From assembly GCA_964497855.1 (NCBI GenBank), contig CAZCFM010000001.1, positions 30,618 to 94,617 on the forward strand: 64,000 bases of DNA. Reading direction: 5' to 3'. Below are positions 1 to 64,000 of the stretch, one piece after another. The notes under the pieces are model-generated. The model was not told the DNA's origin. It saw nothing but the letters and a program-made list of their open reading frames with translations, and made no database searches. The position numbers and the translations under genes were made by a program. Numbering within the stretch: the stretch's first letter is position 1; every line of letters starts with the position of its first letter. This DNA comes from an uncultured Verrucomicrobiota bacterium (GTDB lineage: Bacteria; Verrucomicrobiota; Kiritimatiellia; SS1-B-03-39; UBA6053).

Positions 1-1893
1 CTGGCTCTCCAAACTCGCGAACAGCACATCCGTCGCGAAAAGGCCACCTCGAACATCTGCACGGCCCAGGCCCTGCCCGCAATTCTTTCCACGTTTTACG
101 CCGTATACCACGGACCCGGCGGGCTCCGCCGCATCGCCTCTCGCTGCGCCACCTTGGCCGACGCCCTCGGACGAGCCCTGCGCGATGGCGGTATCACGCT
201 GCTTTCCGATCGATTCTTCGACACTCTCAGCGTCCTGAATCCCCCCGCAGGTCTCCGGAAAAAGGCTGAACGCTCCGGCATCAACCTCCGGTATTTCGAC
301 GACGGCTCCGTGGGCATCGCCCTCGACGAAACCAGCACGATACAGCATCTGCAGGACCTTCTTGCCCTCTTCGGCATCGCCTCAAGCCTCCCGGCCCTCA
401 GCAGCGTCCCGTCCTCCCTGCCCCTGCGCTCCGAAGCCGATTTTCTCCCGCAGGCCGTTTTCCGATCCTTCCACACGGAACACGAAATGCTCCGCTTCAT
501 GCACCGACTCCAGGGACGCGATCTTTCCCTGACCCACAGCATGATTTCGCTCGGCTCCTGCACGATGAAGTTGAACGCCACGGCGGAAATGATTCCCGTC
601 ACCTGGCCCGAATTCGGCAACATGCATCCGGCCGCGCCCGCCAGCCAGTGCGCCGGATACACCAAACTTTGCGCCGATCTGGAGCAGTGGCTTTCCGACA
701 TCACCGCCCTCCCGGCCTGCAGTCTGCAACCCAACGCGGGCTCCCAGGGCGAATACGCCGGCCTTCTCGCCATCCGCGAATATCACCATTCCCGCGGACA
801 GGCCCAGCGCGACATCTGCCTCATCCCCGCCTCCGCCCACGGCACCAACCCAGCGTCCGCCGTCATGGCCGGATTCCAAGTCGTTGCCGTGTCCTGCGAC
901 GACGCGGGCAACGTCGATCTGGCCGACCTCAGCGCCAAAGCCGAAGCCCACGCCGAACGTCTCGCCGCCTTGATGATCACCTACCCCTCCACGCACGGTG
1001 TCTTCGAGGAATCGGTTCCCGAGATCTGCCGCGTGATCCACGCCCGCGGAGGACAGGTCTACATGGATGGTGCCAATATGAACGCCCAGGTCGGACTCAC
1101 CGCCCCCGGCATCATCGGTGCCGACGTCTGCCACCTCAACCTGCACAAGACCTTCTGCATTCCCCACGGCGGCGGCGGTCCCGGCATGGGCCCCATCTGC
1201 TGCGCGGAGCACCTGCGCCCCTTCCTCCCCAGCAATCCCTTCAGCCGCGCGGCCACGCCCCTCGCCATTTCCGCCGCGCCCTACGGCAGCGCCTCCATCC
1301 TGGTCATTCCCTGGATGTACATCCGCATGATGGGACCCGACGGCCTCAAACAGGCCACCCAGACCGCCCTCCTCAACGCCAACTACATGGCCAAACACCT
1401 CGAGCTCAGTTATCCTATCCTTTACGCAGGACGCAATGGACGCGTAGCTCACGAATTCATTCTCGACCTCCGCGAACTCACCCGCCGCGCCGGACTGATC
1501 ATCGACGACATCGCCAAGCGCCTCATGGACTACGGCTTCCACGCCCCCACCATGTCCTTTCCCGTGCCCGGAACCCTCATGATCGAACCCACGGAAAGCG
1601 AATCCCAGGCCGAACTCGACCGCTTCTGCGAGGCCATGATCGCCATCCGCCGCGAGATCCAGGACGTGATCGACGGCAAAATCGCCGCCGGCGATTCTCC
1701 CCTTCACCACGCCCCCCACACTGCCGAGGACCTTCTCAGCGACTCCTGGAACCGCGCCTACACCCGCGAACAGGCCGCCTACCCCCTGCAGTGGGTCCGC
1801 GAACGCAAATTCTGGCCCGCCGTCAGCCGCATCGACAACACCCACGGCGACCGCAACCTCATTTGCACCTGCGAGTGGGACCCAAAGGGATGA
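1..1893 (+). CDS. gcvP: glycine dehydrogenase (aminomethyl-transferring), single-chain GcvP; C-terminal ~630 aa, 5' end outside the window
   Basis: Frame 1 is open from nt 1 ([25 protein letters not shown]...) and continuous with listed ORF 154..1893. PSTHGVFEE and the PLP-lysine region [23 protein letters not shown] are classic GcvP motifs. Confidence 0.95.
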
Positions 1894-1965
1894 GAGGGAA
1901 GAAGTGCGGAATGCGGAGTGCGGAGTGTAGGCGTAAACAATGCAAGCTGCAATATACAAGAGCCG

Positions 1966-3852
1966 TTAAAACCGGTTCACTTCCACGGACAGCATCCCCA
2001 GCCAGCGCTCGTCCGCGTCATCGGTCTGCAATCGTTGTGCGGACACACGAACCAGGGTTTCAAGATTTCGTTTCGATGTCAACGGATAGGATAGATCCGT
2101 GGACACGTTCCATTCGCAGGCGGCGTCGTTCCAGATCAGCCGGCTCCGCCATTGCAGGTAGCGGAACGAAAACAGACTTTCCGCCTGTAGTGGAACCGAA
2201 AAATCCCAGTCCGCCTCTTCGGATTCTTCTTTCGTAAACCCAAACTCCACTCCGGACCCCACAAACGCATAGTGTCGATGTTGCGATCGCGAAAAAAGAT
2301 TGCAGAGCAATGCGAGTCCTCCCAGGGTGCCCTGCCACTCCGGACCGATTTCGCGCTTGTGGAAATCCAGAACCTTCAGACCCAAGCCCCACCCCCGCAG
2401 CGACGAAAAACCCGCCTCCACCTCGCCCTGATTCTCCCGGAATTTACGCAGTTCCAACCCTGTGATTCGGGCTTCGCGAAGGTTATCCGCATCGCCGAGA
2501 AACGAATACCCGCCCAGTTCCACAAACCCGGCACGCTGCATGGCCACCCGCGAGCAGGAACCCATCTCCTGTTTCAACAACGCTCCTGAAAAGGAGGCCA
2601 TCCCCTGAACGTCCGTACCCGTACTCTTGTAAAGGGCAAATCCCGGCTGGAACGTGAACAGTCCCGTGTGGTCGCTTCCTTCCGCCACGCGCCGCGCCGC
2701 AGGGGATTCGATCAAAGCTTCTGACCAATTCACCGGGGGAAAGGGCTGGGTGGAATCTGACAAAAGTTCCCGCTGCAGGAGCCGAGCTTCGTGGGTCACA
2801 GGACTGGTGTAATCGCGGCAGAGTCGGTCTTTGGGATCAAAAACCATCTCCATTTCCTGGAGCAGCGACGCCAGGGCGTACACGTCCAGAGCGAGTGCTG
2901 GTTCGCTCAATGCGACGGCCTTGAATTTCAGAAGAGCCTCCGTGCGCCGCGTTTCCGATCCCGATACGAAGTCTTCAACGGCAGGCCAATCCAGCTCTGG
3001 AGTATTCTGGCGCAGCGAGGCGTAGCGGGTCCGGAACAGATCGCGGTACAAATATCCCCGGGCACGGAAACTGTGGAAAGCGGGGGCCTGCGGCTGGAGG
3101 ATGTCGTGCCGCAGCAGGAAAGCCACCAAACTGTGCGGCGGTGACACAACGGGACGAAAAGCCACGGTCTCCGCGTGCTGGAGGCCTTCACCGATGACCT
3201 GAACCAGCACCGACCCGCAGTTCTGATGGAAAAAATAGTAGGAGGGAAGCGGCGCCGTTTGCAGATGAATCAAATGATCCAGAAGAAGGTTCCGTTGCGG
3301 CTCGTCCAGATTCAAAGCGTAGCGAAGCAGGGAGCGATCCTGCTCCACGGTGTAGGTTTTCAGCGTGTAGTCCAGGGTTTGCACATCCATGACCACCGGG
3401 AAACCGCCTGTAAGGCCTTTCAGGGATTGCCACAGCGAGCGCCACGGGGATTCGGATTCGCGGGGTGCGGCCAGAACCAGATTGAGCCAGTTCCGTCCGC
3501 GACAACGCGGGATGTCAGGTTTAGAAACGGGAGAAGAAGGCTGGGGCACGGGATCGGTGGCCGCCAAAAACGAAACCACCAGATCCGGGGGTGGCGTTTG
3601 GCCGTCCGGTGCCCGGCGTCGAATGCGCAACAGCAGATGTCCGGCAATTTCCGCAATATCGCCCGTGCCAGGGGTGGCGTAGAGCAGTTCAAAACCTTCC
3701 ACACTGTCTCGATTCACCACGCCGATGTCCAAGGGCGCCCCCGTGCGGATGTCGAAAAAGCGCAGGTCCGCAGCATAGGATACGGCTTCGTCTCCCCTCG
3801 CCAGCATCAGCCAGAGGCCGCAGAAACACGCAAGTCGCCACCCGCAGCGCAT
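1966..3852 (-). CDS. DUF4105-like secreted/outer-membrane protein
   Basis: N-terminal signal-like segment (WRLACFCGLWLMLARG). GHLLLRIRRR and YYFFHQNCGSVL resemble the DUF4105 signature (GH..LR, NC.). C-terminal residue is Phe (..VEVNRF), as in many OM beta-barrels. Family assignment is from memory only. Confidence 0.55.
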   Translation of the reverse strand: MRCGWRLACFCGLWLMLARGDEAVSYAADLRFFDIRTGAPLDIGVVNRDSVEGFELLYATPGTGDIAEIAGHLLLRIRRRAPDGQTPPPDLVVSFLAATDPVPQPSSPVSKPDIPRCRGRNWLNLVLAAPRESESPWRSLWQSLKGLTGGFPVVMDVQTLDYTLKTYTVEQDRSLLRYALNLDEPQRNLLLDHLIHLQTAPLPSYYFFHQNCGSVLVQVIGEGLQHAETVAFRPVVSPPHSLVAFLLRHDILQPQAPAFHSFRARGYLYRDLFRTRYASLRQNTPELDWPAVEDFVSGSETRRTEALLKFKAVALSEPALALDVYALASLLQEMEMVFDPKDRLCRDYTSPVTHEARLLQRELLSDSTQPFPPVNWSEALIESPAARRVAEGSDHTGLFTFQPGFALYKSTGTDVQGMASFSGALLKQEMGSCSRVAMQRAGFVELGGYSFLGDADNLREARITGLELRKFRENQGEVEAGFSSLRGWGLGLKVLDFHKREIGPEWQGTLGGLALLCNLFSRSQHRHYAFVGSGVEFGFTKEESEEADWDFSVPLQAESLFSFRYLQWRSRLIWNDAACEWNVSTDLSYPLTSKRNLETLVRVSAQRLQTDDADERWLGMLSVEVNRF

Positions 3853-5021
3853 TACATGCCTGCCAACAGTTCCGGGATGACGCGGGCCATCATCTGCTCC
3901 AAGCCGGAACGGTCCACATCTGTGGGCACAGCGGCGATGACCGCGCGCGCGAGGCGCTGGGGTTCCACGGAAAGGGCGTTCGCAAAAAAGAATAACGTTT
4001 CACCGGAAAACGCATAGGACTGTTTGATCAGTTCGTCGGCCACATCGGGGTGCAGTCGCAGCGCGGCGGCGTCTTTCCAGACCAGGCGGGTGGTTTTGGC
4101 CAGCGTGGCATCAAGGGTCCCACTGACATGCAGCGTTCCCTGCATGGATTGATGGGCGGTTTGGGTTGTGAGGTCCCCGGTGGCTTTAACATACGCTGGC
4201 GTTGTTTCGCTGGTGCGGGCGGAGGTTTCGCCGCTCACTTCACTGATACGGCGGCAGACCTCGACACTGGGGCGGGTGGACTCTTCGTAGGTCGCGTCGC
4301 TGATGGGTGTGGTGAGTTCCGTGGATTGTTTGGAGGCGTTTCCGGTTGCCGCGGACAACCGGGTCGTCGCATTCAGGCTCGGATCCAGCGACTCGCGGGA
4401 GGTCGCTTCGCTCATCGGTGCCGTGAGTTCGGTCGATTGCCCGGTTGCGTTCGACGTGGAGTGGAGCGATTGTTCGCTGAACGTAGAGGTCACTTCCGAA
4501 AATCGGGAACTGGCCTCCAGGCTGGGTTCGAGGGATTGCTCCGTGGTCGCATCGGTCATGGGCGCGGTGAGATCCGTGGCCTGGGTGGTGGCCTCGCTGC
4601 TGCCCTCACTGCTTTGCTCTGTGACCTTGGATACCGTCTCCAGACTGGGTTCAATGGATTTCTCCGTGGTTGCCTGAGTGAGCGGAACCGTGCGCTCGGT
4701 GCTCTGACCGGTCGCGTGTGTGGTCGCGTCGCTGACGGGCGCGGTGACGTCAATCGAGCGCTCGGAACTGCGGTCACTGAAATCAAGCGTGGGCCGGGTC
4801 GAGTGTTCGTAGGATTTCCGGCTGACAGCGGCGGAATGATTCGCGGTGACCTCCGTCCCCTCGCTCAGTTGCTCCGCGGAAACTTTCACGCTTTTGCGGT
4901 AGGTGATATCCATGGAATGTGCGGTGGTCTGACCGGAAAAGGTAAATGGTCCCGCGAAAACAATGTGGGCACAGAGGCCCCCACAAAACAGGAAACAGTG
5001 GAAGCAGAATTGTGTGCGCAT
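3852..5021 (-). CDS. secreted Ser/Thr/Glu-rich tandem-repeat protein, unknown function
   Basis: Signal-like N-terminus (MRTQFCFHCFLFCGGLCAHIVFAG). At least 4-5 degenerate ~42-45 aa repeats with core STELTAPMS(D/E)AT..ESL(E/D)PSL. Non-repetitive C-terminal ~90 aa. Its stop TAA overlaps the ATG of the downstream DUF4105-like gene by 1 nt (ATGTAATG). Confidence 0.6.
   Translation of the reverse strand: MRTQFCFHCFLFCGGLCAHIVFAGPFTFSGQTTAHSMDITYRKSVKVSAEQLSEGTEVTANHSAAVSRKSYEHSTRPTLDFSDRSSERSIDVTAPVSDATTHATGQSTERTVPLTQATTEKSIEPSLETVSKVTEQSSEGSSEATTQATDLTAPMTDATTEQSLEPSLEASSRFSEVTSTFSEQSLHSTSNATGQSTELTAPMSEATSRESLDPSLNATTRLSAATGNASKQSTELTTPISDATYEESTRPSVEVCRRISEVSGETSARTSETTPAYVKATGDLTTQTAHQSMQGTLHVSGTLDATLAKTTRLVWKDAAALRLHPDVADELIKQSYAFSGETLFFFANALSVEPQRLARAVIAAVPTDVDRSGLEQMMARVIPELLAGM
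4206..4840 (-). repeat. in-frame degenerate tandem repeats (~130 nt period) inside the secreted repeat protein gene
   Basis: Seen at protein level: ATGQSTERTVPLTQATTEKSIEPSLE / ATDLTAPMTDATTEQSLEPSLE / ATGQSTELTAPMSEATSRESLDPSLN / STELTTPISDATYEESTRPSVE, plus YEHSTRPTLDFSDRSSE vs YEESTRPSVEVCRRISE. Boundaries are approximate. Confidence 0.6.
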
Positions 5022-5136
5022 GACCCGAAAGGCTGAGGAAAGAGTCCGGGCCTGTCAACGTTAATTGAAACATGCCGCAATCAATCTGGAACCAGAAACT
5101 TTTCCTCTTCAACCAGAAACCAGAAACCCGCCCCCT

Positions 5137-7935
5137 CTAGTGTGCGTCGAGCCAGTTGTGGCCGGTGCCGGTGTCGACGACGACGGGGATGGACAGGGGC
5201 ATCGCCTCCTCCATCTCGCGGCGAATCATCGGTATCAACGTGTCGGCCTCGTCGTCGCGAAGATCAAACACCAGTTCGTCGTGTACCTGCAACAGCAGGC
5301 GCGTCTGGATGCCGTCTTTCCGCAGAAGCTGATCCACGCGGATCATGGCGAGTTTGATCATGTCGGCGGCGCTGCCCTGTATCGGCGAATTGATGGCCGT
5401 GCGTTCGGCGGCCTGACGAAGGGTGTTGTTGCGCGACGTGATGTCGCGGATATAACGCCGCCTCCCGCCGAGGGTCTCGGTGTAGCCCAGGGTTCGCGCA
5501 TCCTCCACGACCCGGTCCATGTAGGTTTTTACGCCGGGATACTGCTGGAAATACGCTTTGATGATTTCAGAGGCCTCGTCGCGGGGAATGGCGAGTCGTT
5601 GGGATAGCCCAAACGCGCTGATGCCGTAAATGATGCCGAAATTGACCATTTTGGCTTTTCGGCGCATCTCGGAACTGACGTCTGCGAGCTCGACGCCGTA
5701 CACGCGCGCCGCCGTGGCCGCATGAATGTCGAGTCCCTCCGCAAAGGCCGCCAACATGCCGGGATCGCCACTGAGGTGCGCCATGATGCGCAGTTCGATC
5801 TGCGAATAGTCGGCGGCCAGCAGTTTCCAGCCCTCCCCGCGCGCCACAAAGGCCCGACGGATTTCGCGCCCGCGTTCGCTGCGGATCGGAATGTTCTGAA
5901 GATTGGGGTCGATGGACGACAGGCGTCCGGTGGCGGCGCCGTTCTGCATGTAGCGGGTGTGAACGCGGCCCGTTTTGGCGCTGACCTGTCGTGGCAGGGC
6001 ATCAACGTAGGTGGATTTCAACTTTCCGACTTCGCGGTGTTCGAGGATGGCGTCCACGATCGGATGCGCGCCGACAAGCGTCTGCAAGGTCTGTTCGTCG
6101 GTGCTGTATTGCCCGGTTTTGGTCTTTTTGGCCTTTTCGGCGAGTTTGAGTTTATCAAAAAGAATCACGCCAAGTTGTTTGGGACTGTTCAGGTTGAAAT
6201 CCTCGTCTGCCAACTCGCGCACCTGCAGCTCGACTTCCGCGAGCCGGGCGCCGAGTTCTTTGCTCAGAGCCTCCAGCGCGGGCACATCGAGGGCAATCCC
6301 CTCGTGTTCCATGCGGGTGAGCACGGGCAACAACGGCATTTCGATTTTTTCAAACACCGCACGCTGACCGCTCTGATCCAGCCGGGGCATCAGGGTTTCA
6401 TAGAGGCGCAGGGTTACATCGGCGTCTTCCACGGCGTAATCGGTGAGCAGTTCCGGCGCGACATCGCGCATGGTGCGCTGTTCGCGGCCTTTGGGGCCGA
6501 TGAGGTCGCTGATGGGAATGGGCTGGTATCCGAGCAGCGAAACGGCGAGAGCATCCATGCCGTGCCGCTGGTCGGGATCGAGCAGGAAGTGGGCGATCAT
6601 GGTGTCGGCAAAGGGTCCCTTCACTTCCAGTCCGTGGGAGAGAAGGACGGCCAGATCAAACTTGAGATTGTGTCCGATTTTCAGGAGGGATTCGTCTTCG
6701 AGCACGGGCCGCAGGGCCGCGAGCAGTTCCGCTTCGGTTTCGGGCGTCACGGCCACCAGCCAGCCGCGTCCGGGCTTGTCGGCAAGGGCGATGGCCACGA
6801 TTTCGGTGTCGAGGACATCGAGTCCGGTGGTTTCCAGGTCAAAACAGAAACGTTCGGCATGGCGCAGCGCCTTCAACACCTCCGGCAAGGCCGCGGCGGA
6901 ATCGATGCGACAGTAGTCGTGCGGGACATCGGCAAGGCGTTTGAGGTCGGAGGGCGGCGGCAGAAGCGCTTCGGGAGTCGTATCAGCAAACAAATCGCCC
7001 TGCACGGGTTCGGGCGCGGGCGCGGCGGCCACGCGAGGCAGGTGAAACGCATCGCCGAACAGGCGACGTCCCATGGAGGAGAATTCAAACTCGGCGAGAA
7101 GGGCGCGCAGGTTGGGGTCGTCGCGTTCGCCGCGGCGCAGGTCTTCGGGCGCGAGGTCCAATGCGACCGCACAGTTGATTTCGGCCAAACGACGGCAGAG
7201 ACGGGCCTGTTCGGCGAACTCCAGCAGCTTTTCGCCGACTTTGCCTTTCACGTCGCCGGAATGGGCGAGCAGATTTTCGAGGTTGTCGTATTCTGCAATC
7301 AGTTTTTGCGCGGTTTTGGGACCCACGCCGGGAACGCCGGGAATGTTGTCGGAACTATCCCCCATGAGGGCCAGGATGTCGATGACCTGTTCCGGACGTT
7401 GAATGCCCCAATGCGCCTGCACTTCGGCGGGGCCCATGATTTCGACCTCGTTGCCCTGACGTCCGGGTTTGTAGACGCGGGTGTGTTCGTCGACGAGCTG
7501 GCCGAAATCCTTGTCGGGGGTCACCATGTAAATTTCGGAGAAGCCCTCTTTCTCCGCGCGTCGGGCGAGCGTTCCGATGATGTCATCGGCCTCGGCACCG
7601 TCCTGTTCAAGCACGGGAATGCGGAAAGCGGCGAGCAGGCGTTTGACGTCGGGAATGGCGGCCCCGATATCCTCGGGCATGGCATCGCGCTGGCCTTTGT
7701 AGTCGGGATAGAGTTCGTGGCGTGGCGTGGGCGCGTGGGTGTCGAACGCCACCGCGATGTGGGTGGGGCGGCGGTTGTCCAGCAGGTCCAGCAGGGTGTT
7801 GGTGAAACCGTAGATGGCGGAGGTGTTGCGGCCTCTGGAATTGAGGATGGGGCGGGTCACAAACGCGAAATGCGCGCGATAGACCAGCGCCATGCCGTCA
7901 AGCAGGTAGAGGATGCGTGGGGAGGATGACTGCAT
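5137..7935 (-). CDS. polA: DNA polymerase I
   Basis: 5'-nuclease N-terminus (ILYLLDGMALVYRAHFAF), 3'-5' exonuclease-like middle domain, and polymerase motifs (DYSQIELRIMAH, QVHDELVF). Start chosen at MQSSSPRILY (ATG 7933-7935), because the longer ORF would overlap the upstream gene's stop. Confidence 0.97.
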   Translation of the reverse strand: MQSSSPRILYLLDGMALVYRAHFAFVTRPILNSRGRNTSAIYGFTNTLLDLLDNRRPTHIAVAFDTHAPTPRHELYPDYKGQRDAMPEDIGAAIPDVKRLLAAFRIPVLEQDGAEADDIIGTLARRAEKEGFSEIYMVTPDKDFGQLVDEHTRVYKPGRQGNEVEIMGPAEVQAHWGIQRPEQVIDILALMGDSSDNIPGVPGVGPKTAQKLIAEYDNLENLLAHSGDVKGKVGEKLLEFAEQARLCRRLAEINCAVALDLAPEDLRRGERDDPNLRALLAEFEFSSMGRRLFGDAFHLPRVAAAPAPEPVQGDLFADTTPEALLPPPSDLKRLADVPHDYCRIDSAAALPEVLKALRHAERFCFDLETTGLDVLDTEIVAIALADKPGRGWLVAVTPETEAELLAALRPVLEDESLLKIGHNLKFDLAVLLSHGLEVKGPFADTMIAHFLLDPDQRHGMDALAVSLLGYQPIPISDLIGPKGREQRTMRDVAPELLTDYAVEDADVTLRLYETLMPRLDQSGQRAVFEKIEMPLLPVLTRMEHEGIALDVPALEALSKELGARLAEVELQVRELADEDFNLNSPKQLGVILFDKLKLAEKAKKTKTGQYSTDEQTLQTLVGAHPIVDAILEHREVGKLKSTYVDALPRQVSAKTGRVHTRYMQNGAATGRLSSIDPNLQNIPIRSERGREIRRAFVARGEGWKLLAADYSQIELRIMAHLSGDPGMLAAFAEGLDIHAATAARVYGVELADVSSEMRRKAKMVNFGIIYGISAFGLSQRLAIPRDEASEIIKAYFQQYPGVKTYMDRVVEDARTLGYTETLGGRRRYIRDITSRNNTLRQAAERTAINSPIQGSAADMIKLAMIRVDQLLRKDGIQTRLLLQVHDELVFDLRDDEADTLIPMIRREMEEAMPLSIPVVVDTGTGHNWLDAH

Positions 7936-7946
7936 GCGGAATTCCT

Positions 7947-8675
7947 TCAGCCTTCGTACAGGAAGCGGCCACAATGACTGCAGGTGACCCATTTCTGGAG
8001 GGCGTGGGCGTCGTGAATGTGTTGCGGGGTCAGGCGCATGTGGCAGCCGCCGCAGCTTTGGTTGCGGATTGGGACCACAACGGCATCCTGTTTGCTCTGG
8101 AGCTGGGCCATGTAGCGCTGAAGAACCTCGGGCTCGACGCGGGCGGCAAGGGCCTCTCGTTCCTGCTTGATGTCGGCAAACGTTTCGCGGATCAGCGACA
8201 GGCGGTCGTCGAGGGCCTTGGCCTCCCCGGCGACCACGGTGTCGGCCTGGCCGCGTTCGACTTTGGCGGCGGCGACCTCCACACGCTGCGTTTCCAGTCG
8301 TTCCATTTCCTCCAGCTCCCGGTCCTCCGCGGCGCGAATTTTTTCATTGGCCGTGGCGATTTCATTTTCGAGGGCGCGGTACACATCGTTCGATTTCACA
8401 TCCATTTGCTGGTTGCGGTAGCGGACGATCTGCTCGCGCATGGACTGGATGTCGAGTTCAACCTGCTTGATGGCCGATTCGCAGGAACGAAGAGAGTCGG
8501 TCGCGCTTTTTTCCCGGGCTTTGGCACCGGCGGCTTTTTCCTCGAGACGCGTTTTGCGTTCGGGGATTCCCTGCGCCTCGCGTTTGAGCTGGAGGAGGGT
8601 CAGATCTTTGGTTTGTAGGTCCAGCAGTTGCTGTAGAGATGCCTGAATCACGGTGATTCCTTTCCGGTTTTCCAT
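7947..8675 (-). CDS. coiled-coil plus C4 zinc-ribbon protein (COG1579-like)
   Basis: Long heptad-rich region followed by C-terminal CGGCHMRL...CSHCGRFLY zinc ribbon. This architecture is typical of the COG1579/DUF164 family. Confidence 0.75.
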   Translation of the reverse strand: MENRKGITVIQASLQQLLDLQTKDLTLLQLKREAQGIPERKTRLEEKAAGAKAREKSATDSLRSCESAIKQVELDIQSMREQIVRYRNQQMDVKSNDVYRALENEIATANEKIRAAEDRELEEMERLETQRVEVAAAKVERGQADTVVAGEAKALDDRLSLIRETFADIKQEREALAARVEPEVLQRYMAQLQSKQDAVVVPIRNQSCGGCHMRLTPQHIHDAHALQKWVTCSHCGRFLYEG

Positions 8676-8736
8676 TGCAAGGGTGAGTGCGTCACACTAT
8701 GCCTGTAGACCCCAACCCTCCGCAAGCACCAATCTC

Positions 8737-9711
8737 GTGAAACCCGCCGAACTTCTTCCCTCCCTCCTGCAGGCCGTCGGCCTGGCCGCCCTCTGTTGCG
8801 AACGCATCGCCCGCGAACTCGCGCATGATGACCAACAGGCCAAAGCCGACTTTTCCCCCGTCACCATTGCCGATTACGCGAGTCAGGCCCTTATTCTTCA
8901 GCATCTCGCCCGCCTCAGTCCCGACATCGGCGTGGTGGCGGAAGAGGCGTCCGACATCCTGCGCGATCAACCGGACATGATCGAACGCATCGCCTCCTTC
9001 ACCCAGGTTTTCGATCCGGAGGTCAACGCCCTCAACCTGCTCACCCTTCTGGATCGAGGCAACCATCCAGGCGGCGGCGGACGTTTCTGGACGCTGGACC
9101 CCATCGACGGAACGAAAGGTTACCTGCGCGGCGGACAATACGCCATTGCCCTGGCTCTGGTCGAGGACGGACGCCCCCGTCTCGGCGTGCTGGGCTGTCC
9201 GCGCTACGGAACTCCCGGCGGAAGCTTTTTCAGCGGTGGACTGGACCTGCCCGCCCTGCGCTGGGACAGTGATGCCAAACACGCAAGCCCGATCCGGGTT
9301 TGCGCCGACCTTCCGCGAGCCGAAACCAAACTCTGTGAATCCATCGAAAGCAGCCACACGGCTCACGACCGCTCCGCGACGGTGATTTCCGCGCTGGGCA
9401 TGTCCTGCGACGTGCTGCGCATGGACAGTCAGGCGAAATACGCGGCGGTGGCCTGCGGAGACGCCGCCCTCTATTTGCGTTTGCCCGTGAAACGTGGATA
9501 CCGCGAAAAAATTTGGGATCATGCGGCCGGGGTTGCCGTGATTGAAGCCGCAGGGGGACGCGTGACGGACCTGAATGGCAAGACTCTTGATTTCGGACGC
9601 GGGGACAGTCTCGAATGCAACCGGGGCGTTCTTGCGAGCAACGGAACGCTGCACGCGGAGGCCCTGGCCGCAGCGCTGGCCCACACTCCGCTGGAAGGAC
9701 GCTGGGAGTAG
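8737..9711 (+). CDS. 3'(2'),5'-bisphosphate nucleotidase / inositol monophosphatase family (CysQ/HAL2-like)
   Basis: FSPVTIADYASQ, VAEE, WTLDPIDGTKGYLRG and WDHAAG motifs of the IMPase/FIG superfamily. Start is uncertain: ATG at 8653 overlaps the divergent upstream gene, and GTG at 8737 (VKPAELL) is proposed. Confidence 0.8.
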   Translation: MKPAELLPSLLQAVGLAALCCERIARELAHDDQQAKADFSPVTIADYASQALILQHLARLSPDIGVVAEEASDILRDQPDMIERIASFTQVFDPEVNALNLLTLLDRGNHPGGGGRFWTLDPIDGTKGYLRGGQYAIALALVEDGRPRLGVLGCPRYGTPGGSFFSGGLDLPALRWDSDAKHASPIRVCADLPRAETKLCESIESSHTAHDRSATVISALGMSCDVLRMDSQAKYAAVACGDAALYLRLPVKRGYREKIWDHAAGVAVIEAAGGRVTDLNGKTLDFGRGDSLECNRGVLASNGTLHAEALAAALAHTPLEGRWE

Positions 9712-9714
9712 GCC

Positions 9715-10197
9715 ATGGACTTTGATACCCTCTACATGCGGATGGCCCAGCGCGAGGCGCGGACGGCGGCGGAGGCGGGCGAAGTTCCCGTGGGAGCCAT
9801 CATCGTTCATCCCGAAAAAGGCATCGTCGGCAAGGCCCACAATCAGGTGGAATTGCTCAAAGACGCCACGGCACACGCGGAAATTCTCGCAATCACCCAG
9901 GCCTGTCAGGCGCTTGGGGACTGGCGCCTCGAAAACTGCACGCTCTACGTGACCAAAGAACCCTGCCCGATGTGCGCGGGGGCGATTGTGTTCAGCCGCA
10001 TTCTCAAAGTCGTGTGGGGCGTGTCGGATCCGGATCGCGGGGGCCAGAGTTTTTTTGGAATCCTGGACAGTTCGTCGATGTATCACCGCGTGCTGTGTCA
10101 GCCAGGAGTGCTGGAAGAGGAATGCCGGGCGGATTTTCTGGAGTTTTTCCGTTCGGTCAGGGCCAGACCACCCGGAAAACCCGGTGGGGCGAACTGA
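9715..10197 (+). CDS. tadA: tRNA-specific adenosine deaminase
   Basis: CDA zinc motifs HAEILAI and PCPMCAGAI. Size of 160 aa is typical. Confidence 0.92.
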   Translation: MDFDTLYMRMAQREARTAAEAGEVPVGAIIVHPEKGIVGKAHNQVELLKDATAHAEILAITQACQALGDWRLENCTLYVTKEPCPMCAGAIVFSRILKVVWGVSDPDRGGQSFFGILDSSSMYHRVLCQPGVLEEECRADFLEFFRSVRARPPGKPGGAN

Positions 10198-11746
10198 AGC
10201 CCGTGATGGGTTCGAGTCGGGGCGCAGCTTCGGCGAGGGTGAGAGAGTCGATCAGTTTGTCCTGGCCCACTTCGGCAAAATGAATCAGGTCGATCTTGCG
10301 AAGGCGGAGATAATCGATCATGCGCTCCGGGCGAATCTCCCCGTTGCTATATTTGACGCGGTGGATGTCCCAGTCGGTTTCGCCGCGCAGGCCATAGACA
10401 TTGTTTTTGCCAGCGATAAGAAAGAGCCCGGGGAGGTCAGTGAGAAGGCGGGCCGCGCGGTCCTCCGGCGGAAGGTTGGCGAAGGCGTCCACTACCGCAT
10501 GAATGCGCTCGGTCTCGATGCTGTTTTTGTTCGTTGCGCTATGAAAGGCGTTGGGAATTTGCACGATGCCCAGGACAATTGCGGCGGTCAGCAACCAGGC
10601 CTTCCGACTGGAGCCCAAGGGGCGCGGATGCTGTTGCAGCCAGCGGAAAAGAACATAGACCGGTCCGAGGACGGCGAAGGGGAAGAGCAAGGGTGTGAGG
10701 ATGCGGAGGGATTCCTCAAAACTCTGCACGCCGGTGATAAAACTCCCGATCGAGAGGAAAACCACCATGCCCACCACCAGAGGCAACCAGAGGAAAGGTG
10801 TTGATTTATGCCGGTTGATGACGCTGCTGACACCGATGCCCAGCGGCCAAAGCAATCCGGCAAAGACGCCGAGACCCAGCGGATCCAGAATCAAAATGCC
10901 AAATCCCCGCAGGATGCGGACGAATGGCGAAACCTGCGGTGTGGGGGACAAGCTGCGTGGCGCACCAAGAATCCACTCGGCATCCGGACCCGGCAAAATG
11001 GCGGTGGAACGGGTCAGGGCCAGGTTTCGGTCGATCATGGGCCAAAGCAACATGGCCAGCATCAGCAGTCCGCCCATGGCCATTCCGACCAGCGGCATGC
11101 CTTTGGCCCTGGCCGCAGAGTCGAAAAACGAGAGAATCAACAGATAGAGGGCCAGCAAAACCCAGATCAGCGCCAGTTCCAGACGGATGTAGGCGGCCAA
11201 GCCAATAAACAAAGCCGAAAAAAAGATACGGCCCGGCACATTTTTTTCCAGGGAGGAAACAAAAAAGACCACGCCCCACATGACAAGTCCCATGCCCATC
11301 GCCACGGAAGGATCGGGGGAAAAGGCGTAGTGCAAGGTGCCCAGGCTGCCAAAACCAATCACCGTCATCAGTGCGAAACCGCGCAAAGGAAAAATGTGTC
11401 GGCAAAGCGAATACACACCGCCCAGGGTGGCCACAATGCCGCAGAGGCTCAACCAGACGCCGGCGCGGGCGGCATCGCCGGTGGCGGCGGAAACCAGGGC
11501 CACCAGATAGCGGGTGAGCACATGCGCGCCGAAAACCTGCGGCGTGTTCGGAATCACCGCGTAGTTGCGAAAATCTCCCCGCAACGCTTCAATGTACCCC
11601 GCATCCAGAATAGACTGCTCGCTGGGTGGCGGGTTCCAGTTCGCGCCGGGCAGCAAACGGGTGAGCCCAAAAACAAACAAACCCAAGGCAAAGGCGATCC
11701 AAACCAGCGGGGCATTGCGGAGAGCGACAATCCAGCGCCGAAGCAT
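10157..11746 (-). CDS. polytopic inner-membrane protein with C-terminal soluble domain (GT-C/ArnT-like fold suspected, unverified)
   Basis: About 11 hydrophobic segments over the first ~400 aa, then a hydrophilic ~120 aa tail. No motif I can name confidently. Confidence 0.55.
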   Translation of the reverse strand: MLRRWIVALRNAPLVWIAFALGLFVFGLTRLLPGANWNPPPSEQSILDAGYIEALRGDFRNYAVIPNTPQVFGAHVLTRYLVALVSAATGDAARAGVWLSLCGIVATLGGVYSLCRHIFPLRGFALMTVIGFGSLGTLHYAFSPDPSVAMGMGLVMWGVVFFVSSLEKNVPGRIFFSALFIGLAAYIRLELALIWVLLALYLLILSFFDSAARAKGMPLVGMAMGGLLMLAMLLWPMIDRNLALTRSTAILPGPDAEWILGAPRSLSPTPQVSPFVRILRGFGILILDPLGLGVFAGLLWPLGIGVSSVINRHKSTPFLWLPLVVGMVVFLSIGSFITGVQSFEESLRILTPLLFPFAVLGPVYVLFRWLQQHPRPLGSSRKAWLLTAAIVLGIVQIPNAFHSATNKNSIETERIHAVVDAFANLPPEDRAARLLTDLPGLFLIAGKNNVYGLRGETDWDIHRVKYSNGEIRPERMIDYLRLRKIDLIHFAEVGQDKLIDSLTLAEAAPRLEPITGFSSPHRVFRVVWP

Positions 11747-12636
11747 CAGGGAGCCTCCTCGAGGGCTTCTGTGGATTCAACCTGTGTCACGGGCAGTCGC
11801 TGCCCTGTCACCCAAAAGTCACGGCCTTTGACCAACACATGTTTTCCGGACAGCGCGCGAAGGACTTCGTCGTTCCCCCGCAGATAGGCGAGCGATTTTT
11901 CGCTGCGGTCGGATTCCAGTTGCACAAGCAGAAACCGGCTGGGACTGTTGCCGGCAAGAAGGTAGGATTTGACATATCCGCGACGCACGGAGGCCGTGCC
12001 CTGTCCGCTGAGGGGAACCAGACGCAAATCCTCCGGCGGCACAACGGTTGGGGTGGGTGTGGGGACGACCGGAATTTCGATGATGCGTTCAATCGTCCGA
12101 ATTTCCACGACAGGCTCGGACGTGGGCGGAGGGGTTGGCAGGGGCGTGGGAACCGGCGTGGGTTCGGGCACGGGCTGAACGACGCTTTCCGCTTCGCTCC
12201 AATTCTCCATGCCCTGCAGGAAGGACTGGTTGATCCACAGCGTCACCGCATCTGTCGCGCGAATGCGGCGCCATTCATCGCGCACTTCAAGAACCTCCAC
12301 CGCGTCCCCCCGTTTGAGTTGCCCCAGCGAGGAGTGATTGGTCCCGGGCCCTGCGCGCATATTGAGCACGGGGGAACGGACCTCTTTGTCTTCAAACAGC
12401 AACGGGGAAAAAACCCACACGACAAACTCGGCGGGTGGTCGGACCCGCACCCACTCTCCCTGTTTTTCCAGCGCTTGCAGGGTTTCCCCATAATTCACCG
12501 CGCCCACAACATCACTTTCCAGGCCCGGAAGGTTGCGAAGATTGACGCGATCGCCCACAACGGTGACGGGAAGCGCTTCCGCCAGTGCGGAGCGGGACAG
12601 AAGACTCAGACAGAGAAACATCAGGGCAGTTTTCAT
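11746..12636 (-). CDS. secreted protein with two bacterial SH3 domains and a Pro/Thr linker
   Basis: Signal peptide MKTALMFLCLSLLSRSALA. Two SH3b-like units (GDRVNLRNLPGLESDVVGAVNYGETLQALEKQGEWVRV; VLNMRAGPGTNHSSLGQLKRGDAVEVLEVRDEWRRI). PT-rich linker PVPEPTPVPTPLPTPPPTSEP. Confidence 0.7.
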   Translation of the reverse strand: MKTALMFLCLSLLSRSALAEALPVTVVGDRVNLRNLPGLESDVVGAVNYGETLQALEKQGEWVRVRPPAEFVVWVFSPLLFEDKEVRSPVLNMRAGPGTNHSSLGQLKRGDAVEVLEVRDEWRRIRATDAVTLWINQSFLQGMENWSEAESVVQPVPEPTPVPTPLPTPPPTSEPVVEIRTIERIIEIPVVPTPTPTVVPPEDLRLVPLSGQGTASVRRGYVKSYLLAGNSPSRFLLVQLESDRSEKSLAYLRGNDEVLRALSGKHVLVKGRDFWVTGQRLPVTQVESTEALEEAP

Positions 12637-12806
12637 GGTCGTTACGTTTTAGCCAAGAGCTTTGAAAATGTCAGCCCTTTTCCGGCTTTTGTTTGCAGGA
12701 TTGCAGGAGGGAGCTTCGCTCCGGCGTCAGGGTTCCCACACGGAGGCGGATTCGGGGGGCGGCCCGGCTTTTGGTTACCAATGTGGCGTTGTTTGGTCTT
12801 GGTCGT

Positions 12807-13991
12807 TCACAATCGATCCGTCAAATGAGATGGACCTGGGTCCCGGAACTGACGCAGGAGACGGGAGAAGGTGGGGGAACCGAGGGCCCCGGCAACGGCG
12901 GCGGACTCGCTCCAGGCGCTGCTCTCATCCGCAGGGATTCCGTCACCCCACAACACAACGGGAACCGGACCTTTTTCCGGGCGGCCCCGGTGGCGCAGGC
13001 CCGCAGCTACCAGCAGAAAGCGGCGGGGGGAACATTCCGCCAGCAGGGCGCGCAGCGGTCCCGTGATATAGTAGTCCACGGCATCCAGCCGACGAACCTT
13101 CTCCTCGGGAACGGCAAAACGGTCTGACGCAAAGGGTGCCGGAATCCAGACCACCAGTTCGTCGATTTCCGGCAGTAACCGCATCAGGGCCGCCACGTCG
13201 AAGCCCGCATCGGGTTGGTCCAACTGGAAAGGATCGTCGATTGGAAAAAAGGGCCGTCCGAGACACTGCGCAAAGCCGAGGGCAAGCCGTTCCGGGCCGG
13301 CGATGGCTTGACGGAAAGGCAGTGCCACTGGTGCCGGAGTCTCCGCGCCCCCGCTCCACAACCAGACGCCATGCACCGGGTTTTCCCCCAAGTCCAGCCG
13401 AACGGCATTGACCGGATGCGCCAGCAAAAGCGTTTCCGCTGTTTGCAGGAGACGACGGAAGGGCTCATCCTGCCGACGGAGGATCGCGAAAGGTTTCCAG
13501 CCCACTTTATCCTTCAGCGGGACAGGGAATTCCGGTGGAAGATCCAGCACGAAACGCCCCTGCCCCATTGAAACCATCTTCACGGCATCGCCACAGACAT
13601 CCGAAAAAGCCTTTTCCAAATCGCCAAACAAATGGCTCTCCTCCGCCTCAGTGGACAGTTGCACCGGCGCCTGCTCGCCTTCCGAGGTGTAGGTCACACA
13701 TTGCCCGAGCATCCGCACCCGGCGGGCCTCTGCCGAAAGTCCCAGCGCCACCGCTGCCATCGGCCCCCAGCGCAGACGAAGAGCCTCGCGGGACGGGAGG
13801 CCGCAAGCCTCCGCCAGCAGGGCGCGCGAGGCGTCGGCCTCCGCCCGGCTGCGGTGCAGCAGGCCGGTGCGGCCTTCCGTCGCCAGAGCCCGGGCGTGGA
13901 GAAGTCGTGCCGTATCCAAAGGCGTTTGTTCCCGCAACTCCGGATACGGGAAATCCGCCGCGCCATCCACGAGCAGGAGAATGCGTTTCAT
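12807..13991 (-). CDS. cofactor-independent phosphoglycerate mutase (ApgM)/'proposed homoserine kinase' family homolog, possibly catalytically degenerate
   Basis: N-terminus MKRILLLVDGAADFPYPELREQTPLDTA..LATEGRTGLL and internal NPVHGVWLWSGG match the ApgM/metalloenzyme family pattern. It lies directly upstream of hom on the same strand. Confidence 0.65.
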   Translation of the reverse strand: MKRILLLVDGAADFPYPELREQTPLDTARLLHARALATEGRTGLLHRSRAEADASRALLAEACGLPSREALRLRWGPMAAVALGLSAEARRVRMLGQCVTYTSEGEQAPVQLSTEAEESHLFGDLEKAFSDVCGDAVKMVSMGQGRFVLDLPPEFPVPLKDKVGWKPFAILRRQDEPFRRLLQTAETLLLAHPVNAVRLDLGENPVHGVWLWSGGAETPAPVALPFRQAIAGPERLALGFAQCLGRPFFPIDDPFQLDQPDAGFDVAALMRLLPEIDELVVWIPAPFASDRFAVPEEKVRRLDAVDYYITGPLRALLAECSPRRFLLVAAGLRHRGRPEKGPVPVVLWGDGIPADESSAWSESAAVAGALGSPTFSRLLRQFRDPGPSHLTDRL

Positions 13992-14003
13992 GAGGGAGGA
14001 GAC

Positions 14004-15305
14004 TCAGCCAAGTTCTTCCACCCGGTAGCGGACGATGTCACCGCCGACGTCTTCCATGGTGCGGAGCTTGTCCATCGCCGCGTGCATGTCGTCCATGCGC
14101 GCTTCGCCAGTCAGGATGACCACGGGCACAAATTCATGGGCCTGGTGTTCTTCTTTTTGCACCAAGGCCGTGATCGTGATGTTGTGTTCACCGAGCAAAC
14201 GGGCGACGTTGCCGAGAGATCCGGGACGGTCACGGAGGTTTAGGCGCAAATAGGAACGTGCGGTGCGTTCGCCGGGAGGGACCAAGCGCGGGGCCGGATC
14301 GGCGCGCCAGCTCAGGGGAATGCGTTCGGACGCGCCAATGGACAAATCGCGGGCCGCATCCAGCACATCGGCCACAACCGCGCTGGCGGTGGGCAATCGC
14401 CCGGCACCGCGGCCGTAATACAGCGTGTCTCCCACAATATCGCCCTTCACCAACACCGCGTTGAAACTCATGTCCACGCCTGCAAGCATGTGGTCTTCGG
14501 GAATCAGGGTGGGCTGAACACCGACTTCCAGTTTGCCGTCGAACTGCTCAAGAATGGCGAGCAGTTTGATGCGGTAGCCTAATTCTGCGGCATTTTTGAC
14601 GTCGATTGGGTCGATGCCGCGGATGCCGCGCACGGGAAAATCGCCCAGGCCCACGGGCACACCGAAGGCCAGCTGAGCGAGAATGACGGCTTTGTGGGCA
14701 GTATCCCATCCGTCGATATCCAGGCTGGGTTCCGCTTCGGCATAACCCAGGCGCTGCGCGTCTTTCAGCACGTCGTCGAAGGCTACCCCTTCTTTTTCCA
14801 TGCGCGTCAGAATGTAATTGCAGGTTCCATTCAGAATGCCGCAAATCTGGTTGAAGGAATTTGCCACCAGGCCTTCGCGAAGGGATTTGATAATGGGAAT
14901 CCCCCCCGCCACGCTGGCTTCAAAAAACAAATCCACGCCCGCGTCCGCCGCGGCCTCAATCAGTTCCGGACCATGTTCGGCCAACAGCGCCTTGTTTGCA
15001 GTCACCACCGATTTGCCCGCCGCAAGAGCGGCCAAAATCAGTTTCCGTGCCACGCCCGTCCCGCCGATGAGTTCGACCACAATGCGAATGTCGGGGTCGT
15101 TCAGGACCTCGTTTGCGTCGGTGCTGAGGATTTCTGTGGGGATGGGAAAACCGAAATCGCGTTTCAGATTGAGGTCCACCGCCTTTTTCAACACCAAATC
15201 AATGCCACTTCGCGCCGCGATCAATCCGCGCTGGCGGATGAGGGTTTCTGCCACGCCGGCGCCAACGGTGCCCAGGCCAAGAATGCCAACATGTACGGTC
15301 TGCAT
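14004..15305 (-). CDS. hom: homoserine dehydrogenase
   Basis: Rossmann N-terminus VGILGLGTVGAGV, a central catalytic domain and a C-terminal ACT domain (YLRLNLRDRPGSLGNVARLLGEHNITI). Start set at MQTVHVGILG (ATG 15303-15305); the 67-aa upstream extension has no homology-like character. Confidence 0.93.
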   Translation of the reverse strand: MQTVHVGILGLGTVGAGVAETLIRQRGLIAARSGIDLVLKKAVDLNLKRDFGFPIPTEILSTDANEVLNDPDIRIVVELIGGTGVARKLILAALAAGKSVVTANKALLAEHGPELIEAAADAGVDLFFEASVAGGIPIIKSLREGLVANSFNQICGILNGTCNYILTRMEKEGVAFDDVLKDAQRLGYAEAEPSLDIDGWDTAHKAVILAQLAFGVPVGLGDFPVRGIRGIDPIDVKNAAELGYRIKLLAILEQFDGKLEVGVQPTLIPEDHMLAGVDMSFNAVLVKGDIVGDTLYYGRGAGRLPTASAVVADVLDAARDLSIGASERIPLSWRADPAPRLVPPGERTARSYLRLNLRDRPGSLGNVARLLGEHNITITALVQKEEHQAHEFVPVVILTGEARMDDMHAAMDKLRTMEDVGGDIVRYRVEELG

Positions 15306-15447
15306 AAGAAAATCGGGGTGAAGGTTGCGAAGAAGGAAGCGCGGGATCAAAGCCTGAAACGGGGGAAATGGCAAGCGAAAACCCCTGAAAGCGAACACGC
15401 GGCAGGAGGGTGTCACCTCCAGCCGCGTGATGCGGTTGTGGACAAAC

Positions 15448-15999
15448 TTACTCGACGACTTCCACGCTGATGGACAGTTGGACATCGTTGCCCACAACCA
15501 GACCACCCGCCTCCATGGATTTGCTCCAGGTCAGGCCGAACTCCGTGCGGTCAATCACTCCCGTTGCATTCAGGCCGTAGCGGATTTTGCCCCAGGGATC
15601 TTTAACCGGGCCAAGGAATTCCATGTCGAGACTCACTTCCTTGGTCACATCGCGGATGGTCAGATTGCCCACCAATTTCCCGCCTTCGATTTTGGTGCTG
15701 ACGAAGGTGATGGTGGAAAACTTTTCGACATCAAAAAAATCGGGATTGCGCAGATGGTCGTCACGTTTTTGGTTTTTCGTGTCGATGCTTTTGACCTGGA
15801 TGACGGCTTTGGCCCCAGTCACCTTGCCATCTACAACGGTGAGACTTCCGTCAAACTCGCCAAAACTGCCTTTGGTGCGGCTAACCACCATGTGGGGCAC
15901 CGAAAACGTGACGGCGGAGTGGGCGGTGTCGAGGGGAAGTTCGTTGGCGCTCACGCCAAACGCGGAAAGGGTCATCACTGCAAACAGAATGTTTTTCAT
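15448..15999 (-). CDS. yceI: YceI family periplasmic polyisoprenoid-binding protein
   Basis: Signal peptide MKNILFAVMTLSAFGVSA, then a YceI-type pattern (DTAHSAVTFSVPHMVVSRTKGSFGEFDGSL...RDDHLRNPDFFDVEKF). GGGAGA RBS upstream of ATG 15999. Confidence 0.88.
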   Translation of the reverse strand: MKNILFAVMTLSAFGVSANELPLDTAHSAVTFSVPHMVVSRTKGSFGEFDGSLTVVDGKVTGAKAVIQVKSIDTKNQKRDDHLRNPDFFDVEKFSTITFVSTKIEGGKLVGNLTIRDVTKEVSLDMEFLGPVKDPWGKIRYGLNATGVIDRTEFGLTWSKSMEAGGLVVGNDVQLSISVEVVE

Positions 16000-16097
16000 A
16001 GAGTTCTCCCGAGGGTTAAGGAAACAGAGGCCGAATTGCCTATTTTTTTTAATCGAACAACTCAGCAACCCCTTACGCGACATTTTGGCTTTTCACA

Positions 16098-16108
16098 GAG
16101 TCAGACCC
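16098..16108. repeat. left copy of 11-bp direct repeat (putative target-site duplication) GAGTCAGACCC
   Basis: Identical 11-mer immediately abuts both ends of the inverted-repeat element. Removing the element plus one copy gives a continuous intergenic sequence. Confidence 0.75.
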
Positions 16109-16365
16109 GAATGGCACTAACTTAAGAGTTGTTTCAAGGCGAACAGCTCCAACGGAGCGTTGCATATCAGCCAGGGGTGCAACCCCTGGAAAGGGTGTCG
16201 GAACAAGGGTGTGTTCTGAAGGAACACCGCATTTGCGGCGTGTTATGCCGCGTTCCTTCAGAACGCCACTCTGTTTTCTTCATCAACCCGGGGCGTTGCC
16301 CCTGATATGCATAACCCCTTTGGGGTTTTCGATAGGTTCCAGAATCCCTTAAGTTAGTGCCATTC
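16109..16365. mobile_element. MITE-like non-autonomous element (257 bp, long imperfect palindrome, no coding capacity)
   Basis: Perfect 18-bp terminal inverted repeats: GAATGGCACTAACTTAAG at 16109-16126, and its reverse complement at 16348-16365. Internal nested inverted repeats (GCATATCAG...CTGATATGC; GTTCTGAAGGAAC...GTTCCTTCAGAAC). Flanked by an identical 11-bp direct repeat. Confidence 0.75.
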
Positions 16366-16376
16366 GAGTCAGACCC
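16366..16376. repeat. right copy of 11-bp direct repeat (putative target-site duplication) GAGTCAGACCC
   Basis: See left copy. It lies 1 nt from the tilS stop codon (16378-16380). Confidence 0.75.
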
Positions 16377-16377
16377 T

Positions 16378-17772
16378 TTATGTGGGAGGCATGGGATCCA
16401 GTTGGGCCTTCAAAATAGGCTGCTGGGCTTTCCAGTTTTCGGCGACACGAAAACCGGGCACCCAGACGATCTCATCCCCGCAAACCAGGATCGGCCAGCG
16501 TTCGCGCAGGTGGAGGGGGATTTTGGCGTTGATGAACAAGTCCGACACCTTGATGCTTCCGAGGAGTCCCATTGGACAATAGCGATCTCCGCTCTGGCGG
16601 TGGCGGATCTGAAAAACGCTTCCCGCATCGGGAGGGCGTACAAAGGCGGTCAAGGGTCCCTCTGGGTCGCAGGTCTGGCTCTGGGCCGTGTCGAGTTTGT
16701 CTGTGGGCAACAAATGAAAGTAACATCCGAGCGGTGGCCAGAGTTGTGATTGTCCTGGCAGGAGGGTCAGGGACAAAACCTGTGCAACATCCTTCCATGG
16801 CTCCAGTTTCTCAGTGGATAGGCGAAGGCGGAGACCGGCAAGGTCTAGACGCTTGTCCGTCGGCGGAGGCTTCGCAAGGTGCTCGCAGAGGCGTTGCACG
16901 ACGGCCTGATCCACGCGCTGAGGATCGGAGCCACGTTCCATCAGCCAGTCAAAGAGCAGTCGTTCGCGCAACAGTTCCGGCAGCCTCCGCCAGGGGGACA
17001 GGAGCAACACGTCCCCTGCCCTGCAGGCTTTTCCACGGCGCAGGGTTTCTGCGTTCACCCAGTCCTCCATGCGGGCCTGTTGTTCGGCAAAGGCCGCGAG
17101 ATGGGCCGACGTCTCTGGATTGATGCACGCGTGCAGCAGCGGTAGAATGTCGTGCCGGACGCGGTTGCGAAGGAAGTGGGGATCGGCATTGGAAAGGTCG
17201 TGCATCACGGGCAGTCGCCAGGAGCGGCACTGGGCTTCGATTTCGGCGCGGGAAAAGCCCAGCAGCGGACGAATCAGGTCCACGCCGTCGGTCAGTTCGG
17301 CGCTGACGCGAATGCCGGCCGCGCCGCGGGTGCCGGTGCCGCGGCAGAGGCGCAACAACAGGGTTTCCGCTTGATCGTCGCGGTGGTGACCGAGCGCGAC
17401 GGCACCCGAACCGAATTCCGCGGCCGCGACGACATAGGCCTCGCGGCGTTTGCGGCGCGCGCACATTTCCACGGATTCGCCTTTGCGAAGTGAGGTGGGA
17501 ATCGCGAGATCGACATGGCGACACGGAAGCCCCAGTCCCCAGGCGATCTGTTGCACCAACGTCGCCTCCGCCGCGCTTTCCGCGCGCAGCCCGTGATCGC
17601 AGGTCAACACCGCGAGCTGTAGCTTCAGTTCGTGGCGTGCCGCCCACAGGGCGTGCAGCAGCAGAAGACTGTCCGCCCCACCCGAACAGGCCACGAGCAC
17701 GCGACGGCGCTGCACAGCGTCGAACAGTCCCGCTCTGCGGACTTCAGCGATGAATTTCTGCAAAAAAGACAC
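16378..17772 (-). CDS. tilS: tRNA(Ile)-lysidine synthase
   Basis: PP-loop VLVACSGGADSLLLLH. GHHRDDQAETLLLRLCRG motif. C-terminal TilS substrate-binding-like domain. Confidence 0.9.
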   Translation of the reverse strand: MSFLQKFIAEVRRAGLFDAVQRRRVLVACSGGADSLLLLHALWAARHELKLQLAVLTCDHGLRAESAAEATLVQQIAWGLGLPCRHVDLAIPTSLRKGESVEMCARRKRREAYVVAAAEFGSGAVALGHHRDDQAETLLLRLCRGTGTRGAAGIRVSAELTDGVDLIRPLLGFSRAEIEAQCRSWRLPVMHDLSNADPHFLRNRVRHDILPLLHACINPETSAHLAAFAEQQARMEDWVNAETLRRGKACRAGDVLLLSPWRRLPELLRERLLFDWLMERGSDPQRVDQAVVQRLCEHLAKPPPTDKRLDLAGLRLRLSTEKLEPWKDVAQVLSLTLLPGQSQLWPPLGCYFHLLPTDKLDTAQSQTCDPEGPLTAFVRPPDAGSVFQIRHRQSGDRYCPMGLLGSIKVSDLFINAKIPLHLRERWPILVCGDEIVWVPGFRVAENWKAQQPILKAQLDPMPPT

Positions 17773-17820
17773 CCGGCCAGTGTAGCCGGGTGTCTTCGCA
17801 TTGGCAAGGGAGTATCCGGA

Positions 17821-18819
17821 TCAGAGATTCGGATTCACCTTGGACCAGTCCGCCAGCGGGGGCAACACACCCATGCCGATGACTTCATCGCGCAGTTTGA
17901 CCAGGTGCTGGTACGAGGCTTTCAGCGCGGCGATTTCCTCGGGAAGTCCGGCGGGCATCGACAATTTCACCCCGTCTTTGTTGAGATTCGTCTCCATCGC
18001 CATGACGATTTTTTCAAAGCCAAAGCCATCGACATAGCCGCCGACCGGCCAGGGATAGCCCTTGCCTTCGATGGCGCCTTTGACCATGAGCACAGACTGA
18101 TGGGCCGGGCTCTGGAAGGAGCTGCGTCCGCGGAGCTGGATGATTTTTTTGCCGCCCTGGGAGACATGAGCCTTGATTTCTTCCCATTTCGCGGCGGGCA
18201 GTTTGTCCGTGCCGATGAGCTGGGTGAGGGGAACGCCTTTGACCTTGGCGGTGGAGGCGAACACGGCCATCATTTCGCCGTGACCGCCGTAGGTGCGGCA
18301 GCCGGTCACTTCGTCCTGTTCAACGCCGAAGTGCTGCGACAGCGCGGTCTGGAGGCGCGTGGAATCGAGGGCGGCGAGGGTGCCGACCTTGGAGGGGTGC
18401 AGACCGGAGTGGACGAGCGCCACGAGGCCGGTGATGTCCGCCGGGTTGAAGATCACCACGAGGAATTTGGTGTCTGGGGCGTAGGCTTTGATGTCTTTGC
18501 CGAGCTGGGCTGCGATTTCCGCATTGCCCTTGAGCAGGTCTTCGCGGGTCATGCCGTCTTTGCGGGGAGCGCCGCCGGAGGAGATGATGTATTTGGCGCC
18601 GGTGAGCGCCGTTTTGATGTCGGTGGTCCAGGTCAGCTTCGCGCCGGGGAACGCGCAGTGGTAGATTTCTTCGGCCGCGCCTTTGAGGCCGGGCTCGAAG
18701 GGGTCGTACCCGCACACATTGGGGCTGAGACCGAGCGAGAGCACGGCTTGGAGCATGTTGGAACCGATGGCACCGCCGGCGCCGAGAATCGCGATTTTGT
18801 CTTGGGTCAAATAGGACAT
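17821..18819 (-). CDS. mdh: malate dehydrogenase (LDH/MDH superfamily)
   Basis: KIAILGAGGAIGSN Rossmann motif, GGAPRKDGMTREDLL substrate-loop arginine region, and IFNPADITG. 332 aa. Confidence 0.85.
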   Translation of the reverse strand: MSYLTQDKIAILGAGGAIGSNMLQAVLSLGLSPNVCGYDPFEPGLKGAAEEIYHCAFPGAKLTWTTDIKTALTGAKYIISSGGAPRKDGMTREDLLKGNAEIAAQLGKDIKAYAPDTKFLVVIFNPADITGLVALVHSGLHPSKVGTLAALDSTRLQTALSQHFGVEQDEVTGCRTYGGHGEMMAVFASTAKVKGVPLTQLIGTDKLPAAKWEEIKAHVSQGGKKIIQLRGRSSFQSPAHQSVLMVKGAIEGKGYPWPVGGYVDGFGFEKIVMAMETNLNKDGVKLSMPAGLPEEIAALKASYQHLVKLRDEVIGMGVLPPLADWSKVNPNL

Positions 18820-18945
18820 GGTGAGAATAACCTTTGGGATGGAATGAAAGGAAGGACTGACAAATAGGCGATTTTCCGGACGGGCGCAAAGAAAATTTTA
18901 CTTTTCCCTTGGACAGTGTGCCGGAACTGTGACAGACGCCGCCCC

Positions 18946-20112
18946 ATGTTCGAGAACGAATACCGTCCCCCTCCCCCGCCGCCACCTCAGGCCTGGCTGC
19001 ACAAAAACGCATTCAAGGTCATTATCCCGCTTGTTGCAGCGCTTGTTTTGCTGCCCATTGCCTTTTTTCACCGGAGTTCGGAAAAACGGATCGAACCCAC
19101 CGTGCAGCCCCCCGAAGCGCCCCCGTCCGAACCCACCCCGCTTCCCGGCCCCAGCCTGTTGCTCTACGGGTATCCCACGCCCCAAACCCTTCTCAAGGAA
19201 ATCGACAACCCCAAGGTATACATGCCCACGGGATCTGGACGTGTGGAGTCCGCGCTCTACGGTTCCACCCGCACCAACAGCTCTGGCCTGGCCCAATTCC
19301 ATGAAGGCGTTGACATTGGCCCGATGCGCTGGAACCGCGCAGGTCGTGCGGAAGACGCCGTGTTTGCGGTTGCCGACGGGCGTGTTGGCTACATCAGTCG
19401 CGTGGCCGGAAATTCGAGTTACGGGATCTATGTGGTGTTGCTGCACGAGGATCCGGCCGGAGAAATCTACACGCTGTATTCGCACCTGGCGTCGGTGGTG
19501 CCAGAACTTAAAAAAGGGCAAAAGGTGACGCGCGGTCAGACCCTCGGCATCATGGGCAACACAACGACCCTTGGAATACCGTTGCAACGAAGCCATCTGC
19601 ATTTTGAAATCGGGTTGATGCTGAACCGTCATTTTGGCCCCTGGTTTCGGGCCCAGAACCTCAAGCCGGATCATGCGGAGTACCATGGATTCAACCTGTT
19701 TGGCATGGACCCGCTGCTCCTGTTGCTGCAACTCACTCCGGAGAGTCCCCAGCCCTTTTCGGTATTGAAAGCCCTGCAGGAGATGCCGCCGGCCTGGAGC
19801 CTGGCGTTTCAGGCGAATGGAAAACCGGATGTGTTTGTGCGGCATCCCGCGCTTTGGGAGGGCGAAGCTTTCCGCAAGGGCGTGATTGTGGTGGATGTGT
19901 CCGAAGGCGGCGTTCCCTTGCGGGGACGAAATGCAAGCGTGGAGGAAGCGGAGGGGGTTCGCGCGTTGAATCCGCGTGTGCTCGAGGTGAACGAAAGTGC
20001 TTTGGGACGCAACGGGCTGCGGCATGTGACACGCCGCAATGGCACCTGGAGCGTCAGTGAAGCAGGCAAACGCTGGCTGGAAATCCTGTTGCATGGCGCC
20101 GGACGGGGTTAA
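18946..20112 (+). CDS. M23 family (LytM-type) metallopeptidase with N-terminal membrane anchor
   Basis: HEGVDIG, YSHLASV and SHLHFEI zinc-ligand motifs. TM segment VIIPLVAALVLLPIAFF. Start at MFENEY is preferred (ATG 18946); an alternative is 18916. Confidence 0.85.
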   Translation: MFENEYRPPPPPPPQAWLHKNAFKVIIPLVAALVLLPIAFFHRSSEKRIEPTVQPPEAPPSEPTPLPGPSLLLYGYPTPQTLLKEIDNPKVYMPTGSGRVESALYGSTRTNSSGLAQFHEGVDIGPMRWNRAGRAEDAVFAVADGRVGYISRVAGNSSYGIYVVLLHEDPAGEIYTLYSHLASVVPELKKGQKVTRGQTLGIMGNTTTLGIPLQRSHLHFEIGLMLNRHFGPWFRAQNLKPDHAEYHGFNLFGMDPLLLLLQLTPESPQPFSVLKALQEMPPAWSLAFQANGKPDVFVRHPALWEGEAFRKGVIVVDVSEGGVPLRGRNASVEEAEGVRALNPRVLEVNESALGRNGLRHVTRRNGTWSVSEAGKRWLEILLHGAGRG

Positions 20113-20192
20113 AACCACGTGTCCCTCTGTGCCCCTCTTCTTTTTCGCTTGTGGATTGCCGATTTGGGAGCAGACCTGCTAAGGAACCCACC

Positions 20193-23045
20193 ATGATTCT
20201 GCTGTATCAACTCAACCGTTCCGACGACTGGCACATCGGGGTGATCCCCTACACCATGGAAATCCGCAAAGGTGACCGCCTGTCTGGAACGCCCTACCCT
20301 TGCCGCATCGAGAATCTCCTCAAATTCGGCACCAGCGGCATCTCACTGACTCCTCTCGACAAACGCATTCTGATGATGGTGCAGATGCATCAGAAACTGA
20401 ACGGGTTTCACTCCTATTTCAATGGGGCCGATGCCGGGAGAGTCCTCGAACTGCTTTTTGAAAGCGGACGGGCCTACCGCTGGGGAAACCGCGTCCCACC
20501 TATCCGAAAAGGAAAACCGATCCAGGCAAAAATGGAATGGCGTTTGGAGGGAGAGGTTCTTAAAACCACCTTTGCCTTGCCGCCCGGATGGGAGCTTTTG
20601 CCCTCCCGTCCGCCCATGGCCCTTTCGCCCGATAGCGAAACCTGTCACGTGCTCAACAGCGGCAATTCCGAGGACGCCGCCTGGGGCTGGCTGGCGCTGC
20701 CCCCCCTGAGCCTTGAACTCGCGCCGGAACATCTGCGCCGTCTCGAACAACGATTCCCCAACGCCCTTTTTCCCGTCCCTCCCGGACTGAAATCCCTGCA
20801 ACGCGACGACTTTTGCCCGGTCCCGGCCTTGCGCATCGTCGGTCACGAAGAATCCACTGCCGATGCCCTGCGCCTCCGCCCGATTTTCCTGTATGGAGAC
20901 CGGGAAATCGCCCCTGGCGACGAGGGGCGCGTCGTTCGCTTCAAAGAGGGCGATGCCCTGGTCGATGCCCCGCGAAACCGGGAGTTTGAAAGCGCGAAAC
21001 TCGCCGAGTTCTGCGCCACGGGCTTCATGCCCTGCCCCCCGCGCGCGGCCAACCTGTTCGATCATGCCGTGGAAAAAACCTGTTATCAGCCAGACCCCGC
21101 CGCAGGCCTCACTTGGTCGCTGTTTCTGGAAAAGCATCTTCCCGAATTGCAACGTGAAGGCTGGCAATTGCTGGAAGACCCCCAGCGCCGTCTGCACCGT
21201 CCCGGCAGCGACGCCGAATACCGCGAATTTGGCGAACAGTCCCGGGGCTGGTTCAGTTACGAACAAGGCGTCGTGCTCGACGGCGTCCGTATCAATCTTC
21301 TCCCCCTGGTCCAACGATTCCTGCGCGAACGCCGCGACTGGGACAGCGCCCGCATCCGCGACTATCTCCAGACCCACGACATCAGCGTCGCCATCGAGAA
21401 AGGTTTTCTCATCCTTCCCGGCCCCCGTTTTCTTGGCATCATCGAACACATCTTCGAACTCTTCGGCGCGGATGTTCTCGACAAACAGGACCGTCTCCGC
21501 CTCGGCCTCTGGCGCGCGGCGGAACTGGCCGCCCATCTCGGGGCCGATGGATGGCAGCCTCCGGAGGAACTACTGCACAGCATCCGCGCGATCGGCGGCG
21601 GACGCGACCTTCTTCCCCTCGCCGCGCCCAAGGGTTTCAAAGGCGAACTCCGTCCGTACCAAGAGCAGGGCCTTTCCTGGCTGGACTTCCTCTTTCAGCA
21701 CCGCATCGGCGGAATTCTGGCCGACGACATGGGCCTCGGCAAAACCGTGCAGGTCATCGCCGCCCTCCAGCACTGGCGTGAGCAGGACAAATCCCTCGCC
21801 CCGGCGCTCATCGTCTGTCCCGCGAGTGTGCTGCCCAACTGGCGCCGCGAACTGGAACGTTTTGCCCCCCGCCTGCGCGTTCACAGCCTGCACGGGGCGG
21901 AGCGCCATGACGACCGCATCGGCCTCAAAAAAGCGCAGGTCCTCCTCACGACTTACGGCACGCTGCGCGTGGACATTGAACGCTACCAGAGCCTTCCGCT
22001 TTCGGTCGTCGTCTTCGACGAGGCGCAGGTCCTCAAAAACCCCCGCGCCTCGCAAACGCAGGCCGCCGCAGCCATCGTGGCCAACGTCCGCATCGCCCTC
22101 TCCGGCACCCCGGTGGAAAACCATCTCGGGGATCTCTGGAGCCTCTTTCATTTGCTTCTGCCCGGTTTCCTGGGCACGGAACGCGAGTTTAAACACAGTT
22201 TCCGCATCCCCATCGAACGCGACCGGTGTCGGGCCTCCAGCGAAGCCCTGCGCAACCGCGTGCGCCCGCTGCTCCTGCGCCGCAGCAAAGACAGCGTTGC
22301 CCCGGAACTGCCGCCCAAGACCGAAATCATTCAGACCCTCCCCCTCGGACAGGCCCAGGCCGACCTCTATCAAAGCGTGCTGCTGGCCGTGAAAGAGGAA
22401 CTGCAGTCCGAAATTCAGGCCAAAGGCTTCCAACGTTCCCAGATCAGCATTCTGGATGCCCTCACCAAACTGCGTCAAACCTGTTGCGACCCACGCCTCC
22501 GCGAACCCTCCCGCGCCTGGAAACTCCCTGAGGATTCCGTCAAAATCGCCTGGCTCCGCGACAACCTGCCCGGACTCATTGAAGACGGACGCCGCGTGCT
22601 GGTGTTTTCGTTTTTTACGTCGATGCTCGATCTCGTTCGGCCCGAACTCAAACGCATGAAAATTCCCTTCGTGGAGATTCGGGGCGAAACCCGGGACCGC
22701 GACACTCCGGTGCGCACGTTCCAAGCTGGGAAAGCCCCGCTGTTCCTGCTCAGCCTCAAAGCCGGCGGCCTCGGACTCAATCTCACCGCCGCTGACACCG
22801 TCATTCTGCTCGACCCCTGGTGGAACCCGGCGGCGGAGGCACAGGCCATGGACCGTGCGCACCGCATCGGACAGGACAAACCGGTTTTCGTTTACAAACT
22901 CGTCACCGAAGGAACCGTCGAGGCCCGCATCCTGGAGATGCAGAGCCGGAAACGGGAGTGGGCGAAACTTGTCGAGGACGCCGCGTTGGAGTCCCCCAGC
23001 TTAAGCGAGGAGGATTTGGAAAACCTGCTCAGCCCGCCCGCCTGA
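20193..23045 (+). CDS. SNF2-family helicase/ATPase (RapA/HepA-like) with ~480 aa N-terminal region of unknown function
   Basis: ILADDMGLGKTVQ (motif I), VFDEAQVLKN (motif II), LSGTPVENHL, and C-terminal helicase motifs GGLGLNLTAADTVILLDPWWNPAAEAQAMDRAHRIGQ. AAGGAA RBS before ATG 20193. Confidence 0.88.
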   Translation: MILLYQLNRSDDWHIGVIPYTMEIRKGDRLSGTPYPCRIENLLKFGTSGISLTPLDKRILMMVQMHQKLNGFHSYFNGADAGRVLELLFESGRAYRWGNRVPPIRKGKPIQAKMEWRLEGEVLKTTFALPPGWELLPSRPPMALSPDSETCHVLNSGNSEDAAWGWLALPPLSLELAPEHLRRLEQRFPNALFPVPPGLKSLQRDDFCPVPALRIVGHEESTADALRLRPIFLYGDREIAPGDEGRVVRFKEGDALVDAPRNREFESAKLAEFCATGFMPCPPRAANLFDHAVEKTCYQPDPAAGLTWSLFLEKHLPELQREGWQLLEDPQRRLHRPGSDAEYREFGEQSRGWFSYEQGVVLDGVRINLLPLVQRFLRERRDWDSARIRDYLQTHDISVAIEKGFLILPGPRFLGIIEHIFELFGADVLDKQDRLRLGLWRAAELAAHLGADGWQPPEELLHSIRAIGGGRDLLPLAAPKGFKGELRPYQEQGLSWLDFLFQHRIGGILADDMGLGKTVQVIAALQHWREQDKSLAPALIVCPASVLPNWRRELERFAPRLRVHSLHGAERHDDRIGLKKAQVLLTTYGTLRVDIERYQSLPLSVVVFDEAQVLKNPRASQTQAAAAIVANVRIALSGTPVENHLGDLWSLFHLLLPGFLGTEREFKHSFRIPIERDRCRASSEALRNRVRPLLLRRSKDSVAPELPPKTEIIQTLPLGQAQADLYQSVLLAVKEELQSEIQAKGFQRSQISILDALTKLRQTCCDPRLREPSRAWKLPEDSVKIAWLRDNLPGLIEDGRRVLVFSFFTSMLDLVRPELKRMKIPFVEIRGETRDRDTPVRTFQAGKAPLFLLSLKAGGLGLNLTAADTVILLDPWWNPAAEAQAMDRAHRIGQDKPVFVYKLVTEGTVEARILEMQSRKREWAKLVEDAALESPSLSEEDLENLLSPPA

Positions 23046-23133
23046 GCCCCTCGTATTTTTTCCGGATTATCTTTTTTGCCCGAATCGTAACTTTTCAGTG
23101 GTATTTCTGATCAGGCAGGAGGATAATCCGCCC

Positions 23134-23826
23134 ATGACACCCAACATCCAAGCCATTTTATTTGATCTCGAAGACACGCTGCTGGACAATCAAAGCACGC
23201 GCAAAGCCTTTCTGGTGATCCAATGGCAGAGTTTTTTGGATGAACTGTTGGACATTCCCGCCCGGCGATATGTGGAGACCCTGAACGACTGTTTTATCGA
23301 GTGTGGGGGACGAACGCAGGAAGCCTACGCCAAGGCCATGTTTTTGTTGGGGCTTACGGGTGGGTTGGGAGCCTTGTTGCACAAAGACTACGAACAACAA
23401 GGCGGTGGCCATCCGCGATTGTTTCCAGAAGCTTTGGACCTGCTTCGGGACCTGTCGAAACACTTCAAAATCGGATTGGTCAGCAATGGACGCAGCTACG
23501 ATCAGTTGCGCATTCTGCGGGTTACGGGCCTTCTTCCCTACTTCCACAGTGTTTCGATCTCCGACAATTCCGTGACTGCGAAACCGGCACCCGACCTTTT
23601 CCTCCGTTGCCTGCACGAACTGGGAGTTCCCCCCTCGTCCGCTCTGATGGTGGGTGACAATCGACAAGAAGATATCTGCCCAGCCGCCGCACTGGGGATG
23701 AAAACCGTGTGGAAACACAATCGGCACACGCCTGCGGATGAAAAATGCAAGGCCGCAGAAGTCATTGAAGACCTCTGCGACCTGCCCTATGTTCTGCGAA
23801 ACGCGTTAAACGTCGCCGCCGGTTAG
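23134..23826 (+). CDS. HAD superfamily hydrolase
   Basis: Motif I region AILFDLEDTLLD, a motif II-like VSNG, and motif III/IV K...MVGDNRQEDI. AGGAGG RBS before ATG 23134. Confidence 0.85.
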   Translation: MTPNIQAILFDLEDTLLDNQSTRKAFLVIQWQSFLDELLDIPARRYVETLNDCFIECGGRTQEAYAKAMFLLGLTGGLGALLHKDYEQQGGGHPRLFPEALDLLRDLSKHFKIGLVSNGRSYDQLRILRVTGLLPYFHSVSISDNSVTAKPAPDLFLRCLHELGVPPSSALMVGDNRQEDICPAAALGMKTVWKHNRHTPADEKCKAAEVIEDLCDLPYVLRNALNVAAG

Positions 23827-25307
23827 AACGTGAACTCCGCCACGCTGTCGTCGGTGGCCACCGGAGCGGCGGAAGGAGTCGCCGGCTGAATATTCGCCGC
23901 CTGCGTCGAGGGAAGGTGGCGGTAGGTGACCATCAGGCCCAGCGCGGCCAGGGTGGTGTTATAAACCGCGCCCTGGGTGGCACCCCTCTCCGAAAAACAA
24001 AGCCAATGTCCATCGGACTTCTGGTTTTTTACCAGTGCATCCACCATCGGACGGTAAAAGGCGAGAAAGGTGCGACCGCCGGGATCGTCATGGAAGAAGG
24101 CCTGAACAGCATAGTACCAGAAGTTGATCGTGCCGCCATAGGTGTTGACAGCATTTTCTCCCCAGGCAGGGGCCTGACCACTGGCGGTGTACTGGCTGAG
24201 CAGCTGCATGGTTTGTTTGCTTTCGCGGGACGGGCCGCGTCCGGTCAGGTGCAGACACAGAGCCCCAGCGGAGGACAAAATCGGGGTGTGGCCTGGGCCG
24301 GTGTACCCAAATCCGCGACCCTCGGCGGATTCCTGGGAGTTCAGGAGTGCCCCATCCATGCCCTTTTGCAGAGCAGCTTCCAGATTGGGCAAGGCCACGT
24401 TGGCAATTTTTGCGGCTTTCATCGCCTGGACGTTCCAAGCACCCACCGAAAAATCGTTGCGAGGACCGGGTTTGTAATCGTAGTCAAAACCACCGTTGGC
24501 CTGCATGCCATCAATGATTACGCGGGTTCCGCGCTCCAAGGGCTCTTTAATCAGGGGATTCTGCGTCATGGTGTAGGCTTCGGCAAGCGCGTAGGTGGCC
24601 ATGGCATGACCGTAGGATGTGTGACTGCCGGCGGGCTGGAAGATCCCTTTGGAATCCTGATTCTCCACCAGGAAACGGATGGCCTTGGCCACGGTGGGGC
24701 CAAATTGCGCGGACGAAGGGGTTTCCCCGTGTGCGAGGAAGGTCAACAGGGCCAGACCGGTATAGCCCGTATTTCCACCGGAGGTCGTTGTATTCCCATC
24801 CGTGTCCCAGGATCCGTCAGGTTTCTGGTGGTCACGAAGCCATTCAAGCGCCTTCATCACTGCGGGACCGCTGATTTTGTCCCCACCGCCATATTTTCCA
24901 AGGGCGGCCTGGCGGGACAACGCCGTGCGTCCGGACATCAGACCCACCATTTGCACAGGACTGGCAATGTCAGACAACAGCTCCGTCAACTGGTTCATGT
25001 TGGTGTCGTTCACCGGCTGCACCGCTTCGGTCTCGGGGGTGAAATCGGTCACAATCTGGTTGTCAACCACGATATCGGTTTCCTGGATGCGGTCCGGATC
25101 CATGACCTCTTCGGGAATGTTTTCCTTGGGGATCTCGATCTCCTCCTTCGGAGTGGGCTGAATCTGCTTGACCACGGCCACGGGCGGCGGGGTGTTCCCT
25201 CCAAGCTGGAGGAAGAAGAGAAGCGCAATCACAAGGCTTCCGTTAATCGCCAGCGATATCAATATGCTCGCTGAATGGGCCACTTTCATCTGCTTTTGGA
25301 TATTCAT
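23823..25307 (-). CDS. membrane-anchored prenyltransferase/squalene-oxidase-repeat (alpha/alpha-toroid) protein, paralog A
   Basis: N-terminal MNIQKQMKVAHSASILISLAINGSLVIALLFFLQ anchor, an acidic/Pro linker, then terpenoid-cyclase-type repeats (KPDGSWD, ANGGFDYDY, QKSDGHW). Confidence 0.7.
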   Translation of the reverse strand: MNIQKQMKVAHSASILISLAINGSLVIALLFFLQLGGNTPPPVAVVKQIQPTPKEEIEIPKENIPEEVMDPDRIQETDIVVDNQIVTDFTPETEAVQPVNDTNMNQLTELLSDIASPVQMVGLMSGRTALSRQAALGKYGGGDKISGPAVMKALEWLRDHQKPDGSWDTDGNTTTSGGNTGYTGLALLTFLAHGETPSSAQFGPTVAKAIRFLVENQDSKGIFQPAGSHTSYGHAMATYALAEAYTMTQNPLIKEPLERGTRVIIDGMQANGGFDYDYKPGPRNDFSVGAWNVQAMKAAKIANVALPNLEAALQKGMDGALLNSQESAEGRGFGYTGPGHTPILSSAGALCLHLTGRGPSRESKQTMQLLSQYTASGQAPAWGENAVNTYGGTINFWYYAVQAFFHDDPGGRTFLAFYRPMVDALVKNQKSDGHWLCFSERGATQGAVYNTTLAALGLMVTYRHLPSTQAANIQPATPSAAPVATDDSVAEFTF

Positions 25308-25418
25308 GATACGACTCCAAGGGTTTCAAGAACTTTTAACATGATAACTATACCGACATTCATGTGGTTTGTTAAGGAGAACTTTCTGGAAATTCAAATG
25401 GAATGCCATGGAAAACCC

Positions 25419-26927
25419 TCACTCAATGCTGAAGCTCGCCGGATCATCCACCTGCGGGATTCCAGGGGACGGCGGAGCATCGCGGCGCTGTCTCGCCGCC
25501 TGAGTGGTGGTCAGGTGCCTGTAGGGAGTCATCAGCGAGAGCGATGCCAGGGTGGTGTTGTACAGAACCCCCTGGGCGAGGGCTTTGTCGTCAACCCCAC
25601 GCCAGGAACCGTCGGGCTCCTGCCCCCGCGCCAAAGCGCGAACCATCGCGGGATAAAAGGCGCGGAAATCCCGGCCCTTGGGATCCTGATGGAAAAAGGC
25701 CTGCGCCGCGTAATACCAGAAGTTGATTTCCCCACCGTGCTCCCCGGTACTGCGGCCCGCATTCCAGTCGGGCAGCGTGGATGCCGTCGTGAACGCCCGC
25801 AAAAAAACGTGGGCCATCTGGGTGTCGCGCGTCTCGTCTCGTCCGGCAAGGTGCAGGCAGAGGGTTCCGGCGGCGCTGAGGATGCCGCGTTCTCCGGGAC
25901 CCGTGTAGCCGAAGGAGAGGCGGTCCCCCTCCCGTTTGGCGTTCGCCAGCAGGCCCTCCATGGCCGTTTGAAGTTTTTCGGCCACCAAAGGCCGATCCAC
26001 TCCTGCCTCCCACGCGGCCTTCAGCGCCTGCAGCTGCCAGGCCCCCACCGAACTGTCGTTGCGGGTCCCGCCCTTGTACTCGTAATCGTAGCCGCCATGG
26101 GGCTGCATCCCCTCCATAATCACCCGCACGGCCCGCTCCAGTGGTTCTTTGAGCAGGTGGTTTTGCGTCATGGCGAAAGCCTCGGCCATCGCATAGGTGG
26201 CGATCGCGTGTCCATACACCGTGTGCGAACCCGCCGGCTGGAAGACCCCGCGCGAATCCTGGTTCTCCACCAGATAGCGCAGCGCTCGGCCCACCGTAAC
26301 CCCATACCCGGAACCGGAGGGCTTTTCCCCGTGCGCCAGAAAACAGAGCAGCGCCAACCCGGTGTAGCCACTGTTGCCCGCACCGGCGGACACGCGCCCC
26401 TCTTTATCCCACGAACCATCCGCCTTCTGATGCTCCCGCAGCCAATCCAGGGCCTTCAACACGGCCGGTTCGCTTATGCCGCCCGTTTCCGGCGCATAGT
26501 CCTCCAGGCGTTTTTTCCGCTCCGGCTCGCTGCGGATCGGCAACCCTGTGAGGATGACCACATCGGTCACCGTGAACATCAAATTCTCCAACAGATTGGG
26601 ATTCACATCCGCCACGGATTTCACAATCTCCGGCTCCGTTTCAAACGTGGAAAGCGTCGGAACGGGTTCCGGGTTGAAGTCCGTCCAGTCATCGGGATCC
26701 GCTTCGGAGATTTCCGTCACCTTCGGCTCAACCGGTAAGGGATCGATCACAAGTTTGGTGTCCGGTTCAATGATCTTGATCGTCCCCACCTTGGGCTGGA
26801 CAGGTTCGCCCGTCTGCAGGAAAAACAGGAGCAGGATCACCAGTCCCGCGTTGATCAGAAACGACAACGCCACGCTCGCCGAATGCGCCATTTTTAGCTG
26901 ATTCTGAATCTTCATGGCCTTCTCCAC
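25419..26927 (-). CDS. membrane-anchored prenyltransferase/squalene-oxidase-repeat protein, paralog B
   Basis: Colinear with paralog A (MKIQNQLKMAHSASVALSFLINAGLVILLLFFLQ; KADGSWD; PHGGYDYEY; QEPDGSW). By analogy with paralog A the start may be MKIQNQ (ATG at 26915). Confidence 0.7.
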   Translation of the reverse strand: MEKAMKIQNQLKMAHSASVALSFLINAGLVILLLFFLQTGEPVQPKVGTIKIIEPDTKLVIDPLPVEPKVTEISEADPDDWTDFNPEPVPTLSTFETEPEIVKSVADVNPNLLENLMFTVTDVVILTGLPIRSEPERKKRLEDYAPETGGISEPAVLKALDWLREHQKADGSWDKEGRVSAGAGNSGYTGLALLCFLAHGEKPSGSGYGVTVGRALRYLVENQDSRGVFQPAGSHTVYGHAIATYAMAEAFAMTQNHLLKEPLERAVRVIMEGMQPHGGYDYEYKGGTRNDSSVGAWQLQALKAAWEAGVDRPLVAEKLQTAMEGLLANAKREGDRLSFGYTGPGERGILSAAGTLCLHLAGRDETRDTQMAHVFLRAFTTASTLPDWNAGRSTGEHGGEINFWYYAAQAFFHQDPKGRDFRAFYPAMVRALARGQEPDGSWRGVDDKALAQGVLYNTTLASLSLMTPYRHLTTTQAARQRRDAPPSPGIPQVDDPASFSIE

Positions 26928-27147
26928 TGTGATGTGTTTAAAAGCATAAAACAGTTACCCCGACTCGCCCGCTTTGTTTACGTCTATTTCAGAAAATCCG
27001 CCCAGGCCCCCTCCCCCGCCGACATCAAATCGGACAAAAAGCCTCCGGGATTAAAAAATTCGCTTTCCTCTCTCGTTATTTATTTGTCAATTGGACAATG
27101 CGTGATAGGGTGCGCCCGTTTTTCATCCCAGCAAGGATTCCCCGCCT

Positions 27148-27918
27148 ATGATCAATCTGAAAGAAATCCACGTCTCTTCCGTCGTCAAGAAGCTGCTCAC
27201 CGGGGTCACCGGCCTCGGTCTGGTCCTCTTCCTGGTGGTTCACCTCATCGGAAATCTCACCCTCTTCGCCGGCCCCGAAGTCTTCAACGCTTACGCGCAG
27301 TTCCTGCACCACTTCATGCACGGCATGTTTATCCGCTTCGCGGAAATGGGCCTGTTCGGCTTCTTCGCCATTCATATCTGGTCGGCCCTGAGCGTGCAGC
27401 TCGGCAAACGCCGCGCCCGCCCCACGCCCTACGCCGTCCAGGGCAACGCCGGTTCCCCCAGCAAGAAGTCCTTCCACTCCCTCAACATGGCCATCAGTGG
27501 CGGCATCATCCTGCTCTTCGTGTTCGTCCACCTGATCAACTTCAAATACGCCGACCACGAAGCGGTCGGCAAAATGCACCTGGAAACAGGCATCGAAGTG
27601 ACCAACACCTACAGGCTGGTGGTTGAAACCTTCCAAGGCAGCTTCCTGCTGACCCTGTTCTACATGCTGGCCATGGGCGTTCTCTGCTCCCACCTGATGC
27701 ACGGCATCTGGAGCGCCTTCCAGAGCCTCGGCATGACCCGCCCCTCCACCATCCCCTACCTGCACATTGCGGGCATGGGCATCGCCATCGCCCTCGCCAT
27801 CGGCTTCTTCCTGCTGCCACTGCTCATTTATATGATGCGGGGAGCCTTCGATCCCAACGCGATGCCGCCACACCTCGATCAGGTCCGCGCCGCCGTATCC
27901 GCCTGTTTTAACGTCTAA
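27148..27918 (+). CDS. sdhC: succinate dehydrogenase/fumarate reductase, single dihaem cytochrome b subunit
   Basis: Five hydrophobic helices with conserved His residues ([31 protein letters not shown]). Immediately precedes the flavoprotein and Fe-S subunit genes. Confidence 0.85.
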
Positions 27919-27938
27919 TTTTTCCCGGAGCCTCTCCC

Positions 27939-29864
<1,926 letters not shown>

Positions 29865-29887
29865 TTCATTGATCCGAGGAAACGCAC

Positions 29888-30634
29888 ATGAAAGTGAATC
29901 TTAAAATCTGGCGCCAGGCCGGCCCCAAAACCCCCGGTCGTTTGGTGGACTACAGCATCGACAACGTTGATCCCTCCCAGTCTTTTCTGGAAATGCTCGA
30001 CATGCTCAACGAAAAACTCATCAAGGACGGCGGCGAGCCCGTCGCCTTTGAGAGCGACTGCCGCGAGGGCATCTGCGGCAACTGCGGTCTGGTGATCAAC
30101 GGCGTAGCCCACGGCGGAAAAGGCGGATGCACCACCTGCGAAGTGCGCATGCGCCAGTTCACCGAGGGCCAGACCATCACCGTCGAACCCTTCCGCGCCA
30201 AAGCCTTCCCCATCATCAAGGACCTGGCTGTCAACCGCAGCGCCTTCGACCGCATCATGTCCAAGGGCGGTTACATCGCCGTGAACACCGGCAACGCGCA
30301 GGACGCGAACATGCTGCCGATTCACCACGACGACGCGGAACACGCGATGGACGCCGCCGCCTGCATCGGCTGCGGCGCCTGCGTCGCCGCCTGTCCGAAC
30401 GCCAGCGCCAGTCTTTTCGTCGGTGCCAAAGTCTCCCAGTACACCTGGCTGCCCCAGGGCAAAGTCGAAGCCAAAACTCGCGTCCTCGGCATGGTCAAAC
30501 AGATGGACTCCGAAGGTTTCGGCGACTGCTCCAACCACGCCGAATGCGAAGCCGTCTGCCCCAAGGAAATCTCCATCGCCAACATCAGCCGCATGCGCCG
30601 CGAATACACCCGCGCCCTGCTCGCCGGCGTGTGA
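29888..30634 (+). CDS. sdhB: succinate dehydrogenase/fumarate reductase iron-sulfur subunit
   Basis: 2Fe-2S (CREGICGNCG), 4Fe-4S (CIGCGACVAACP) and 3Fe-4S (CSNHAECEAVCP) cysteine clusters. Confidence 0.95.
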   Translation: MKVNLKIWRQAGPKTPGRLVDYSIDNVDPSQSFLEMLDMLNEKLIKDGGEPVAFESDCREGICGNCGLVINGVAHGGKGGCTTCEVRMRQFTEGQTITVEPFRAKAFPIIKDLAVNRSAFDRIMSKGGYIAVNTGNAQDANMLPIHHDDAEHAMDAAACIGCGACVAACPNASASLFVGAKVSQYTWLPQGKVEAKTRVLGMVKQMDSEGFGDCSNHAECEAVCPKEISIANISRMRREYTRALLAGV

Positions 30635-30655
30635 AGAACTCCCGCCCGCCCTCCC

Positions 30656-30686
30656 CCACAAAGCCCGGTTCCCCCGGGCTTTGTGG
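30656..30686 (+). terminator. strong stem-loop after sdhB (13-bp perfect stem, 5-nt loop), no clear U-tract
   Basis: CCACAAAGCCCGG-ttccc-CCGGGCTTTGTGG, 22 nt after the sdhB stop and 20 nt before the next ATG. Confidence 0.5.
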
Positions 30687-30705
30687 TATCCTCCCGGAAC
30701 TCCCC

Positions 30706-31479
30706 ATGCCCTCCCAAAAACCTTTCAACGGCCGCCGCGCCGCCCTCAGCCTCACCTACGACGACACGCTCGACTGTCATCTCGATCTCGTCGCCCCCGC
30801 GTTGGAATCCCGTGGATTCCGTGGCACCTTCTACACTCCCGTCAACGACACCCTGCTGCGGCGCATGGATCAATGGTCCGAGACATCCCGCCGCGGCCAT
30901 GAACTGGGCAATCACACCCTCTTCCACCCCTGCCGCTCCTACGGCGGTGCCACCTGGATTCAACCCTGGCGCGATCTCAAAACCTACGATCTCGCCCGCT
31001 GGGAGGCGGAAGTCGATCTCGCCAACCTCGTCCTCAACCGCATCGAAGGCCGATCCGACCGCAGCTACGGCAACACCTGCCACAACAATTTCATTGGACC
31101 CGATGACGCGCCGCTCTGCCTCGACGCCCACATGCTCCCCCGTTTCGTCGCCGCCCGCGGCACCAAACGCGATGTGGACGAAAGCATCGATCCCCGCAAC
31201 CTGACTCCCGGCAATCTCGGCACCCTCGGCGGCGACGGCCTCTCGCCCGACGCCATGAAACAGCTCGTCGACATGGCCGTCGCGCGTGGACACTGGATTA
31301 TCCTCACCTTCCACCATGTTGGTCCCGTGGAACGCCGCCTCACCATCGCCGAAACCACCCACAACGCCCTCCTCGACCACTGCGCCTCCCTCCACAACGA
31401 CCTCTGGGTAGCCCCCGTACGCGACATCATCGCCACCTGTCCGGGCAAGCTCCCGCCCAGGTCCGAGACTCCCGCCTGA
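30706..31479 (+). CDS. polysaccharide deacetylase (NodB-homology, CE4-like) family protein
   Basis: AALSLTYDDTLDCHLD...FRGTFY...GHELGNHTLFH pattern (Asp pair plus His-His metal motif). Start at MPSQKPF (ATG 30706); the upstream part of listed ORF 30127..31479 overlaps sdhB out of frame. Confidence 0.8.
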   Translation: MPSQKPFNGRRAALSLTYDDTLDCHLDLVAPALESRGFRGTFYTPVNDTLLRRMDQWSETSRRGHELGNHTLFHPCRSYGGATWIQPWRDLKTYDLARWEAEVDLANLVLNRIEGRSDRSYGNTCHNNFIGPDDAPLCLDAHMLPRFVAARGTKRDVDESIDPRNLTPGNLGTLGGDGLSPDAMKQLVDMAVARGHWIILTFHHVGPVERRLTIAETTHNALLDHCASLHNDLWVAPVRDIIATCPGKLPPRSETPA

Positions 31480-31597
31480 TCATCGGACGCCAAGCCGCCC
31501 GGAAAACAACGTCTATTTTCACGCGTCCCGCACTTGGCAGTGCTTCCATTCTGTGCTTAAAAGCAAGCATGCAGAACGAGTTGCCGGGAACTGTATC

Positions 31598-34330
31598 ATG
31601 AACGCAGTTGAAATCGAAGAGGCGGTATCCGCCCTGGCGGAGCTTCCCTTTGATGCGGAAACCTTTCCCTACGCGTTTTTGGAGGCGTTCGGGAACAAGA
31701 CCACCACCCTGAAGCGGCTGCAAAGCGGGACCAGCAATCAGTCGGACCTGCCGGGCGGGGTTTTGCAGCGCAACAACATCCACATCACGACGTGTGCGGC
31801 GGGCGAGGTAGCCACGACCCTGAACTCCCTGCGGGAAAGCCCCGCCACCGCTAAACAGAAGGCCAAGTTCATTCTGGCCACCGACGGCGAAAGCTTCGAG
31901 GCCGAGGATCTGGCCGGCGGCGAAACCGTGGCCTGCGCCTACAGGGATTTCCCCGACCACTTCGGTTTTTTTCTGCCCCTGGCCGGGATCAGCACCGTCA
32001 AACAGATCCGTGAAAACGCCTTCGACATCAAGGCCACCAGCCGCCTGAACCGCCTGTACCTGGAACTGATCAAAGACAATCCCGAGTGGGGAAAAGAGGC
32101 GCGGCGGCACGACATGAACCACTTCATGGCCCGCCTGATTTTCTGCTTTTTCGCGGAAGACACCGATATTTTTACCGGCGGCTGCCTCTTCACCGACACC
32201 GTGGAGCAGATGAGCGCGCGGGACGCCTCCAACACCCACGAGGTGATCTCGGAAATCTTCCGGTCCATGGCCACCGCCATCGGGGAGCGCAAAAGCGCTG
32301 GACTCCCCCGCTGGGCGGACGCCTTTCCCTACGTGAACGGCGGACTGTTCTCCGGGTCGTCCGAGGTGCCGCGCTTCAGTAAGTTTGCGAAAGCCCACCT
32401 TCGCCAGATCGGAACCCTCGACTGGACCAAAATCAACCCCGACATCTTCGGGTCCATGATTCAGGCCGTGGCCGACGACGAGGAGCGCGGGGCCCTGGGC
32501 ATGCACTACACCAGCGTGCCGAACATCCTCAAGGTGCTAAACCCCCTCTTTCTCGACGATTTGCGCGAAAAACTGGAGGAGGCGGGCGACAACAAGCGTA
32601 AACTCCTCAACCTCCGCAACCGCATGGCCCGCATCCGGGTCTTCGACCCCGCCTGCGGCTCCGGGAACTTTCTGGTCATCGCCTACAAGGAAATGCGGGC
32701 CATCGAGGCGGAGATCAACCGACGGCGCGGGGAAACCAACCGCCGCAGCGACCTGCCGCTCACCAACTACCGCGGCATCGAACTGCGCGATTTCTCGGCG
32801 GAGATCGCCCGACTCGCCCTCGTCATCGCCCAATACCAGTGCGACGTGCTTTACCTCGGCCAGAAAGAGGCCCTCGCCGTCTTTCTCCCCCTTGAAGCCA
32901 ACAACTGGATCACCTGCGGCAACGCCCTCCGCCTCGACTGGCTCAGCATCTGCCCCCCCACCGGCACCGGCGTCAAACTCCGCTCCGACGATCTCTTCGA
33001 CACCCCCCACGACCAGGCTGAAATCGACTTCCAAAACGAGGGAGGGGAGACCTATATCTGCGGGAATCCGCCTTTTATTGGCACGAGGAAACAAACCGAT
33101 GAACAAAAAAACGATTTAAAATCTGTATTTGCATCACTCACTGAGCACTGGAAAAATGTCGATTATGTAGGCGCTTGGCTCGTTAAAGCAGCTGAATATA
33201 ATAAAAATACATTTGCGCCATTTGCATTCGTTGCCACAAATAGTTTATGTCAAGGCCAGCAGGTTTCAATTACGTGGCGCATTCTCTTGAAAATGGGCTT
33301 TCGCATACGCTTTGCCCATACTTCCTTCATTTGGTCGAACTTAGCTGCAAACAAGGCGGGTGTGACCGTGGTTGTTATAGGTATAGACAACCGATGTACG
33401 GGAAACCGTATCATTTTCGATTCTGACAATATTCGGGTTGTTGAAAACATTAACCCTTATCTAACAGAGCACAAAGTTGACTACATACCTTCCAGTAGAA
33501 GACCCATTTTCATTAATGAATATATGGATTATGGTGTTTACTATTCAAAATCATCAGGGTTGATTTTACGACCAGACGAAGCATCTTCTTTAATAAGAAA
33601 CGGACTAGATAATTCATTAATAAAGAAATTTTTAGGCTCCTCGGAATTTATTAACGGAAAAGAACGATATTGCCTTTGGGTACAGGATACCGACCTTCAT
33701 CGAATTACCAAAATTCCAGAAGTCTTGGCCCGCATTGAATCAGTCAGGAAGGATCGACTAGATACCCGAGATAAATCCGTAAATAAACTCGCTTCAAAAC
33801 CCCACCAATTCCGTGAAATTAAGGGTGAAGAAAATGTAAAAATTCTAATTCCGATCGTTTCATCGGAAAACAGATCCCATCTGCCTGTCGGAATGGCTAA
33901 TGGCAGCGTAATTCCTACAAATAAGGCGTTTTTCATTGGAAATCCACCGTTATGGTGCCTCGCTATACTTTCTTCTCGCATCCACCTTACATGGATTGCC
34001 ACAGTCTGTGGACGAATGAGAACGGATTTCTCCTACTCCAACACCCTTGGCTGGAACACCTTTCCGGTGCCGTCGTTGACGGAGCAGAACAAGCGGGATT
34101 TGACGCGCTGTGCGGAGGAGATTCTGCTGGTGCGGGAGGCGCATTTTCCGGCGACCATCGCGGACCTGTACGACCCGGAGGCGATGCCCGACGATCTGCG
34201 GGCGGCGCACGAGCGCAACGACGAGACCCTGGAGCGCATCTACATCGGCCGCCGCTTCAAAAACGACACCGAGCGCCTCGAAAAGCTTTTTGAGATGTAC
34301 ACGAAGATGACGGGGGGAAAACATGTCTGA
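31598..34330 (+). CDS. MmeI/YeeA-family N6-adenine DNA methyltransferase (Type IIL-like architecture, N-terminal nuclease motif not recognisable)
   Basis: RLIFCFFAEDTDIF, FPYVNGGLF, INPDIFGSMIQAV, GMHYTSVPNILKVLNPLFLD, FDPACGSGNFLVIAY (SAM motif I), ICGNPPFIG (motif IV). C-terminal FPATIADLYDP..MPDDLRAAHERND resembles the MmeI C-terminal domain. Start at MNAVEIEE (ATG 31598). Confidence 0.88.
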   Translation: MNAVEIEEAVSALAELPFDAETFPYAFLEAFGNKTTTLKRLQSGTSNQSDLPGGVLQRNNIHITTCAAGEVATTLNSLRESPATAKQKAKFILATDGESFEAEDLAGGETVACAYRDFPDHFGFFLPLAGISTVKQIRENAFDIKATSRLNRLYLELIKDNPEWGKEARRHDMNHFMARLIFCFFAEDTDIFTGGCLFTDTVEQMSARDASNTHEVISEIFRSMATAIGERKSAGLPRWADAFPYVNGGLFSGSSEVPRFSKFAKAHLRQIGTLDWTKINPDIFGSMIQAVADDEERGALGMHYTSVPNILKVLNPLFLDDLREKLEEAGDNKRKLLNLRNRMARIRVFDPACGSGNFLVIAYKEMRAIEAEINRRRGETNRRSDLPLTNYRGIELRDFSAEIARLALVIAQYQCDVLYLGQKEALAVFLPLEANNWITCGNALRLDWLSICPPTGTGVKLRSDDLFDTPHDQAEIDFQNEGGETYICGNPPFIGTRKQTDEQKNDLKSVFASLTEHWKNVDYVGAWLVKAAEYNKNTFAPFAFVATNSLCQGQQVSITWRILLKMGFRIRFAHTSFIWSNLAANKAGVTVVVIGIDNRCTGNRIIFDSDNIRVVENINPYLTEHKVDYIPSSRRPIFINEYMDYGVYYSKSSGLILRPDEASSLIRNGLDNSLIKKFLGSSEFINGKERYCLWVQDTDLHRITKIPEVLARIESVRKDRLDTRDKSVNKLASKPHQFREIKGEENVKILIPIVSSENRSHLPVGMANGSVIPTNKAFFIGNPPLWCLAILSSRIHLTWIATVCGRMRTDFSYSNTLGWNTFPVPSLTEQNKRDLTRCAEEILLVREAHFPATIADLYDPEAMPDDLRAAHERNDETLERIYIGRRFKNDTERLEKLFEMYTKMTGGKHV
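33065..34030 (+). other. AT-rich mosaic segment inside the methyltransferase gene, covering the region after motif IV (presumed target-recognition domain)
   Basis: Composition switches abruptly just after the GNPPF codons (about 33060) to visibly AT-rich codons (aaa, att, aat, tta), and switches back near 34030 (..SYSNTLGWNTFPVP). The reading frame stays intact. Confidence 0.7.
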
Positions 34331-34503
34331 CGTGATTTTGTACACCACCGAGGATGGGAAGACACGCATCGACCTGCGTGTGGAGGGCGGGACCGTCTGG
34401 CTTCATCAGTTGGAGATTGCGGAGTTGTTCCAGACTTCCAAGCAAAACGTCAGTCTGCATGTTCGTAATATATTGAAAGATGGTGAGTTAGACGAATCGG
34501 CAA

Positions 34504-34524
34504 CTGTCAAGAAATCCTTGACAG
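34504..34524. repeat. palindrome CTGTCAAG-aaatc-CTTGACAG (copy 1 of a direct pair)
   Basis: 8-bp arms. Related copy 53 nt downstream. Located exactly where RhuM homology breaks off. Confidence 0.6.
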
Positions 34525-34558
34525 TTCAGATACCTCGCTTCCGAATGTTATCACCAGT

Positions 34559-34579
34559 TGTCAAGGAATCCTTGACAAC
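34559..34579. repeat. palindrome TTGTCAAGGA-a-TCCTTGACAA (copy 2)
   Basis: Perfect 10-bp arms around a single central base. Shares the TGTCAAG.AATCCTTGACA core with copy 1. Confidence 0.6.
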
Positions 34580-34633
34580 TCATCGCTCCAATTCCCGTTG
34601 GACTCGTTTGGAAATATATTGCAAGGATGCCGC

Positions 34634-36040
34634 ATGACTACCACTCAGCAAGTTGATGTATGGCTTCAAGTGAGAAAAGAGACCCGTACCCTTGAGTTTA
34701 AGGAGGCGAAAACGCAGTACGATTTCCGAAAACTCTGCAAGTATTGCGTGGCCATTGCGAATGAATCCGGAGGATTTTTGGTGCTGGGCGTGACCAACAA
34801 TCCTCCCCGGAAGGTGGTGGGCAGCGCGGCGTTCCAAAATACGGAGGAAACAGCTTCCAAACTGTTTCAGACACTTGGGTTCCGTGTTGACGTTGAGGAG
34901 GTGGATCATCCGGATGGACGGGTGGTGGTATTCCGGCTCCCGGGTCGCCCCCGGGGTACCGCCTATTCTTTTGAGGGCGCGTATTGGATGCGGGTAGGAG
35001 AGGAACTCCAGCCGATGTCGGAAGATCGGCTACGTGCTATTTTCACGGAAGGTCAGCCCGATTGGCTGTCGCTTCCGGCTGCTCCTCCGGTTTCCGCCCA
35101 GGAGGTTGTTCAGTTTTTGGATACTCAGAGTTTTTTTGATCTGCTGAAACTGCCGTATCCCGCCGATCAGCGGGGCGTGCTCGGACGGCTAGTGGAGGAG
35201 CGCTTGATTGCAGAGGCAACGGGTGGGTATGAGATCAGCAATTTGGCGGCAGTATTACTGGCAAAAGATTTAAATGCCTTTGAGGGCCTTTCCCGCAAAG
35301 CGTCACGGGTGGTGGTGTATCGTGGAGAGGACAAGCTCCACACCAAAACGGATAAGACAGGCGCCAAGGGATACGCGGTTGGATTCCAAGGCCTGGTGGA
35401 ATATGTGATGGGGATGCTTCCTCAGAATGAGGTGATCGAGAAGGCTCTGCGGGTGGAGAGTAAATTACTGCCGGAAGTGGTCATTCGCGAGCTTTTGGCC
35501 AATGCCCTGATTCATCAGGACTTCGAATGTGGCGGGGGATGCCCGATGGTGGAGATTTATTCAAACCGGGTGGAAATCAGCAATCCCGGCGAACCTATCG
35601 TGCCGGTGGAGCGGTTTATTGATGGCTATCAGTCGCGTAATGAGCGACTAGCGGATTTGATGCGTCGATTTGGGATTTGCGAGGAAAAAAGCAGCGGGAT
35701 CGACCAGGTAATTGGAGCGGCGGAAGCGCATCAGCTCCCGGCTCCGGATTTTCAGGTGGGATATCAACGGACGATTGTGATCTTGTATGGCCCACGTCCT
35801 TTCCGTCTCATGGACCGGAGTGACCGTATTCGCGCCTGCTATCAGCATTGCGCTCTGCAATGGGTACTTCGGCAACAGATGACGAATCAATCCCTTCGAG
35901 AACGATTCGGTGTGTCAGATAGCAGTACAAATTCTGTCTCACAGATTATCACCGCCACCATCGAGGCGGGTTTAATCAAACCCAACCCCAGCATAGCTCC
36001 CTCCCGAAAGTACGCCCGCTACCTGCCCATTTGGGCATGA
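34634..36040 (+). CDS. Schlafen/AlbA_2 domain plus HATPase_c_4 'putative DNA-binding ATPase/transcriptional regulator' (COG2865-like)
   Basis: N-terminal LEFKEAKTQYDFRKLCKYCVAIANESGGFLVLGV (AlbA_2/divergent AAA-4). Middle VIRELLANALIHQDF..GGCPMVEIYSNRVEISNPG (HATPase_c_4). C-terminal wHTH-like tail. Start MTTTQQ (ATG 34634). Confidence 0.8.
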   Translation: MTTTQQVDVWLQVRKETRTLEFKEAKTQYDFRKLCKYCVAIANESGGFLVLGVTNNPPRKVVGSAAFQNTEETASKLFQTLGFRVDVEEVDHPDGRVVVFRLPGRPRGTAYSFEGAYWMRVGEELQPMSEDRLRAIFTEGQPDWLSLPAAPPVSAQEVVQFLDTQSFFDLLKLPYPADQRGVLGRLVEERLIAEATGGYEISNLAAVLLAKDLNAFEGLSRKASRVVVYRGEDKLHTKTDKTGAKGYAVGFQGLVEYVMGMLPQNEVIEKALRVESKLLPEVVIRELLANALIHQDFECGGGCPMVEIYSNRVEISNPGEPIVPVERFIDGYQSRNERLADLMRRFGICEEKSSGIDQVIGAAEAHQLPAPDFQVGYQRTIVILYGPRPFRLMDRSDRIRACYQHCALQWVLRQQMTNQSLRERFGVSDSSTNSVSQIITATIEAGLIKPNPSIAPSRKYARYLPIWA

Positions 36041-36188
36041 ATCTTATTTCATCGCAACCGGCATTTCAGGGAAAGCAAAAACCTAACATCTTGCAAATGA
36101 ACACTTTCTTATTTTGTTTTCAACGGTACTTCCCGACGGGAGACCTGTCGGTTGACTCAATCCCGCCCCTGTGTAAAGAGAGCATTTT

Positions 36189-38246
36189 ATGACCCATTCC
36201 CTGAAAACATTTCCTTCTGTGTCGGTGACCTACGCGGGCGACGGCGGGTCGGTCCGCGCCAATGAGCTGGGGATGCGGCCGATGCAGGAGCGGGCGTATC
36301 AGAAGCGGGGGGAGCAATACCTGCTGATCAAGTCGCCGCCGGCTTCGGGGAAAAGCCGGGCACTGATGTTCATCGCTCTGGACAAGCTGGAGAATCAGGG
36401 TCTGAAAAAGGCCCTGATCGTGGTGCCGGAGAAGACCATCGGGGCCAGTTTTGCGGATGAACCGCTTTCGCGTTTCGGTTTCTGGGCGGATTGGAGGGTG
36501 GAACCGCGCTGGAATCTCTGCAACGCTCCCGGCGAAGATGGAGGCAAGGTGGAGTCGGTGCGGGTGTTTCTGGAGAGCGGGGATCGGGTGATGGTGTGCA
36601 CACACGCGACCTTCCGTTTCGCGGTGGACCGCTTCGGCGTGGGAGCCTTCGATGACTGTTTGATCGCGGTGGACGAGTTTCACCATGTGTCCTCGAATCC
36701 CGATAACAAGCTGGGAACGCACCTGGCGGAGTTTATTTCGCGCGGGAAAACCCATATCGTGGCGATGACGGGATCGTATTTCCGGGGCGACGCCGAGGCG
36801 GTGCTCCATCCCACGGACGAGGCCCGCTTTGAAACGGTGACCTACACCTACTATGAGCAGTTGAGCGGCTATGAGTATCTGAAACAACTGGACATGGGCT
36901 ATTACTTTTATGCGGGAAGCTATGCGGTTGAGATTCTGCAGGTGCTGAATCCGGAGGAGAAAACCATCGTCCACATCCCCAACGTCAACGCCCGCGAAAG
37001 CACCAAGGACAAAATCCGCGAGGTGGAGCACATTCTGGAGGAGCTGGGCGAGTGGCAGGGGGCGGATCCGGCGACCGGATTTCAGTTGGTGAAAACCCGC
37101 GAAGGCCGTCTTTTGAAAATCGCGGATCTTGTGGAGGATGATCCCCGCAAGCGGGACAAGGTGACGGCGGCGCTGAAAGATCCATCGCAGAAGAACAATC
37201 GCGACCATGTGGACATCATCATTGCCCTGGGCATGGCCAAGGAGGGCTTTGACTGGATCTGGTGCGAGCACGCGCTGACGGTCGGGTACCGTTCGAGTTT
37301 GACGGAGATTGTGCAGATCATCGGGCGGGCCACGCGGGACGCGCCGGGCAAAACGCGCTCCCGTTTCACCAATCTGATCGCCGAGCCGGACGCCGCCGAG
37401 GAGGCGGTCACCGAGGCGGTGAACGACACGCTGAAGGCGATTGCGGCCAGCCTGCTGATGGAACAGGTTCTGGCGCCGCGCTTTGAGTTCCGTCCCAAAC
37501 GACCGGAGACCGGGCCGAGTCCGGGATACGATTATGGTCCGGGAGGCTATCAGGCGGAGCGCTGCAATGTGGGTTATGATCCCGCATCCGGCAAAATTCA
37601 GTTGGAACTCAAGGGGCTGGCGGAACCGGCCAGTCCGGAAGCCTCCCGCATTTGCAGGGAGGATCTTACCGAGGTGGTGACGGCTTTTGTGCAGCAGAAA
37701 GGGAATCTGGAGCGGGGGCTCTTTGACGAGGAGCTGGTGCCGGAAGAGCTGACCCAGATTCGCATGGGGAAAATCATCAAAGAGAAATATCCCGAACTGA
37801 CACCCGAGGACCAGGAGGCGGTCAGGCAACACGCGGTGGTGGCGTTGAATGTGATCCAACAGGCGAAAGGGTTCCTGTTTCAGGACAGCAGCTCTCCGCC
37901 GGAGAAAGCGAACACCTCTCTGATTGACGGGGTGAGGCGATTCGCCATGGATGTCCGGGATCTGGACGTGGATTTGATCGACCGCATCAATCCTTTTGGC
38001 GAGGCCTACGCGATTTTAGCGAAATCCATGAACCCGGAGCGGCTGCGGCGTCTGCACGAAATCATCGGGGCCAAACGCGTGAGTCTTTCCTTGGAGGAGT
38101 CCCGGGACTTGGCCAAGCGCGCGTTGCGTTTCAAGCAGGAGCGGGGGCGAGTGCCGTCGATGACGGCGGCGGATCCATGGGAAAGGCGGATGGCGGAGGG
38201 TGTGGCTTATCTGCAACAGAAAGTCCGGGAGCAATCCAATGGCTAA
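36189..38246 (+). CDS. SF2 (DEAD/DEAH-like, ResIII-type) helicase
   Basis: Walker A IKSPPASGKSRAL, DEFH box IAVDEFHHV, MTGSYFRGD (motif III-like), ALGMAKEGFDW and QIIGRATRD (motif VI). About 250 aa C-terminal extension. Confidence 0.85.
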   Translation: MTHSLKTFPSVSVTYAGDGGSVRANELGMRPMQERAYQKRGEQYLLIKSPPASGKSRALMFIALDKLENQGLKKALIVVPEKTIGASFADEPLSRFGFWADWRVEPRWNLCNAPGEDGGKVESVRVFLESGDRVMVCTHATFRFAVDRFGVGAFDDCLIAVDEFHHVSSNPDNKLGTHLAEFISRGKTHIVAMTGSYFRGDAEAVLHPTDEARFETVTYTYYEQLSGYEYLKQLDMGYYFYAGSYAVEILQVLNPEEKTIVHIPNVNARESTKDKIREVEHILEELGEWQGADPATGFQLVKTREGRLLKIADLVEDDPRKRDKVTAALKDPSQKNNRDHVDIIIALGMAKEGFDWIWCEHALTVGYRSSLTEIVQIIGRATRDAPGKTRSRFTNLIAEPDAAEEAVTEAVNDTLKAIAASLLMEQVLAPRFEFRPKRPETGPSPGYDYGPGGYQAERCNVGYDPASGKIQLELKGLAEPASPEASRICREDLTEVVTAFVQQKGNLERGLFDEELVPEELTQIRMGKIIKEKYPELTPEDQEAVRQHAVVALNVIQQAKGFLFQDSSSPPEKANTSLIDGVRRFAMDVRDLDVDLIDRINPFGEAYAILAKSMNPERLRRLHEIIGAKRVSLSLEESRDLAKRALRFKQERGRVPSMTAADPWERRMAEGVAYLQQKVREQSNG

Positions 38247-39435
38247 GAAACAAATCACGGACGAAGATATCGACCTCTTGAATGAGCTGGAGGTGGACAC
38301 CGCACCGGATGCGAAGGATGCTGTTTCCGCGAGAGAACAGCGCATTCTTGCGGGCTTTGAGGAGATTGTGAACTTTGCCAAGGAGCACGGGCGTGTGCCA
38401 CAGCATGGGGAAGACCGGGATATTTTTGAACGGATCTATGCCGTGAGGCTGGATCGTATCCAGGCTTCGGGGGAGTGCCGGGAAATCCTGAAAGACAAAG
38501 ATATCCTTGGGCTGCTCTCGGAAAATCACGGAGGGGCAAGCCTGGTCAGGGAGGTCCCGGAAGAGGATGTGGCGATATTAGAGGCCTTGGGCGTGGAGAA
38601 AGCGCCGGGAAGCGATATTGCCCAATTGGCGTATGTGCGATCCCGCGAGGAAATCCAGTCGGCGGAAGAGGTTGCCCAAAGATTGCCCTGCAAGGATTTC
38701 GACCGGTTTCAACCCGTCTTCAAAATCGTTCAGACCGACCTGGACTGCGGAACACGGCAAACGGTGAAATATCAGGACAATGCGGAAGTGAAGGTCGGAG
38801 ATTTTTTCATTCTGGATGGACAGAAAGTGCTGGTGGCCGCGATGGGGGCACCCACGGTTTCCACCTATGGTCGTCCCAACCCCCGCTTGCGCGTTATTTA
38901 TGATAATGGGACTGAAAGTGATCTGCTGTTGCGCTCCCTGCAGAGGGCACTCAACAAAGACAAGGCCAGCAGAAGAATCGCCGAAGCTGGATACGGGCCA
39001 TTGTTTGCGGGTGAATCATCAGACGGAGACCTCGACGCGGGAACGATTTACGTTCTGCGCAGCCTTTCCAATCATCCTTTTATCCAGCAAAACCGGGACG
39101 TGATCCATAAAATCGGGGTCACGGGCGGGAGTGTCGAAAACCGAATCGCCCACGCGGAAAAGGATCCAACGTTTCTACTCGCGCCCGTGGAAGTTGTCGG
39201 ATCGTATAAACTGGCGAATCTCAACCGTTCCAAGCTGGAGAACCTTTTGCACAAATTCCTCTCCCCTGCCCGGCTCGACATGGAGCTGCAGGACCGTTTC
39301 GGTTTTGATGTGAAGCCCAGAGAGTGGTTTCTCGTTCCACTCCCGCTGATTGAGGAAACCGTCCAGCGCATCCTGGACGGAAGCCTCAGCAGGTGCCGCT
39401 ATGACCCAACGCTGGCACAATTGGTTCCACAATGA
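38239..39435 (+). CDS. T5orf172 / GIY-YIG-like nuclease domain protein
   Basis: C-terminal GTIYVLRSLSNHPF...VIHKIGVTGGSVENRIAHAEKD...LHKFL...REWFLVPLPLIEETVQRI is the T5orf172 (MUG113) pattern. The ATG overlaps the helicase stop by 8 nt (ATGGCTAA). Confidence 0.8.
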   Translation: MAKKQITDEDIDLLNELEVDTAPDAKDAVSAREQRILAGFEEIVNFAKEHGRVPQHGEDRDIFERIYAVRLDRIQASGECREILKDKDILGLLSENHGGASLVREVPEEDVAILEALGVEKAPGSDIAQLAYVRSREEIQSAEEVAQRLPCKDFDRFQPVFKIVQTDLDCGTRQTVKYQDNAEVKVGDFFILDGQKVLVAAMGAPTVSTYGRPNPRLRVIYDNGTESDLLLRSLQRALNKDKASRRIAEAGYGPLFAGESSDGDLDAGTIYVLRSLSNHPFIQQNRDVIHKIGVTGGSVENRIAHAEKDPTFLLAPVEVVGSYKLANLNRSKLENLLHKFLSPARLDMELQDRFGFDVKPREWFLVPLPLIEETVQRILDGSLSRCRYDPTLAQLVPQ

Positions 39436-39545
39436 GCGAAAACCCAGCGACCCAACCCACCTGGCGCATCCATGACTGCGGGCGATTGCCGAAGGGTGTT
39501 TGGGTGGTGCGTGAGCCTCAAAATCTTTCGCCGTGGGTGTCGGAC

Positions 39546-39749
39546 GGGGTTGAAACCCCCAGGTCCATGAATCGTCGCTACGCGACGCGAGGAAAAGACG
39601 GGCACGGGGTCCGTGGTTTGAAAACCACGGCTATTCGTGGGACTGTCGCTACGCGACAAACGGCATCCCCTCAGGGAGCCCGCATGGATTTGTGTGCCAT
39701 GGATGGCACACAAATCGAATAGCGTGCAACACATGGCCACAAATCGAAT
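39546..39749. repeat. cluster of hairpins and short direct repeats in a ~570-bp non-coding tract at the island's right edge
   Basis: GGGGT-tgaa-ACCCC (39546-39559). CCGTGGTT-tgaa-AACCACGG (39611-39630). GTCGCTACGCGAC twice (39574-39586, 39645-39657). 12-bp perfect stem GATTTGTGTGCC-atggat-GGCACACAAATC (39687-39716). CACAAATCGAAT twice (39709-39720, 39738-39749). Confidence 0.65.
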
Positions 39750-40009
39750 CGGACCCGGTTTTCGGAACGTTCAGCAGCCACCCAAACAGATCTTGATTCC
39801 GCAGGGATGCGAAGCAAATTTCATGCATGGTCGCGCCCTTTGAAACCGATGACGATGCTGTCGCGCTGGAGAAGCTGAATCAGCAGCTCCCGCAGATGAC
39901 GGAAGCCTACAACCCGCAGCCGATTCCGGACATTGGCGGTTTTACGCCGAACAGCCTGTTCCGCTTGGGGCTTCGCCACAGGCAGGAATATCTGTGTCAA
40001 AAGGAGTGC

Positions 40010-40702
40010 TTACTCCTGAACCTGGCCGTCGGCGATGCGGACGGTGCGGGAGCAGCGGGCGGCGAGGGCGGGGTCGTGCGTGACGATCACGAGGGTGCGG
40101 TGGCGTTCGGCACTGAGGCGGAAGAGGTCGTCGAGTACACGGCTGCCGGTTTCGGCGTCGAGATTGCCGGTGGGTTCGTCGGCGAGCAGGATGTCGGGGT
40201 CGTTGGCGAGGGCGCGGGCGATGGCGAGGCGTTGCTGCTCGCCACCGCTGAGTTCGACGGGCCGGTGGCCGAGGCGGTGGCCGAGACCGACGTTTTCGAG
40301 CTGCAATCGAACATGGGCGACGGCGGCGGCATCGGGCGCGCCCCAGCGGCGCAGGGCGCGGGCGGGCATGAGGGCGTTTTCGAACACGCTGAGGTCGGGC
40401 AGCAGATGGTAGTTCTGGAAAACGATGCCCATGCGACGGGCGCGGAAGCCGGCGCGGCGCGATTCACCCCAGCGGTGGATGGGCTGATCGTCCACACGCA
40501 ATTCGCCGCTGTCCGGGGTGTCGAGTCCGCCCAGCAAATGCAGGAGAGTGCTTTTGCCACTTCCGCTCGCGCCCATGATGCAGAGGCTCTCGCCGGCCTG
40601 CACGGCGAGGGTTGCGCCTTTGAGCACTTCGATCACGCCGTGGGGCATACGGTAGGATTTGCGCAGACCGATGGCCTGCAAAACGAAAGGGGCGTCAGTC
40701 AT
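40010..40702 (-). CDS. lolD: lipoprotein-releasing ABC transporter ATP-binding protein
   Basis: Walker A GASGSGKST, signature LSGGEQQRLAIARAL, Walker B ILLADEPTGNLD. Start MTDAPF (ATG 40700-40702) overlaps the stop of the upstream FtsX-type permease gene. Confidence 0.9.
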   Translation of the reverse strand: MTDAPFVLQAIGLRKSYRMPHGVIEVLKGATLAVQAGESLCIMGASGSGKSTLLHLLGGLDTPDSGELRVDDQPIHRWGESRRAGFRARRMGIVFQNYHLLPDLSVFENALMPARALRRWGAPDAAAVAHVRLQLENVGLGHRLGHRPVELSGGEQQRLAIARALANDPDILLADEPTGNLDAETGSRVLDDLFRLSAERHRTLVIVTHDPALAARCSRTVRIADGQVQE

Positions 40703-41936
40703 GGCGCAGCGCCTCCACGGGGTTTTTGCGGGCGGCGATCCAAGCGGGAAGGGCACCGCCGACAAGGCAGAGGACGAGGACCATGCCGACGATCAGACCC
40801 ACGTCGGAGGGATCGGTGCGGGAGGGCAGGCTGTCGAGGAAATAGAGGTCCTTGGGCAGGGCCTGGCGTCCGGTCCAGGCGGAAAAGGCGTCCACGATGG
40901 TCTGGCGGTAGTGGAGAATGAGCAGTCCGGCGCCGGTGCCGAGCAGGATGCCGAAGACGCCCTGGATGAGTCCGTACCACATGAACACGCGCATCACGGT
41001 GCCGTTGCGGAAACCCATCGACTTGAGTAGTCCGATTTCGCGGGTCTTCTGCACGCTGACCATGATGAGGGTGCAGGAGACGAGAAAACTGGCGACGATA
41101 GAGATCACGCCGAGCAGAAAAAACATCATGCGTTTTTCGAGTTCGAGCGCACCGAAAAGGTGTTCGTTCATCTGCATCCAGCTCATGGACACGTAGCGGT
41201 TTCCGGACATTGTGCCGATGCGGGTTGCGAGAGTGTCGGCGGCGAACACATCTTCGCCGATGATTTGCATGCCGTGGACACCGTCGTCCATGCCCAGCAC
41301 ATCGCGGGCGGTCTGGAGATTGGTGAGCACGAAGCCCTGGTCGATCTGCCACATGCCGACTTTGAAAATACCCGCGATGCGCAGTTCGCTGGGCAGGCGG
41401 ATTTCACCGTCGCGGGCATTGGCGAAACTGCTGGGACTGAGGATGCTGATGCGGTCGCCGGTGCGCACGCCGAGACGGCGGGCAAGGTCGATGCCAATGA
41501 GACATTCTTCCTCGCCAAACGTGAAACTGCCTTCGACGAGAGTTTTCTCCGGTTCGGCGGCGAGTTTCTGGAAGAGGAAGTCGTGCTGCGGGTCGATGCC
41601 ACGCAGCATGGGCATGTCGAAGGCGTCGTCGTGCATGAGCAGGACGCCCATTTGCAGGAAAGGAGCGACGGAACGGACTTCGGGGAGGGAGGCGACTTCC
41701 GCGAAGAGCGGGTCGTCTTCGGCCATGGGGCGTCCGTAGGAATAGACGGTGACGTGTGGATGAAAGCTGAGGATTTTTTCTTTCCACATGTCATCAAAGC
41801 CGTTCATGACGGAGATGACGATGATGAGCACGGCCACGCCGAACAGGGTTCCCACAACGGCCAGCAGATTGATGACCGAAAGCATGTGCTTTTTCGGACG
41901 CAGGTAAGCCAGAGCCAGGTAGAGGGAGGGCGTCAT
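40695..41936 (-). CDS. lolE: lipoprotein-releasing system transmembrane subunit (LolC/LolE, FtsX/MacB-type permease)
   Basis: TM1, a large periplasmic domain and 3 C-terminal TMs. KTREIGLLKSMGF motif. Adjacent to lolD. Confidence 0.88.
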   Translation of the reverse strand: MTPSLYLALAYLRPKKHMLSVINLLAVVGTLFGVAVLIIVISVMNGFDDMWKEKILSFHPHVTVYSYGRPMAEDDPLFAEVASLPEVRSVAPFLQMGVLLMHDDAFDMPMLRGIDPQHDFLFQKLAAEPEKTLVEGSFTFGEEECLIGIDLARRLGVRTGDRISILSPSSFANARDGEIRLPSELRIAGIFKVGMWQIDQGFVLTNLQTARDVLGMDDGVHGMQIIGEDVFAADTLATRIGTMSGNRYVSMSWMQMNEHLFGALELEKRMMFFLLGVISIVASFLVSCTLIMVSVQKTREIGLLKSMGFRNGTVMRVFMWYGLIQGVFGILLGTGAGLLILHYRQTIVDAFSAWTGRQALPKDLYFLDSLPSRTDPSDVGLIVGMVLVLCLVGGALPAWIAARKNPVEALRHD

Positions 41937-41943
41937 GCGCGGA

Positions 41944-43386
41944 TCAGTGAGCTTTCGGCTTCATCTGCGGGAAGAGGATGACGTCGCGGATGGCCTCGCT
42001 GCCGGTGAGGAGCATGACGAGTCGGTCGATGCCCACGCCCATGCCGCCGGCGGGAGGCATGCCGTGTTCGAGGGCGAGCAGGAATTCGGCGTCGAACTTC
42101 ATCGCCTCTTCCCCGGACTGCGCGAGCAGGCGTTCGCGTTGGAGGATGGGGTCGTTGAGTTCGTTGTAGCCGGGGGCGATTTCCTTGCCGCCGATGATGA
42201 GTTCGAACACGTCGACTTTGGAGGGATCGTCGGCGCAGGGTTTGGCAAGGGGGACGAGACCGGCGGGAAGGCGGGTGACGAAGGTCGGGTTGATCAGAGT
42301 TTTTTCGATGGTCTTTTCGAAAATCTCCTGGGTCACTTCAAGGTCGCTCCAGGCTGCATCGACGTGGCAGCCAAGAGAGAGGGCGCGGGCGCGTTTTCCG
42401 TCGGCATCGAGGTCAAAGTAGTCTGCGCCGGCGCGTTCGCGAATCAGATCGTCGTAGGGGGCTTCGCGCCATTGCGTCAGGTCCACGGGTTCGGCGACAG
42501 TGCCGACCTGCAAAGTGCCGATGACGGTCTGGGCGAGATGCGGAATGAGTTCGCGAATGAGGGACTGCATGGATTCGCGGTTGCCGTAGGCCTCGTAAAT
42601 CTCGAGCATGGTGAACTCGGGATTGTGGTTGCGGCTGAGGCCTTCGTTGCGGAAGTTGCGGTTCAGTTCGAAGACCTTGTCGAAGCCGCCGACGAGCAGG
42701 CGTTTGAGGTAGAGTTCGGGGGCGATGCGCAGGAACATTTCCATGCCAAGCGCGTTGTAGTGCGTCTGGAAAGGCGTGGCGGCGGCACCGCCGGGGATGG
42801 ACTGCATCATCGGGGTCTCGACTTCATCGAAGCCGCGGGCGGCGAGGAAGGATCGGATTTCGCGGACGATGGCGATGCGGGCGTTGAAGACCTTGCGGAC
42901 CTCGGGGTTGGCGATAAGGTCGAGGTAGCGCTGGCGGTAGCGGGTTTCGACGTCGCTGAGGCCGTCCCATTTGTCGGGCAGCGGGAGCAGGGATTTGGCG
43001 AGCAGGGTCCAGGCGGTGACGTGGAGGGTCGGTTCGCCGGTGCGGGTGGTGAACCAATAGCCGGTGATGCCGAGGTGGTCGCCGAGGTCGCACAATTTGA
43101 AAGCGCGGAAGGCGTCTTCGCCGACGTCGTTCAGCTTGAGGTAAATCTGGATGCGTCCGCTTCCGTCCTGAAGGTGGGCGAAAACAGATTTGCCCATTTC
43201 GCGGGAGGTCATGAGGCGACCGGCGACGCGGACGGATTTGCCCTCTTCGTAGGCGGCGGACACGGCGTCGAAACGGCCATCGCGGGGAAAGGCCTGGCCC
43301 CAGGGGGAATAGCCAGCGGCCTGGAGTTTTTCGAGGTTTTGGAGGCGCTGGGCGCGCAATTCGTTTTCGGGAAGATGGGTTTCCAT
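41944..43386 (-). CDS. lysS: lysine--tRNA ligase (class II)
   Basis: OB-fold N-terminus, class II motifs (FRNEG, LEIYEAY, GGMGVGIDRLVMLL). Confidence 0.96.
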   Translation of the reverse strand: METHLPENELRAQRLQNLEKLQAAGYSPWGQAFPRDGRFDAVSAAYEEGKSVRVAGRLMTSREMGKSVFAHLQDGSGRIQIYLKLNDVGEDAFRAFKLCDLGDHLGITGYWFTTRTGEPTLHVTAWTLLAKSLLPLPDKWDGLSDVETRYRQRYLDLIANPEVRKVFNARIAIVREIRSFLAARGFDEVETPMMQSIPGGAAATPFQTHYNALGMEMFLRIAPELYLKRLLVGGFDKVFELNRNFRNEGLSRNHNPEFTMLEIYEAYGNRESMQSLIRELIPHLAQTVIGTLQVGTVAEPVDLTQWREAPYDDLIRERAGADYFDLDADGKRARALSLGCHVDAAWSDLEVTQEIFEKTIEKTLINPTFVTRLPAGLVPLAKPCADDPSKVDVFELIIGGKEIAPGYNELNDPILQRERLLAQSGEEAMKFDAEFLLALEHGMPPAGGMGVGIDRLVMLLTGSEAIRDVILFPQMKPKAH

Positions 43387-43411
43387 AAGCGGACAAAGGG
43401 GATGGGTTCAC

Positions 43412-43440
43412 AAAAAACCCGGTCGGGAATCCGGACCGGG
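43412..43440 (-). terminator. rho-independent terminator downstream of the HU/IHF-like gene
   Basis: Minus strand reads CCCGGTCCGGATTCCCGACCGGG (7-bp GC stem CCCGGTC/GACCGGG) followed by TTTTTT. It lies 27 nt after the HU-like stop and 25 nt before the lysS ATG. Confidence 0.6.
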
Positions 43441-43466
43441 GGAAAAAGGCCGGAGCGGGGTTCCGC

Positions 43467-43814
43467 TCAGTCTCCGGAATCGTAGGGCAGCGAGGTGATG
43501 TCGCCGGTGACGAGGTGTTTCATCACTTTGCCCGCGCGGAATTTGACCACTTTGCGGGTGGGGATGGTGACGATCTGATCGGGGCGGTTGGGGTTGCGTC
43601 CGATGCGGGATTTGCGTTCGCAGAGTTCAAACACTCCGAAATTGCGGAACTCGACTTCTTCGCCGCGGGCGAGGCTTTCCGTGATGTAGTCGAGGGTCTT
43701 TTGGATGATGTTGTGCACATCCTGCTGAATCAAACCGGTTTCTTCGGCGATTCGCGTCACCAGATCACGTTTGGTGGTGCGTTTGGTGGGGGGAACTTGG
43801 TCCTCAATCTGCAT
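43467..43814 (-). CDS. HU/IHF family nucleoid-associated DNA-binding protein with N- and C-terminal extensions
   Basis: KRDLVTRIAEETGLIQQDVHNIIQKTLDYITESLARGEEVEFRNFGVFELCERKSRIGRNPNRPDQIVTIPTRKVVKFRAGKVMK is a canonical HU/IHF fold sequence. Start MQIEDQ (ATG 43812-43814). Confidence 0.85.
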   Translation of the reverse strand: MQIEDQVPPTKRTTKRDLVTRIAEETGLIQQDVHNIIQKTLDYITESLARGEEVEFRNFGVFELCERKSRIGRNPNRPDQIVTIPTRKVVKFRAGKVMKHLVTGDITSLPYDSGD

Positions 43815-43908
43815 GGCGTTTCTCGGCTGGGGTGAAAGGATGCCGCTACCCGTAATGCGAAAAACCCACGGGGTCAAGCAGGATTCCCCTGCGGAAAGAG
43901 CTAAGTCT

Positions 43909-44628
43909 TTACGGAGAGCTTCGTAGAAAGCTGTAATTGCCTTTGGGGGCCACGCCCACGAGTCGAAAACCGGCCTGCGACAGACTGCGAAGGGCGGCGG
44001 CAATCCGCTCGCGCCATTGAGGGTCCTGCGGGGTGTGCGTTTCGTCGAATTCGACGCAGAGGGCGGTGACGGGCGGCCCCTGGGCGAGCAGGTCCTGAAG
44101 AACGGCGTATTCCGCGCCTTCGATATCGAGCTTGAGCAGATCGATTCGGGCATGGGCTCGTTCGCGGGCGAGGGTGGAAAGGCGTTTGCATGGGGCGCGG
44201 AAGGCGGGTCGTTCGCCTTGGAGGGCGGTCAGGGAGTGCGAGACGTGCCACGGGTTGGCGGGGGCGTGAAAAAGCTGTTCCGTGTCGCTGTTCCAGACGC
44301 CGACGGGCTCGAAGTGAAAGCCGGGGCAACGCGCGGACACGGTGGCGGCGTGGGCAATGGCGGCGGGCGTTGGATCGAAGGCGTGGACGACGGCGTTGTG
44401 TTCGCGCGCGCAGGCTTCGTCGAAGGAACTGTCGAGCCCAAGGCCAACGGCGTAGACGACGGCGCCGGGCCGCAGCACGACTTGCGGCACCTTCCAGGCT
44501 CCGGGACCGCTGCCGACGCGTTGCAGCGGCACCGGATGGATGCGGGCGCCCGACACGGGGTCATAGCGCAGAAAACGCTGGCAGAAACACGCGTGGATCC
44601 ACCAGAGTTTTCCGGGCGATCGGGTCAT
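43909..44628 (-). CDS. FkbM family methyltransferase
   Basis: VVYAVGLGLDSSFD and IDLLKLDIEGAEYAVL motifs. Start MTRSPG (44626-44628) forms an ATGA overlap with the upstream glycosyltransferase stop. The listed 491-aa ORF has a Pro/Arg-rich out-of-frame shadow extension. Confidence 0.8.
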   Translation of the reverse strand: MTRSPGKLWWIHACFCQRFLRYDPVSGARIHPVPLQRVGSGPGAWKVPQVVLRPGAVVYAVGLGLDSSFDEACAREHNAVVHAFDPTPAAIAHAATVSARCPGFHFEPVGVWNSDTEQLFHAPANPWHVSHSLTALQGERPAFRAPCKRLSTLARERAHARIDLLKLDIEGAEYAVLQDLLAQGPPVTALCVEFDETHTPQDPQWRERIAAALRSLSQAGFRLVGVAPKGNYSFLRSSP

Positions 44629-45785
44629 GTCAGGACGTCCCGGTAGTGGGCGAGCAGTTGGCGGGCGGCCCGGTCCCAGCTGTAGTGTTCGAGGACAAAG
44701 GCGCGGGCCTGATGTCCCATGTGCGCGGCGGCGTGGGGGTCGTCGAGCAGGGCGGCGATTTCGGTGGCGAGGGATTCGGCGTCGAGGGCACTGCGGCGCG
44801 CGCCGCCGGCGTCGACCAATTCGTCGAAATGACAGCCCGCGGTGAGGACGATGGGGGAGGCGGCGAGGGCGGCTTCCAGAAGAGCGATGCTGAAACCTTC
44901 GGCGCGGCTGGGGAGGCAGAAACAGGCGCAGAGATGCAGGGCTGTCCATTTGGCGAGGCCCTGGAGGGTGCCGGGGAGAATGACGCGATCTTCGAGGCCA
45001 TGTTCCGCGACGCGGGTTTCGAGAAGGTCCTGCATTCCGTAGTCCGGACCGGCGAGCACGAGGCGGAGGCCGGGACGGGAGGGGGCGAGGCGGGCAAAGG
45101 CTTCGAGCAGGAGGTCGGGGGATTTCTGCTCGTGGAGACGGGCGAGAAAAAGTACGAAAGGCTGTCCGTCGATGCCGGGAAGTTCGGGCTCTTCCTCGCA
45201 AAGGTTTTCGCAGGGAAAAATGCCGTTGGGCACGCGGCGGGTGCGGGGCAGACCGAGGGCGTGGAGGGCCTGTTCCTCTTTCAGGCTGAAGACATGGGCA
45301 AAGGCGGCGTTTCGCCAGTATTTGCGCCAGCCCAGGGGGTACATCACAAGGGCTTTGGCGAAGCGGCGCCGTTGCATGTGCCAAGGGTGCAGCATGGCGT
45401 GGGGGCAGAACACGTAGGGGATGCCCTGGGCCTTGGCGCGGGCGTGGACATGGCGCAGCAGGGGTTCCCAGAGTCCGTGGGTGTGAATCAGGCTGGGGGC
45501 GAACGAATCCAGCGCTTGCAGAGCCCGTTTGGCGAAGAGTTTTTCGCAGCCCTCCAGGTCCGCAATACGAATTCGCGTCAGAGTGGAAAATCCGGGCAAG
45601 GATTCGAAGGCCTGGTGAACCGCTTCCTCGTCCAGATCCGATCCGTAATAGAGAATGCCAACCCGGGCACCGGCGAGGGCTTGGGCGGCGGCGAGCGAAA
45701 GCGCGGCTTTGGGCAATCCGCCCATCGACGGATGTAAAGATCCGATGACATGCAGGACGCGCAGGGCTTCCGATGGGGGGGGCAT
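44625..45785 (-). CDS. glycosyltransferase family 4 (GT-B, GT1/RfaB-like)
   Basis: Typical GT4 layout: N-terminal VLHVIGSLHPSMGGLP, C-terminal LPSRAEGFSIALLEAALAASPIV (E-x7-E region). Confidence 0.85.
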   Translation of the reverse strand: MPPPSEALRVLHVIGSLHPSMGGLPKAALSLAAAQALAGARVGILYYGSDLDEEAVHQAFESLPGFSTLTRIRIADLEGCEKLFAKRALQALDSFAPSLIHTHGLWEPLLRHVHARAKAQGIPYVFCPHAMLHPWHMQRRRFAKALVMYPLGWRKYWRNAAFAHVFSLKEEQALHALGLPRTRRVPNGIFPCENLCEEEPELPGIDGQPFVLFLARLHEQKSPDLLLEAFARLAPSRPGLRLVLAGPDYGMQDLLETRVAEHGLEDRVILPGTLQGLAKWTALHLCACFCLPSRAEGFSIALLEAALAASPIVLTAGCHFDELVDAGGARRSALDAESLATEIAALLDDPHAAAHMGHQARAFVLEHYSWDRAARQLLAHYRDVLT

Positions 45786-45795
45786 GGCGACGTTC

Positions 45796-46875
45796 TCAGG
45801 GAAAGGCGGAACCCGTGCGGGGGCGGATGCGATAGTCTTCTGTGCGAAAACGATCGCGGTCGATCACAGGAGAAGGCGGTGGGGCGGAGACGGCGGGCTG
45901 GGAAAAGGCCACAGGCTGGAGGGGCGGAGAAAAGGGGACGGGCATGGCGATCGCCGTCGGAGCGTTGGCGCGGCTGTCGGGAAGGGGTGAAATGCCAAGC
46001 GTGGAGGGGCTGGAGGCGGGGGAGAAGGAAGGGCGGGAGGAAATGCCGTCGGAAAAGGGAGAGGCGGCATCAGGACGCTGCCATTGGGTCTGCACGGCCT
46101 GGAATTCGGCGCGGCTGCGTTCGAAGGCGCGATCGGCGGCGGAACTGGGGAGGCTCATGGCCTGAACCGAGTCCATGCGCAGGGCGGAGGGCAGTGGCGA
46201 GGCTCCGGAAACATTCCCGGATGCGGGAGAAATCGTGGTGGCCTCCACACGCGTGTCTCCCGTCAAAGGCGTCCGAGTGGCGGGACTGGAGATTTCACTC
46301 ACGACAGGAGCCATGGTCAGCCCCGTCGTTACAGGGATGCTGGGGGATAGCGCAGCTTGGGACTGCGGATTTTCTGTTTTGGCTTCTTCTTGTTTTTCTT
46401 CGGGAGTTTGAAGCTCCTTCTCGATCAGGGTTTCCTGCAAGTTGGACCAATCCGTAGGGCTGTCTTTATCGTCCCCTGCGGGCTCCAAGGAAAACTCCTC
46501 CAACTCCTTTTTTCCAATGAGGTCGTCATCGCTGAGGAAATCCAGGGGTTTGAGCCAGGAGCTTTCTTTTTCTTTTTCCTCATGCAGGGGGGCCGCGGTC
46601 GTTTGCAGGGTTGGGGCAATGTTCTGCATCGGAAGCAGGTTGCCTCCAAAGGAGCTGCTCTGGGTGCGAAACCCGCCCGTGCCCGCCGAGGGCAGGTATT
46701 CAGGTTCATTTCGGCGTTCCACCCGTGGACTTTCCCAAGCCCCCGGCACATGGATCGGGCGCTGATCATACACACGGAAGGTTGACTTTCGCCGCAGGGG
46801 GGGCGAAGCTTCATCGGCTCCAGCCAACGTGGCCAGGAGCAGGAACATCCATCCATGCATGCGTAAGGTTTTCAT
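45796..46875 (-). CDS. secreted Ser/Pro/Thr-rich, probably disordered protein
   Basis: Signal-like MKTLRMHGWMFLLLATLAGA, followed by low-complexity S/P/T/E-rich sequence. Start is uncertain (46911 or 46875). Coding status is supported mainly by length and the absence of a better frame. Confidence 0.5.
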   Translation of the reverse strand: MKTLRMHGWMFLLLATLAGADEASPPLRRKSTFRVYDQRPIHVPGAWESPRVERRNEPEYLPSAGTGGFRTQSSSFGGNLLPMQNIAPTLQTTAAPLHEEKEKESSWLKPLDFLSDDDLIGKKELEEFSLEPAGDDKDSPTDWSNLQETLIEKELQTPEEKQEEAKTENPQSQAALSPSIPVTTGLTMAPVVSEISSPATRTPLTGDTRVEATTISPASGNVSGASPLPSALRMDSVQAMSLPSSAADRAFERSRAEFQAVQTQWQRPDAASPFSDGISSRPSFSPASSPSTLGISPLPDSRANAPTAIAMPVPFSPPLQPVAFSQPAVSAPPPSPVIDRDRFRTEDYRIRPRTGSAFP

Positions 46876-46891
46876 GTCTTGTAGAGTACCC

Positions 46892-48355
46892 ATGAAATCT
46901 GGCCGGGTCAAACGCCCTTTTCAGCTCATTCTCTTCTGCCTGTCGTTTTCAGCCTACGCGGGGGACCTGCAACTGCGCCTCAGCGGCGACCGCCTCTCCC
47001 TGAACGCTCAAAACGCAAGCCTTGCGCAGGTGCTCGACGCCTTCGCCTCCTACGGCATCCAGGTCGAGGCTCCGGAAAATATGGACCTTCGTTTCTCGCT
47101 TCGTTTCGAGGACCGCCCGCTTGACGACGCCCTGCGCGATCTGCTCGACGACATCAACCACGTCACCCTCTGGCGCGAGTTCAAGGTCGGCACAGGCAAC
47201 ATGATCGTGCTCGAAGGCATTCGCATTGCTCCAGCCGGCCTGCCAGCAGAGGCCCTGCGACGTGTGGCTCCACCCCTGCCCCGCGTCATCATGCTGCCCG
47301 ATGGTAGTCAGGCGCGTGCCGACGAACTCCTCGTCGGACTCCGTCCCGGTGTCACCCCGGAAAGCTTCCGCGCCTTGCTGAATTCCATGGGAGCGCATGT
47401 CATCGACGCCGACCCTGGTCTCGGCATTTACCGCATTCGCCTGCCCGCCGGCTCCCACCTTCCCGATATCCTGGAGCGCCTTTCCCGCGAAAACAGTGTT
47501 GCCGCCGCCGAACCCAATCGCGTCTGGTCAAGTCCCAGTCCCGTTTTCAGCGCCAGTTCCATCCCCGCCGTCTCCGCCAACGCCGCCGCTCCCGCAAACA
47601 GCTCCCCTGCCCTCGCCATTTTCGATTCCGGGCTGCACCCCGACTTCAAAGACGCCGCGTTTCTGCGCTCCGCCTACGACGCCACGGGACTCGAAAACAC
47701 GGACGACAGCGCCGGACACGGCACCCAAATGGCCCTGCTGGGCTCCGGCGTCATCTCCCCCCTCGGTCTGCCCCTGCCCGACACTCTCACCCCGGTCATC
47801 TCCATTCGAAGCATGGAGGCCGACGGCAAAACGACCACCTTCGGCGTACTCAAAGGCCTCACTTACGCCCGCGAACAGGGCGCACGCGTGGTCGGCATGA
47901 GCTGGGGAGCCTATGCCGAAAGCCGCTTTCTGGACAGCGCGTTTGCCGACGCCACATCCAAGGGCATGCTCCTTCTCGCCGCCGCCGGCAACGACGGACG
48001 CGACGAATTGATGTACCCCGCCTCTTCGGAACACGTCATCGCCGTCGGTGCTCTCGCTCAAAACGGGGCTCTTTGGAAAAAAAGCAACACAGGATCGGGG
48101 CTCAGCTTGCTGGTGCCCGGAGAGGCCATCCTGCCAATCGGTTTTCAAGGCGATCCCGGACGCTACGCAGGAACCTCCATCGCCACGGCTGCGGCGGCCA
48201 GCCTGTTAACCCAATTGACCGAACGGTATCCGCAGGCCGACAATAAAGAAATCCTTCGCCGAGTGCGCGAGAACACAATCAGCTCCAAATTCCCGGGCAC
48301 AGAGAATGCCCGGGTTTTAGATGCAGAGGCCCTCAGGCGACTCCAAAGCCCCTAA
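46892..48355 (+). CDS. S8 (subtilisin-like) serine peptidase with N-terminal STN-like domain
   Basis: Catalytic triad regions AIFDSGL (Asp), DSAGHGTQMA (His), GTSIATAAAA (Ser). Signal peptide MKSGRVKRPFQLILFCLSFSAYA. N-terminal LSLNAQNASLAQVLDAFASYGIQVE..DRPLDDALRDLL resembles a secretin/TonB short N-terminal (STN) module (tentative). Confidence 0.85.
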   Translation: MKSGRVKRPFQLILFCLSFSAYAGDLQLRLSGDRLSLNAQNASLAQVLDAFASYGIQVEAPENMDLRFSLRFEDRPLDDALRDLLDDINHVTLWREFKVGTGNMIVLEGIRIAPAGLPAEALRRVAPPLPRVIMLPDGSQARADELLVGLRPGVTPESFRALLNSMGAHVIDADPGLGIYRIRLPAGSHLPDILERLSRENSVAAAEPNRVWSSPSPVFSASSIPAVSANAAAPANSSPALAIFDSGLHPDFKDAAFLRSAYDATGLENTDDSAGHGTQMALLGSGVISPLGLPLPDTLTPVISIRSMEADGKTTTFGVLKGLTYAREQGARVVGMSWGAYAESRFLDSAFADATSKGMLLLAAAGNDGRDELMYPASSEHVIAVGALAQNGALWKKSNTGSGLSLLVPGEAILPIGFQGDPGRYAGTSIATAAAASLLTQLTERYPQADNKEILRRVRENTISSKFPGTENARVLDAEALRRLQSP

Positions 48356-48365
48356 CGAGACTCCC

Positions 48366-48689
48366 TCAATAGGCGTCGTCGTCGTCTTCTTCGCCTTCGT
48401 CCAACTCGTCGTCTTCGAGAATTTCGTCCTCGTCCCCAAATTCACCTTCTTCTTCTTCGAAAGCCAGAGGATCGGTCGGATCCAGACCCTCGTTGTCAAT
48501 AACTTCAATCATCCGCTGGATGATTTTGGAGAAATCTTTCAACCCAGTGGCGGGAACGATGATGGTATCCCGATGACCCCGAACATCCTCGGTGATGCGC
48601 AGCAGGATGCCCCGGCGGTTTTCCTTCAAATCAAAGAAAAACAACTTGCGTTCAATTTGAATTTTGTCGCTGGCGATAGTGTCTTCCAT
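48366..48689 (-). CDS. PUR-alpha-like (DUF3276) nucleic-acid-binding protein with polyacidic C-terminal tail
   Basis: KIQIERKLFFFDLKENRRGILLRITEDVRGHRDTIIVPATGLKDF matches the bacterial Pur repeat pattern. Tail is EEEEGEFGDEDEILEDDELDEGEEDDDDAY. Start MEDTIASD (ATG 48687-48689). Confidence 0.7.
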   Translation of the reverse strand: MEDTIASDKIQIERKLFFFDLKENRRGILLRITEDVRGHRDTIIVPATGLKDFSKIIQRMIEVIDNEGLDPTDPLAFEEEEGEFGDEDEILEDDELDEGEEDDDDAY

Positions 48690-48882
48690 AATTTCTTCCT
48701 TCGGGATTCCCTCTCCAAGAATCCCAACATGACTTTCGTCTAGGGTTGATTCGTAAGCCGGAGCAGACAACGGGTATCGTCCCGCACCCGGCACTGTGGG
48801 GTAGTGGTCTTCTGAAAAATGAATCAGAATTGCAAGTGATTCCTTTCAAAAAATCACAGGGGATAGTATATGTCATCGACTC

Positions 48883-51507
48883 ATGAATGGCAACACTCAA
48901 AATTGCATACATTATGCAAAAAAACGGGCAACTCTCTCTATAGCAGTAGGTTTAGCCCTTTTTTTCCTGGCGCTGTCCCTGCGCTCCGTTGGCCTTTTCC
49001 ACGGTTTGGACCGGGGCTTGACTTTTCACCCCGACGCAACGAAACAGGTGCAAGCCGTACGAAACTTTATGGACGGCACCTTCGTGTGGTACACCGATTC
49101 CCTGGCCTACGACGGCTATCCCTATGGCTTGAATCATGTCGACGCCGTGCTCCTGCGCGGCCTCTGGCCCCTGGTCCGGGGCCTCTCGGAAAACCTCAGC
49201 CCCACCTTGGCCCTGCCTGAAATCCCGGAGCGGAACACTCTTTTTTTCCTCTGCCGCATGCTCCGCGTCTTCTACGGAATGATCGCCTTTTGCGCCCTGG
49301 CCTGGGCCTTGCGACGCCGCGAGGTCCCAACCCACTGGCGCTGGTTGATCCTCCTGGCCGCAGCCACCGCCCCCCTCCTCAGCACCGTCACCCACAGCGC
49401 CAGCGGCGACGTGGGCACCGATCTGTTCGTCATGCTCGCCCTGGCCTTCCTCGCTCCCGCACGCCTCCGGCCTTCCGCATCCGCCTTCTTCCTCTGCGGC
49501 ATCATGATCGGCTGTGCGTTTGCCAGCAAATACCACGGACTTCTCGCCGCCGCCACCCCCGGACTCCTCCTGCTCCTCCAACCCTGGTCCTGGCGCATCC
49601 GCATCCGCCTCGGAGCCCTCTGCGGACTCGGTGCCCTCGGCGGCTTTGCCCTCCTCACCCCTGCCCTGTTCATCCGTTTCGGTCGCACCCTCAAACTCAT
49701 CCGCGAAAACTTCCGCTACATCAAAGCCTACGGCGTCGATTCCTCTTTTTTCGATCTTCCCCTCCAGGAAAGGCTCCTCCTGAGCCTCCGCTCCAATCTC
49801 CCTACCGTGACCTGGGCCCTGGGCTCCGCCCTGCTGCTCTGCGCCTTCGCTCTGCTGCTCTTCTGCATCTGCCGATTCATGCGCACTCGCCGAAATCCCT
49901 CCGGCGATCTGGCCTGGGACCTCTCCGTTTTGGCGATGCCCTTTATCGCCCTGATCCTCGCCCTCATCGGCAAACCCCAAATCCAACCCTTCCACTTCAG
50001 CTTCCTCGCACTGCCCCTGCTCCTCGGCGTCGGCGGAGCCCTCCTCCTGCTGCCGCCCCGACTCCGCCTGCTCCCCGCCTGCGCCCTTCTGGCCCTCCTC
50101 GCCGACCACGCCTCCATCCAACGCAACGAACTCTTTGTCTGGCCCCGCGAAGACACCCGACAAAGTGCTTTCCGAGTCTCGGAAGAACTCCTCCTCCCCC
50201 TTTCCGATGTTCGGAACTTCCAAGACTTCGGCCCCATCATCCTCGAAGGCCCCAATCTCGCCGTTTTCCGCAACAGCCCTCAACGCATCCGCCTTCCCGA
50301 GACCTCCGACTGGCTCGCCGCCCCCCGCGAAGCCCTGCCCGCCATTCCCTACGATCTCGGTGATGACTGGCTCTTCCTCCACCTGCCTTCCTTCGCCCGC
50401 GACTCCCGCTTGATCCATCTCCGTCACAACCAGGCCTGGTCCCGGCATCTCATCGACTACTCCCAGCTCGACCACATCCCCCTCCACATTCAGGCGGGAG
50501 AACTCCCGGTCACCTTCGACGCCCGCCTCAATGGCATTCCCCACTCCCTGCGACTGCTGCCCGGCGAAACCGCCCTCTTGAGCATCGACGCCACACGCGG
50601 CCACTCATTTGAACGCAACGGAACCCAGGCCCGCCGACATTCGCTGGAGCTGCGCGCACGCGGCGGCGATCTGCTTCTCCGTGTGGGTGAACCCGACGCC
50701 CCCGGCGATCCCGAACGCGTCCTCCGCAAACTCGCCCGATCCCGCTATCTCGACGGAACCCTGCATTTCCCGCACTTTCATCGCGACGCCACCCTGCTCG
50801 ACGCCCAGCACCTGCCCCCCGCCCGATACCGACTCGACATCGATTGGCCCCGCGACGTTCCGCCCCCCATCCTCCACATCGAAAACGCCCAACTCCCCGA
50901 CGCCGGCACCCGGCTCCGCCTGCAAACCCAACGCAACGACGACCGCGTCTCCGTCGAATGGACCCAACCCGGCGACGCCCTGTTCACGCGACTCCGCCTC
51001 GAATTTGGTCCCGCCGGATCCCGTGCCCTTCCCTGGACCCTTCGCCCCATCTCGCCAGCTCTCCCCACAGAAACAGCACCCGACATCGGCAAAAATTTCG
51101 CTTTCACGCCCGCAGCCGAATACGACGGCGGCGACATTTCCATTGGCGCATTCCGCTGGCCGGCCCGTCTTGCCCACAACGAGCCCCTCCGACTCCAGGT
51201 CCGCGCCACACTTCGTCCAGAAGCAGCAGACCTGCGCGGCGAACGCGTCCTCTACGTCCATCTGCTCGACAGCGTCGGACGCCAGGTCTACGCCCGCGAC
51301 ATTCCCCTCGCCCGCATCGCCCCCCCCGAATCGTCGCACGACATCGTCCACGACCTCGGCATTCCCCCGCTGCCTCCCGGAACCTACCGCTTCACCCTCG
51401 GACTCTACGATCCCCGCATCCGGGTCCGACTGCGTCCCCGCATCCTCGAAGGCGCACGCGCCCCCGAGAACCGCCTCGACATCGGCACACTTGTCATCGA
51501 AGAGTGA
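48883..51507 (+). CDS. large polytopic membrane protein (GT-C/ArnT-like N-terminal half suspected) with ~450 aa soluble C-terminal domain
   Basis: About 12 hydrophobic segments in the first ~420 aa, then a hydrophilic domain. No confidently named motif. Confidence 0.6.
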   Translation: MNGNTQNCIHYAKKRATLSIAVGLALFFLALSLRSVGLFHGLDRGLTFHPDATKQVQAVRNFMDGTFVWYTDSLAYDGYPYGLNHVDAVLLRGLWPLVRGLSENLSPTLALPEIPERNTLFFLCRMLRVFYGMIAFCALAWALRRREVPTHWRWLILLAAATAPLLSTVTHSASGDVGTDLFVMLALAFLAPARLRPSASAFFLCGIMIGCAFASKYHGLLAAATPGLLLLLQPWSWRIRIRLGALCGLGALGGFALLTPALFIRFGRTLKLIRENFRYIKAYGVDSSFFDLPLQERLLLSLRSNLPTVTWALGSALLLCAFALLLFCICRFMRTRRNPSGDLAWDLSVLAMPFIALILALIGKPQIQPFHFSFLALPLLLGVGGALLLLPPRLRLLPACALLALLADHASIQRNELFVWPREDTRQSAFRVSEELLLPLSDVRNFQDFGPIILEGPNLAVFRNSPQRIRLPETSDWLAAPREALPAIPYDLGDDWLFLHLPSFARDSRLIHLRHNQAWSRHLIDYSQLDHIPLHIQAGELPVTFDARLNGIPHSLRLLPGETALLSIDATRGHSFERNGTQARRHSLELRARGGDLLLRVGEPDAPGDPERVLRKLARSRYLDGTLHFPHFHRDATLLDAQHLPPARYRLDIDWPRDVPPPILHIENAQLPDAGTRLRLQTQRNDDRVSVEWTQPGDALFTRLRLEFGPAGSRALPWTLRPISPALPTETAPDIGKNFAFTPAAEYDGGDISIGAFRWPARLAHNEPLRLQVRATLRPEAADLRGERVLYVHLLDSVGRQVYARDIPLARIAPPESSHDIVHDLGIPPLPPGTYRFTLGLYDPRIRVRLRPRILEGARAPENRLDIGTLVIEE

Positions 51508-52507
51508 AGCCAAGAATTTCGCGCATGACCTCCAACACATGGGCGGCCAGCTCGCCGTTGGCCTGGTGGGGCTGTCCGGCTTCAATGGCGCTCACCATGT
51601 CGGCCACACCCAGTCCGCGACTGTTTTCGGAGTAACTGTTGACGTAGGGGAGTTTGGTTTCTTCGCCTTTTTTCACCACGACCACGTCGCCGCCGAAGGT
51701 GTTCGGATCCGGTACCCGAAGTCCGGCATCGGTTCCGCTCAGCATGATGGGGGGGAGGCCGGGATTCACGCCGTCGAAGGAGGTGATCAGTGTGCCCACC
51801 GCGCCGCATTCGAAGTCCAGCAGGGCCGAGACGTGGGTGTCGATTTCCACCGGAACCACCGTGCCGTTCAGGGGTTTGCTGGTGATGGTGCGGGTTGGGA
51901 AGGTCTTGCGGTTCATGGCCTGCACGGAACGGATTTTCCCGAGAATTGCCACCATGGCGGTCAGGTAATAGGGCCCCATGTCCATCATCGGACCTCCGCC
52001 CTGCTGGTAATAAAAGGCCGGAGCCGGATGCCAGCTTTCGTGCCCCCGGCAGATCATGTGGCCCATGGCGGCGACGGGTTGACCGATCAGACCGTCCTTC
52101 ACCGCCTGCACGGCGGTTTGAATGCCCGCGCCGAGAAAGGTGTCGGGCGCACAACCCAGCCGCAGCCCGTGGGCGGAGGCCTCGCGTTGAAGTTCGGCGG
52201 CTTGCTCCGAGGTCAGGGCCATGGGCTTTTCAGAATAGTGGTGCTTGCCCGCCCGAAGGCAGGCGAGTCCCACCGGATGGTGCGCCTGCGGAATGGTCAG
52301 GTTCAGAACCAACCCGATTTCCGGGTCGGCCAGCAAACCCTCCACGGACAGCGCGCGCACGCCGGGATGACTGTCTGCAATGGCCTGTGCCTTGGCGGGA
52401 TCCAGATCCGCGCAGGCGCTCAGCGTCACGTGAGGCCAACGTCCCGAAGTGAAATTTTTGACGTAGATGCCGCTGATGTTTCCGCAGCCGATGATGCCGA
52501 TTTTCAT
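51494..52507 (-). CDS. Gfo/Idh/MocA family NAD(P)-dependent oxidoreductase
   Basis: MKIGIIGCGNISGIY Rossmann start and an EKP motif (HYSEKPMAL). 337 aa. Confidence 0.9.
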   Translation of the reverse strand: MKIGIIGCGNISGIYVKNFTSGRWPHVTLSACADLDPAKAQAIADSHPGVRALSVEGLLADPEIGLVLNLTIPQAHHPVGLACLRAGKHHYSEKPMALTSEQAAELQREASAHGLRLGCAPDTFLGAGIQTAVQAVKDGLIGQPVAAMGHMICRGHESWHPAPAFYYQQGGGPMMDMGPYYLTAMVAILGKIRSVQAMNRKTFPTRTITSKPLNGTVVPVEIDTHVSALLDFECGAVGTLITSFDGVNPGLPPIMLSGTDAGLRVPDPNTFGGDVVVVKKGEETKLPYVNSYSENSRGLGVADMVSAIEAGQPHQANGELAAHVLEVMREILGFTLR

Positions 52508-52738
52508 ACGTGTGAACTCTTTGTTTTAGAACATTTTTTCGTTGGAATCTGAGCGAATTCGCTCGATGTAGAACTTTTGACATCATATCAGAGCTATATT
52601 CCCATTGAAATGGATGGAATGATTTAAGATATGGATTTTTTGACATGTCATCTAGGCCACCTCCCCCGCAACAATCCCGAAACCGCCTCACGCGCTCCAA
52701 ACGCGACAAGCGATTTCCTATCCATAAATGGAGCCACC

Positions 52739-53704
52739 ATGAAATTCGCCCTGCGCTTGATCCTGCTTGCCACCACCCTGTCGCTCGTCGCGCCCTCCGC
52801 AACAGCGGCCGTGAACGAAGTGGCGAAGTCCCCGGAGCTGTCCGTGGACAACAACTCATTCACACTATCCCTGCAAGGCTCGCTGGGCCTGGCCCAGGGA
52901 GAAGCGCGTGAAGTGGTCTACGATTATGATGAGGTGGGCCGCCGCGTCAAAGTGAGCGAGCTGATCTGGGACATAGAAAACGTCGTCATGCTGGGCGGCA
53001 CCTTGTCCGCGAAGATCGGCCAACGCTACAAGCTTGAAGGCACTTTTAGGATGGCGGTGACGGAAGGCGAAGGCCAGATGGAGAATTTCGACTGGTTGTC
53101 CGAGGGGTCCGACTGGACGGACTTTTCGCTCAGCGATGTAGAGGTGAAGGACACCTACAGCTTCGACCTCCGGGCCTCAGCAGAATTTTACCGCAGACAG
53201 AGCGTGGGTCTCTCCGCCGTGCTCGGATACCGGCAGGATCACTGGGGCTGGGAAGACCAGCTGCTCAGCTGGATCTACAGCACGGATGGCTTCCGCGATG
53301 ACATCGGCGAAGGCGACGGCAGCACATCCATCACCTATGAGCAGACCTTCTTCATCCCCTACGCTGGACTCGCCCTGACCCTGCAAAACGGCCCCTTCAG
53401 CGGCGAAGTCTTCTTCCACTACAGCCCGTTCGTGACGGCGGAGGACGACGACCTCCACCTGCTGCGCGAAACCCGATTCCAGGTGGAAGCCGATGGCGGC
53501 GACTACTATGGCTTCGGGCTGCGCGGCACCTACGCAATCACCCCCCGCTGGACGGTCGGCGTCGCCGCCGAGTGGCAGATCATCGAAGAGTTGATCGGCG
53601 ACACGACCCTAACCGACCCCGACGGGACGATCGTCGTCGAGGACAGCGGCGGCATCTCCAGCGACTGGGCGCTGTTCTCCGTGTCCCTGGGCTACAGGTT
53701 CTAG
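52739..53704 (+). CDS. omptin (OmpT/Pla) family outer-membrane aspartyl protease
   Basis: Signal peptide MKFALRLILLATTLSLVAPSATA. Colinear with OmpT as recalled: GEAREVVYDYDEVGRRVKVSELIWDIENV, ENFDWL, TAEDDDLHLLRETRF (cf. OmpT AHDNDEHYMRDLTF, Asp210/His212 pair), and C-terminal SLGYRF (cf. GLQYRF). Confidence 0.8.
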   Translation: MKFALRLILLATTLSLVAPSATAAVNEVAKSPELSVDNNSFTLSLQGSLGLAQGEAREVVYDYDEVGRRVKVSELIWDIENVVMLGGTLSAKIGQRYKLEGTFRMAVTEGEGQMENFDWLSEGSDWTDFSLSDVEVKDTYSFDLRASAEFYRRQSVGLSAVLGYRQDHWGWEDQLLSWIYSTDGFRDDIGEGDGSTSITYEQTFFIPYAGLALTLQNGPFSGEVFFHYSPFVTAEDDDLHLLRETRFQVEADGGDYYGFGLRGTYAITPRWTVGVAAEWQIIEELIGDTTLTDPDGTIVVEDSGGISSDWALFSVSLGYRF

Positions 53705-53719
53705 CCCGAAACACCCCAC

Positions 53720-54498
53720 ATGACACGACCCTTTCAGACAAAAGCATTCATCACCCGGCATTTTTTCATACTGGCTTTCCCTTTCGTGCTGCTCCTCGCG
53801 CTTTGGTGGCCGTCGCTCGGCGCAAGCGGGGGTCTGCTTCGCTCTGAACACACGGGGAAATTTGCGGTGGCTCTGGTGTTTCTGGTCCAGGGACTCACCC
53901 TGTCCCGTCGCCAGATCCTGGCGGGAGCTCTCAATCCACGTTTTCAAGTGTTGACACAAGGATTTATATTCGTCGGGTTTCCGCTTATGGGCATGCTGCT
54001 GATGTATGTGTTGGGTTCCCCATCCTCCGATCCCTGAGCCTGATGATTCTGGCCCCGCTTCTCCTGGGGAACGCGCTTCGCCTCACGCGCCTTCGCGATT
54101 TCGCCGAATCCAACGCCGCCGCCCTGCGTTTGCTGAACACCTCCGTGATTTTGTTCATCGTACTCACCGCTTTCTCAAACGCGGTTCAGAATGACATTTT
54201 ACAGGAACAAACCCCGGCGGCGATCACGATGGCCCTGCTGGTCAGTTTATTGTTCTTTGTCATCTCCACCGGAATCACCCGAGGATTGGGAGGGCTGTTT
54301 CTCCGGGACGCCAAAGACCGGCTGGCGATCTGCTTCAGCGCCCCGCAAAAGTCCATGGCCACCGGCATCCCCATGATCGTGGTGATGATCGGCGATCCCT
54401 CTCGGGTGGGGGCCCTGATTCTTCCCGTGCTGATCTATCACCAAATCCAACTCCTCCTCGGCGGATTTCTCGCCTCGAAGCTGCATCATGAATCCTGA
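53720..54498 (+). pseudogene. bile acid:sodium symporter (BASS/YfeH-like) family gene, disrupted by an internal deletion/frameshift
   Basis: Two adjacent ORFs (53720..54037, 54043..54498) match the N-terminal (~100 aa: ..FLVQGLTLSRRQILAG..FPLMGMLL) and C-terminal (~150 aa: ..ICFSAPQKSMATGIPM..LPVLIYHQIQLLLG) parts of a ~320 aa family. About 100 aa of the middle is missing. Confidence 0.7.
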
Positions 54499-54976
54499 CA
54501 GGGTGTTTCACAACATCAAGGACTACGGGGGAAATCCCGGGCGCATTTTTATCAGCGGGCACTCCGCGGGCTGTTACCTCGGCGACCTCGTGGTCATGGA
54601 CAAATCGTATTTGGCCGCCCACGGAATCGACGCCAACCGAATCGCCGGAAACATCTCCATGAGCGCCCACAAGGCCACTCATTTTGTGATTCGCGAAGCG
54701 ATGGGCCTCCCCGCCCACCGCACGGTGGTGGACGCATTGGCACCGCTGTATCATGTCCGCGCGGACGCAGCGCCGACCCTCTTGATCACGGGCGACCGGG
54801 AGCTGGAAATTCCGGGTCGCTACGAGGAAAACGCCCTGTTCAGGCGGATGATGCGCCTGGCGGGACATCCTGACATCGATCTGATCGAAATACCAGGGAC
54901 GGACCACGGAGGCATGGTGGTCCCGGCGTTCTCCCATTTCCTTCCCTTTATCCGGCGGGTCGGAGCCGCGACATAA
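54488..54976 (+). pseudogene. alpha/beta-hydrolase (esterase) gene lacking its N-terminal third
   Basis: Starts just before the nucleophile elbow (GNPGRIFISGHSAGCYL), and retains the Asp/His region (LITGDRE...GTDHGGM). No upstream oxyanion-hole segment in any frame. Overlaps the symporter remnant by 11 nt. Confidence 0.6.
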
Positions 54977-55173
54977 AGGGCCCGTGCATTTTAACATTTC
55001 CTTCCTCAAGACTTTCTCTTTTCGTGCTTTGGCTTTCCGGAATCGGCTGATGCCCCTCGAAGCGTTGGTTCGATGACCCACACGAATGTCAACCACTAGA
55101 TATCGCGGACCCCTTTCCCGGAAAAGCGCCGATTGACCTTATCCGTCGGATCGGATACCCTCTTTCCACCCTC

Positions 55174-58100
55174 ATGAAAACCCCGATCCGCACCCTTGTG
55201 ACCCTTCTGGCCCTCGCTCCCTGCGCGTGGGCCCAGCCCGGTTTTGTGCGCCAGACTGTTGATGCGGCCATGGCCGGGGACTGCAAGATGGTCGGCGACA
55301 TCGACGGCGACGGCTTCGCCGACGTGGCCGTGGCCGGCATGCCGACGGGCGAGCCGCTGACCTGGTACCGCTGGCCGGACTGGCACAAGACCGTCATCGC
55401 CCAGGCCCAGATGGAATGGTCTAACTACGGCGTGCTCGCCGATGTCGATCTCGATGGCGATGCCGACATTGTCCTACCCGACGGCATCGGACCGACCCTG
55501 CACTGGTTCGAGAATCCCGGCGGAACACTGGCCCTGGTCGGGTCAAACTGGACGAAACGGACGATTGGCAACACGCCCGAGTGGTGCAAGGATGTATTCG
55601 TGGCGGACTACGACGGCGATGGCCGCCCCGATGTGAGCGCCCGTCCCTACAACCGGCAGCCGCGGCTGTTTTTCCGCGAAGGCAACGGCACCTGGACAAG
55701 CGTGGACCTGGCCGGCTTCGAAGTGGGCAGCGAGGGCATGTGGAGCGCGGACGTGGACGGCGATGGCGACGAAGACCTGGTCACCCGCGGCCAGATCGCC
55801 CGCAATCCCGGCGGCGTCGCCGCGCGCAACCCATCCAACTGGAGCGTGATCTCCCTTGGCAGCGCCCCCGCCGACTTCAAGGCCTTCGTGGCCGACCTCG
55901 ACGGCGACGGCAAACGCGACGTCTTGTTCTCCAGCTCGGAGGGCCTCGACGCCGTGGTCTGGTTCCAGCAGCCCGCCGACGGCCCGGGCGGCATCTGGAC
56001 CCGCCACACCCTCCTCGCCAGCGCCGACGCGGCCCACACCCTCTGGGCCGCCGATTTCGACGCCGATGGCGACCAGGACGTGCTCGTCGGCGCCATGAAC
56101 TCCCGCGAACTGATCCTCCTGGAAAACAACGGCGGCGCCCTCTCATGGACTCCACACGTCCTCGACGCCAACGCCGGCATCCACAATGGCCAGGTCGTGG
56201 ATTTCGAAGGCGACGGGGACCCCGACATCTTCGGCGCCGGCTTCACCGGGCAGGCCACTAAGGCCACCGTCTGGATCAACCAGACCAATCCCACCCTGCC
56301 CCTCGACTCCTGGACCTATTTCCAACTCAGCGACCAGCACGCCCAGGCCTTCGGCCTCGACATCGGCGACCTCGACGGCGACGCTTTCCCCGACCTTGTG
56401 AGCGGAAACGCCTGGTACCGCAACCCCGGTCCCGGCCTGGGTGCCGACTGGACCCGCACCCCCCTCCCCGCTGGCATGCAGGCCGTCCTCGTGGCCAACG
56501 TGGACAACGACACCCGCCCCGACATCCTCGCCTGCCGCGACGAGGGCGTCAACACCGCCTGGTACTGGCTCGAACCCAGCAACGCGGCCGCCACCACCTT
56601 CAGCTCCGTCCAAATCGCAACCCTCCCCGCCGCCAGCCACGCCCTGGGCGCGCAGGGCCACCGCCTCGTCCAAATCGTGCCTGGAGGCAAACCGGAAATC
56701 CTGACGACCTCCGGCAACGGCGCCTGGTACATCACCATCCCCGCATCCAACCCCGCCGCCGGCAACTGGCCCAGCGTCCGCATCCACGCCAATCCCTCCG
56801 ACGAGGGCCTCGACGCGGCCGACCTCAATGGCGACGGCTTTCCCGACGTGGTCGCCACCACCGGGGACTCCAAACGCGTCGAATGGTACCAGAACCCCGG
56901 CAACGGCACCGCCAACTGGACCGCCCGCGTCCTCGGCGGCGTGCCCGAGTTCGTCTATCCCGACCGCTGCCGCATCGGCGACCTGAACGGCGACGGACGC
57001 CCCGACGTGGTCGTGACCGAGGAGAACGGGGCCGCCTCCGGCGCGCTGACCTGCTGGTGGGAACATCCGGCCGCCGGGCCCACCGGAACCTGGACCCGCC
57101 ACACGCTGGTCAGCCAGGGCTCGACCCACGCCCTCGATCTTGTGGACCTCGACCGGGACGGCGACCTCGACATTCTGCTGGGCGAACACAAGGGCGGCCT
57201 GAAAACCGCAGTCTGGGAAAACCAGGGCGGCGGAACCTTTGTCGAACGCATCGTGTCCAGCGGCAAAGAAACCCACGCCGGGCTTCGTGCGGTGGATCTG
57301 GACGGCGACGGCGACCGCGACCTGGTCGGCATCGCCTGGGACGCCTCCGCCACGATCCATCTCTGGCGCAACGACGGAACACCCGCCGCCGGGGACGACA
57401 GTACTCCGCCCGAATTGTTGTCCGTCAGCGCCGTCGGCCCCAACGAGGTGCTGGCCGTCTTCAGCGAGCGGCTGGACGAAACCAAGGCGCGGGACCCGCA
57501 GCGCTTCGGGATCGCGGGCGTGTTTGTGGGCAGCGCCACGCCCGAAGGCGCGGGCACGCGTGTCCGCCTGCTCACCTCCACCCTCCCGGCCGGGGCCGCG
57601 TTGACCCTCGGCGTCGATGGCCTCGACGACCTCGCCGATCCGCCCAATGCGACGCTGCCCGGCGAGTCAATGGCCTTCAGCGGCCCCCTCGATCCCGACA
57701 GCGGATTGCTCCACCACTGGAGCTGCGACGAGGGCGGCGGTGCGACCCTCGGCGATTCGGCCGGAACCTGGCCCGGCACCCTGGTGTCCGCCGGATGGGA
57801 CGCCTCGGGCCGCAGCGGATCGGCGCTGTCGTTTGCCGGAAACGGACGGGCCACCCTCGGCAGCGCCAACACCGGGGCCAACGCCCTGACCCTCGCCCTC
57901 TGGTTCCGACCCGCGGCCTTTGGCGCCGGGGTGGACGCCCGCTTCCTGTCCAAGGCCTCCAGCACCAGCGAACAGGGGCACCACTGGATGCTCGGACTGA
58001 CCGAGTCGGGCGGCAGCCAGTTCCTGCGCGCGCGACTGCGCACGGGTGGATCGACCACCACGCTGATCGCCAGCGGCAGCCCGGTCGTGGCCGGGACCTG

Positions 58101-58716
58101 GCGGCACGCCGCCCTGGTCTACGACGGCAGCACACTCAAGCTCTACCTCGACACCACCGAGGTCGCCTCCGTCGCCAAGACCGGCGCACTCGACGAAGGG
58201 AGCGGCGTTCCCATGTCCATCGGATCGCAGCCCGACGGCAGCAACGGCTTCAACGGCCTGCTCGACGACATCCGCATCTACAACCGCGCCCTCTCGCCCT
58301 CCGAACTCGCATCCCTCGTCACGCCCGCGCCCAGCCTGGCACAGCGCTTCAACACCTGGGCCCTGGGGCTGGCTCATCCGGCACCGGACGACGACAACGA
58401 CGACGACGGCGTCCCCAACCTCATCGAATTCCTCGGCGGCGGCAACGCGTCCCTTCCCGACGCCGCCGATCTCACGCCCAGCCTCTGGCGCGCGCCCGAC
58501 GGAACGCGCATCGGCCTCCGCTTCCGCAACGCCCAGTCCGGCGTGCCCCTGCGGACCGAAATCTCCTTCGACCTGGACGACTGGTTCCCCCTTCCCTCCT
58601 TCCCCGATTTCGACGATGTGGATGGCGGCCCCTCCGACGGCCAACCCACCCGCATCCATTCCCTGCCCCTGTCCCCCGCCGGCCCCTGGTTTCTCCGCCT
58701 GCGGGTGGGCTACTGA
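55174..58716 (+). CDS. giant secreted FG-GAP/VCBS-repeat (integrin-alpha-like beta-propeller) protein with LamG/concanavalin-A-like domain and Ca-binding C-terminal module
   Basis: Signal peptide MKTPIRTLVTLLALAPCAWA. Many D.DGDG.(P)D(I/V/L) FG-GAP/VCBS repeats. LamG-like block (ALWFRPAAFG...WRHAALVYDGSTLKLYLD...FNGLLDDIRIYNRALS). DDDNDDDGVPNLIEF thrombospondin-type-3-like motif. Confidence 0.85.
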   Translation: MKTPIRTLVTLLALAPCAWAQPGFVRQTVDAAMAGDCKMVGDIDGDGFADVAVAGMPTGEPLTWYRWPDWHKTVIAQAQMEWSNYGVLADVDLDGDADIVLPDGIGPTLHWFENPGGTLALVGSNWTKRTIGNTPEWCKDVFVADYDGDGRPDVSARPYNRQPRLFFREGNGTWTSVDLAGFEVGSEGMWSADVDGDGDEDLVTRGQIARNPGGVAARNPSNWSVISLGSAPADFKAFVADLDGDGKRDVLFSSSEGLDAVVWFQQPADGPGGIWTRHTLLASADAAHTLWAADFDADGDQDVLVGAMNSRELILLENNGGALSWTPHVLDANAGIHNGQVVDFEGDGDPDIFGAGFTGQATKATVWINQTNPTLPLDSWTYFQLSDQHAQAFGLDIGDLDGDAFPDLVSGNAWYRNPGPGLGADWTRTPLPAGMQAVLVANVDNDTRPDILACRDEGVNTAWYWLEPSNAAATTFSSVQIATLPAASHALGAQGHRLVQIVPGGKPEILTTSGNGAWYITIPASNPAAGNWPSVRIHANPSDEGLDAADLNGDGFPDVVATTGDSKRVEWYQNPGNGTANWTARVLGGVPEFVYPDRCRIGDLNGDGRPDVVVTEENGAASGALTCWWEHPAAGPTGTWTRHTLVSQGSTHALDLVDLDRDGDLDILLGEHKGGLKTAVWENQGGGTFVERIVSSGKETHAGLRAVDLDGDGDRDLVGIAWDASATIHLWRNDGTPAAGDDSTPPELLSVSAVGPNEVLAVFSERLDETKARDPQRFGIAGVFVGSATPEGAGTRVRLLTSTLPAGAALTLGVDGLDDLADPPNATLPGESMAFSGPLDPDSGLLHHWSCDEGGGATLGDSAGTWPGTLVSAGWDASGRSGSALSFAGNGRATLGSANTGANALTLALWFRPAAFGAGVDARFLSKASSTSEQGHHWMLGLTESGGSQFLRARLRTGGSTTTLIASGSPVVAGTWRHAALVYDGSTLKLYLDTTEVASVAKTGALDEGSGVPMSIGSQPDGSNGFNGLLDDIRIYNRALSPSELASLVTPAPSLAQRFNTWALGLAHPAPDDDNDDDGVPNLIEFLGGGNASLPDAADLTPSLWRAPDGTRIGLRFRNAQSGVPLRTEISFDLDDWFPLPSFPDFDDVDGGPSDGQPTRIHSLPLSPAGPWFLRLRVGY

Positions 58717-59342
58717 GTGCAAAGGGTGTTGAGTTCCCGGCAGAGGGGGCAGGTGTTTCCGTCGCAGCCGCGGGCGCTGCAGTGTTGGCGTCCGTAGAAG
58801 ATGATTTGCAGGTGCAGGCGGTTCCATTCGTTGCGGGGGAAGAGTTTTTTGAGGTCGGCCTCGGTTTGTTCCACGTTTTTGCCGGAGCTGAGTTTCCAGC
58901 GCCGGGCGAGGCGGTGGATGTGGGTGTCCACGGGGAAGGCGGGCACGCCGAAGGCCTGGGCCATGACGACGGAGGCGGTTTTGTGGCCGACGCCGGGAAG
59001 GGCCTCGAGGGCGGCGAAATCGGCGGGAACCTGTCCGCCATGTTGCTCAACAAGAATGCGGGAGAGCTGGGAAATCGCCTGGGATTTGCGGGGGGAAAGT
59101 CCGCAGGGACGGATGATGTCCTGGATCGCCTCCACCGGGACTGTCGCCATTTTTTCGGGCGTGTCGGCGAGGGCAAAAAGAGCGGGTGTGATTTGGTTGA
59201 CGCGGCGGTCGGTGCATTGCGCGGACAGGACAACGGCGATCAACAGCGTGTAGGGATCGCGGTGATCGAGCGGAATGGGGGTTTCCGGATAGAGCGTCTG
59301 GAGGCGGGCGCGGATGATTTCCGCGCGTTGACGACGGGTCAT
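58710..59342 (-). CDS. nth: endonuclease III (DNA glycosylase/AP lyase)
   Basis: HhH-GPD (LPGVGHKTASVV), catalytic Lys/Asp region (VDTHIHR), and 4Fe-4S cluster loop C..C..C..C at the C-terminus (CSARGCDGNTCPLC). Confidence 0.93.
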   Translation of the reverse strand: MTRRQRAEIIRARLQTLYPETPIPLDHRDPYTLLIAVVLSAQCTDRRVNQITPALFALADTPEKMATVPVEAIQDIIRPCGLSPRKSQAISQLSRILVEQHGGQVPADFAALEALPGVGHKTASVVMAQAFGVPAFPVDTHIHRLARRWKLSSGKNVEQTEADLKKLFPRNEWNRLHLQIIFYGRQHCSARGCDGNTCPLCRELNTLCTQ

Positions 59343-61111
59343 GGCGCTGGGGGAGGCGGCTGATTCCAGCGGGGGGAGTCGGCGAAGAGGAGCTGCTCTT
59401 CCTGTCGCAAGGGAATAAAGAAGGGGGTGGGGAATCCACGGGGAAGGCCGGACAACTCGATGATTTTTTTCCAGCTGCGGAAGGGGCCGCGGCTGAGGTC
59501 GCTGAGCAGGCGTTTGTCGCGGGTGAGCTGGGTCAAAAAGAGCCCGCGGATCGGCTGGCGGCGGTCGTGGATTTCGTAGAATTCGTCGACGGTGACGGGC
59601 ATCTGGAGGGAAAGGAGACCTCCATACCAGGCGGTGGCCCAGGGCATGTCGGTGCAGATCAGTTCCTGCGGTTTGAAGAAGCGGGCGACCAGGCCGCTGT
59701 CGGCGGCGAAATAGGGCGGGTAACTGGAGGGACGCGGGGGCATCATCACGGCAAGCATGGGGAGGGCCTGCACGAGCACGAAACCGGCGACGAGGCTGAG
59801 GGACACGATTTGCACGCCGATTTGCAGGCGGTCGAGCATGAGGTGAAAAAAGGCGCTGCCGTAGAGGATGACGAGGGGCAAGAGAATGAGGGTGACCGCA
59901 AGCTGGGCTTCGCCGAAGATGCCGCTGGCGAGGATGACGAGTCCATAGGTGAACACCGCCGACCAGCGGAGGGCGCGGACGGGCGCGCGCTGGAAACGGT
60001 AGAAAAGGGCGACGACAAAGAAGCAGAGAACGAGTCCGGAGCCGAAGCCTGTTCTTTCGAGGGAAAATACGTTTTCGACCACCAACAGGAGGCGGGCCAG
60101 CAACTGCCGGGGAAGTTCTTCGTTTCCGGGAAGTGTTTCCAAGCTGCGGGCGGCGAGGTCATGGATGTCGGAGCGGAGAGCGAGTTCCGGTGCGATCCCG
60201 AAGGGGGTGCCAGAGACGGCGACATTGCGGAGAATCCAGGGAGCGGTGACCCCGGCGAAAACGACGAGGGTGATGAGAGCGGGAAGAAGTCCGCGGCGTT
60301 TGTTGCCCATCACGAGGACGAGCAGGAAGCCTGGCAGAGCCGTGAGGGCGGCGTAACGGCTGAGGAAAGCCAGCGCAAGGGAGGCCCCCATAAGGGCGGA
60401 GAGAACGCCGAGTTTCCAGAAGGCGCTGCCCTCTTCGCTGCGGAGCAGTTTGAGCAGACACCAGAGGGCAAAGGTGTGAAGCAGCAGGGTAAGCGGAAGG
60501 TCGCTGCCGGCAATGGCCCCGGCCCACAGGGCGTTGGTCAGGAAAAAGAGGCAGAGGGCGGTAAACGCGACGCGGGGATCGAACAGCTGGCGTCCCATCA
60601 GATAGAGGAGAAGTCCGCTGAGAAAACAGAACAGAAGATTGAGGGGAAGGATGACCCAGTTTTCGGGGGCGTGTTTGGCGGACATGGGCGGCGCGAAATC
60701 GGTGCCGGCGGCTTTGAAGGCCAGGCCCATGACGACGGGCCAGAGGGGGGCGTTGACCAGGTCCGGGTGGCGGAGCAGTGCCCCATCGACCGCGGGCGAG
60801 GGCGGAAGTTTTCCTTTCTCCTGCAGCAGGCGGATGGAGGCCGGGCGGATGACGCGGGTCGTGAGGGTGCCGGTTTCGGCGAAGGAACGGGCGAGCTGGG
60901 CTTGGTCCATGGAGCGCGGGGAGGAAAAGCCCACGTACTGATTCGCCATATAGAGAATGGAGAGGATGATGATGAACAAGCCAAAGAGGAACCCTTTGAG
61001 GATTTTGGCGCCAGCGCCAACCTCGAGGATATACACCAGGTTTTGCACACGGGATTCAAAAGGTTTTTTTGATGACATGGGGTCTCCGAAAAAGAAGGCC
61101 GGTTGGGACAC
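59339..61111 (-). CDS. polytopic membrane protein (GT-C/PMT-ArnT-like suspected)
   Basis: Over 10 hydrophobic segments, and a cytoplasmic/periplasmic C-terminal ~110 aa. ATGA-type overlap with nth. Alternative start MSSKKPF at 61078. Confidence 0.6.
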   Translation of the reverse strand: MSQPAFFFGDPMSSKKPFESRVQNLVYILEVGAGAKILKGFLFGLFIIILSILYMANQYVGFSSPRSMDQAQLARSFAETGTLTTRVIRPASIRLLQEKGKLPPSPAVDGALLRHPDLVNAPLWPVVMGLAFKAAGTDFAPPMSAKHAPENWVILPLNLLFCFLSGLLLYLMGRQLFDPRVAFTALCLFFLTNALWAGAIAGSDLPLTLLLHTFALWCLLKLLRSEEGSAFWKLGVLSALMGASLALAFLSRYAALTALPGFLLVLVMGNKRRGLLPALITLVVFAGVTAPWILRNVAVSGTPFGIAPELALRSDIHDLAARSLETLPGNEELPRQLLARLLLVVENVFSLERTGFGSGLVLCFFVVALFYRFQRAPVRALRWSAVFTYGLVILASGIFGEAQLAVTLILLPLVILYGSAFFHLMLDRLQIGVQIVSLSLVAGFVLVQALPMLAVMMPPRPSSYPPYFAADSGLVARFFKPQELICTDMPWATAWYGGLLSLQMPVTVDEFYEIHDRRQPIRGLFLTQLTRDKRLLSDLSRGPFRSWKKIIELSGLPRGFPTPFFIPLRQEEQLLFADSPRWNQPPPPAP

Positions 61112-61167
61112 CGGAGGTTGATAGGCTTATTCTTCACATGCGGAAAGACAAGATCAAGCCCGGAACT

Positions 61168-62835
61168 TCAGAAATCCCGATTGCTGAGACTTCTGTGCCC
61201 CAAATAGAGGGGCAAAGCGCCAGCCAAAAGCGAAATCAGGACAATGTAGAGGGAGGTGAGGGGAAAAAGCCAGGCCTCGATGCCCGCAGGCATCATGTCG
61301 GACGTGGACAAATGGGAGACGATGCCTGGAACGAGCACGAGCAGGATGACGGTGAGCAGGGTGAGAATCAGGTTGAGGGTGCCCCCGTAGCCGCTGAGAA
61401 TCTGGGCGGGGGTTTTGGCTTCCGTTTCCATGAAAATCGCGCCCAGTCCGGTCGCCATGCCCGCGAGGGCAAAGGCGACACAGGGCATGAGAAGCGTGCT
61501 GAGGCGCAGGCTGAATTCCGGGAGGTCGAGCATGGCATTGGAGAGCATCGTCAAGGTGCCTCCAATCAACAGGAGCGCCCCGGAGGAGAGAACAAATTTG
61601 ATGAGCATCATGCGGGTGAGGCTTACCGGGGCAAGGGCGACGAGCCAGAGGGTTTTGCTTTCGAGGCTGAGCTGCGGGAAGACAAAACGCGAGCTGAGGG
61701 AACTCATGACCGCCGACAGGCTGAACATGTTGAGAAAGGCAATGAGGTTGGCCCATGGTTTGTCGAGGTCGTCATACCCGAGCGATCCGAGGTTGAGGAA
61801 GTAGAGGGACAACAACCCGAAAAAGATGAGAAATTGAGACCACTGAGAGGGATCGCGGACAAAAACGAGGGCGTCTTTGATGCCGAAAGCACGGGCGGGT
61901 CCGGTGCCGGGAAAAAGGGAATGCAGAAAACGGGAGACGCGGCTGTCGCACTGGGCCCAGTCGCCAACGGAAGTGTTTTGACGTTGGAGGGTCGAGGGAT
62001 AGAGCCAGGAGCCGACGCGGGCAATCAGGAGGAAAAGCACGCCGACGGAGCTGCAGAGAAGGGTCAGGTACAGGAGGCCGCGGGTCCAATCCTGCTGGGC
62101 GAGGGCGAGAATGCCGCGGGCCATCCATCCGTTGGGAAGCAGGGGCTGGGAGGAGAATTCCAGGCCGGGGACAAAGCGGGCGAGGTTCATGATGTCCTCC
62201 TGCTGGTTGTTGCGGATCAACTCCACGTGGGTCCGGGCCTTCCACAGGCCAAAGGTCACGAGAAGCACGGCGAGCAGGGCGAGGGTGCGTCCCCGGGGAA
62301 TCCATCGGACGATGAGCAGCATCATCAGCACCCCGAGGCCGGAAAAGAGCATGACAAAGGGGGCGGAAAAGGCGACGGACCAGAGGATCATGCCCACGTG
62401 CCAGCCCCGGTAGACTCCGAAAGCCCCGATGAAGGGAACGATGATGAAGAAGAACGCCCAACTGCTCATCAGGGTGGTGCGCACCAGCGAGTAGTAGAAG
62501 AGATCCCGCAGGGGGACGGGCCACGTGATCAGGCGCCGCAGCTCTGGGGACTGTAAAAGGTTTGAATAGCCTGTAACCGCCCCGGAGAGCATGAGCATCA
62601 GGCCGAGGCCCATAAAGAAGAGGGTGAAGAGGCGCTGCACCAGGAAGAAGGCCGCGCCGCCGAGGCTGTAGAGAAAGTCAAAGCCGCTGTAGAAGAGCCA
62701 GCTCAGTCCGCAGAGCCAGGTGATGCTGAATCCGCCAATGACGACGACTTTCAGTTTGGGTTGCCGTTTCAGCTCGCGGATTGCGGAGCGCAGGCCGAGG
62801 ATATGATTGCGGATGAGGAGAAAAGCGGGGCGCAC
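61168..62835 (-). CDS. multi-pass membrane protein, putative permease partner of the upstream ABC ATPase
   Basis: About 12 TM segments directly downstream of an ABC ATP-binding gene. GTG at 62833-62835 is proposed as the start, because the listed ATG (62931) would overlap the ATPase gene by ~90 nt. Confidence 0.6.
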   Translation of the reverse strand: MRPAFLLIRNHILGLRSAIRELKRQPKLKVVVIGGFSITWLCGLSWLFYSGFDFLYSLGGAAFFLVQRLFTLFFMGLGLMLMLSGAVTGYSNLLQSPELRRLITWPVPLRDLFYYSLVRTTLMSSWAFFFIIVPFIGAFGVYRGWHVGMILWSVAFSAPFVMLFSGLGVLMMLLIVRWIPRGRTLALLAVLLVTFGLWKARTHVELIRNNQQEDIMNLARFVPGLEFSSQPLLPNGWMARGILALAQQDWTRGLLYLTLLCSSVGVLFLLIARVGSWLYPSTLQRQNTSVGDWAQCDSRVSRFLHSLFPGTGPARAFGIKDALVFVRDPSQWSQFLIFFGLLSLYFLNLGSLGYDDLDKPWANLIAFLNMFSLSAVMSSLSSRFVFPQLSLESKTLWLVALAPVSLTRMMLIKFVLSSGALLLIGGTLTMLSNAMLDLPEFSLRLSTLLMPCVAFALAGMATGLGAIFMETEAKTPAQILSGYGGTLNLILTLLTVILLVLVPGIVSHLSTSDMMPAGIEAWLFPLTSLYIVLISLLAGALPLYLGHRSLSNRDF

Positions 62836-62842
62836 AGGGATC

Positions 62843-63562
62843 TCAATGCAGGGTGAGGCTGAGGAACAGGTCTTCGAGACGTCCGGAGCCGGGAGTGGAC
62901 GTGTGGAGTTCGGCAAGAGTGCCGCAGGCAATGAGGCGGCCCTGGTCGATGATGCCGATGCGGTCGCCGATTTCCTCGGCGATGGCCAGAATGTGTGTGG
63001 TCATCAGCACGGTCATGCCGCGTCGGGTGTGTTCTCGCAAGAGGTCTTTGATGAGGCGGATGCTGTGGGGATCGAGGCCGATGAAGGGTTCGTCGACCAG
63101 CAGAACCTTGGGTTCATGGAGGAGGGTTGCGGCGTATATCACGCGCTGGCGCATGCCATGGGACAGATCGCGGCAGAGCGTGTGGGCGCGGGCGGTGAGG
63201 CCGAAAATCTCCAGCTGGCGGGCTGCTTTTTCGTCCAGTCCGGCCCGGGGCATGCGATAGAGGTCGCCGGTGAAGCGGAGAAATTCCATGGGGGTGAGTC
63301 GGTCGTAGAGAAAAGGCATGTCGGGGATGTAGCCGACGTGGCGGCGGGCCTCGACAGGATGGCGGAGGGCGTCGATCGCGGCGAGGACGACATTTCCGCG
63401 GTCGGGACGCACCAGACCGGTCATCATTTTGATGCTGGTGGTTTTGCCGGCGCCGTTGGGGCCGAGAAAACAGAACAGTTCACCGGCGGGCACTTCGAGA
63501 CAGAGGTCGTGAACGGCTTCAACGTTGCCGTAGGCTTTAAAGAGGTGTTCGAGTCGGATCAT
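62843..63562 (-). CDS. ABC transporter ATP-binding protein (ABC-2/DrrA-like)
   Basis: Walker A GPNGAGKTT, signature LSHGMRQRV, Walker B VLLVDEPFIGLD, and H-loop TTHIL. Confidence 0.9.
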   Translation of the reverse strand: MIRLEHLFKAYGNVEAVHDLCLEVPAGELFCFLGPNGAGKTTSIKMMTGLVRPDRGNVVLAAIDALRHPVEARRHVGYIPDMPFLYDRLTPMEFLRFTGDLYRMPRAGLDEKAARQLEIFGLTARAHTLCRDLSHGMRQRVIYAATLLHEPKVLLVDEPFIGLDPHSIRLIKDLLREHTRRGMTVLMTTHILAIAEEIGDRIGIIDQGRLIACGTLAELHTSTPGSGRLEDLFLSLTLH

Positions 63563-64000
63563 GGAGTGATTGGCATCGGGGGCCAGGACGTTATCAGATT
63601 GGTTTTGAGGAGGGAAAGGGGTTCGACGGCATTGCCACTGGGGATTTGCATGGCCTGCTGGGCGGCGGACGCGACAAGCACCAGGCCGAAGGGCGTCTCT
63701 TGGCGCATGACGCGGCCATAGTCGTCGACCCAGGCCCGGAGGGTGATCTCGCCCATTTGCATGGAAATGCGGGTAACGCGGATGGGCGGTGAATCGTCGG
63801 AAAAGCGCAGCACTTCATAACTTTCGCCGCGGACGATCATGTCGCGGGTTTCGCCCGTGGCGGAGAGGGGGTCGATGGTGCGGATGCGCCGGAAGCCTCC
63901 GGGACGTACGGCTTGCAACCCGGCATCGAGCAGCGGAGAGGAGAGCAACGCTTCGGGTGGAATTTTAATGCGTCGCTGGAAAGGCGGCATGGACTGGATG
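63559..64000 (-). CDS. hypothetical protein, possibly 5'-partial at the window edge
   Basis: ORF with an ATGA overlap onto the ABC ATPase start. The frame remains open to nt 64000, so the true start may lie outside the window. No recognisable motif. Confidence 0.4.
   Translation of the reverse strand, partial: IQSMPPFQRRIKIPPEALLSSPLLDAGLQAVRPGGFRRIRTIDPLSATGETRDMIVRGESYEVLRFSDDSPPIRVTRISMQMGEITLRAWVDDYGRVMRQETPFGLVLVASAAQQAMQIPSGNAVEPLSLLKTNLITSWPPMPITP

Follow-up and report, generated by a model that had tools for sequence, protein, structure and literature searches.

The window, that is, the whole 64-kb stretch of DNA analysed here, carries an intact tilS gene (tRNA-Ile lysidine synthetase; 16378–17772, minus strand; Pfam PF01171, PP-loop, and PF11734, TilS_C), whose TAA stop codon occupies 16378–16380. 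It is followed on the same strand by a yceI-like gene (15448–16000, minus strand; Pfam PF04264). The mechanical open reading frame (ORF) of this second gene reaches 16083, and its start is most likely the ATG at 16000, which has GGGAGAA upstream and lies 97 nt from the nearest part of the element described below. Beyond these two genes lie hom and mdh, with all neighbouring genes on the minus strand. At 99% identity, this TilS has relatives in only a handful of JGI and Logan assemblies; identity falls to 72% for the next relative and to 50% or less for all others, which are mostly labelled Kiritimatiellia. The host is an uncultured bacterium of the PVC group, probably a member of the Kiritimatiellota.

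We examined the spacer between the two genes (16098–16376), where the original prediction had placed a MITE-like element with perfect 18-bp terminal inverted repeats (TIRs) and an abutting 11-mer. Both features proved exact. The 18-mer GAATGGCACTAACTTAAG at 16109–16126 (plus strand) recurs as its exact reverse complement at 16348–16365 (minus strand; 18 of 18 positions complementary), and the 11-mer GAGTCAGACCC directly adjoins both TIRs as an exact direct repeat at 16098–16108 and 16366–16376, with 257 bp between the two copies. The element does lie between tilS and yceI, beginning 1 nt after the tilS stop codon and ending 97 nt before the yceI ATG, duplications included. Elsewhere in the window, no further match to GAATGGCACTAACTTAAG was found at up to three mismatches (0 expected from shuffles). 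The expected lack of coding potential was likewise observed, the 257-bp element having only two ORFs, of 58 and 47 aa, which we take to be mechanical, and no similarity to a transposase. Its interior is an imperfect palindrome, with an alignment score against its own reverse complement of 154 (63 ± 16 for shuffled interiors); folding the element as RNA, a check proposed together with the original prediction, gave −139.7 kcal mol−1 (z = −10.7).

We then searched for the 18-mer in representative genomes (exact matches, one genome per species), and located it in at least 119 stretches, from genomes that belong to at least 15 phyla by their record titles. These phyla include Verrucomicrobiota, Planctomycetota, Lentisphaerota, Kiritimatiellota, Elusimicrobiota and Hydrogenedentota, and the 18-mer is also borne by Campylobacterota, several proteobacterial classes, Cyanobacteriota, Desulfobacterota and others; among the matches listed, the hosts are mostly uncultured PVC, sulfur-oxidising proteobacterial and cyanobacterial lineages. 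A full-length insertion sequence (IS) with the same TIRs, which was to be expected of a MITE's parent, was found in Mariprofundus (L036), in a member of the Thiotrichaceae (L068) and in a member of the Kiritimatiellae (L045). In each, TIR copies identical to the window TIR at 18 of 18 positions lie approximately 1,554–1,562 bp apart; those of L036 and L068 enclose one ORF of 487–488 aa, and in L045 this ORF is split into 135 + 352 aa. Related IS elements in Kiritimatiellia MAGs are represented by L045 and, in addition, by L071.

The 487–488 aa ORF matches Pfam DDE_Tnp_1, and scores 194–201 bits against the NCBIfam model NF033592, 'IS4 family transposase' (cutoff 115). Its residues D155, D231 and E348, with spacings of 76 and 117, agree with D(60-110)D(100-150)E, and the motif YFQRWDVELFFRDIK at residue 341 reads as Y(2)R(3)E(6)K. 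For the IS4 subgroup, a size of 1400–1650 bp, ends of the form -AATR--------WTW and direct repeats of 10–13 bp are tabulated (De Palmenaer, Siguier and Mahillon 2008, PMC2266710 Table 1). The parent elements are 1,524–1,562 bp long and carry a single DDE/YREK transposase; GAATGGCACTAACTTAAG has AATG at positions 2–5 and TTA at positions 14–16, and the duplications of this TIR family measure 11 (sometimes 10) bp, inside the range of the subgroup. The parent IS therefore agrees with the IS4 subgroup in every property that we tested.

Transposases beside an identical 18-mer were only 31–62% identical to that of L036, indicating that the 18-bp end is far better conserved than the enzyme. The prototype IS4 of E. 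coli, read from a plasmid record (1,426 bp, 12-bp duplication), has an end, TAATGCCGATCAGTTAAG, that is 12/18 identical to GAATGGCACTAACTTAAG; its enzyme is about 22–23% identical to the transposases with the exact window TIR, and, in contrast to IS4 itself, the element in the window is no more than a non-coding derivative of 257 bp. A tblastn search of the transposase against a plasmid collection returned only matches below 40% identity, labelled generically 'IS4 family transposase', with no named IS among them. The 64-kb window and the short strain contigs were found to contain neither an autonomous IS nor a transposase, and the trans-acting enzyme is presumably present in the source organism. 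MITEs, IS4-family derivatives and an 11-bp duplication at GGG-N5-CCC targets are already known; a literature search with a 14-mer of the TIR found no paper, and this end family and its derivatives appear to be undescribed in the searchable literature.

The duplication was investigated with 165 ends listed from other genomes, with 47 TIR pairs among the matches listed. Perfect 11-bp duplications flank 19 of the 47 pairs (the full-length elements of L036 and L068, and 17 short elements) and 10-bp duplications flank two; several more pairs have duplications with 1–3 mismatches, and 11 bp is the modal length. The paired elements are either short and non-coding (92–414 bp) or about 1.55 kb long. 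In several genomes, one short element is present more than once; the isolate Thiohalocapsa halophila DSM 6210, for example, contains a 195-bp element in two complete copies, each with an 11-bp duplication of its own, GAGCCTGGCCC (L020) and GTTACTGTCCC (L059). A logo of the flanks of 147 distinct ends revealed an A-rich stretch at −19 to −13, followed by GGGNCWGNCCC at −11 to −1. On the gene strand, the window duplication reads GGGTCTGACTC and matches 8 of the 9 specified positions of this consensus, with an A-rich stretch preceding the 11-mer (ACATAAA-GGGTCTGACTC). The duplication had been suspected to point to a particular transposase family, and it does so: both its length and its sequence are those of this IS4-type group.

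The target consensus and the 11-bp length together correspond to the IS231A-type pattern, the tabulated entry for IS231A giving the target GGGNNNNNCCC with an 11-bp duplication (PMC2577343 Table 1, citing Hallet et al. 1994). The likeness does not extend to the ends of the IS231 subgroup, which is almost confined to the B. cereus group: its signature is CAT-------AA--TAA, whereas the window element starts with GAATG.

We also considered whether the 11-mer could be part of a longer, imperfect TIR, since its own reverse complement matches it at 8 of 11 positions and since BLAST showed the flank recurring beside the TIR in other genomes. This reading was rejected, as the flanks differ between copies, are directly duplicated at each of them, and share only a degenerate palindromic consensus; it is also contradicted by contig breaks in k = 31 assemblies, described below, which place the repeat boundary at the TIR tip. 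Each element having its own directly repeated flank, with the degenerate consensus common to all, the 11-mer is a true duplication at a preferred target.

A side observation concerns L026, in which two elements lie back to back (4181–4296 and 4308–4721) and share GGGACAGACCA. The duplication regenerates the preferred target on both sides of an element, which may explain back-to-back arrangements such as this pair.

Copies of the element in the source population were then compared. JGI contigs from three samples (L120, L121 and L122) carry it at the tilS site, and the only difference between these copies is a single SNP, located in the far TIR of L121. Past the far end of the element, L120 continues with another flank, GGGGCTGCCCG, and then with unrelated sequence; this flank also fits the target consensus, and marks either a second copy or a junction that runs through such a copy. 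Furthermore, position 16336 of the window is the common end point of four Logan contigs, each from a different SRA run. The value of k in Logan graphs is 31 (PMC12424806), and a contig that enters a repeat from unique sequence ends k−1 = 30 nt inside the repeat; the interval 16336–16365 covers exactly these 30 nt, counted inward from the element tip at 16365. The repeated unit therefore starts at the TIR tip, with the 11-mer outside it, and at least one more copy with another flank is to be expected in each sample. On the basis of the one alternative flank and of these assembly-graph breaks, the element is probably multi-copy in the source population. A single copy everywhere with no cognate IS, the outcome that had been named as speaking against a MITE, does not agree with these results.

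A scan of a metagenome collection with an IUPAC pattern for both specific element ends, verified on the window and on L120–L122, gave 0 matches, and the collection evidently does not include the source samples. No orthologous empty site, for which the expected sequence (tilS stop, one 11-mer, yceI leader) is CACATAAAGGGTCTGACTCTGTGAAAAGCC, was recovered among the TilS relatives and strain variants. The contig of the relative with 72% TilS identity (L123) ends 26 nt after the stop codon, and these 26 nt contain no TIR. Three further contigs (L124–L126) were rejected as empty sites: they represent a different haplotype, in which similarity drops at window position 16427, inside the 3′ end of tilS, and other genes lie downstream of the diverged tilS 3′ end.

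The nested palindrome noted in the interior was confirmed with one qualification, namely that the sequence belongs to a repeat family that exists independently and lacks TIRs. The segment 16143–16329 (~187 bp) consists of two inverted half-modules of a separate palindromic repeat (PR), which is built of two inverted half-modules of ~88 nt with three hairpins each. Scanning metagenomes with the shared central core GTTCTGAAGGAACRCSGCAT recovered at least 120 loci. Among the matches listed, 0 of 120 loci carry the TIR (up to three mismatches), and similarity to the window covers only ~16146–16325, never the terminal 37–40 bp. In metagenome contigs of Verrucomicrobiota type, stand-alone PR copies measure 203–215 nt, with the layout [GCCCCAACGGGGC]-nn-GCATACCAG-[CCCAGGG-loop-CCCTGGG]-~25 nt-[GC GTTC TGAAG GAAC GC]CGCAT, then 30–36 nt of variable sequence, then the mirror image. 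Neither a target duplication nor a conserved flank was seen at any of 11 cleanly delimited full units. Single half-modules are present as well, as are tandem arrays of half-modules with periods of 60, 168 and 264 nt; an attC or CRISPR-like reading of these arrays was dropped, as the arms are inverted and leave no room for cassettes.

We assessed the conservation of the PR structure by covariation. The two outer hairpins covary, with 95.7% of cells paired and 58 double-change cells, compared with 13.5 ± 3.0 in shuffles (0 of 500 shuffles reach 58), and register-slid controls of the same test collapse. A covariance model trained only on 70 TIR-less metagenome half-modules gave exactly two full-length matches in the window, both inside the element: half-module A at 16143–16232 (plus strand; 78.5 bits, E = 1e-14), and the inverted half-module B at 16245–16329 (minus strand; 54.9 bits, E = 9e-10). 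Half-module A, which is 73–80% identical by BLAST to many metagenome loci, comprises the hairpin GCTCCAACGGAGC (16146–16158), the linker GCATATCAG (16162–16170), the hairpin CCAGGGGTGCAACCCCTGG (16171–16189) and the core GTTCTGAAGGAAC (16213–16225). A central loop of 12 nt (16233–16244), 30–36 nt in stand-alone copies, separates it from half-module B, with the core GTTCCTTCAGAAC (16252–16264), the hairpin GGGGCGTTGCCCC (16290–16302), the linker CTGATATGC (16302–16310) and the hairpin CCCCTTTGGGG (16315–16325). The left subterminal spacer (16127–16142, plus strand), specific to this MITE lineage, lies outside both the metagenome repeat matches and the covariance-model match, and no metagenome repeat match covers the right spacer (16330–16347, minus strand). 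The layout of the window element is TIR plus ~16–18 bp of spacer, one PR, and spacer plus TIR.

In 618 kb of TIR-bearing genome loci, the PR model matched only inside the MITEs of L072 (twice), L028 and L016, and BLAST found a PR inside the L116 MITE as well. The L072 element, from a Verrucomicrobia MAG, is 273 bp long and has the same ends, its own 10-bp duplication and a homologous interior. In one PR-bearing contig, the PR adjoins an SMC gene, and most named relatives of this gene are from Verrucomicrobiota.

In its short hairpin modules, occurring singly, as inverted doublets and in tandem arrays, and in stems with compensatory change but neither TIRs nor target duplication, the PR resembles REP/BIME/REPIN and ERIC repeats. 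It differs from them in its longer units (203–215 nt, three hairpins per half) and, here, in its place inside a DDE-type MITE. No Rfam family reached threshold on the element or on 38 related loci, 20 PR loci included. Acido-Lenti-1 (RF01687), whose two-hairpin-plus-linker architecture resembles the PR sub-module at 16145–16189, scored 29.2 bits on the element, below its gathering score of 37; membership was rejected on this score, together with the lack of a threshold match in the 38 loci. A literature search with the 13-mer of the PR core found no paper, and the repeat appears to be undescribed in the searchable literature.

Taken together, we consider it very probable that the element is a composite, non-autonomous MITE with a PR, inserted as one unit by an IS4-subgroup DDE transposase acting in trans. 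It has the hallmarks of a MITE, being 257 bp long and non-coding, with TIRs identical to those of an autonomous IS and a duplication as long as that of the same IS, and the proposal that it was mobilised in trans gains a concrete candidate, its TIR being the end of IS4-subgroup elements in other genomes. In the proposed mechanism, a transposase encoded elsewhere would recognise and bind the 18-bp ends GAATGGCACTAACTTAAG, excise the unit, and integrate it with cuts staggered by 11 bp. The target would be a quasi-palindromic, bendable site of the form A-rich-GGGNCWGNCCC-T-rich (GGG-N5-CCC), here GGGTCTGACTC directly after the tilS stop codon, and repair of the stagger would leave the 11-bp duplication. 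IS4-family enzymes such as IS10 and IS50 transpose by a cut-and-paste route, and by analogy the same chemistry is probable here. The unit itself would be a composite, in which about 37–40 bp at each end (TIR plus short spacer) enclose one ~187-bp PR copy; it presumably arose when a PR entered a ~77-bp mini-MITE, or when IS ends captured a genomic PR. The MIC231 cassettes of IS231A in the Bacillus cereus group offer a parallel, as they are short non-autonomous derivatives mobilised in trans. These cassettes are mentioned in the survey of the IS4 family cited above (PMC2266710).

A MITE could also have gained a function at its new site. In this case, which is compatible with transposition, the hairpin array would serve as a terminator, insulator or 3′-end stabiliser for tilS, or would alter the yceI promoter. 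The location, 1 nt after the tilS stop codon and 97 nt before yceI, would suit such a role, as would the strong transcript fold, and PR hairpins kept by compensatory change are expected of a module selected for its structure. Against this, a consensus scan for promoters and terminators found neither a gene-strand hairpin followed by a T-run nor a sigma-70-like promoter in or near the element, and conservation of the hairpins could equally reflect recognition at the DNA level; we therefore regard an added function as rather unlikely.

We assign a similarly low probability to the reading in which the PR is a functional structured unit (RNA or DNA) of PVC-group bacteria that spreads both alone and as cargo of IS4-type MITEs. 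The cargo route would then run between genomes and phyla, the PR-bearing MITE being Kiritimatiellota-like here and from Verrucomicrobiota in L072, L028 and L016. Were this reading true, insertion after tilS would deliver a ready-made hairpin module rather than inert DNA, with roles such as a 3′-end stabiliser, an attenuator or a protein-binding site.

Insertion of the whole 257-bp composite has to be weighed against an in-situ relic, in which a full-length IS4-type element inserted after tilS and later lost its interior, so that the 257-bp unit itself never transposed. Deletion derivatives do exist in this family, as the 414-bp L026 element still encodes a 114-aa C-terminal fragment of the transposase, and the empty site was not found. 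The window interior, however, resembles neither transposase genes nor the interiors of IS elements and is a PR instead. Moreover, in L120 an identical 257-bp unit is followed by a second flank of different sequence, the tip is a branch point in four k = 31 assemblies, and the Verrucomicrobia MAG L072 contains a homologous composite that has a 10-bp duplication of its own. An in-situ relic is accordingly very improbable.

Still less credible is a resident structured element native to the tilS–yceI spacer, be it a cis-regulatory RNA, an sRNA or a REP-like palindrome. The very stable fold (z = −10.7), the covarying interior hairpins and the sub-threshold Acido-Lenti-1 match (29.2 versus 37 bits) would be in keeping with it, but ends identical to those of transposase-encoding IS elements already largely refute it; in addition, the 11-mer on either side is a duplication matching the target preferred by the family, neither the element nor the 38 related loci gave a threshold match in Rfam, and the strain variants and the nearest relative lack the element after tilS. 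Equally far-fetched are two separate events, in which each side of a PR already in place independently received a solo end of an IS or MITE: PR hairpins do contain GGG-N5-CCC strings (e.g., GGGCAACGCCC) that resemble the preferred target, but the unit as a whole lies between the two copies of a single exact 11-bp duplication, the same combination of TIR and PR is seen again in L072 and at the second flank of L120, and the 64-kb window holds no other PR.

The composite MITE after tilS shows, in a clean and checkable case, how an orphan element can be traced to its transposase family by its target duplication, through both length and sequence. Its ends define an IS4-subgroup clade in which the 18-bp end stays identical while the transposases diverge to about 31% identity to the reference copy, with derivatives scattered over at least 15 phyla. 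The insertion behaviour, an 11-bp duplication at GGG-N5-CCC, has so far been tabulated for IS231A and is common to this 18-bp-end clade. Furthermore, IS4-type MITEs of this kind can carry a palindromic repeat of Verrucomicrobiota-type genomes that had not been curated before. Both types of repeat deserve masking when uncultured PVC genomes are annotated, and they break short-k assemblies at predictable points.

We compared the ends of this element family with the transposases encoded beside them. The 18-bp end of the MITE is identical over at least 15 phyla among the matches listed (representative-genome stretches L001–L119), and its carriers include one Heimdallarchaeota-binned contig (L009). 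Transposases adjacent to this identical end share only 31–62% identity with that of L036, a full-length IS4-family copy, so the ends are probably constrained much more tightly than the enzyme; alternatively, the pattern could reflect frequent exchange of elements. Two full-length IS copies, in Mariprofundus (L036:439–2014) and Thiotrichaceae (L068:558–2136), lie in an identical 11-bp duplication, GGGACAGTATA; their transposases are only 62% identical and their hosts are unrelated. The common duplication may be due to chance, given the target preference, or to a shared preferred site within another repeat.

The palindromic repeat PR, one copy of which forms the MITE interior (16143–16329), is a widespread element of 203–215 nt composed of three-hairpin half-modules, found at no fewer than 120 loci in metagenome contigs (L133–L252; for example, L141:4993–5202, L196:195–407 and L136:1–1040). 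In these contigs the copies have neither TIRs nor a target duplication, their stems covary, and multiple copies often occur on one contig; tandem arrays show periods of 60, 168 and 264 nt. Verrucomicrobiota were the host in at least one case. PR matched no Rfam family at threshold, and no match was found in the literature searched. A sub-threshold, full-model-length match to Acido-Lenti-1 (Rfam; 29.2 bits versus a gathering score of 37) was observed at 16145–16189 on the minus strand, covering the hairpin-linker-hairpin sub-module of PR, and this raises the question of whether Acido-Lenti-1 is itself a piece of a repeat/MITE family in Lentisphaerae and Acidobacteria.

Within the source population, a JGI metagenome contig (L120:4822–5232) carries the MITE with the tilS-side flank at one end and an unrelated flank (GGGGCTGCCCG...) at the other, which could mean that the assembly fused two genomic copies of the MITE, or that the element has mediated a genuine rearrangement. 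We also observed a second haplotype of this population on comparing window 16380–16427 with L124:5578–5630, L125:172–224 and L126:169–221. Along tilS, DNA identity of approximately 97–99% breaks off at 16427, within the 3′ end of the gene, in what looks like a recombination boundary; the final ~16 codons of the second-haplotype tilS (TilS of 465 aa) are diverged with homology still present, and downstream a giant ORF (>1,487 aa) takes the place of the MITE and yceI. Far from the tilS part of the window, a 66-nt stretch upstream of a gene start (52660–52725) is 88% identical to L126:769–833.

Finally, two adjoining elements of 116 bp and then 414 bp were found in L026 (4181–4721), with a common target, GGGACAGACCA. 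The 414-bp element has the end variant GAATGCCGCTAACTTAAG and keeps a 114-aa C-terminal transposase fragment. This pair is an example of two processes: an element inserting again where the target had been re-created, and a MITE arising by internal deletion.

Follow-up and report, generated by a model that had tools for sequence, protein, structure and literature searches.

A YeeA/YeeB/YeeC-type methyltransferase, helicase and nuclease locus with two passenger genes in an uncultured Verrucomicrobiota bacterium

Organisation of the island

The window analysed here, a stretch of 64,000 nucleotides from an uncultured Verrucomicrobiota bacterium (GCA_964497855.1 CAZCFM010000001.1:30618-94617), carries between positions 31598 and 39435 five open reading frames on the + strand, i.e. 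those for a DNA methyltransferase, a RhuM remnant, a protein with AlbA_2 and HATPase_c_4 domains, a helicase and a nuclease (Table 1). The genes for SdhA, SdhB and a polysaccharide deacetylase lie on the 5' side and lolD-like and lolE-like genes and lysS on the 3' side, and the operon is placed in a chromosomal accessory island between housekeeping genes. A first-pass annotation of the same DNA had described a three-gene cassette with these flanks; trio and flanks are indeed there, but the second and third reading frames had been overlooked. The motifs it quoted for the methyltransferase, the helicase and the nuclease are all present, and the methyltransferase belongs to the MmeI/YeeA family as it claimed, though with a length of 910 rather than 911 residues. 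The gene starts used agree with the public gene calls. The three core reading frames are separate, each with its own stop codon, and all are full length, aligning end-to-end with their homologues.

Table 1. Features of the island, in window coordinates
Feature	Position	Strand	Details
YeeA/DnmA-like methyltransferase-specificity subunit	31598..34330	+	ATG 31598, 910 aa
Degenerate MmeI_N domain, aa 1-170 of the methyltransferase	31598..32107	+	MmeI_N E 3.6e-35
Exchanged variable module in the methyltransferase gene, ~aa 507-798, most of the target recognition domain	33118..33991	+	low G+C, L083 comparison
RhuM-family passenger remnant	34323..34637	+	104 aa; PADLOC PDC-S05 E 5.5e-31, aa 2-77
AlbA_2/HATPase passenger	34634..36040	+	468 aa; Pfam SLFN_AlbA_2 7.9e-14, HATPase_c_4 1.3e-18
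Conserved leader upstream of the helicase; candidate internal promoter or ribosome-binding region	36121..36188	+	L083 DNA match
YeeB-like SF2 helicase/ATPase	36189..38246	+	685 aa
YeeC-like T5orf172 protein	38239..39435	+	398 aa

The helicase contains the motifs SPPASGKS, DEFH and QIIGRATR and matches the Pfam families DEAD (3e-6) and, weakly, ResIII (4.1e-5, 24 bits); the Pfam domain search found no nuclease domain in it. Invariant in 37 homologues are the Walker A residues S53-G54-K55-S56, DEFH (162-165), TGS (194-196) and QIIGRxTR (376-383), and a C-terminal extension of ~270 aa is conserved as well, with identities of 76-78% across phyla for the protein. A Foldseek search returned generic SF2 matches, including EcoR124I HsdR, Hel308 and Cas3, at TM-scores of ~0.2 and with a poor query model (pLDDT 63), a search that cannot discriminate between dsDNA translocation and helicase unwinding.

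The YeeC-like protein is, to judge from the 8-nt overlap of the two genes (ATGGCTAA, real as first reported), translationally coupled to the helicase. Its N-terminal part is helical and is followed by a small beta-barrel and, at the C-terminus, by a T5orf172 nuclease domain of the GIY-YIG superfamily (aa 268-378; Pfam T5orf172 1.2e-10, MUG113 3.4e-12), with the motifs IYVLRS, KIGVTGGSVENR and REWF and with Y271, K291, G293, R302 and E362 invariant in 45 sequences. The protein has no PDB relative by sequence and, with an AlphaFold2 model of pLDDT 70.5, no relative by fold at E <=1e-3.

N-terminal domain and recognition module of the methyltransferase

The methyltransferase has the architecture of MmeI, namely an N-terminal domain, a helical spacer, a gamma-class N6-adenine methyltransferase, a target recognition domain and C-terminal helices, and it matches all five Pfam MmeI domains (MmeI_N, MmeI_hel, MmeI_Mtase, MmeI_TRD and MmeI_C), so that the target recognition domain is fused into the methyltransferase. 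Its motifs are FDPACGSGNFL, GNPPF and GVLQRNNIHITTC, and motif I precedes motif IV, the order of MmeI and the gamma class. Using phmmer, residues 88-906 align with MmeI (PDB 5HR4, E 1.8e-137), including the SAM motif FDPACGSGNFL and the catalytic NPPF. The top PADLOC model is REase_MTase_IIG (PDLC03598, 900 bits), and the public names given to fragments include 'type IIL restriction-modification enzyme MmeI'.

In MmeI, the PD-ExK motif is D70...E80-x-K82. No counterpart was found in the N-terminus of the methyltransferase in either of two alignment registers: in a MAFFT alignment with 44 homologues and MmeI, the positions of E80 and K82 are occupied by H62 and T64, and in the alternative register that hhalign gives to the MmeI N-terminus (probability 97.4%) they are occupied by I63 and T65. 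The ExK residues are also missing from the 44 homologues, and the phmmer alignment to 5HR4 begins only at residue 88. The MmeI_N segment has a mean identity of 69% across phyla and contains GGVLQRNNIHI, a family-wide motif conserved in the 44 homologues. On these alignments, residues 1-170 are homologous to the MmeI nuclease domain and lack its ExK catalytic residues, in line with the earlier reading that no acidic-acidic-lysine triad is present (there is no [DE]xK in either register), and DNA cutting therefore has to come from another component. YeeA and MslORFHP were likewise reported to have no endonuclease activity (PMC2731913). By pure inference, we propose that the helicase-nuclease may dock on this domain or receive a signal through it.

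Within the otherwise conserved methyltransferase gene, the variable module stands out by its base composition, with a GC of 0.36-0.42 against ~0.62 on both sides and a GC3 of 0.355 (aa 485-785) against 0.77-0.87 in the remaining four segments. L083, an intact second copy at another locus, has a frame that shares 89-92% DNA identity with the window copy; the module has no DNA similarity to it, whereas the two flanks of the module are 90-92% identical. At the protein level, the mean identity of the module to 47 homologues is 40%, compared with 69-79% for the other segments, and the nearest database relative of the segment is only 62-68% identical. The ~0.9-kb recognition module has been swapped recently relative to L083, a relative with ~90% DNA identity, and the combination of a conserved frame, a divergent module and this swap is the pattern expected for a specificity subunit under diversifying selection.

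Passenger genes and distribution of the trio

The methyltransferase and helicase genes are separated by 1.86 kb, which contains the two further reading frames. The start of the RhuM remnant overlaps the methyltransferase stop (ATGTCTGA), and its homology is limited to the N-terminal 69 aa, the remainder reading through into former intergenic sequence; this part shares 65-70% identity with aa 1-69 of the full-length, 340-aa RhuM genes that occupy the equivalent slot in two related loci (L063 and L070), and a comparison with these two did not recover the C-terminal part of the gene at the window locus. RhuM is the most frequent passenger family in this slot among related loci. The second passenger combines a Schlafen/AlbA_2 DNA-binding domain with HATPase_c_4 and has counterparts in the equivalent slot of L040 (71% identical) and L051 (38% identical); its public annotation reads 'ATP-dependent DNA helicase RecG'. 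The block from 34583 to 36120 is flanked on both sides by sequence that matches L083, with DNA identity (89%) restarting at 36121, i.e. 68 nt 5' of the helicase start. A sigma-70 consensus scan of the leader thus delimited gave no promoter; possibly it represents an internal promoter or a ribosome-binding region. Defence or toxin-antitoxin passengers occupy the junction of methyltransferase and helicase in 36 out of 50 loci; we infer that the junction is a landing pad for such genes.

The order methyltransferase, helicase, nuclease on one strand is found in 44 of 48 related loci (counting those whose sequence extends 3.5 kb or more upstream of the helicase), which bears out the conserved co-occurrence that the first-pass annotation had set as a check, and in most loci the nuclease gene adjoins or overlaps that for the helicase. 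The loci span Verrucomicrobiota, Cyanobacteria, Planctomycetes, Proteobacteria, Chlorobi and Bacteroidetes, and the family comprises >8000 sequence clusters; catalytic motifs are invariant across the homologues and all present in the window copy. YeeC-like proteins occur on 233 plasmids and the trio is plasmid-borne as well, an Acetobacter plasmid homologue of the helicase being annotated as 'restriction/modification system component YeeB'.

Related systems and proposed function

The closest likeness is to the YeeA/YeeB/YeeC cluster of B. subtilis and to the second set of Morgan et al. (2009), including MslORFHP of Moraxella osloensis and yeeAB of Vibrio crassostreae, which share an MmeI-like methyltransferase lacking the nuclease, followed on one strand by a DEAD-type SF2 helicase and a T5orf172/GIY-YIG protein, as well as a location on an island or plasmid. 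As in that second set, homology to MmeI covers the methyltransferase, target recognition and C-terminal regions, the N-terminal ~100 aa have no PD-ExK, and a DEAD-superfamily helicase gene lies downstream on the same strand with a GIY-YIG/T5orf172 gene directly after it. The assignment to this type draws on the identity of the domains, on the synteny reported for the trio (PMC9973331) and on plasmid annotations. The window copy differs from the B. subtilis cluster in the two passengers, and from close relatives of the type in a recognition module unlike that of any of them. The B. subtilis YeeB and YeeC have been published as missing stretches of their C-terminal domains and as inactive in defence, whereas the window proteins are full length relative to a large cross-phylum group.

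The locus had initially been regarded as a candidate uncharacterised system of yeeABC type. The type holds, and so does the statement that its mechanism is not established (we found neither a mechanism nor a structure for the trio in the literature, nor any biochemical proof that a family member cleaves DNA, translocates or forms a complex), but the system is not undescribed. MmeI homologues without PD-ExK beside YeeB-like helicase and YeeC-like GIY-YIG genes were reported in 2009, and a Type I-like restriction-modification system was proposed (Morgan et al. 2009, PMC2731913); B. subtilis YeeA (DnmA) is an m6A methyltransferase acting on a single strand of a short, asymmetric sequence, GACGAG (PMC7261158); and the conserved synteny of the trio was surveyed in 2023 (PMC9973331). 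In a Vibrio strain, inactivation of yeeAB abolished resistance to some phages, and resistance to one phage group was mediated by yeeAB only (bioRxiv 10.1101/2021.05.05.442762). The window trio is therefore an additional copy of a very widespread, previously described and mechanistically unsolved system.

Domain, synteny and literature checks agree with the original view that the layout is distinct from Types I, IIL, III and ISP and from BREX and DISARM; Pfam and PADLOC returned the expected MmeI, DEAD/ResIII and T5orf172 domains and no BREX or DISARM partners. Type IIL/IIG enzymes (MmeI, NmeAIII) share the five MmeI domains, and the fused recognition domain leads us to expect lone-strand m6A at an asymmetric site; they differ in that the window methyltransferase has no PD-ExK and is accompanied instead by a separate helicase and GIY-YIG nuclease, which presumably make the system ATP-dependent. 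Type I (HsdM/HsdS/HsdR) and Type ISP (LlaGI, LlaBIII) systems have in common with it a gamma-class N6-adenine methyltransferase, an SF2 ATPase and a nuclease, and in both cases restriction probably requires the methyltransferase/specificity subunit. Type I operons also carry embedded passenger genes, similar to the window operon. A Type I assignment was rejected because the recognition domain is part of the methyltransferase chain, without HsdS, and the nuclease is a separate GIY-YIG polypeptide, in place of a PD-(D/E)xK domain joined to the motor; the NCBIfam models matched none of the island proteins to HsdS or HsdR. Type ISP enzymes are single polypeptides (Mrr-like nuclease, translocase, methyltransferase and recognition domain), in contrast to three separate reading frames, and Type III systems combine a beta-class Mod with a Res that has a C-terminal PD-ExK, whereas here the methyltransferase is gamma-class, the ResIII match is weak and the helicase has no nuclease domain. 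DISARM (DrmMI with DrmA/B/C) and BREX (PglX) employ a related MmeI/PglX-like methyltransferase with helicase and nuclease functions, methylation marking self, but the system here has three core genes only, without DrmB (DUF1998), the PLD nuclease DrmC, PglZ, BrxC or BrxL. PglX NCBIfam models score the methyltransferase at 22-24.5 bits (cut-offs 400-900), none of the five island proteins is PglZ or BrxC and the flanks are housekeeping genes; partial DrmMI matches concern the C-terminal half of the methyltransferase alone (110 bits), with no Drm matches to the other four proteins.

We consider it probable (roughly 0.6) that the locus encodes an intact restriction system of the YeeA(DnmA)/YeeB/YeeC type with three components, dependent on ATP and gated by methylation, and with two passengers. 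The target recognition domain would set the recognition site, and SAM-dependent methylation would label host DNA as self; on unmodified DNA the degenerate N-terminal domain may recruit or activate a complex of YeeB and YeeC, two proteins made in coupled translation, YeeB driving DNA translocation or looping with ATP and the T5orf172/GIY-YIG domain of YeeC nicking or cutting the DNA. Specificity would diversify via exchange of the ~0.9 kb module within the methyltransferase gene. Intact domains and motifs, strict gene order, plasmid occurrence, the swapped module, the defence-type island and passengers and the literature argue for this restriction system. It is weakened by B. subtilis, where the locus gives no restriction: single gene deletions left phage infection unaltered, dnmA deletion left plasmid uptake and growth unaltered, and Bacillus phage genomes show no depletion of the DnmA site (PMC9973331, PMC7261158).

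The same unavoided sites, together with the response of DnmA to RNA-DNA hybrids (PMC9973331), a Vibrio system that restricts only some phage subclades (10.1101/2021.05.05.442762) and the partial DrmMI and weak PglX matches, would suit a non-canonical defence resembling BREX or DISARM, in which methylation only marks self and the helicase-nuclease acts on intermediates of phage replication or entry (DNA ends, ssDNA, R-loops) and not on unmodified sites. We regard this as unlikely, given an island between housekeeping neighbours without PglZ, BrxC, DrmA, DrmB or PLD genes and PglX scores of ~24 bits. The fast exchange of the recognition module is as compatible with this model as with restriction. 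Less likely still is a decayed relic, i.e. an orphan epigenetic regulator beside a helicase and nuclease that no longer restrict, as concluded for dnmA-yeeB-yeeC of B. subtilis; the data do favour it for that copy (PMC9973331, PMC7261158), and one passenger in the window is visibly degraded, but the three core reading frames are full length and keep every family-invariant catalytic motif, and a frame 89-92% identical in DNA to that of L083 at another locus, combined with a freshly exchanged module, speaks for continuing selection and mobility. An ordinary single-chain Type IIG/IIL enzyme next to an unrelated helicase and nuclease, which is how the best PADLOC model and the public MmeI names would have it, is highly improbable; the motif and synteny tests already contradict it, since the ExK residues are missing in the window protein and its 44 homologues, helicase and nuclease are conserved partners (44/48) and YeeA and MslORFHP do not cut.

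Extending the restriction system to the whole family, we tentatively put forward, at slightly less than even odds, that it is a distinct fourth kind of ATP-dependent restriction-modification, in which an SF2 motor and a GIY-YIG nuclease on separate chains are licensed by a methyltransferase/specificity subunit of Type IIL-like, lone-strand character, with its degenerate, nuclease-fold N-terminal domain repurposed as a coupling switch, and that the operon is a platform of modular build, in which the recognition cassette can be exchanged and a slot is reserved for passengers. If so, other defence and toxin-antitoxin genes spread between phyla through this slot.

Gene layout and relation to known systems

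The window operon is a further example of a type of gene cluster that is already known but whose mechanism is unsolved. Exactly the same arrangement was published by Morgan et al. in 2009 (PMC2731913), who described a second set of MmeI homologues that lack the PD-ExK motif and 'invariably' adjoin genes for a YeeB-like DEAD-type helicase and a YeeC-like GIY-YIG protein, reported no endonuclease activity for YeeA or MslORFHP, and proposed a Type I-like system that modifies a single strand and in which the altered N-terminal domain provides the link to the separate helicase and nuclease. YeeA (DnmA) was later shown to make m6A, whereas no restriction of plasmid uptake was found (Nye et al. 2020; PMC7261158). 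Methylation of this kind at an asymmetric site has been shown elsewhere for the YeeA-type family. Synteny across bacteria was confirmed by Fernandez et al. (2023; PMC9973331), who called the B. subtilis copy, which gave no phage defence and in which YeeB and YeeC miss C-terminal stretches, a relic. For a Vibrio strain, gene inactivation indicated that 'only yeeAB mediated resistance' to one group of phages (Piel et al., bioRxiv 10.1101/2021.05.05.442762). Among openly accessible papers we found no later one in which the system is named or its mechanism solved, nor did our searches reveal a solved structure or a demonstrated cleavage mechanism for the trio. The first-pass annotation had proposed a yeeABC-like trio without assigned mechanism, a reading with which domains, synteny and literature agree; 'uncharacterised' is right as regards the mechanism, but not for the system as such, given its publication history and the partial functional data.

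The three core genes of that annotation are real and all the motif strings it quoted were located in the ORF translations, but the island contains five ORFs on the plus strand and not three, the additional two being passengers between the methyltransferase and helicase genes (see table). The predicted MmeI, DEAD/ResIII and T5orf172 domains were all matched by Pfam, and the 8-nt overlap that was taken as translational coupling of helicase and nuclease is present (ATGGCTAA). Public gene calls agree with the start codons of the four ORFs looked up (i.e. all but the helicase).

Coordinates of the operon, its segments and the related loci (window positions unless a locus is named)
Feature	Position	Strand	Remarks
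Island	31598-39435	+	five ORFs
Methyltransferase, 910 aa	31598-34330	+	all five MmeI domains (Pfam)
104-aa ORF	34323-34637	+	start overlaps methyltransferase stop; PADLOC candidate family PDC-S05
468-aa ORF	34634-36040	+	SLFN_AlbA_2 and HATPase_c_4 (Pfam)
Helicase, 685 aa	36189-38246	+	DEAD/ResIII (Pfam)
Nuclease, 398 aa	38239-39435	+	T5orf172/MUG113 over aa 268-378 (Pfam)
Segment compared with L083 DNA	31598-33117		92% identical
Segment compared with L083 DNA	33118-33991		similarity undetectable; protein identity 24-52%
Segment compared with L083 DNA	33992-34317		90% identical
Segment compared with L083 DNA	36121-39383		89% identical
Slot, window	34331-36188		
Slot, loci L005-L080			methyltransferase-helicase gaps
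Slot, locus L082	2153-4503		
Slot, locus L083	4666-9232		

PADLOC has no meaningful model for the helicase or the nuclease; its best model for the methyltransferase is that of a Type IIG enzyme-methyltransferase (REase_MTase_IIG, 900 bits). Neither the helicase and nuclease nor the passengers are represented by a model in NCBIfam, and sequence searches of the PDB returned nothing meaningful for helicase or nuclease. The Type IIG label misdescribes a methyltransferase without a nuclease motif and hides the YeeA/B/C-type system, and automated tools are likely to apply it to such methyltransferases.

A conserved trio with a degenerate N-terminal domain

The N-terminal domain of the methyltransferase matches MmeI_N (E 3.6e-35), hence is homologous to the MmeI nuclease domain, and is conserved (mean identity 69%). 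By phmmer, MmeI (PDB 5HR4) aligns from residue 88 of the methyltransferase onward only. We then aligned the N-terminus of MmeI, which agrees fully with that of 5HR4, to the window protein and to 44 homologues from other genomes: catalytic residue D70 of MmeI is found opposite a conserved Asp (D50), while E80 and K82 are found opposite H62 and T64, inside the family-wide motif GGVLQRNNIHI. In a profile alignment (hhalign, probability 97.4%) the register is shifted by one or two residues, to I63 and T65. An acidic-x-Lys pair is absent in every register of both alignments, which upholds the earlier reading that the acidic-acidic-lysine triad is missing; as judged from these alignments the domain is not a PD-ExK active site.

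The co-occurrence of the three genes is found across genomes. A scan with the T5orf172 protein, taking one genome per species, yielded 322 confirmed relatives, from which 80 loci were kept. An MmeI-like methyltransferase is encoded upstream on the same strand in 44 of the 48 loci that have at least 3.5 kb of sequence upstream of the helicase, and helicase and nuclease genes adjoin or overlap in most loci. The trio occurs in phyla that include the Verrucomicrobiota, Cyanobacteria, Planctomycetota, Chlorobi and Bacteroidota, and also in Alpha-, Beta-, Gamma- and Zetaproteobacteria; across these the helicase is 76-78% identical with invariant ATPase motifs, and the nuclease residues Y271, K291, G293, R302 and E362 are invariant. 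Protein searches gave at least 8000 scored candidates each for helicase and nuclease, all significant, and an exhaustive search (E <=1e-30) placed the nuclease family in 509 clusters at 50% identity. The nuclease is present on 233 plasmid records, none being found on phage records; an Acetobacter plasmid carries the three genes side by side, with the helicase labelled 'restriction/modification system component YeeB'. The trio is among the more abundant methyltransferase-linked bacterial gene clusters.

The AlphaFold2 model of the nuclease (pLDDT 70.5) consists of an N-terminal helical region, a small beta-barrel and a C-terminal alpha/beta nuclease domain; it has no PDB fold match at E <=1e-3, and the region around aa 175-250 bears a weak likeness to SH3/Tudor-like barrels (eIF5A, EF-P, the UvrD Tudor domain). 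The helicase model is poor (pLDDT 63, below 50 in the second RecA domain) and has generic SF2 matches with TM-scores of about 0.2 (EcoR124I HsdR, Hel308/Pol theta, MDA5, RecQ, Cas3). Such modelled matches confirm an SF2 fold and do not discriminate between mechanisms.

Exchange of the recognition module and a slot for passenger genes

Within the methyltransferase gene the G+C content falls from about 0.62 to 0.36-0.42 over positions ~33050-33950 and then recovers. The GC3 of the corresponding codons (aa 485-785) is 0.355, versus 0.77-0.87 in the other four segments of the gene, and the mean identity of this recognition module to 47 homologues is 40%, versus 69-79% for the other four. Comparison with L083, a second locus (assembly GCA_036681025.1) whose helicase is 96% identical to that of the window, delimits an exchanged block of 874 bp (see table). 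The similarity between the two loci begins exactly at the methyltransferase ATG and their flanks are unrelated, which implies that the system moved as a unit; the location of the dissimilar module between flanks of 90-92% identity implies that it was exchanged by recombination within the gene. Averaged over the 47 loci, the module is 7.6 GC points lower than its frame (15.8 at most). Recognition modules seemingly form a circulating pool of lower GC content. The drop in the window, about 23 points, is the largest seen and on compositional grounds suggests a recent import. No close donor of the low-GC module emerged when the 301-aa recognition segment was used in a word-indexed protein search (best relative 62-68% identical); this is a weak negative, since the search missed the window's own 910-aa methyltransferase, which the collection contains.

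The L083 copy is located inside a larger accessory island with toxin-antitoxin genes, in flanks quite unlike those of the window. Downstream of the system (L083 12731-16121) there are a 115-aa ORF, genes for a Y4jL_N protein and a PRiA4_ORF3/SEC-C protein, and a MazE/Fic pair.

The junction between the methyltransferase and helicase genes is a recurrent insertion slot. The gap could be measured in 50 loci; it is at most 41 bp in 14 and holds 0.5-7 kb of extra genes in the other 36, which suggests the slot as an additional source in which to look for new defence genes. Typing of 64 slot ORFs by Pfam gave RhuM (5 members), the DUF1016/YhcG PD-(D/E)xK nuclease (4) and AlbA_2 with HATPase_c_4 (3 and 2), next to Uma2, an MNT/HepT pair, AAA_15, DarT with Macro, Prok-E2 with ThiF, CcdA, PIN, Fic, SocA and KilA-N. 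The slot on a Moraxella osloensis plasmid holds RelB/YafQ and a DUF4433-macro pair, and that of L083 an Eco57I-like methyltransferase of 957 aa with two unknown ORFs. Passenger genes are found embedded in Type I R-M operons as well.

In the window, the first 69 residues of the 104-aa ORF are the start of a RhuM gene of which the remainder is missing, this remnant sharing 65-70% identity with the full-length RhuM genes that occupy the slot in two other loci (L063 and L070). The AlbA_2 block (34583-36120) is bracketed on both sides by L083-matching sequence, and the same slot in locus L040 contains an AlbA_2 gene 71% identical to that of the window. A 33-nt direct repeat (34496-34528 and 34550-34582; 79% identical, 54 nt apart) carries the palindromic core TGTCAAGnAATCCTTGACA in each copy. 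We considered it as a cassette recombination or operator site and rejected this, because the first copy, with its core, is RhuM coding sequence, the core being present within RhuM genes at L033 and L070 too, and because the second copy arose by duplication of a fragment that likewise occurs upstream of the helicase in L083 and two further loci (L084, L085); the repeat is probably a relic of a RhuM gene rather than a functional site.

Possible mode of action

The window locus combines intact, family-invariant catalytic motifs, absence of the ExK pair, a strict gene order, helicase and nuclease genes coupled in translation, a recognition region that varies as a module and a defence-type context. 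With a probability of roughly 0.6, we favour a restriction model in which the methyltransferase/recognition subunit would read and methylate a short asymmetric site, its conserved but degenerate N-domain would on unmodified DNA engage a YeeB-YeeC complex, YeeB would spend ATP to travel along or loop the DNA, and the GIY-YIG-type domain of YeeC would cut. The main rival is a mode like that of BREX or DISARM, in which methylation serves only to mark self and the motor-nuclease responds to a signal other than unmodified sites; we regard it as unlikely. That the operon is a relic with an orphan methyltransferase is a reading that fits B. subtilis, but it fits the window poorly because the genes are intact and modular exchange has been recent, and it is quite improbable here. 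A plain Type IIG enzyme is contradicted by both the motif and the synteny tests and has hardly any probability left.

New with respect to the earlier work are the quantification of the cross-phylum synteny, the precise mapping of recognition-module exchange, the recurrent passenger slot and the warning on Type IIG labelling by automated tools. The trio of the window is a clean and intact example of high GC content and forms a natural pair with L083, the frames being ~90% identical at the DNA level and the recognition modules and passengers being different; the pair is suited to mapping specificity determinants and to testing whether restriction tracks the methyltransferase site.

The left-hand neighbours of the island are sdhA, sdhB and a polysaccharide deacetylase gene, and those on the right are lolD-like and lolE-like genes and lysS. 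At its borders we found neither a tRNA gene or integrase nor an Rfam match or flanking direct repeats, and promoter and terminator scans gave signals at background level. Between the nuclease gene and lolD there are 574 bp of non-coding DNA (39436-40009). This stretch contains a perfect 14-bp inverted repeat (arms 39687-39700 and 39703-39716), and GTCGCTACGCGAC occurs in it twice without mismatch (39574 and 39645; chance expectation 0.05); it may be a terminator or some repeat element bordering the island. Long ORFs run antisense to real genes, e.g. one of 579 aa opposite the helicase (36120-37859, minus strand), and in this DNA of ~60% G+C they are probably artefacts and not genes.

Follow-up and report, generated by a model that had tools for sequence, protein, structure and literature searches.

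The YeeA class was described by Morgan et al. 2009 as a 'second set' of MmeI homologs (PMC2731913), and includes DnmA of B. subtilis (PMC7261158, PMC9973331). The class was defined by the lack of the endonuclease motif and by divergence over the first ~100 aa, and its linkage to a helicase gene was noted in the same work (PMC2731913); a yeeC-like partner has also been described (PMC2731913, PMC9973331). Such systems are expected to place m6A on one strand of a non-palindromic site and to have restriction or defence activity; DnmA methylates GACGAG, and an effect was reported in V. crassostreae (PMC9973331). MmeI itself is a bifunctional Type IIL enzyme (PDB 5HR4) with an N-terminal PD-ExK catalytic motif, D70...E80-x-K82 (PMC4833311). 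Morgan & Luyten 2009 anticipated natural exchange of the target recognition domain (TRD) among MmeI-family enzymes (PMC2731914, section 18). The Microcystis aeruginosa PCC7806 proteins IPF4888 and IPF5080 are near-identical (98.5%) save in the specificity region (55%), and this was read as acquisition of different TRDs by recombination (PMC2731914). In Type I systems hsdS TRDs are known to reassort, and in Helicobacter domains of Type I, IIG and III methyltransferases are known to move (PMC2731914 references 18-19; PMC3983042).

The yeeA-type locus and its neighbours

The stretch of 64,000 nucleotides analysed here (the window) carries, at 31598..34330 on the plus strand, a yeeA/dnmA-type gene assigned by Pfam and PADLOC to the MmeI-family N6-adenine DNA methyltransferase/specificity subunits. 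The product has 910 aa, or 925 aa if translation starts at the alternative GTG at 31553, and the open reading frame is uninterrupted from either start to 34330. All five MmeI domains were found in order and above the Pfam gathering cut-off, which is 27 bits for each: MmeI_N (122 bits), MmeI_hel (88), MmeI_Mtase (370; E = 6.8e-111), MmeI_TRD (233; E = 2.4e-69) and MmeI_C (67). PADLOC matched the protein to REase_MTase_IIG at 1.7e-271, and database protein P0001 (910 aa) is identical to it. The translation contains motif I (FDPACGSGNF) and motif IV (NPPF) of gamma-class N6-adenine methyltransferases, both invariant in an alignment of 25 sequences, and residues C488-G-N-P-P492 are invariant within the family.

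MmeI was matched by phmmer at E = 1.8e-137 from the spacer to the C-terminus, including NPPF of motif IV, and every TRD contact position could be aligned. The alignment began only at query residue 88, leaving the first ~87 residues unalignable, and the D70...E80-x-K82 motif is missing from the window enzyme. The pattern [DE]xK is absent from the first 120 aa, and phmmer with the N-terminal 141 aa alone retrieved no MmeI; as no N-terminal alignment to the MmeI nuclease domain was obtained, the absence of PD-ExK rests on the motif search and the published description of the class. The earlier note, made from the letters of the window, had called the protein an MmeI-family enzyme. This holds as to homology, but the subclass is that of YeeA/DnmA, a three-gene system without PD-ExK, and not that of bifunctional MmeI.

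Two genes on the same strand complete the predicted system. A yeeB-like DEAD/ResIII helicase of 685 aa (36189..38246, plus strand; Pfam DEAD and ResIII), the likely partner of the methyltransferase, shares 96% protein identity with its counterparts in the related loci L001-L003. It is followed by a yeeC-like T5orf172/MUG113 protein of 398 aa (38239..39435, plus strand; Pfam T5orf172 and MUG113), a GIY-YIG-related putative nuclease partner. Among the 86 loci searched, all of which carry a yeeA-type homolog, yeeB homologs were detected in 80 and yeeC-like homologs in 77. The absent PD-ExK motif, the divergent N-terminus and the same-strand helicase and T5orf172 genes place the window gene, as predicted from sequence, in the YeeA/DnmA-YeeB-YeeC class. 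This likeness rests on architecture, neighbours and published descriptions, and covers the spacer, methyltransferase, TRD and C-terminal domains of MmeI type, the divergent N-terminal region and the order of a DEAD helicase and then a T5orf172/GIY-YIG-like gene after the methyltransferase; one database relative bears the name 'methylase subunit YeeA'. Cleavage by the window system, if any, is presumably delegated to YeeB/YeeC.

Unlike the described YeeA/DnmA systems, the window has a 1.8-kb accessory insert that separates yeeA from yeeB. This second swapped segment (34319..36119, plus strand; GC 0.522) shares no nucleotide homology with L001-L003, in which the corresponding interval is occupied by an Eco57I-type methyltransferase and two further ORFs. 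It contains a truncated RhuM-N-like ORF (34323-34637) and an AlbA_2/HATPase_c_4 gene (34634-36040), both recognised by family matches, and two palindrome-bearing 33-nt repeats (34496-34582). The chromosomal surroundings of the island as a whole are not the same in the window, L001 and L002, and the island is free of SNPs between strains whose adjacent genes differ by 0.4-0.9%. No recombinase was found in the island.

Composition step and breakpoints within the methyltransferase gene

The earlier note had described an abrupt AT-rich block of about 40% G+C, estimated by eye, at 33065-34030 within the single open reading frame. On measurement, the block at 33074..34030 (plus strand, 957 nt, aa 493-811) had 39.9% G+C against ~61% around it. 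The other 957-nt windows of the 64 kb had a mean GC of 0.611 (SD 0.038, minimum 0.507), which puts the block at z = -5.6, and 33073-34029 is the lowest-GC 957-nt window of the entire stretch. In 200-nt windows GC fell from 0.60-0.65 to 0.34-0.45 between ~33050 and 34000 and returned to 0.60-0.63, while GC3 along the reading frame went from 0.80-0.90 to 0.22-0.52 and back to 0.80-0.92. The conserved N-terminal backbone, comprising the N domain, the helical spacer and the methyltransferase motifs as far as NPP in motif IV (31598..33073, plus strand), has a GC of 0.618. The C-terminal backbone, which begins with SYSNTLGWNTFP and includes the MmeI_C helical bundle (34031..34330, plus strand), has a GC of 0.607. 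GC3 was ~0.84 in the N flank and 0.33 in the block (0.33-0.34). As codon GC dropped in the block for 17 of 17 amino acids, amino-acid composition is not the cause of the step. Sliding windows of GC and GC3 could have revealed no significant step; instead they show a sharp one, down and back.

The edges of the step coincide with conserved motifs. GNPPF, the catalytic motif IV, lies at 33062..33076 (plus strand), and SYSNTLGWNTFPVP...LTEQNK begins at ~34031, as the earlier note had placed them. A two-breakpoint likelihood fit based on GC only put the left edge at 33073.

The closest backbones are those of two sister alleles from Verrucomicrobia genomes, L001 (protein P0041) and L002-L004 (P0031). 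Their N flank is 92.2-92.5% identical to that of the window at the nucleotide level (95-96% protein identity), their C flank 90.5% from 33974/33992 onward (94% protein identity), and yeeB-yeeC 88.6-88.9% at the nucleotide level. Between these flanks the block has no detectable nucleotide homology to the sister alleles. Compared pairwise, the window, L001 and L002 proteins are 95-98% identical in the N flank and 37-42% in the block, and divergence at four-fold sites rises from 0.12-0.20 in the flanks to 0.68-0.84 in the block. This is the pattern of cassette exchange between conserved flanks that had been proposed from the sequence.

The three alleles are identical as far as GGNAATCCGCC, and divergence starts with the next codon. 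The left breakpoint, 33073/33074, thus lies within GNPPF, directly after the NPP codons, both in the three-allele alignment and by maximum chi-square (766 at 33071-33074; permutation maximum 20). The right breakpoint lies in the run-up to the SYSNTLGWN motif. Here the maximum chi-square (654; permutation maximum again 20) fell at 33992, ~38 nt upstream of the right edge first proposed, and near-perfect identity to the sister alleles is back at ~34031, so that the junction lies between ~33992 and 34031. The coordinates 33065-34030 read by eye were therefore within a few bases of both the composition step and the three-allele junctions (33073/33074 and ~34025-34031).

Within the N flank, a short divergent patch was seen in the helical spacer at 32381..32407 (plus strand), which reads KFAKAHLRQ in the window and KLSRSYLMH in L001; the two sequences disagree there at 15 of 45 nucleotides and at 7 of 15 residues, in a flank that is otherwise 92% identical.

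The closest relatives of the block differ from those of the flanks. Backbones only 76-79% identical to that of the window carry blocks 63-70% identical to its block, whereas the nearest backbones carry blocks of 37-42% identity; the histories of block and flanks are therefore incongruent. A nearest-neighbour scan along the protein likewise had L001/L002 as the closest match up to ~aa 490 and again from ~aa 810, with other lineages in between. A protein search with the N flank alone was uninformative, as it gave only fragments of at most 850 aa and at most 81% identity, and P0001, P0041 and P0031 were not among the matches. Flank identity, breakpoints and incongruence together support the recombinational exchange of a specificity cassette.

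Content of the block and recurrence of the slot

The block comprises the C-terminal half of the methyltransferase domain and nearly the whole TRD. It includes the minor-groove contact loop (K487-K489 in MmeI) and the TRD up to the equivalent of MmeI R810. All equivalents of the MmeI base contacts (PMC4833311) map within it, which agrees, on the alignment, with the expectation that the segment after motif IV holds the specificity determinants. The proposal of a TRD swap thus stands as to the exchange of the TRD, but not as to an extent limited to it, as the exchanged unit starts directly behind the NPP residues in motif IV. At the MmeI contact positions the window enzyme has T496, R497, K498, Y645, Y648, D725, R739, E740, I753, V754, N775, M807, R808, D810 and S812. 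L001 and L002 have other residues than the window at the majority of these positions, and the three alleles differ from one another at most. The same residues as in the window were found in L007-L010, save a conservative L/M difference at 807, and in L018, save S496 and I754. On the structural equivalences to MmeI, a change of the recognition sequence would be expected from such an exchange. From R/K806 and D808 all three alleles are predicted to read G at position 6, and from R751 and D773 L001 and L002 are predicted to read G at position 3.

The mosaic is not confined to the window. Over 83 family members the identity of the N flank was uncorrelated with that of the block (r = 0.008), and all of the 30 closest backbone pairs among them, some from isolate genomes, were mosaic at the same slot, with median breaks at aa 494 (left) and aa 808 (right). 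The slot (aa 482-811) had a lower GC3 than its flanks in 75 of 76 loci, low-GC hosts included, with family means of 0.51 and 0.72 and a mean gap of ~0.21. Block GC3 followed flank GC3 as 0.52 x flank GC3 + 0.12, while C-flank GC3 followed as 0.97 x flank GC3 - 0.01. The window block is the most extreme residual from this regression (-0.22, ~2.8 SD). Part of the step in the window is therefore a family property, for which a low-GC donor is not strictly needed.

The proposed low-GC donor and recent event are only partly supported. The window block has the most extreme residual, but the sister blocks are also unameliorated (GC3 0.40-0.41), the slot is AT-shifted in nearly all loci of the family, and no donor above 70% protein identity was found in the collections searched. 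Relatives of the block reached only 68-70% protein identity among 5.8 billion proteins; the best matches were 37% in a block scan of metagenome contigs and, by tblastn, 56.7% on plasmids (Acidovorax sp. T1 plasmid) and 35% in phages. The same block in another backbone at high nucleotide identity was not found in the collections searched. Any direction or timing given to the exchange is therefore tentative.

A broader reading can be proposed. Since all 30 pairs carry unrelated blocks, the left junction is pinned after NPPF and the GC3 slope is 0.52 against 0.97, we lean slightly towards the view that YeeA/DnmA-type systems of many phyla have a reader-module slot with fixed boundaries, which takes in new modules from a common, AT-shifted pool before the inserts have time to ameliorate. 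Selected recombination anchors at the junctions were considered and rejected: the junction motifs showed no extra synonymous conservation, codon identity at identical residues being 0.36-0.48 there and 0.42 on average gene-wide. Silent cassettes or a shufflon were rejected as well, since the 64-kb window has no second MmeI-like copy, the block is not enclosed by repeats in either inverted or direct orientation, and the island has no recombinase.

Origin of the block

The AT-rich block is very probably a complete DNA-reading module that was recombined into the GC-rich backbone of a methyltransferase/specificity subunit of the YeeA(DnmA)-YeeB-YeeC type. A double crossover by homologous recombination would have placed it in the otherwise conserved backbone, one crossover falling in the codons of the invariant CGNPP motif and the second in the sequence that runs up to SYSNTLGWN, and the incoming homolog would have come from a lower-GC background. 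A single polypeptide is expected to do the sequence reading for modification and, presumably, for YeeB/YeeC restriction as well, so that replacement of the module would re-target both together without a lethal mismatch.

The shift of the slot in almost every locus could also mean that the DNA-reading region is AT-rich by itself, for instance through selection on the DNA or its mRNA, through codon-speed effects or through the binding of silencers, with no foreign donor involved. In favour of this, GC3 in 38 high-GC members was 0.51-0.56 in the slot against 0.79-0.82 outside it at every conservation class, and the drop extended to 18 of 18 amino acids when the host was GC-rich and to 15 of 18 when it was GC-poor. 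The same data led to rejection of relaxed selection as the cause of the low GC3, which is found at the at least 90% conserved block columns and for every amino acid. An intrinsic bias leaves unexplained, however, the 37-42% identical blocks in 95-98% identical backbones with saturated four-fold sites, and the greater similarity of blocks to counterparts in distant backbones. It would not predict locus L070, in which the order is reversed (block GC3 0.75, flank 0.57), nor does it account for the window lying ~2.8 SD below the family regression. As a full explanation we consider it unlikely, although it can contribute in part alongside exchange. The shared low-GC segment would have counted against exchange if block and flanks had congruent phylogenies; the segment is indeed shared, but the phylogenies are incongruent, and the objection therefore falls.

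It is improbable that the replacement went the other way, with the AT-rich block the older part and the GC-rich flanks and yeeB-yeeC either replaced from a relative or homogenised with it through gene conversion. The mobility of the entire island and its lack of SNPs between strains would fit this, as would a backbone GC3 of 0.84, which is high for the hosts of L001-L004 (GC 0.55-0.56). It would, however, need more crossovers, as both flanks and the downstream genes would have been replaced and the inner 957 nt kept in each of three alleles, and in the window it is the flanks that match the host GC (0.618 vs 0.607) and the block that does not. Divergence of the block in place, by diversifying selection or local hypermutation, is very improbable. 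Specificity domains are under diversifying selection, and the universal GC-to-AT mutation bias at a raised local rate could give an AT shift, but divergence in place cannot bring a sequence nearer to a non-sister and is already contradicted by the incongruence of block and backbone. The boundaries are moreover sharp to within a codon, and 63 block columns are still at least 90% conserved. Least credible of all is a chimera of reads from two organisms joined at conserved motifs. The window probably derives from a metagenome-assembled genome, and its junctions lie in motifs where assemblers can cross over. Against this, the identical 910-aa protein was present on 4 contigs from different samples, in no fewer than three independent metagenome assemblies whose flanks differ in SNPs. 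L005, 67 SNPs from the window outside the island, has the same junctions, and the sister alleles and 30 other pairs, isolate genomes among them, share the architecture.

Like the three alleles compared here, the Microcystis proteins are near-identical and differ only in the specificity region. The present case differs in that the unit starts at motif IV, adding half of the methyltransferase domain, and in that the divergence is deeper (37-42%). Three alleles occupy one backbone in different genomes, with a strong compositional signature and recurrence of the slot throughout the family. In Type I hsdS and in Helicobacter, specificity modules also recombine at conserved flanks to give new recognition sequences. 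Those modules are half-site TRDs of a separate S subunit or move within a genome, whereas the window has one contiguous reader module inside the catalytic polypeptide, exchanged between genomes and with no inverted repeats, recombinase or silent cassettes nearby. Selection by phages may have driven the exchange, although no restriction or phage defence was seen with B. subtilis DnmA-YeeB-YeeC (PMC9973331).

Since the principle of TRD swaps was anticipated for the MmeI family and has long been familiar from Type I systems, the result extends current understanding and does not overturn it. Specificity swaps are already known in the MmeI family; here the same slot was seen to be exchanged among relatives from many phyla. 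With base-level junctions and three alleles on one backbone, the locus offers a clean natural case of what would be one-step re-targeting of a restriction-modification or defence specificity subunit. For the YeeA/DnmA class the exchangeable unit runs from NPPF to SYSNTLGWN and so adds to the TRD one half of the methyltransferase domain, minor-groove loop included; this unit would be directly usable to build chimeric enzymes with new specificities. The family-wide data suggest that specificity turns over faster than the backbone diverges across phyla, with a footprint that can be detected without annotation. If refilling of the slot is real, it would give bacteria at large a natural plug-and-play system for setting the specificity of methylation and restriction, and its compositional signature could reveal such slots from raw sequence.

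Composition and mosaic structure of the gene

The gene at 31598..34330 on the forward strand (910 aa, open from 31553) was one unbroken ORF in which the composition changed twice. The GC content in windows of 200 nt was 0.60-0.65 ahead of about 33050, 0.34-0.45 from there to about 34000, and 0.60-0.63 beyond, while GC3 went from 0.80-0.90 down to 0.22-0.52 and back up to 0.80-0.92. The AT-rich block (33074-34030) had a GC content of 0.399, with a z of -5.6 against the remaining windows of 957 nt in the 64 kb (mean 0.611, SD 0.038, minimum 0.507), and 33073-34029 was the 957-nt window with the lowest GC in the entire 64 kb. GC3 was lower in the block for 17 of 17 amino acids, so the step was not caused by amino-acid composition. 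An earlier note on this DNA had placed such a block at 33065-34030, and the step was found there; the motif positions were also correct, with GNPPF at 33062-33076 and SYSNTLGWNTFPVP...LTEQNK from about 34031.

The note had further proposed that the block was swapped in by recombination, and separate comparison of block and flanks bore this out. Among 120 full-length homologues, two showed the swapped-cassette pattern: P0041, and P0031 from Verrucomicrobia MAGs. Both shared 95-96% of residues with the window protein at aa 16-504 and 94% at aa 828-925 (numbering of the 925-aa ORF), but only 40-42% in the block. In the corresponding DNA, fetched as the sister loci L001 (P0041) and L002-L004 (P0031), nucleotide identity to the window was 92.2-92.5% in the N flank (31597-33072/33117) and 90.5% in the C flank (33974/33992-34318); for yeeB-yeeC (36120-39383) it was 88.6-88.9%. 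No nucleotide homology to the sister loci was detectable at 33118-33973 in the block. In pairwise comparison of the three alleles (window, L001 and L002) the blocks were 37-42% and the N flanks 95-98% identical, and divergence at four-fold sites was 0.12-0.20 in the flanks and 0.68-0.84 (saturated) in the block. The alignments placed the left junction at 33073/33074, directly 3' of the NPP codons, and near-perfect identity resumed at about 34025-34031, at SYSNTLGWN. A breakpoint test of the kind suggested in the note, max-chi2, gave breaks at 33071-33074 (chi2 766) and 33992 (chi2 654), with a permutation maximum of 20. A further divergent patch was seen in the helical spacer at 32381-32407 (KFAKAHLRQ in the window, KLSRSYLMH in L001), where 15 of 45 nucleotides differed in a flank otherwise 92% identical; it may be a micro-conversion tract or a co-adaptation to the new reader module.

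Low identity in the block could also have arisen by divergence in place or by misassembly. In a sliding nearest-neighbour scan L001/L002 were the closest relatives up to about aa 490 and again from about aa 810; between these points other lineages were closer, with 66-84% identity to the window in single 50-aa windows, and backbones just 76-79% identical to that of the window carried blocks 63-70% identical to its block. As the closer relatives of the block sit in more distant backbones, divergence in place was ruled out. An assembly artefact was excluded because the identical 910-aa protein was present on four contigs from different samples, and because strain contig L005, with 67 differences from the window outside the island (the yeeA-yeeB-yeeC region), had the same junctions.

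Gene identity and content of the block

All five MmeI domains (N, helical spacer, methyltransferase, target recognition domain (TRD) and C) were matched by Pfam, and PADLOC called a Type IIG restriction/methyltransferase enzyme (1.7e-271). The match to the MmeI crystal-structure sequence (5HR4, 1.8e-137) started only at query residue 88; residues 1-141 as sole query did not retrieve MmeI, and residues 1-120 contained no [DE]xK motif. Two genes follow downstream, one helicase-like (DEAD/ResIII, 36189-38246) and one of T5orf172/MUG113 type (38239-39435); of the 86 loci searched, 80 had a detected homologue of the first and 77 of the second. Morgan et al. 2009 described a "second set" of MmeI homologues which lack PD-ExK, differ in the first 100 aa and always neighbour genes for a YeeB-like helicase and a YeeC-like protein of GIY-YIG type (PMC2731913); the type member is B. 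subtilis YeeA, renamed DnmA (PMC9973331). The window gene agrees with this set in the missing PD-ExK, the divergent N-terminus and the helicase and T5orf172 neighbours, and this match identifies it as the predicted methyltransferase/specificity subunit of a three-gene system, not a bifunctional MmeI.

In alignment the block corresponds to MmeI residues ~484 to ~810. With domain limits of 301-620 for the methyltransferase and 621-825 for the TRD (PMC4833311), it comprises the methyltransferase domain past motif IV and nearly the entire TRD. The earlier note had regarded the segment after motif IV as a swapped TRD; the specificity positions do lie inside, but the unit is larger and includes part of the methyltransferase. 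Every base contact of MmeI (K487, S488, K489, Y642, K645, A723, F737, Y738, E751, T752, N773, L805, E806, R808 and R810; PMC4833311) maps within the block. At these 15 positions the window has T R K / Y Y / D / R E / I V / N / M R D S, L001 has S K W / F M / A / V Q / R V / D / M R D S, and L002 has S K W / F H / D / R D / R V / D / L K D R. The signature of the window was found again in same-type blocks from Smithella, Sneathiella, an Acidobacteriaceae MAG and a Planctomycetaceae MAG (L007-L010), save a conservative L/M at 807, and in an Acinetobacter block (L018) with the same exception plus S496 and I754. These blocks from five lineages were just 56-66% identical overall with the contact residues essentially kept, which suggests one recognition specificity common to several phyla. 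Under the recognition rules that Morgan & Luyten set out (PMC2731914), R/K806 together with D808 predicts G at position 6 for each of the three alleles. At position 3, R751 together with D773 predicts G for L001 and L002, and I/N at the equivalent pair predicts something other than G for the window. On these grounds we infer a changed specificity between the alleles.

Recurrence of the exchange across the family

The family set had 83 members: the window, L001, L002 and a further 80 genomic loci drawn from many phyla. N-flank identity was narrow (0.70-0.85), block identity was spread from 0.30 to 0.82, and the two were uncorrelated (r = 0.008). Mosaic structure was present in each of the 30 closest backbone pairs, whose N flanks were 88-98% identical, with median breaks at aa 494 (IQR 492-503) on the left and aa 808 (IQR 782-818) on the right; a minority had exchanged the TRD only, with a left break at aa 582-629. 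Many N-flank database homologues (P0241-P0360) were truncated at 489-850 aa and so ended in the variable block or close to it; polymorphism of the block among strains may cause metagenome assemblies to break at this point.

Mean GC3 across the family was 0.72 in the N flank, 0.51 in the block and 0.70 in the C flank, and the block was below the flank in 75 of 76 loci. C-flank GC3 followed N-flank GC3 (0.97 x N-flank GC3 - 0.01) and block GC3 was 0.52 x N-flank GC3 + 0.12; in the block regression the window fell furthest below the line (residual -0.22, SD 0.079), with L001 and L002 next. An AT preference intrinsic to the block region may account for part of the shift, which in the 38 high-GC members was seen in every conservation class and for 18 of 18 amino acids, and in low-GC hosts for 15 of 18. 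The sole locus with a block GC3 (0.75) above that of the flank (0.57), L070 6001-8736 from an Opitutales MAG, is the mirror image of the window case and argues against a purely intrinsic bias. Mobile DNA is generally AT-shifted relative to its hosts. The family-wide pattern would mean that turnover of the slot outpaces amelioration and that the source pool is AT-shifted relative to the hosts.

Surroundings, spread and origin of the exchange

A second swapped segment (34319-36119, GC 0.52), without detected nucleotide homology to the sister loci, lies between yeeA and yeeB. It contains a truncated RhuM-N-like ORF of 104 aa (34323-34637; PADLOC PDC-S05, most model matches stopping near aa 70) and an AlbA_2/HATPase_c_4 gene (34634-36040). 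At this position L001-L003 carry an Eco57I-type methyltransferase (957-960 aa) and two more ORFs, and comparable inserts were present in just ~9-11 of the 86 loci searched. Two 33-nt direct repeats (34496-34528 and 34550-34582, spaced 54 nt), each with the palindrome TTGTCAAGnAATCCTTGACAA, lie within the tail of the 104-aa ORF directly upstream of the AlbA_2 gene and look like candidate paired operator sites. Directly past yeeC a perfect 14-nt inverted repeat (39687-39716, GATTTGTGTGCCAT..ATGGCACACAAATC) falls beyond the point where L001-L003 homology stops (39383) but still inside the SNP-free zone, which extends to 39830.

The island (31607-39830) had no SNP against L005, while neighbouring genes differed by 0.4-0.9% between the strains (46 SNPs in 5.3 kb upstream, 16 in 3.6 kb downstream). 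It therefore seems to be younger than the strain divergence, or to have swept between strains, and to have spread recently as a unit. All three blocks on this backbone were unameliorated (GC3 0.33-0.41 vs 0.84), so none appears to be native; since the alleles split, at a flank divergence of ~0.2 for four-fold sites, this backbone has received a new block more than once. The exchange, called recent in the earlier note, is recent in this relative sense and nothing beyond that. No block exceeded 68-70% protein identity in a 5.8-billion-protein collection, and the best matches were just 37% in metagenome contigs, 56.7% in plasmids and 35% in phages.

The exchange most likely took place when an incoming homologue recombined with the resident gene by a homologous double crossover, with the crossover points in DNA coding for invariant motifs. 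The junction motifs showed no extra synonymous conservation. The family is carried by 280 PLSDB plasmids, which would be one possible entry route. A shufflon-like apparatus was rejected, as there was no second copy in the window, no repeats bracketing the block and no recombinase in the island. Since a single polypeptide would read the sequence for modification and presumably also for YeeB/YeeC-dependent restriction, block exchange would re-target both activities at once.

Type I hsdS genes are the classical case of specificity-domain exchange. For the MmeI family such exchange was explicitly foreseen by Morgan & Luyten 2009, with one Microcystis example of 98.5% identity outside and 55% inside the TRD (PMC2731914, section 18). 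New are the base-resolved swap in the YeeA/DnmA subclass, an exchange unit beginning at motif IV, one backbone with three alleles, and the recurrence of the slot across the family with its compositional footprint. The swap in the window extends an already known kind of specificity exchange.

Follow-up and report, generated by a model that had tools for sequence, protein, structure and literature searches.

A RhuM stub with paired coding hairpins and a Schlafen-type ATPase gene occupy a variable guest slot in a DnmA/YeeA-YeeB-YeeC-type cassette

The dnmA/yeeA-yeeB-yeeC clusters encode MmeI homologues without a PD-ExK motif, flanked by a DEAD helicase and a GIY-YIG/T5orf172 protein, and in the literature the DnmA/YeeA, YeeB and YeeC genes directly flank one another (PMC2731913, PMC9973331). 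Defence has been reported for homologues of the cluster in Vibrio crassostreae (PMC9973331). The cassette described here lies in a window of 64 kb, the whole stretch of DNA analysed, and shares with these clusters the three families, their order and orientation and the full MmeI domain set; the initial ~87 residues of its methyltransferase, which cannot be aligned to MmeI, count as a further likeness to DnmA/YeeA. Unlike the described clusters, the window and 47 of 75 relatives carry one to several unrelated genes between methyltransferase and helicase.

Guest genes in Type I R-M operons were reportedly described by Makarova and colleagues in 2011. Such guests include PrrC/RloC, RhuM, Fic/DOC and DUF1016 (Anantharaman et al. 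2013, PMC3710099; Milman et al. 2023, PMC9881135), and the window resembles these operons in its guest families, in their tight packing and in their placement after the specificity/methylase gene and before the translocase/nuclease genes. Its host, however, is an MmeI-like three-gene cassette, and its guest is a Schlafen-type RNase rather than an anticodon nuclease such as PrrC, which is linked to EcoprrI, whereas the window Schlafen has no such known activation link to restriction genes. Among pSlfn proteins, the His-kinase-like ATPase fusion together with its helix-turn-helix form is the commonest architecture (34% plus 19%), and the members found to protect, DUF262-Slfn and RorSlfn5, have other architectures than the window protein (bioRxiv 2025, PMC12330615). 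The window protein has the SLFN/AlbA_2 domain with the Ex4(E/D)xK motif and the His-kinase-like ATPase of pSlfn, but is found inside another system's operon and not as a stand-alone gene.

Table 1. Features of the cassette and its guest slot (positions in the window).
Feature	Coordinates	Strand	Basis or remark
MmeI-family methyltransferase, DnmA/YeeA type, 910 aa	31598..34330	+	Pfam, PADLOC, 5HR4 alignment
Low-GC patch (0.37-0.44), target recognition domain	33000..33990	+	composition profile
RhuM stub ORF, 104 codons	34323..34637	+	PADLOC PDC-S05, PF13310-bearing homologues
RhuM hairpin type B, AACTGTCAAGAAATCCTTGACAGTT	34502..34526		one A-C mismatch; encodes ATVKKSLTVQ
RhuM-type hairpin, type A, AGTTGTCAAGGAATCCTTGACAACT	34556..34580		perfect palindrome, 12-bp arms; encodes VVKESLTT
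Schlafen RNase domain + GHKL (His-kinase-like) ATPase gene, 468 aa	34634..36040	+	Pfam
Bridging ORF, 51 codons	36037..36192	+	ATGA with Schlafen stop, ATGA with helicase start
YeeB-type DEAD/ResIII helicase, 685 aa	36189..38246	+	Pfam
YeeC-type T5orf172/MUG113 (GIY-YIG-like) protein, 398 aa	38239..39435	+	Pfam
Strain-specific ORF, 96 codons	39432..39722	+	ATGA junction with T5orf172

The host cassette (Table 1) is a horizontally spread restriction-like trio, made up of a DnmA/YeeA-type, MmeI-like methyltransferase, a YeeB helicase and a nuclease-like YeeC protein of the T5orf172 family, and the helicase is 72-77% identical to helicases of at least 582 loci in many phyla. The methyltransferase contains the Pfam domains MmeI_N, MmeI_hel, MmeI_Mtase, MmeI_TRD and MmeI_C, scores 901 bits against PADLOC REase_MTase_IIG and aligns with MmeI (5HR4) over residues 88-906 (E 2e-137); its length follows from the ATG at 31598 chosen by gene callers, the longest ORF starting at GTG 31553. 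The patch covering its target recognition domain is exchanged between strains: contig L004 differs 5′ of ~34000, where the amino acid identity of this domain is 62%, and matches almost fully 3′ of that point. The methyltransferase gene also forms the 5′ side of the guest slot.

The same cassette, with gene order kept, is present on at least nine metagenome contigs with a DNA identity of 99.7-100%, which rules out an assembly artefact. The earlier note had described an unbroken chain of overlaps from the methyltransferase through a 104-codon ORF to the 468-aa gene; all coordinates and junctions are confirmed, and the chain is longer than it had stated, all seven operon ORFs being linked by start/stop overlaps. 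The methyltransferase ORF ends at 34330 and has 8 nt in common with the next ORF, which begins at 34323 and whose TGA (34635-34637) forms an ATGA with the ATG at 34634 of the 468-aa gene. A 51-codon ORF (36037-36192), a called gene on contigs L006 and L008, joins the latter to the helicase gene with an ATGA at each end; the helicase gene has its last 8 nt in common with the T5orf172 gene, which in turn meets the 96-codon ORF in an ATGA. This last ORF, which closes with a palindrome (39687-39716, arms of 14 bp), is probably where the cassette ends on its 3′ side. Along this chain ribosomes can travel from methyltransferase to T5orf172 without a gap, and the operon may be translationally coupled.

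The 1.86 kb that separate methyltransferase from helicase were assessed for variability in 75 helicase-anchored related cassettes of the DnmA/YeeA-YeeB-YeeC type, drawn from 80 loci that are the closest relatives of the window's helicase, a non-random sample. The two genes are adjacent in 27 of the 75, with a gap of less than 100 nt, and at least 392 nt apart in the remainder; 47 hold variable inserts of 392 to ~2600 nt, and in most slots the guest stop lies within ~15 nt of the helicase start. The guests include full-length RhuM, Schlafen-ATPase, DUF1016, AIPR, GmrSD, Fic and toxin-antitoxin genes; RhuM, DUF1016, Fic, AIPR, GmrSD and toxin-antitoxin genes are also familiar guests of Type I R-M operons, and the guest reading of the earlier note is supported. 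Full-length RhuM adjoins the helicase in eight cassettes (L026, L052, L065, L071, L078, L082, L084 and L088). A Schlafen-ATPase gene is placed between methyltransferase and helicase in six of the 75, among them L023 (71% identity), L073, L031, L038 and L064, and in a seventh case, L029, it still follows the methyltransferase in a permuted gene order. RhuM stubs occur in three of the 75 cassettes, the two others also lying 3′ of the methyltransferase and leading into different guests, DUF1016 plus AbiJ_NTD4 in L010 and DUF559 in L013, while the Schlafen orthologue of L023 is preceded by a stub of another guest family. These distributions support the view that the RhuM stub and the Schlafen gene are swappable guests and not core parts of the cassette.

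The 104-codon ORF had been read as a RhuM N-terminus, and this reading holds over some 70 residues. A Pfam search of the ORF returned no matches; residues 2-77 match PADLOC PDC-S05 models (best E 5e-31), and over residues 1-70 the identity to the N-terminal part of PF13310 Virulence_RhuM proteins is 65-78%. Residues 1-55 correspond to the RhuM N-terminal beta-beta-beta-alpha-alpha module, a topology seen at low confidence in the AlphaFold2 model (pLDDT 46), in which the tail is disordered. The similarity ends at about residue 70, the tail is unrelated to RhuM, and a C-terminal remnant of RhuM, sought across 34300-36250, is absent. All 29 invariant or nearly invariant RhuM family positions in the N-domain are intact, and the piece is more than a random remnant.

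Two hairpins encode stub residues 60-69 and 78-87. Intact RhuM genes each contain one such hairpin of 10-12 bp at a fixed codon position; among 55 distinct genes from many phyla, whose proteins are 47-100% identical to the reference RhuM, 49 have its centre on the third base of codon 64. Pairing is found in 90.2% of cells, compared with 67.6% after shuffling and 20-41% in slid controls; double-sided changes number 110 against 33, compensatory changes occur at 10 of 12 pairs, and eight stem positions are strictly Watson-Crick in 34 of 34 sequences, while the encoded peptide is highly variable. With no matching Rfam family and no paper retrieved in a literature search, the RhuM coding hairpin is apparently undescribed so far. 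Every rearranged stub has a single hairpin of each of two types, A and B, both in frame and each type covarying. In the window, the type-A hairpin (covariance model R1, 30.2 bits, E 2e-4) lies in frame 54 nt (18 codons) 3′ of the type-B hairpin (29.0 bits, E 5e-4 in a 1.5-Mb search), and these are the only R1 sites in the 64 kb. RhuM hairpin stubs are also present in true Type I loci (L095, L176, L177 and L178). Hairpins lie at the rearrangement junctions of guests. In being short, stable, intra-operon, rearrangement-associated and paired as two types, they resemble REP/BIME palindromes and REPIN doublets; they differ in being embedded in frame in the coding sequence of a single gene family, at a fixed codon, with just two copies in the window, and neither a RAYT transposase nor a GTAG/CGTC tag was seen with them. 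The slot likewise recalls an integron, as a variable array of promoterless, co-oriented genes beside hairpin-forming sites; unlike in integrons, no integrase gene is seen in the locus, the far side of the guest has no hairpin and, judged by eye only, the sequence does not fit the attC R′/R″ consensus.

In the history that probably accounts for these observations, the variable guest slot, placed where the methyltransferase gene ends, would once have been occupied by a full-length RhuM gene, as it still is in eight related cassettes. The RhuM gene would have broken immediately 3′ of its conserved coding hairpin, after which a second RhuM-type hairpin and the Schlafen-RNase/His-kinase-like ATPase gene would have been attached, leaving an ORF whose start overlaps the methyltransferase stop and whose own stop overlaps the Schlafen start, with the 51-codon ORF bridging the Schlafen gene and the helicase gene. 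Several points count against this explanation. Crossing-over in the shared 17-nt core would be expected to leave one hybrid hairpin and not two complete ones, which speaks against simple joining; the two bridging frames would, given a compatible frame, be open by chance in 6% and 19% of cases, which is not negligible; and in B. subtilis the dnmA-yeeB-yeeC cluster, a homologue of the one here, did not protect against phages (PMC9973331). The undecayed N-domain of the stub and the hairpin-only relics, both taken up below, also weigh against it, as does the non-random sample of loci.

It was also proposed that the truncated ORF persists as a coupling leader. The overlaps through seven ORFs agree with this, as do RhuM stubs and hairpin relics elsewhere, five of seven of which terminate overlapping the next gene; as the whole story it falls short, since the stub recurs in two cassettes with other guests with its invariant residues kept, contains two conserved hairpins and has counterparts in which the hairpin survives without the N-domain.

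A possible, if doubtful, alternative is that the hairpins are the functional unit and that the stub is kept for their sake; the hairpins would act in cis on mRNA or DNA. REP hairpins between malE and malF act as an mRNA decay barrier or processing site, and the RhuM hairpins might similarly balance the methyltransferase against the toxin and nuclease genes that follow it; at the DNA level, they might be structure-specific break-and-join sites for guest exchange. Strong covariation and fixed position speak for such a role, and hairpin-only relics without a RhuM N-domain, in L095 directly 3′ of hsdS (three hairpin types in tandem) and in the L061 slot, suggest that the hairpins themselves are what is kept. 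Perfect palindromes are much denser in slots (0.30 per kb) than in methyltransferase genes (0.02 per kb) and are absent from 240 kb of helicase and T5orf172 sequence; the unrelated DUF1016 guests have their own covarying coding hairpin, fourfold in L052; and folding of the region as RNA is favourable (z = -4.1). The spacing between the last hairpin and the next start codon, however, varies (about 44 to 311 nt) and so speaks against a role as translational operator, and the stem holds as many A-C mismatches as G-U pairs (six each), which does not favour sense-strand RNA. Against a DNA or RNA element also stand the lack of a recombinase or integrase gene near the locus, the failure to find a third hairpin flanking the guest in the window, and hairpin-to-hairpin spacings that are all multiples of three, indicating that the hairpins arose, or are kept, within translated frames.

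The 104-aa ORF is unlikely to be a working small protein, a RhuM N-terminal nucleic-acid-binding domain standing on its own and controlling the guest or the cassette, for instance by repression or as an antitoxin-like partner to the Schlafen gene. An N-domain without decay would be surprising in a mere scar. It agrees with such a protein, as do the intact start, the tight coupling to both neighbours, the recurrence in the same place in three cassettes, weak HTH_20 and MarR_2 similarity at residues 23-56 and the frequency of short N-domain-only ORFs, many PADLOC PDC-S05 models spanning 55-116 positions. The unrelated guests that follow the stubs, however, leave no fixed partner, and the five Schlafen orthologues in other cassettes have no RhuM stub; the tail is unconserved, the model is of low confidence, and the hairpin relics dispense with the N-domain.

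Improbable, too, is that the palindromes are functionless, with intrastrand template switching in replication keeping quasi-palindrome arms identical and with compensatory changes, tandem copies and breakpoints as mutational by-products in a weakly constrained protein linker. The nearly pure Watson-Crick stem with very few wobble pairs, the variable peptide and the tandem diversified copies would be accounted for, but not the constant codon position across such divergent proteins and phyla, the sharp end of the stem at 12-13 bp, the hairpins that outlast the flanking gene or the equivalent element in a second gene family of the same genomic lifestyle. A conserved five-gene system with stub and Schlafen-ATPase gene as integral parts, as their tight packing and co-orientation with the core genes and their identity on every contig of the population might suggest, is scarcely credible, being contradicted by the cassettes without an insert and by the rarity of both guests, and in related cassettes the ATPase gene is not a constant component.

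Under the favoured history of a broken RhuM gene and a joined guest, the Schlafen-ATPase gene is the current occupant of the slot. Its assignment as a Schlafen/AlbA_2-HATPase_c_4 gene is borne out by Pfam (SLFN_AlbA_2 at residues 16-128, E 8e-14; HATPase_c_4 at residues 303-383, E 1e-18), the C-terminus is probably a helix-turn-helix, and a PDB search gave a weak match to 3LMM. Among five slot homologues, the catalytic motif E16-x4-E21-x-K23, as defined in PMC12330615, and the GHKL N-box (R285 E286 .. N290 .. H294 D296) are invariant. The catalytic motif is intact, and the protein would most likely be a separately triggered RNA-cleaving effector riding on the transcription and mobility of the cassette, and by analogy with PrrC and published bacterial Schlafens it may serve in second-line defence or abortive infection against phages.

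The core genes of the cassette are, judged by their sequences, those of a dnmA-yeeB-yeeC type cluster. The methyltransferase matches all five MmeI Pfam domains, including the target recognition domain and the C-terminal domain, and over residues 88-906 it can be aligned to the MmeI structure 5HR4 (E 2e-137); residues 1-87 give no phmmer alignment to MmeI, yet the protein matches Pfam MmeI_N. The YeeA group lacks the PD-ExK nuclease motif and adjoins a helicase and a GIY-YIG-like gene (Morgan et al. 2009, PMC2731913), a description that the non-aligning first 87 residues may fit. A DEAD-type helicase gene and a T5orf172/GIY-YIG gene follow downstream in the same orientation, and the whole lies among housekeeping genes, with fumarate reductase/succinate dehydrogenase and polysaccharide deacetylase upstream and an ABC transporter, lysyl-tRNA synthetase and HU downstream. 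The gene arrangement is real, since it is shared by nine metagenome contigs, all with the gene content and order of the window and, in the seven with DNA compared, 99.7-100% identity to it. The target recognition domain is a low-GC patch, and in L004, a metagenome population among the loci compared with the window (numbered with L), a different version (62% amino acid identity) stands in a cassette that is otherwise near-identical, with the switch at about 34000; this points to specificity having been swapped between strains. Six other loci (L017, L018, L032, L044, L067 and L071) have methyltransferase tblastn matches spanning 3.5-5 kb instead of 2.7 kb, which suggests insertions in, or extra fragments of, the gene.

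Features of the cassette in the window and of the loci compared with it
Locus	Feature	Coordinates	Remarks
Window	GC-rich palindrome 3′ of the upstream iron-sulfur subunit gene	30656-30686	Perfect, 13-bp arms; probably a terminator
Window	Target recognition domain of the methyltransferase	33000-33990	GC 0.37-0.44, about 0.6 around
Window	RhuM stub	34323-34637	8-nt overlap with methyltransferase
Window	Type B hairpin	34502-34526	One mismatch
Window	Type A hairpin	34556-34580	Perfect
Window	Schlafen gene	from 34634	ATGA in common with stub
Window	51-codon ORF	36037-36192	ATGA in common with Schlafen gene
Window	DEAD/ResIII helicase (Pfam)	36189-38246	ATGA in common with 51-codon ORF
Window	T5orf172/MUG113 protein (Pfam)	38239-39435	8-nt overlap with helicase
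Window	96-codon ORF closing the cassette		ATGA in common with T5orf172 gene
Window	Terminal palindrome of the 96-codon ORF	39687-39716	Perfect, 14-bp arms
L004	Different target recognition domain	1-530	
L010	DUF1016 palindrome	8607-8635	
L080	DUF1016 palindrome	9055-9087	
L052	DUF1016 palindrome	8091-8234	
L050, L069	DUF1016 palindrome		Same codons
L095	Three tandem RhuM-type hairpins	4750-4875	
L013	GC-rich palindromic repeats	7819-8390, 8750-8776	
L061	GC-rich palindromic repeats	420-1300	
L029	Permuted cassette	10001-17857	

The three-gene cassette is known, and its genes are described as directly flanking one another (PMC2731913, PMC9973331). The helicase recurs at 72-77% identity in at least 582 loci from Cyanobacteria, Proteobacteria, Firmicutes, Planctomycetes, Verrucomicrobia and Acidobacteria, and in 75 loci of a set anchored on this gene, a sample biased toward close relatives of the window helicase, the gap to the methyltransferase gene was measured. 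The gap is below 100 nt, leaving no insert, in 27 loci (all Firmicutes loci among them), 392 nt in one, and more than 400 to about 2600 nt in 47, where changing, unrelated inserts lie at the same position. The guests of this variable slot include full-length RhuM (8 loci), Schlafen-ATPase (6) and DUF1016/YhcG nuclease (5), as well as AIPR, GmrSD_N, a NucS-like protein, DUF4351, DUF559, Fic, AbiJ_NTD4, nucleotidyltransferase and antitoxin genes, and several families without a Pfam match. The earlier note had read the intervening genes as guests, and the 27 empty slots, together with the six that hold a Schlafen-ATPase, agree with it: the ATPase is not an integral part of all orthologous loci. 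The slot goes with the methyltransferase gene, at its 3′ end, because a Schlafen guest follows that gene even in the permuted L029, where the order is helicase, T5orf172, methyltransferase, Schlafen-ATPase; the Schlafen frame there has a stop codon. Frequent occupation of the slot in this cassette type is apparently new.

The first guest gene in the window is a piece of RhuM. Over residues 1-70, the 104-codon ORF is 65-78% identical to the N-terminal part of RhuM proteins with PF13310, in line with the RhuM N-terminus that the earlier note had recognized there; the family's conserved module of ~60 residues is thus present, and residues 2-77 match the PADLOC PDC-S05 models. Homology ends at residue ~70, the PF13310 domain itself (about 250 residues) is absent, and Pfam and NCBIfam searches assigned no family, with no Pfam match even at E 10; on these grounds, the stub is a fragment and not a RhuM family member in the functional sense. 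Nothing above noise was found when a RhuM C-terminal remnant was sought 3′ of the Schlafen gene, so the RhuM gene was truncated and not split. In two independent cassettes a RhuM N-terminal stub occupies this position and likewise overlaps the stop of the methyltransferase gene; it is followed by DUF1016 and AbiJ_NTD4 in L010 and by DUF559 in L013. Full-length RhuM guests adjoin the helicase, and the stub loci thus look like methyltransferase-RhuM-helicase cassettes in which the sequence past about codon 70 has been replaced.

The second guest gene encodes the AlbA_2/Schlafen-type ATPase that had been claimed for it, with Pfam matches to SLFN_AlbA_2 (E 8e-14) and HATPase_c_4 (E 1e-18). Its motif E16-x4-E21-x-K23 fits the catalytic motif Ex4(E/D)xK defined for prokaryotic Schlafens, in which fusion to a His-kinase-like ATPase is the commonest architecture (PMC12330615), and E16, E21, K23 and the N-box of the ATPase are invariant in five homologues from the same slot elsewhere. 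Winged-helix Pfam matches in the longer homologues of L031 and L064 suggest that the window protein may also end in a helix-turn-helix. In L023, a Schlafen gene with 71% identity to that of the window comes after a stub from another guest family; the DNA homology between the two loci ends within the Schlafen coding sequence and so does not mark the edges of the transferred segment.

The break point in RhuM is not arbitrary: codons 60-69 of RhuM genes form a palindrome. Among the window's relatives, this palindrome occurs in two covarying types, type B (AACTGTCAAGGA-A-TCCTTGACAGTT, encoding ATVKESLTVQ) and type A (CAGTTGTCAAGGA-A-TCCTTGACAACTG, encoding SVVKESLTTA). In 80 further RhuM loci, gathered by peptide patterns of the C-terminal domain and thus without regard to the hairpin, the stem sequences are diverse (GTCAAGGA, ATCCGGAA, TGTAAGAA, GTTCGGAA, ACCGAGAA, GTTTCCAT and others) and the encoded peptide likewise varies widely, and in 49 of 55 distinct genes the palindrome is centred on the third base of codon 64. 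When 34 distinct sequences are aligned without gaps and anchored by codon, 90.2% of cells are paired (67.6% after shuffling), 110 cells are changed on both sides (33 after shuffling) and the covariation score is 0.704 (0.254 after shuffling), values that none of 500 shuffles reached. Pairing drops to 20-41% of cells when the partners are slid by 1-3 columns, ends sharply after 12-13 bp and includes compensatory changes at 10 of 12 stem pairs; eight stem positions are Watson-Crick in all 34 sequences, and the inner two are loose. The hairpin is the best minimum-free-energy window in only 12 of 55 genes, a weak rank test next to the informative test of covariation. G-T pairs do not outnumber A-C mismatches, and the structure is therefore not assignable to RNA or DNA. 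Rfam 15 covariance models gave no match at E <= 1 across 31000-40500, and a promoter scan gave no plus-strand promoter using the TTGACA of the hairpins.

Ordinary RhuM genes have one hairpin each, while the window stub has the codon-64 hairpin twice, 54 nt apart and in frame, and when the 64 kb are searched with a covariance model of the 34 genes, these two sites are its only matches. The RhuM gene here is cut just 3′ of its hairpin, and a second hairpin and the Schlafen gene are joined on. The same doubling, type B then type A at the window's spacing, is seen in L010, and in the reverse order in L013; three more double-hairpin stubs lie in Type I restriction-modification (R-M) or defence islands, beside Fic, DUF6602, CD-NTase, HsdM, HsdS and SIR2 genes. 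Two relics have hairpins without the RhuM N-domain. One, in L061, sits in a cassette of the window's type; the other, in the Type I R-M locus L095, has three different hairpins, tandem and in frame, in a 92-codon ORF directly 3′ of hsdS, which shares one ATGA with hsdS and another with the following P-loop gene (MSKKIIIIAGPNGAG...). All seven hairpin-to-hairpin spacings (54, 54, 42, 45, 48, 69 and 108) are multiples of three, and in 1.5 Mb of loci RhuM-type hairpins occur in RhuM genes and relics of them alone. A metagenome scan with an over-strict pattern for the exact double palindrome, in a collection without the window's own population, returned one locus. No third hairpin flanks the guest in the window, which rules out a repeat-bounded cassette.

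DUF1016/YhcG guest genes contain a coding palindrome of their own where they encode IVQQAVGQLPW (CAATTGTCCAACAGGCTGTTGGACAATTG), and it differs from gene to gene in a compensatory way. A scan of viral contigs for DUF1016 genes gave one locus, and the palindrome rests on five genes. In L052, four in-frame tandem variants of it make up a 39-residue insertion that leaves the gene intact. Several copies of GC-rich palindromic repeats resembling a REP-type element also occur in and around the slots of L013 and L061, for example CCCCTCTCCCCGAAGCGGGGAGAGGGG, which translates as ..PLRGEGxGVRG...

The slot is embedded in a chain of overlapping, uninterrupted reading frames. The two overlaps that the earlier note had described are present: the methyltransferase frame ends at 34330, past the stub start at 34323, and the first two bases of the stub's TGA are also part of the ATG at 34634 of the 468-codon ORF. 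The 51-codon ORF, called as a gene by some gene callers in L006 and L008, exactly fills the spacer between the Schlafen gene and the helicase gene. Given a compatible frame, this 148-nt spacer is open in 6% of shuffles and the stub tail in 19%, and the open bridging frames are a suggestive, not compelling, sign that a translational chain has been kept. In most related slots no more than about 15 nt separate the guest stop from the start of the helicase gene, and in five of seven stubs or relics elsewhere the start of the next gene is the end of the stub or relic.

We tentatively propose, with more doubt than confidence, that the coding hairpin of RhuM, and analogously that of DUF1016, is a functional nucleic-acid module defining the guest slot of R-M operons, either as a break-and-join site or as an RNA element setting expression ratios. 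In the mechanism judged most likely, breakage or template switching at the hairpins would drive the exchange of guests, with survival of those variants in which ribosomes still reach the helicase and nuclease genes, and the Schlafen protein would be an RNase with a trigger of its own. The main rival holds that the stubs persist because their hairpins function in cis; it is compatible with this mechanism, and hairpins are what the two relics have kept. It is also possible that the stub is a working small N-domain protein. Of the family N-domain, which both relics have lost, it retains every one of the 29 positions that are invariant or nearly so. Its AlphaFold2 model has a pLDDT of 46, a confidence too low for a fold search. 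A purely mutational origin of the palindromes is a further possibility. Perfect palindromes whose arms reach 10 bp or more number 0.30 per kb in slots and 0.02 per kb in methyltransferase genes, and 240 kb of helicase and T5orf172 genes have none. REP, BIME and REPIN elements are extragenic and have many copies per genome, whereas the RhuM hairpins lie in frame in coding sequence, with two copies in 64 kb.

Guest genes within Type I operons (PMC3710099, PMC9881135) and bacterial Schlafens (PMC12330615) are known, and the recurring RhuM stub and the covarying RhuM coding hairpin with its tandem arrays are apparently new; the 15 best-ranked full-text matches of a loose query on RhuM and a hairpin, palindrome or stem-loop included no RhuM paper, and a description may exist. 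Guest toxins in Type I restriction operons are a long noted, still unexplained pattern, which the window extends to a different and very widespread restriction-like cassette. Across a whole toxin gene family, a hairpin variable in sequence and conserved in structure occupies one fixed codon, and it is doubled or tripled exactly where RhuM genes have broken and new guests have been attached, so that the entry of guests into restriction operons and their exit become experimentally approachable. If the hairpin is such a functional module, break-and-join would be structure-specific or the RNA element would be cis-acting, and stubs like that at 34323-34637 would be maintained adaptor modules, not decaying pseudogenes, through which toxin genes would be exchanged while staying coupled to the operon of their host. 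A further prediction is that the commonest architecture of bacterial Schlafens would often ride as a passenger of methyltransferase genes.
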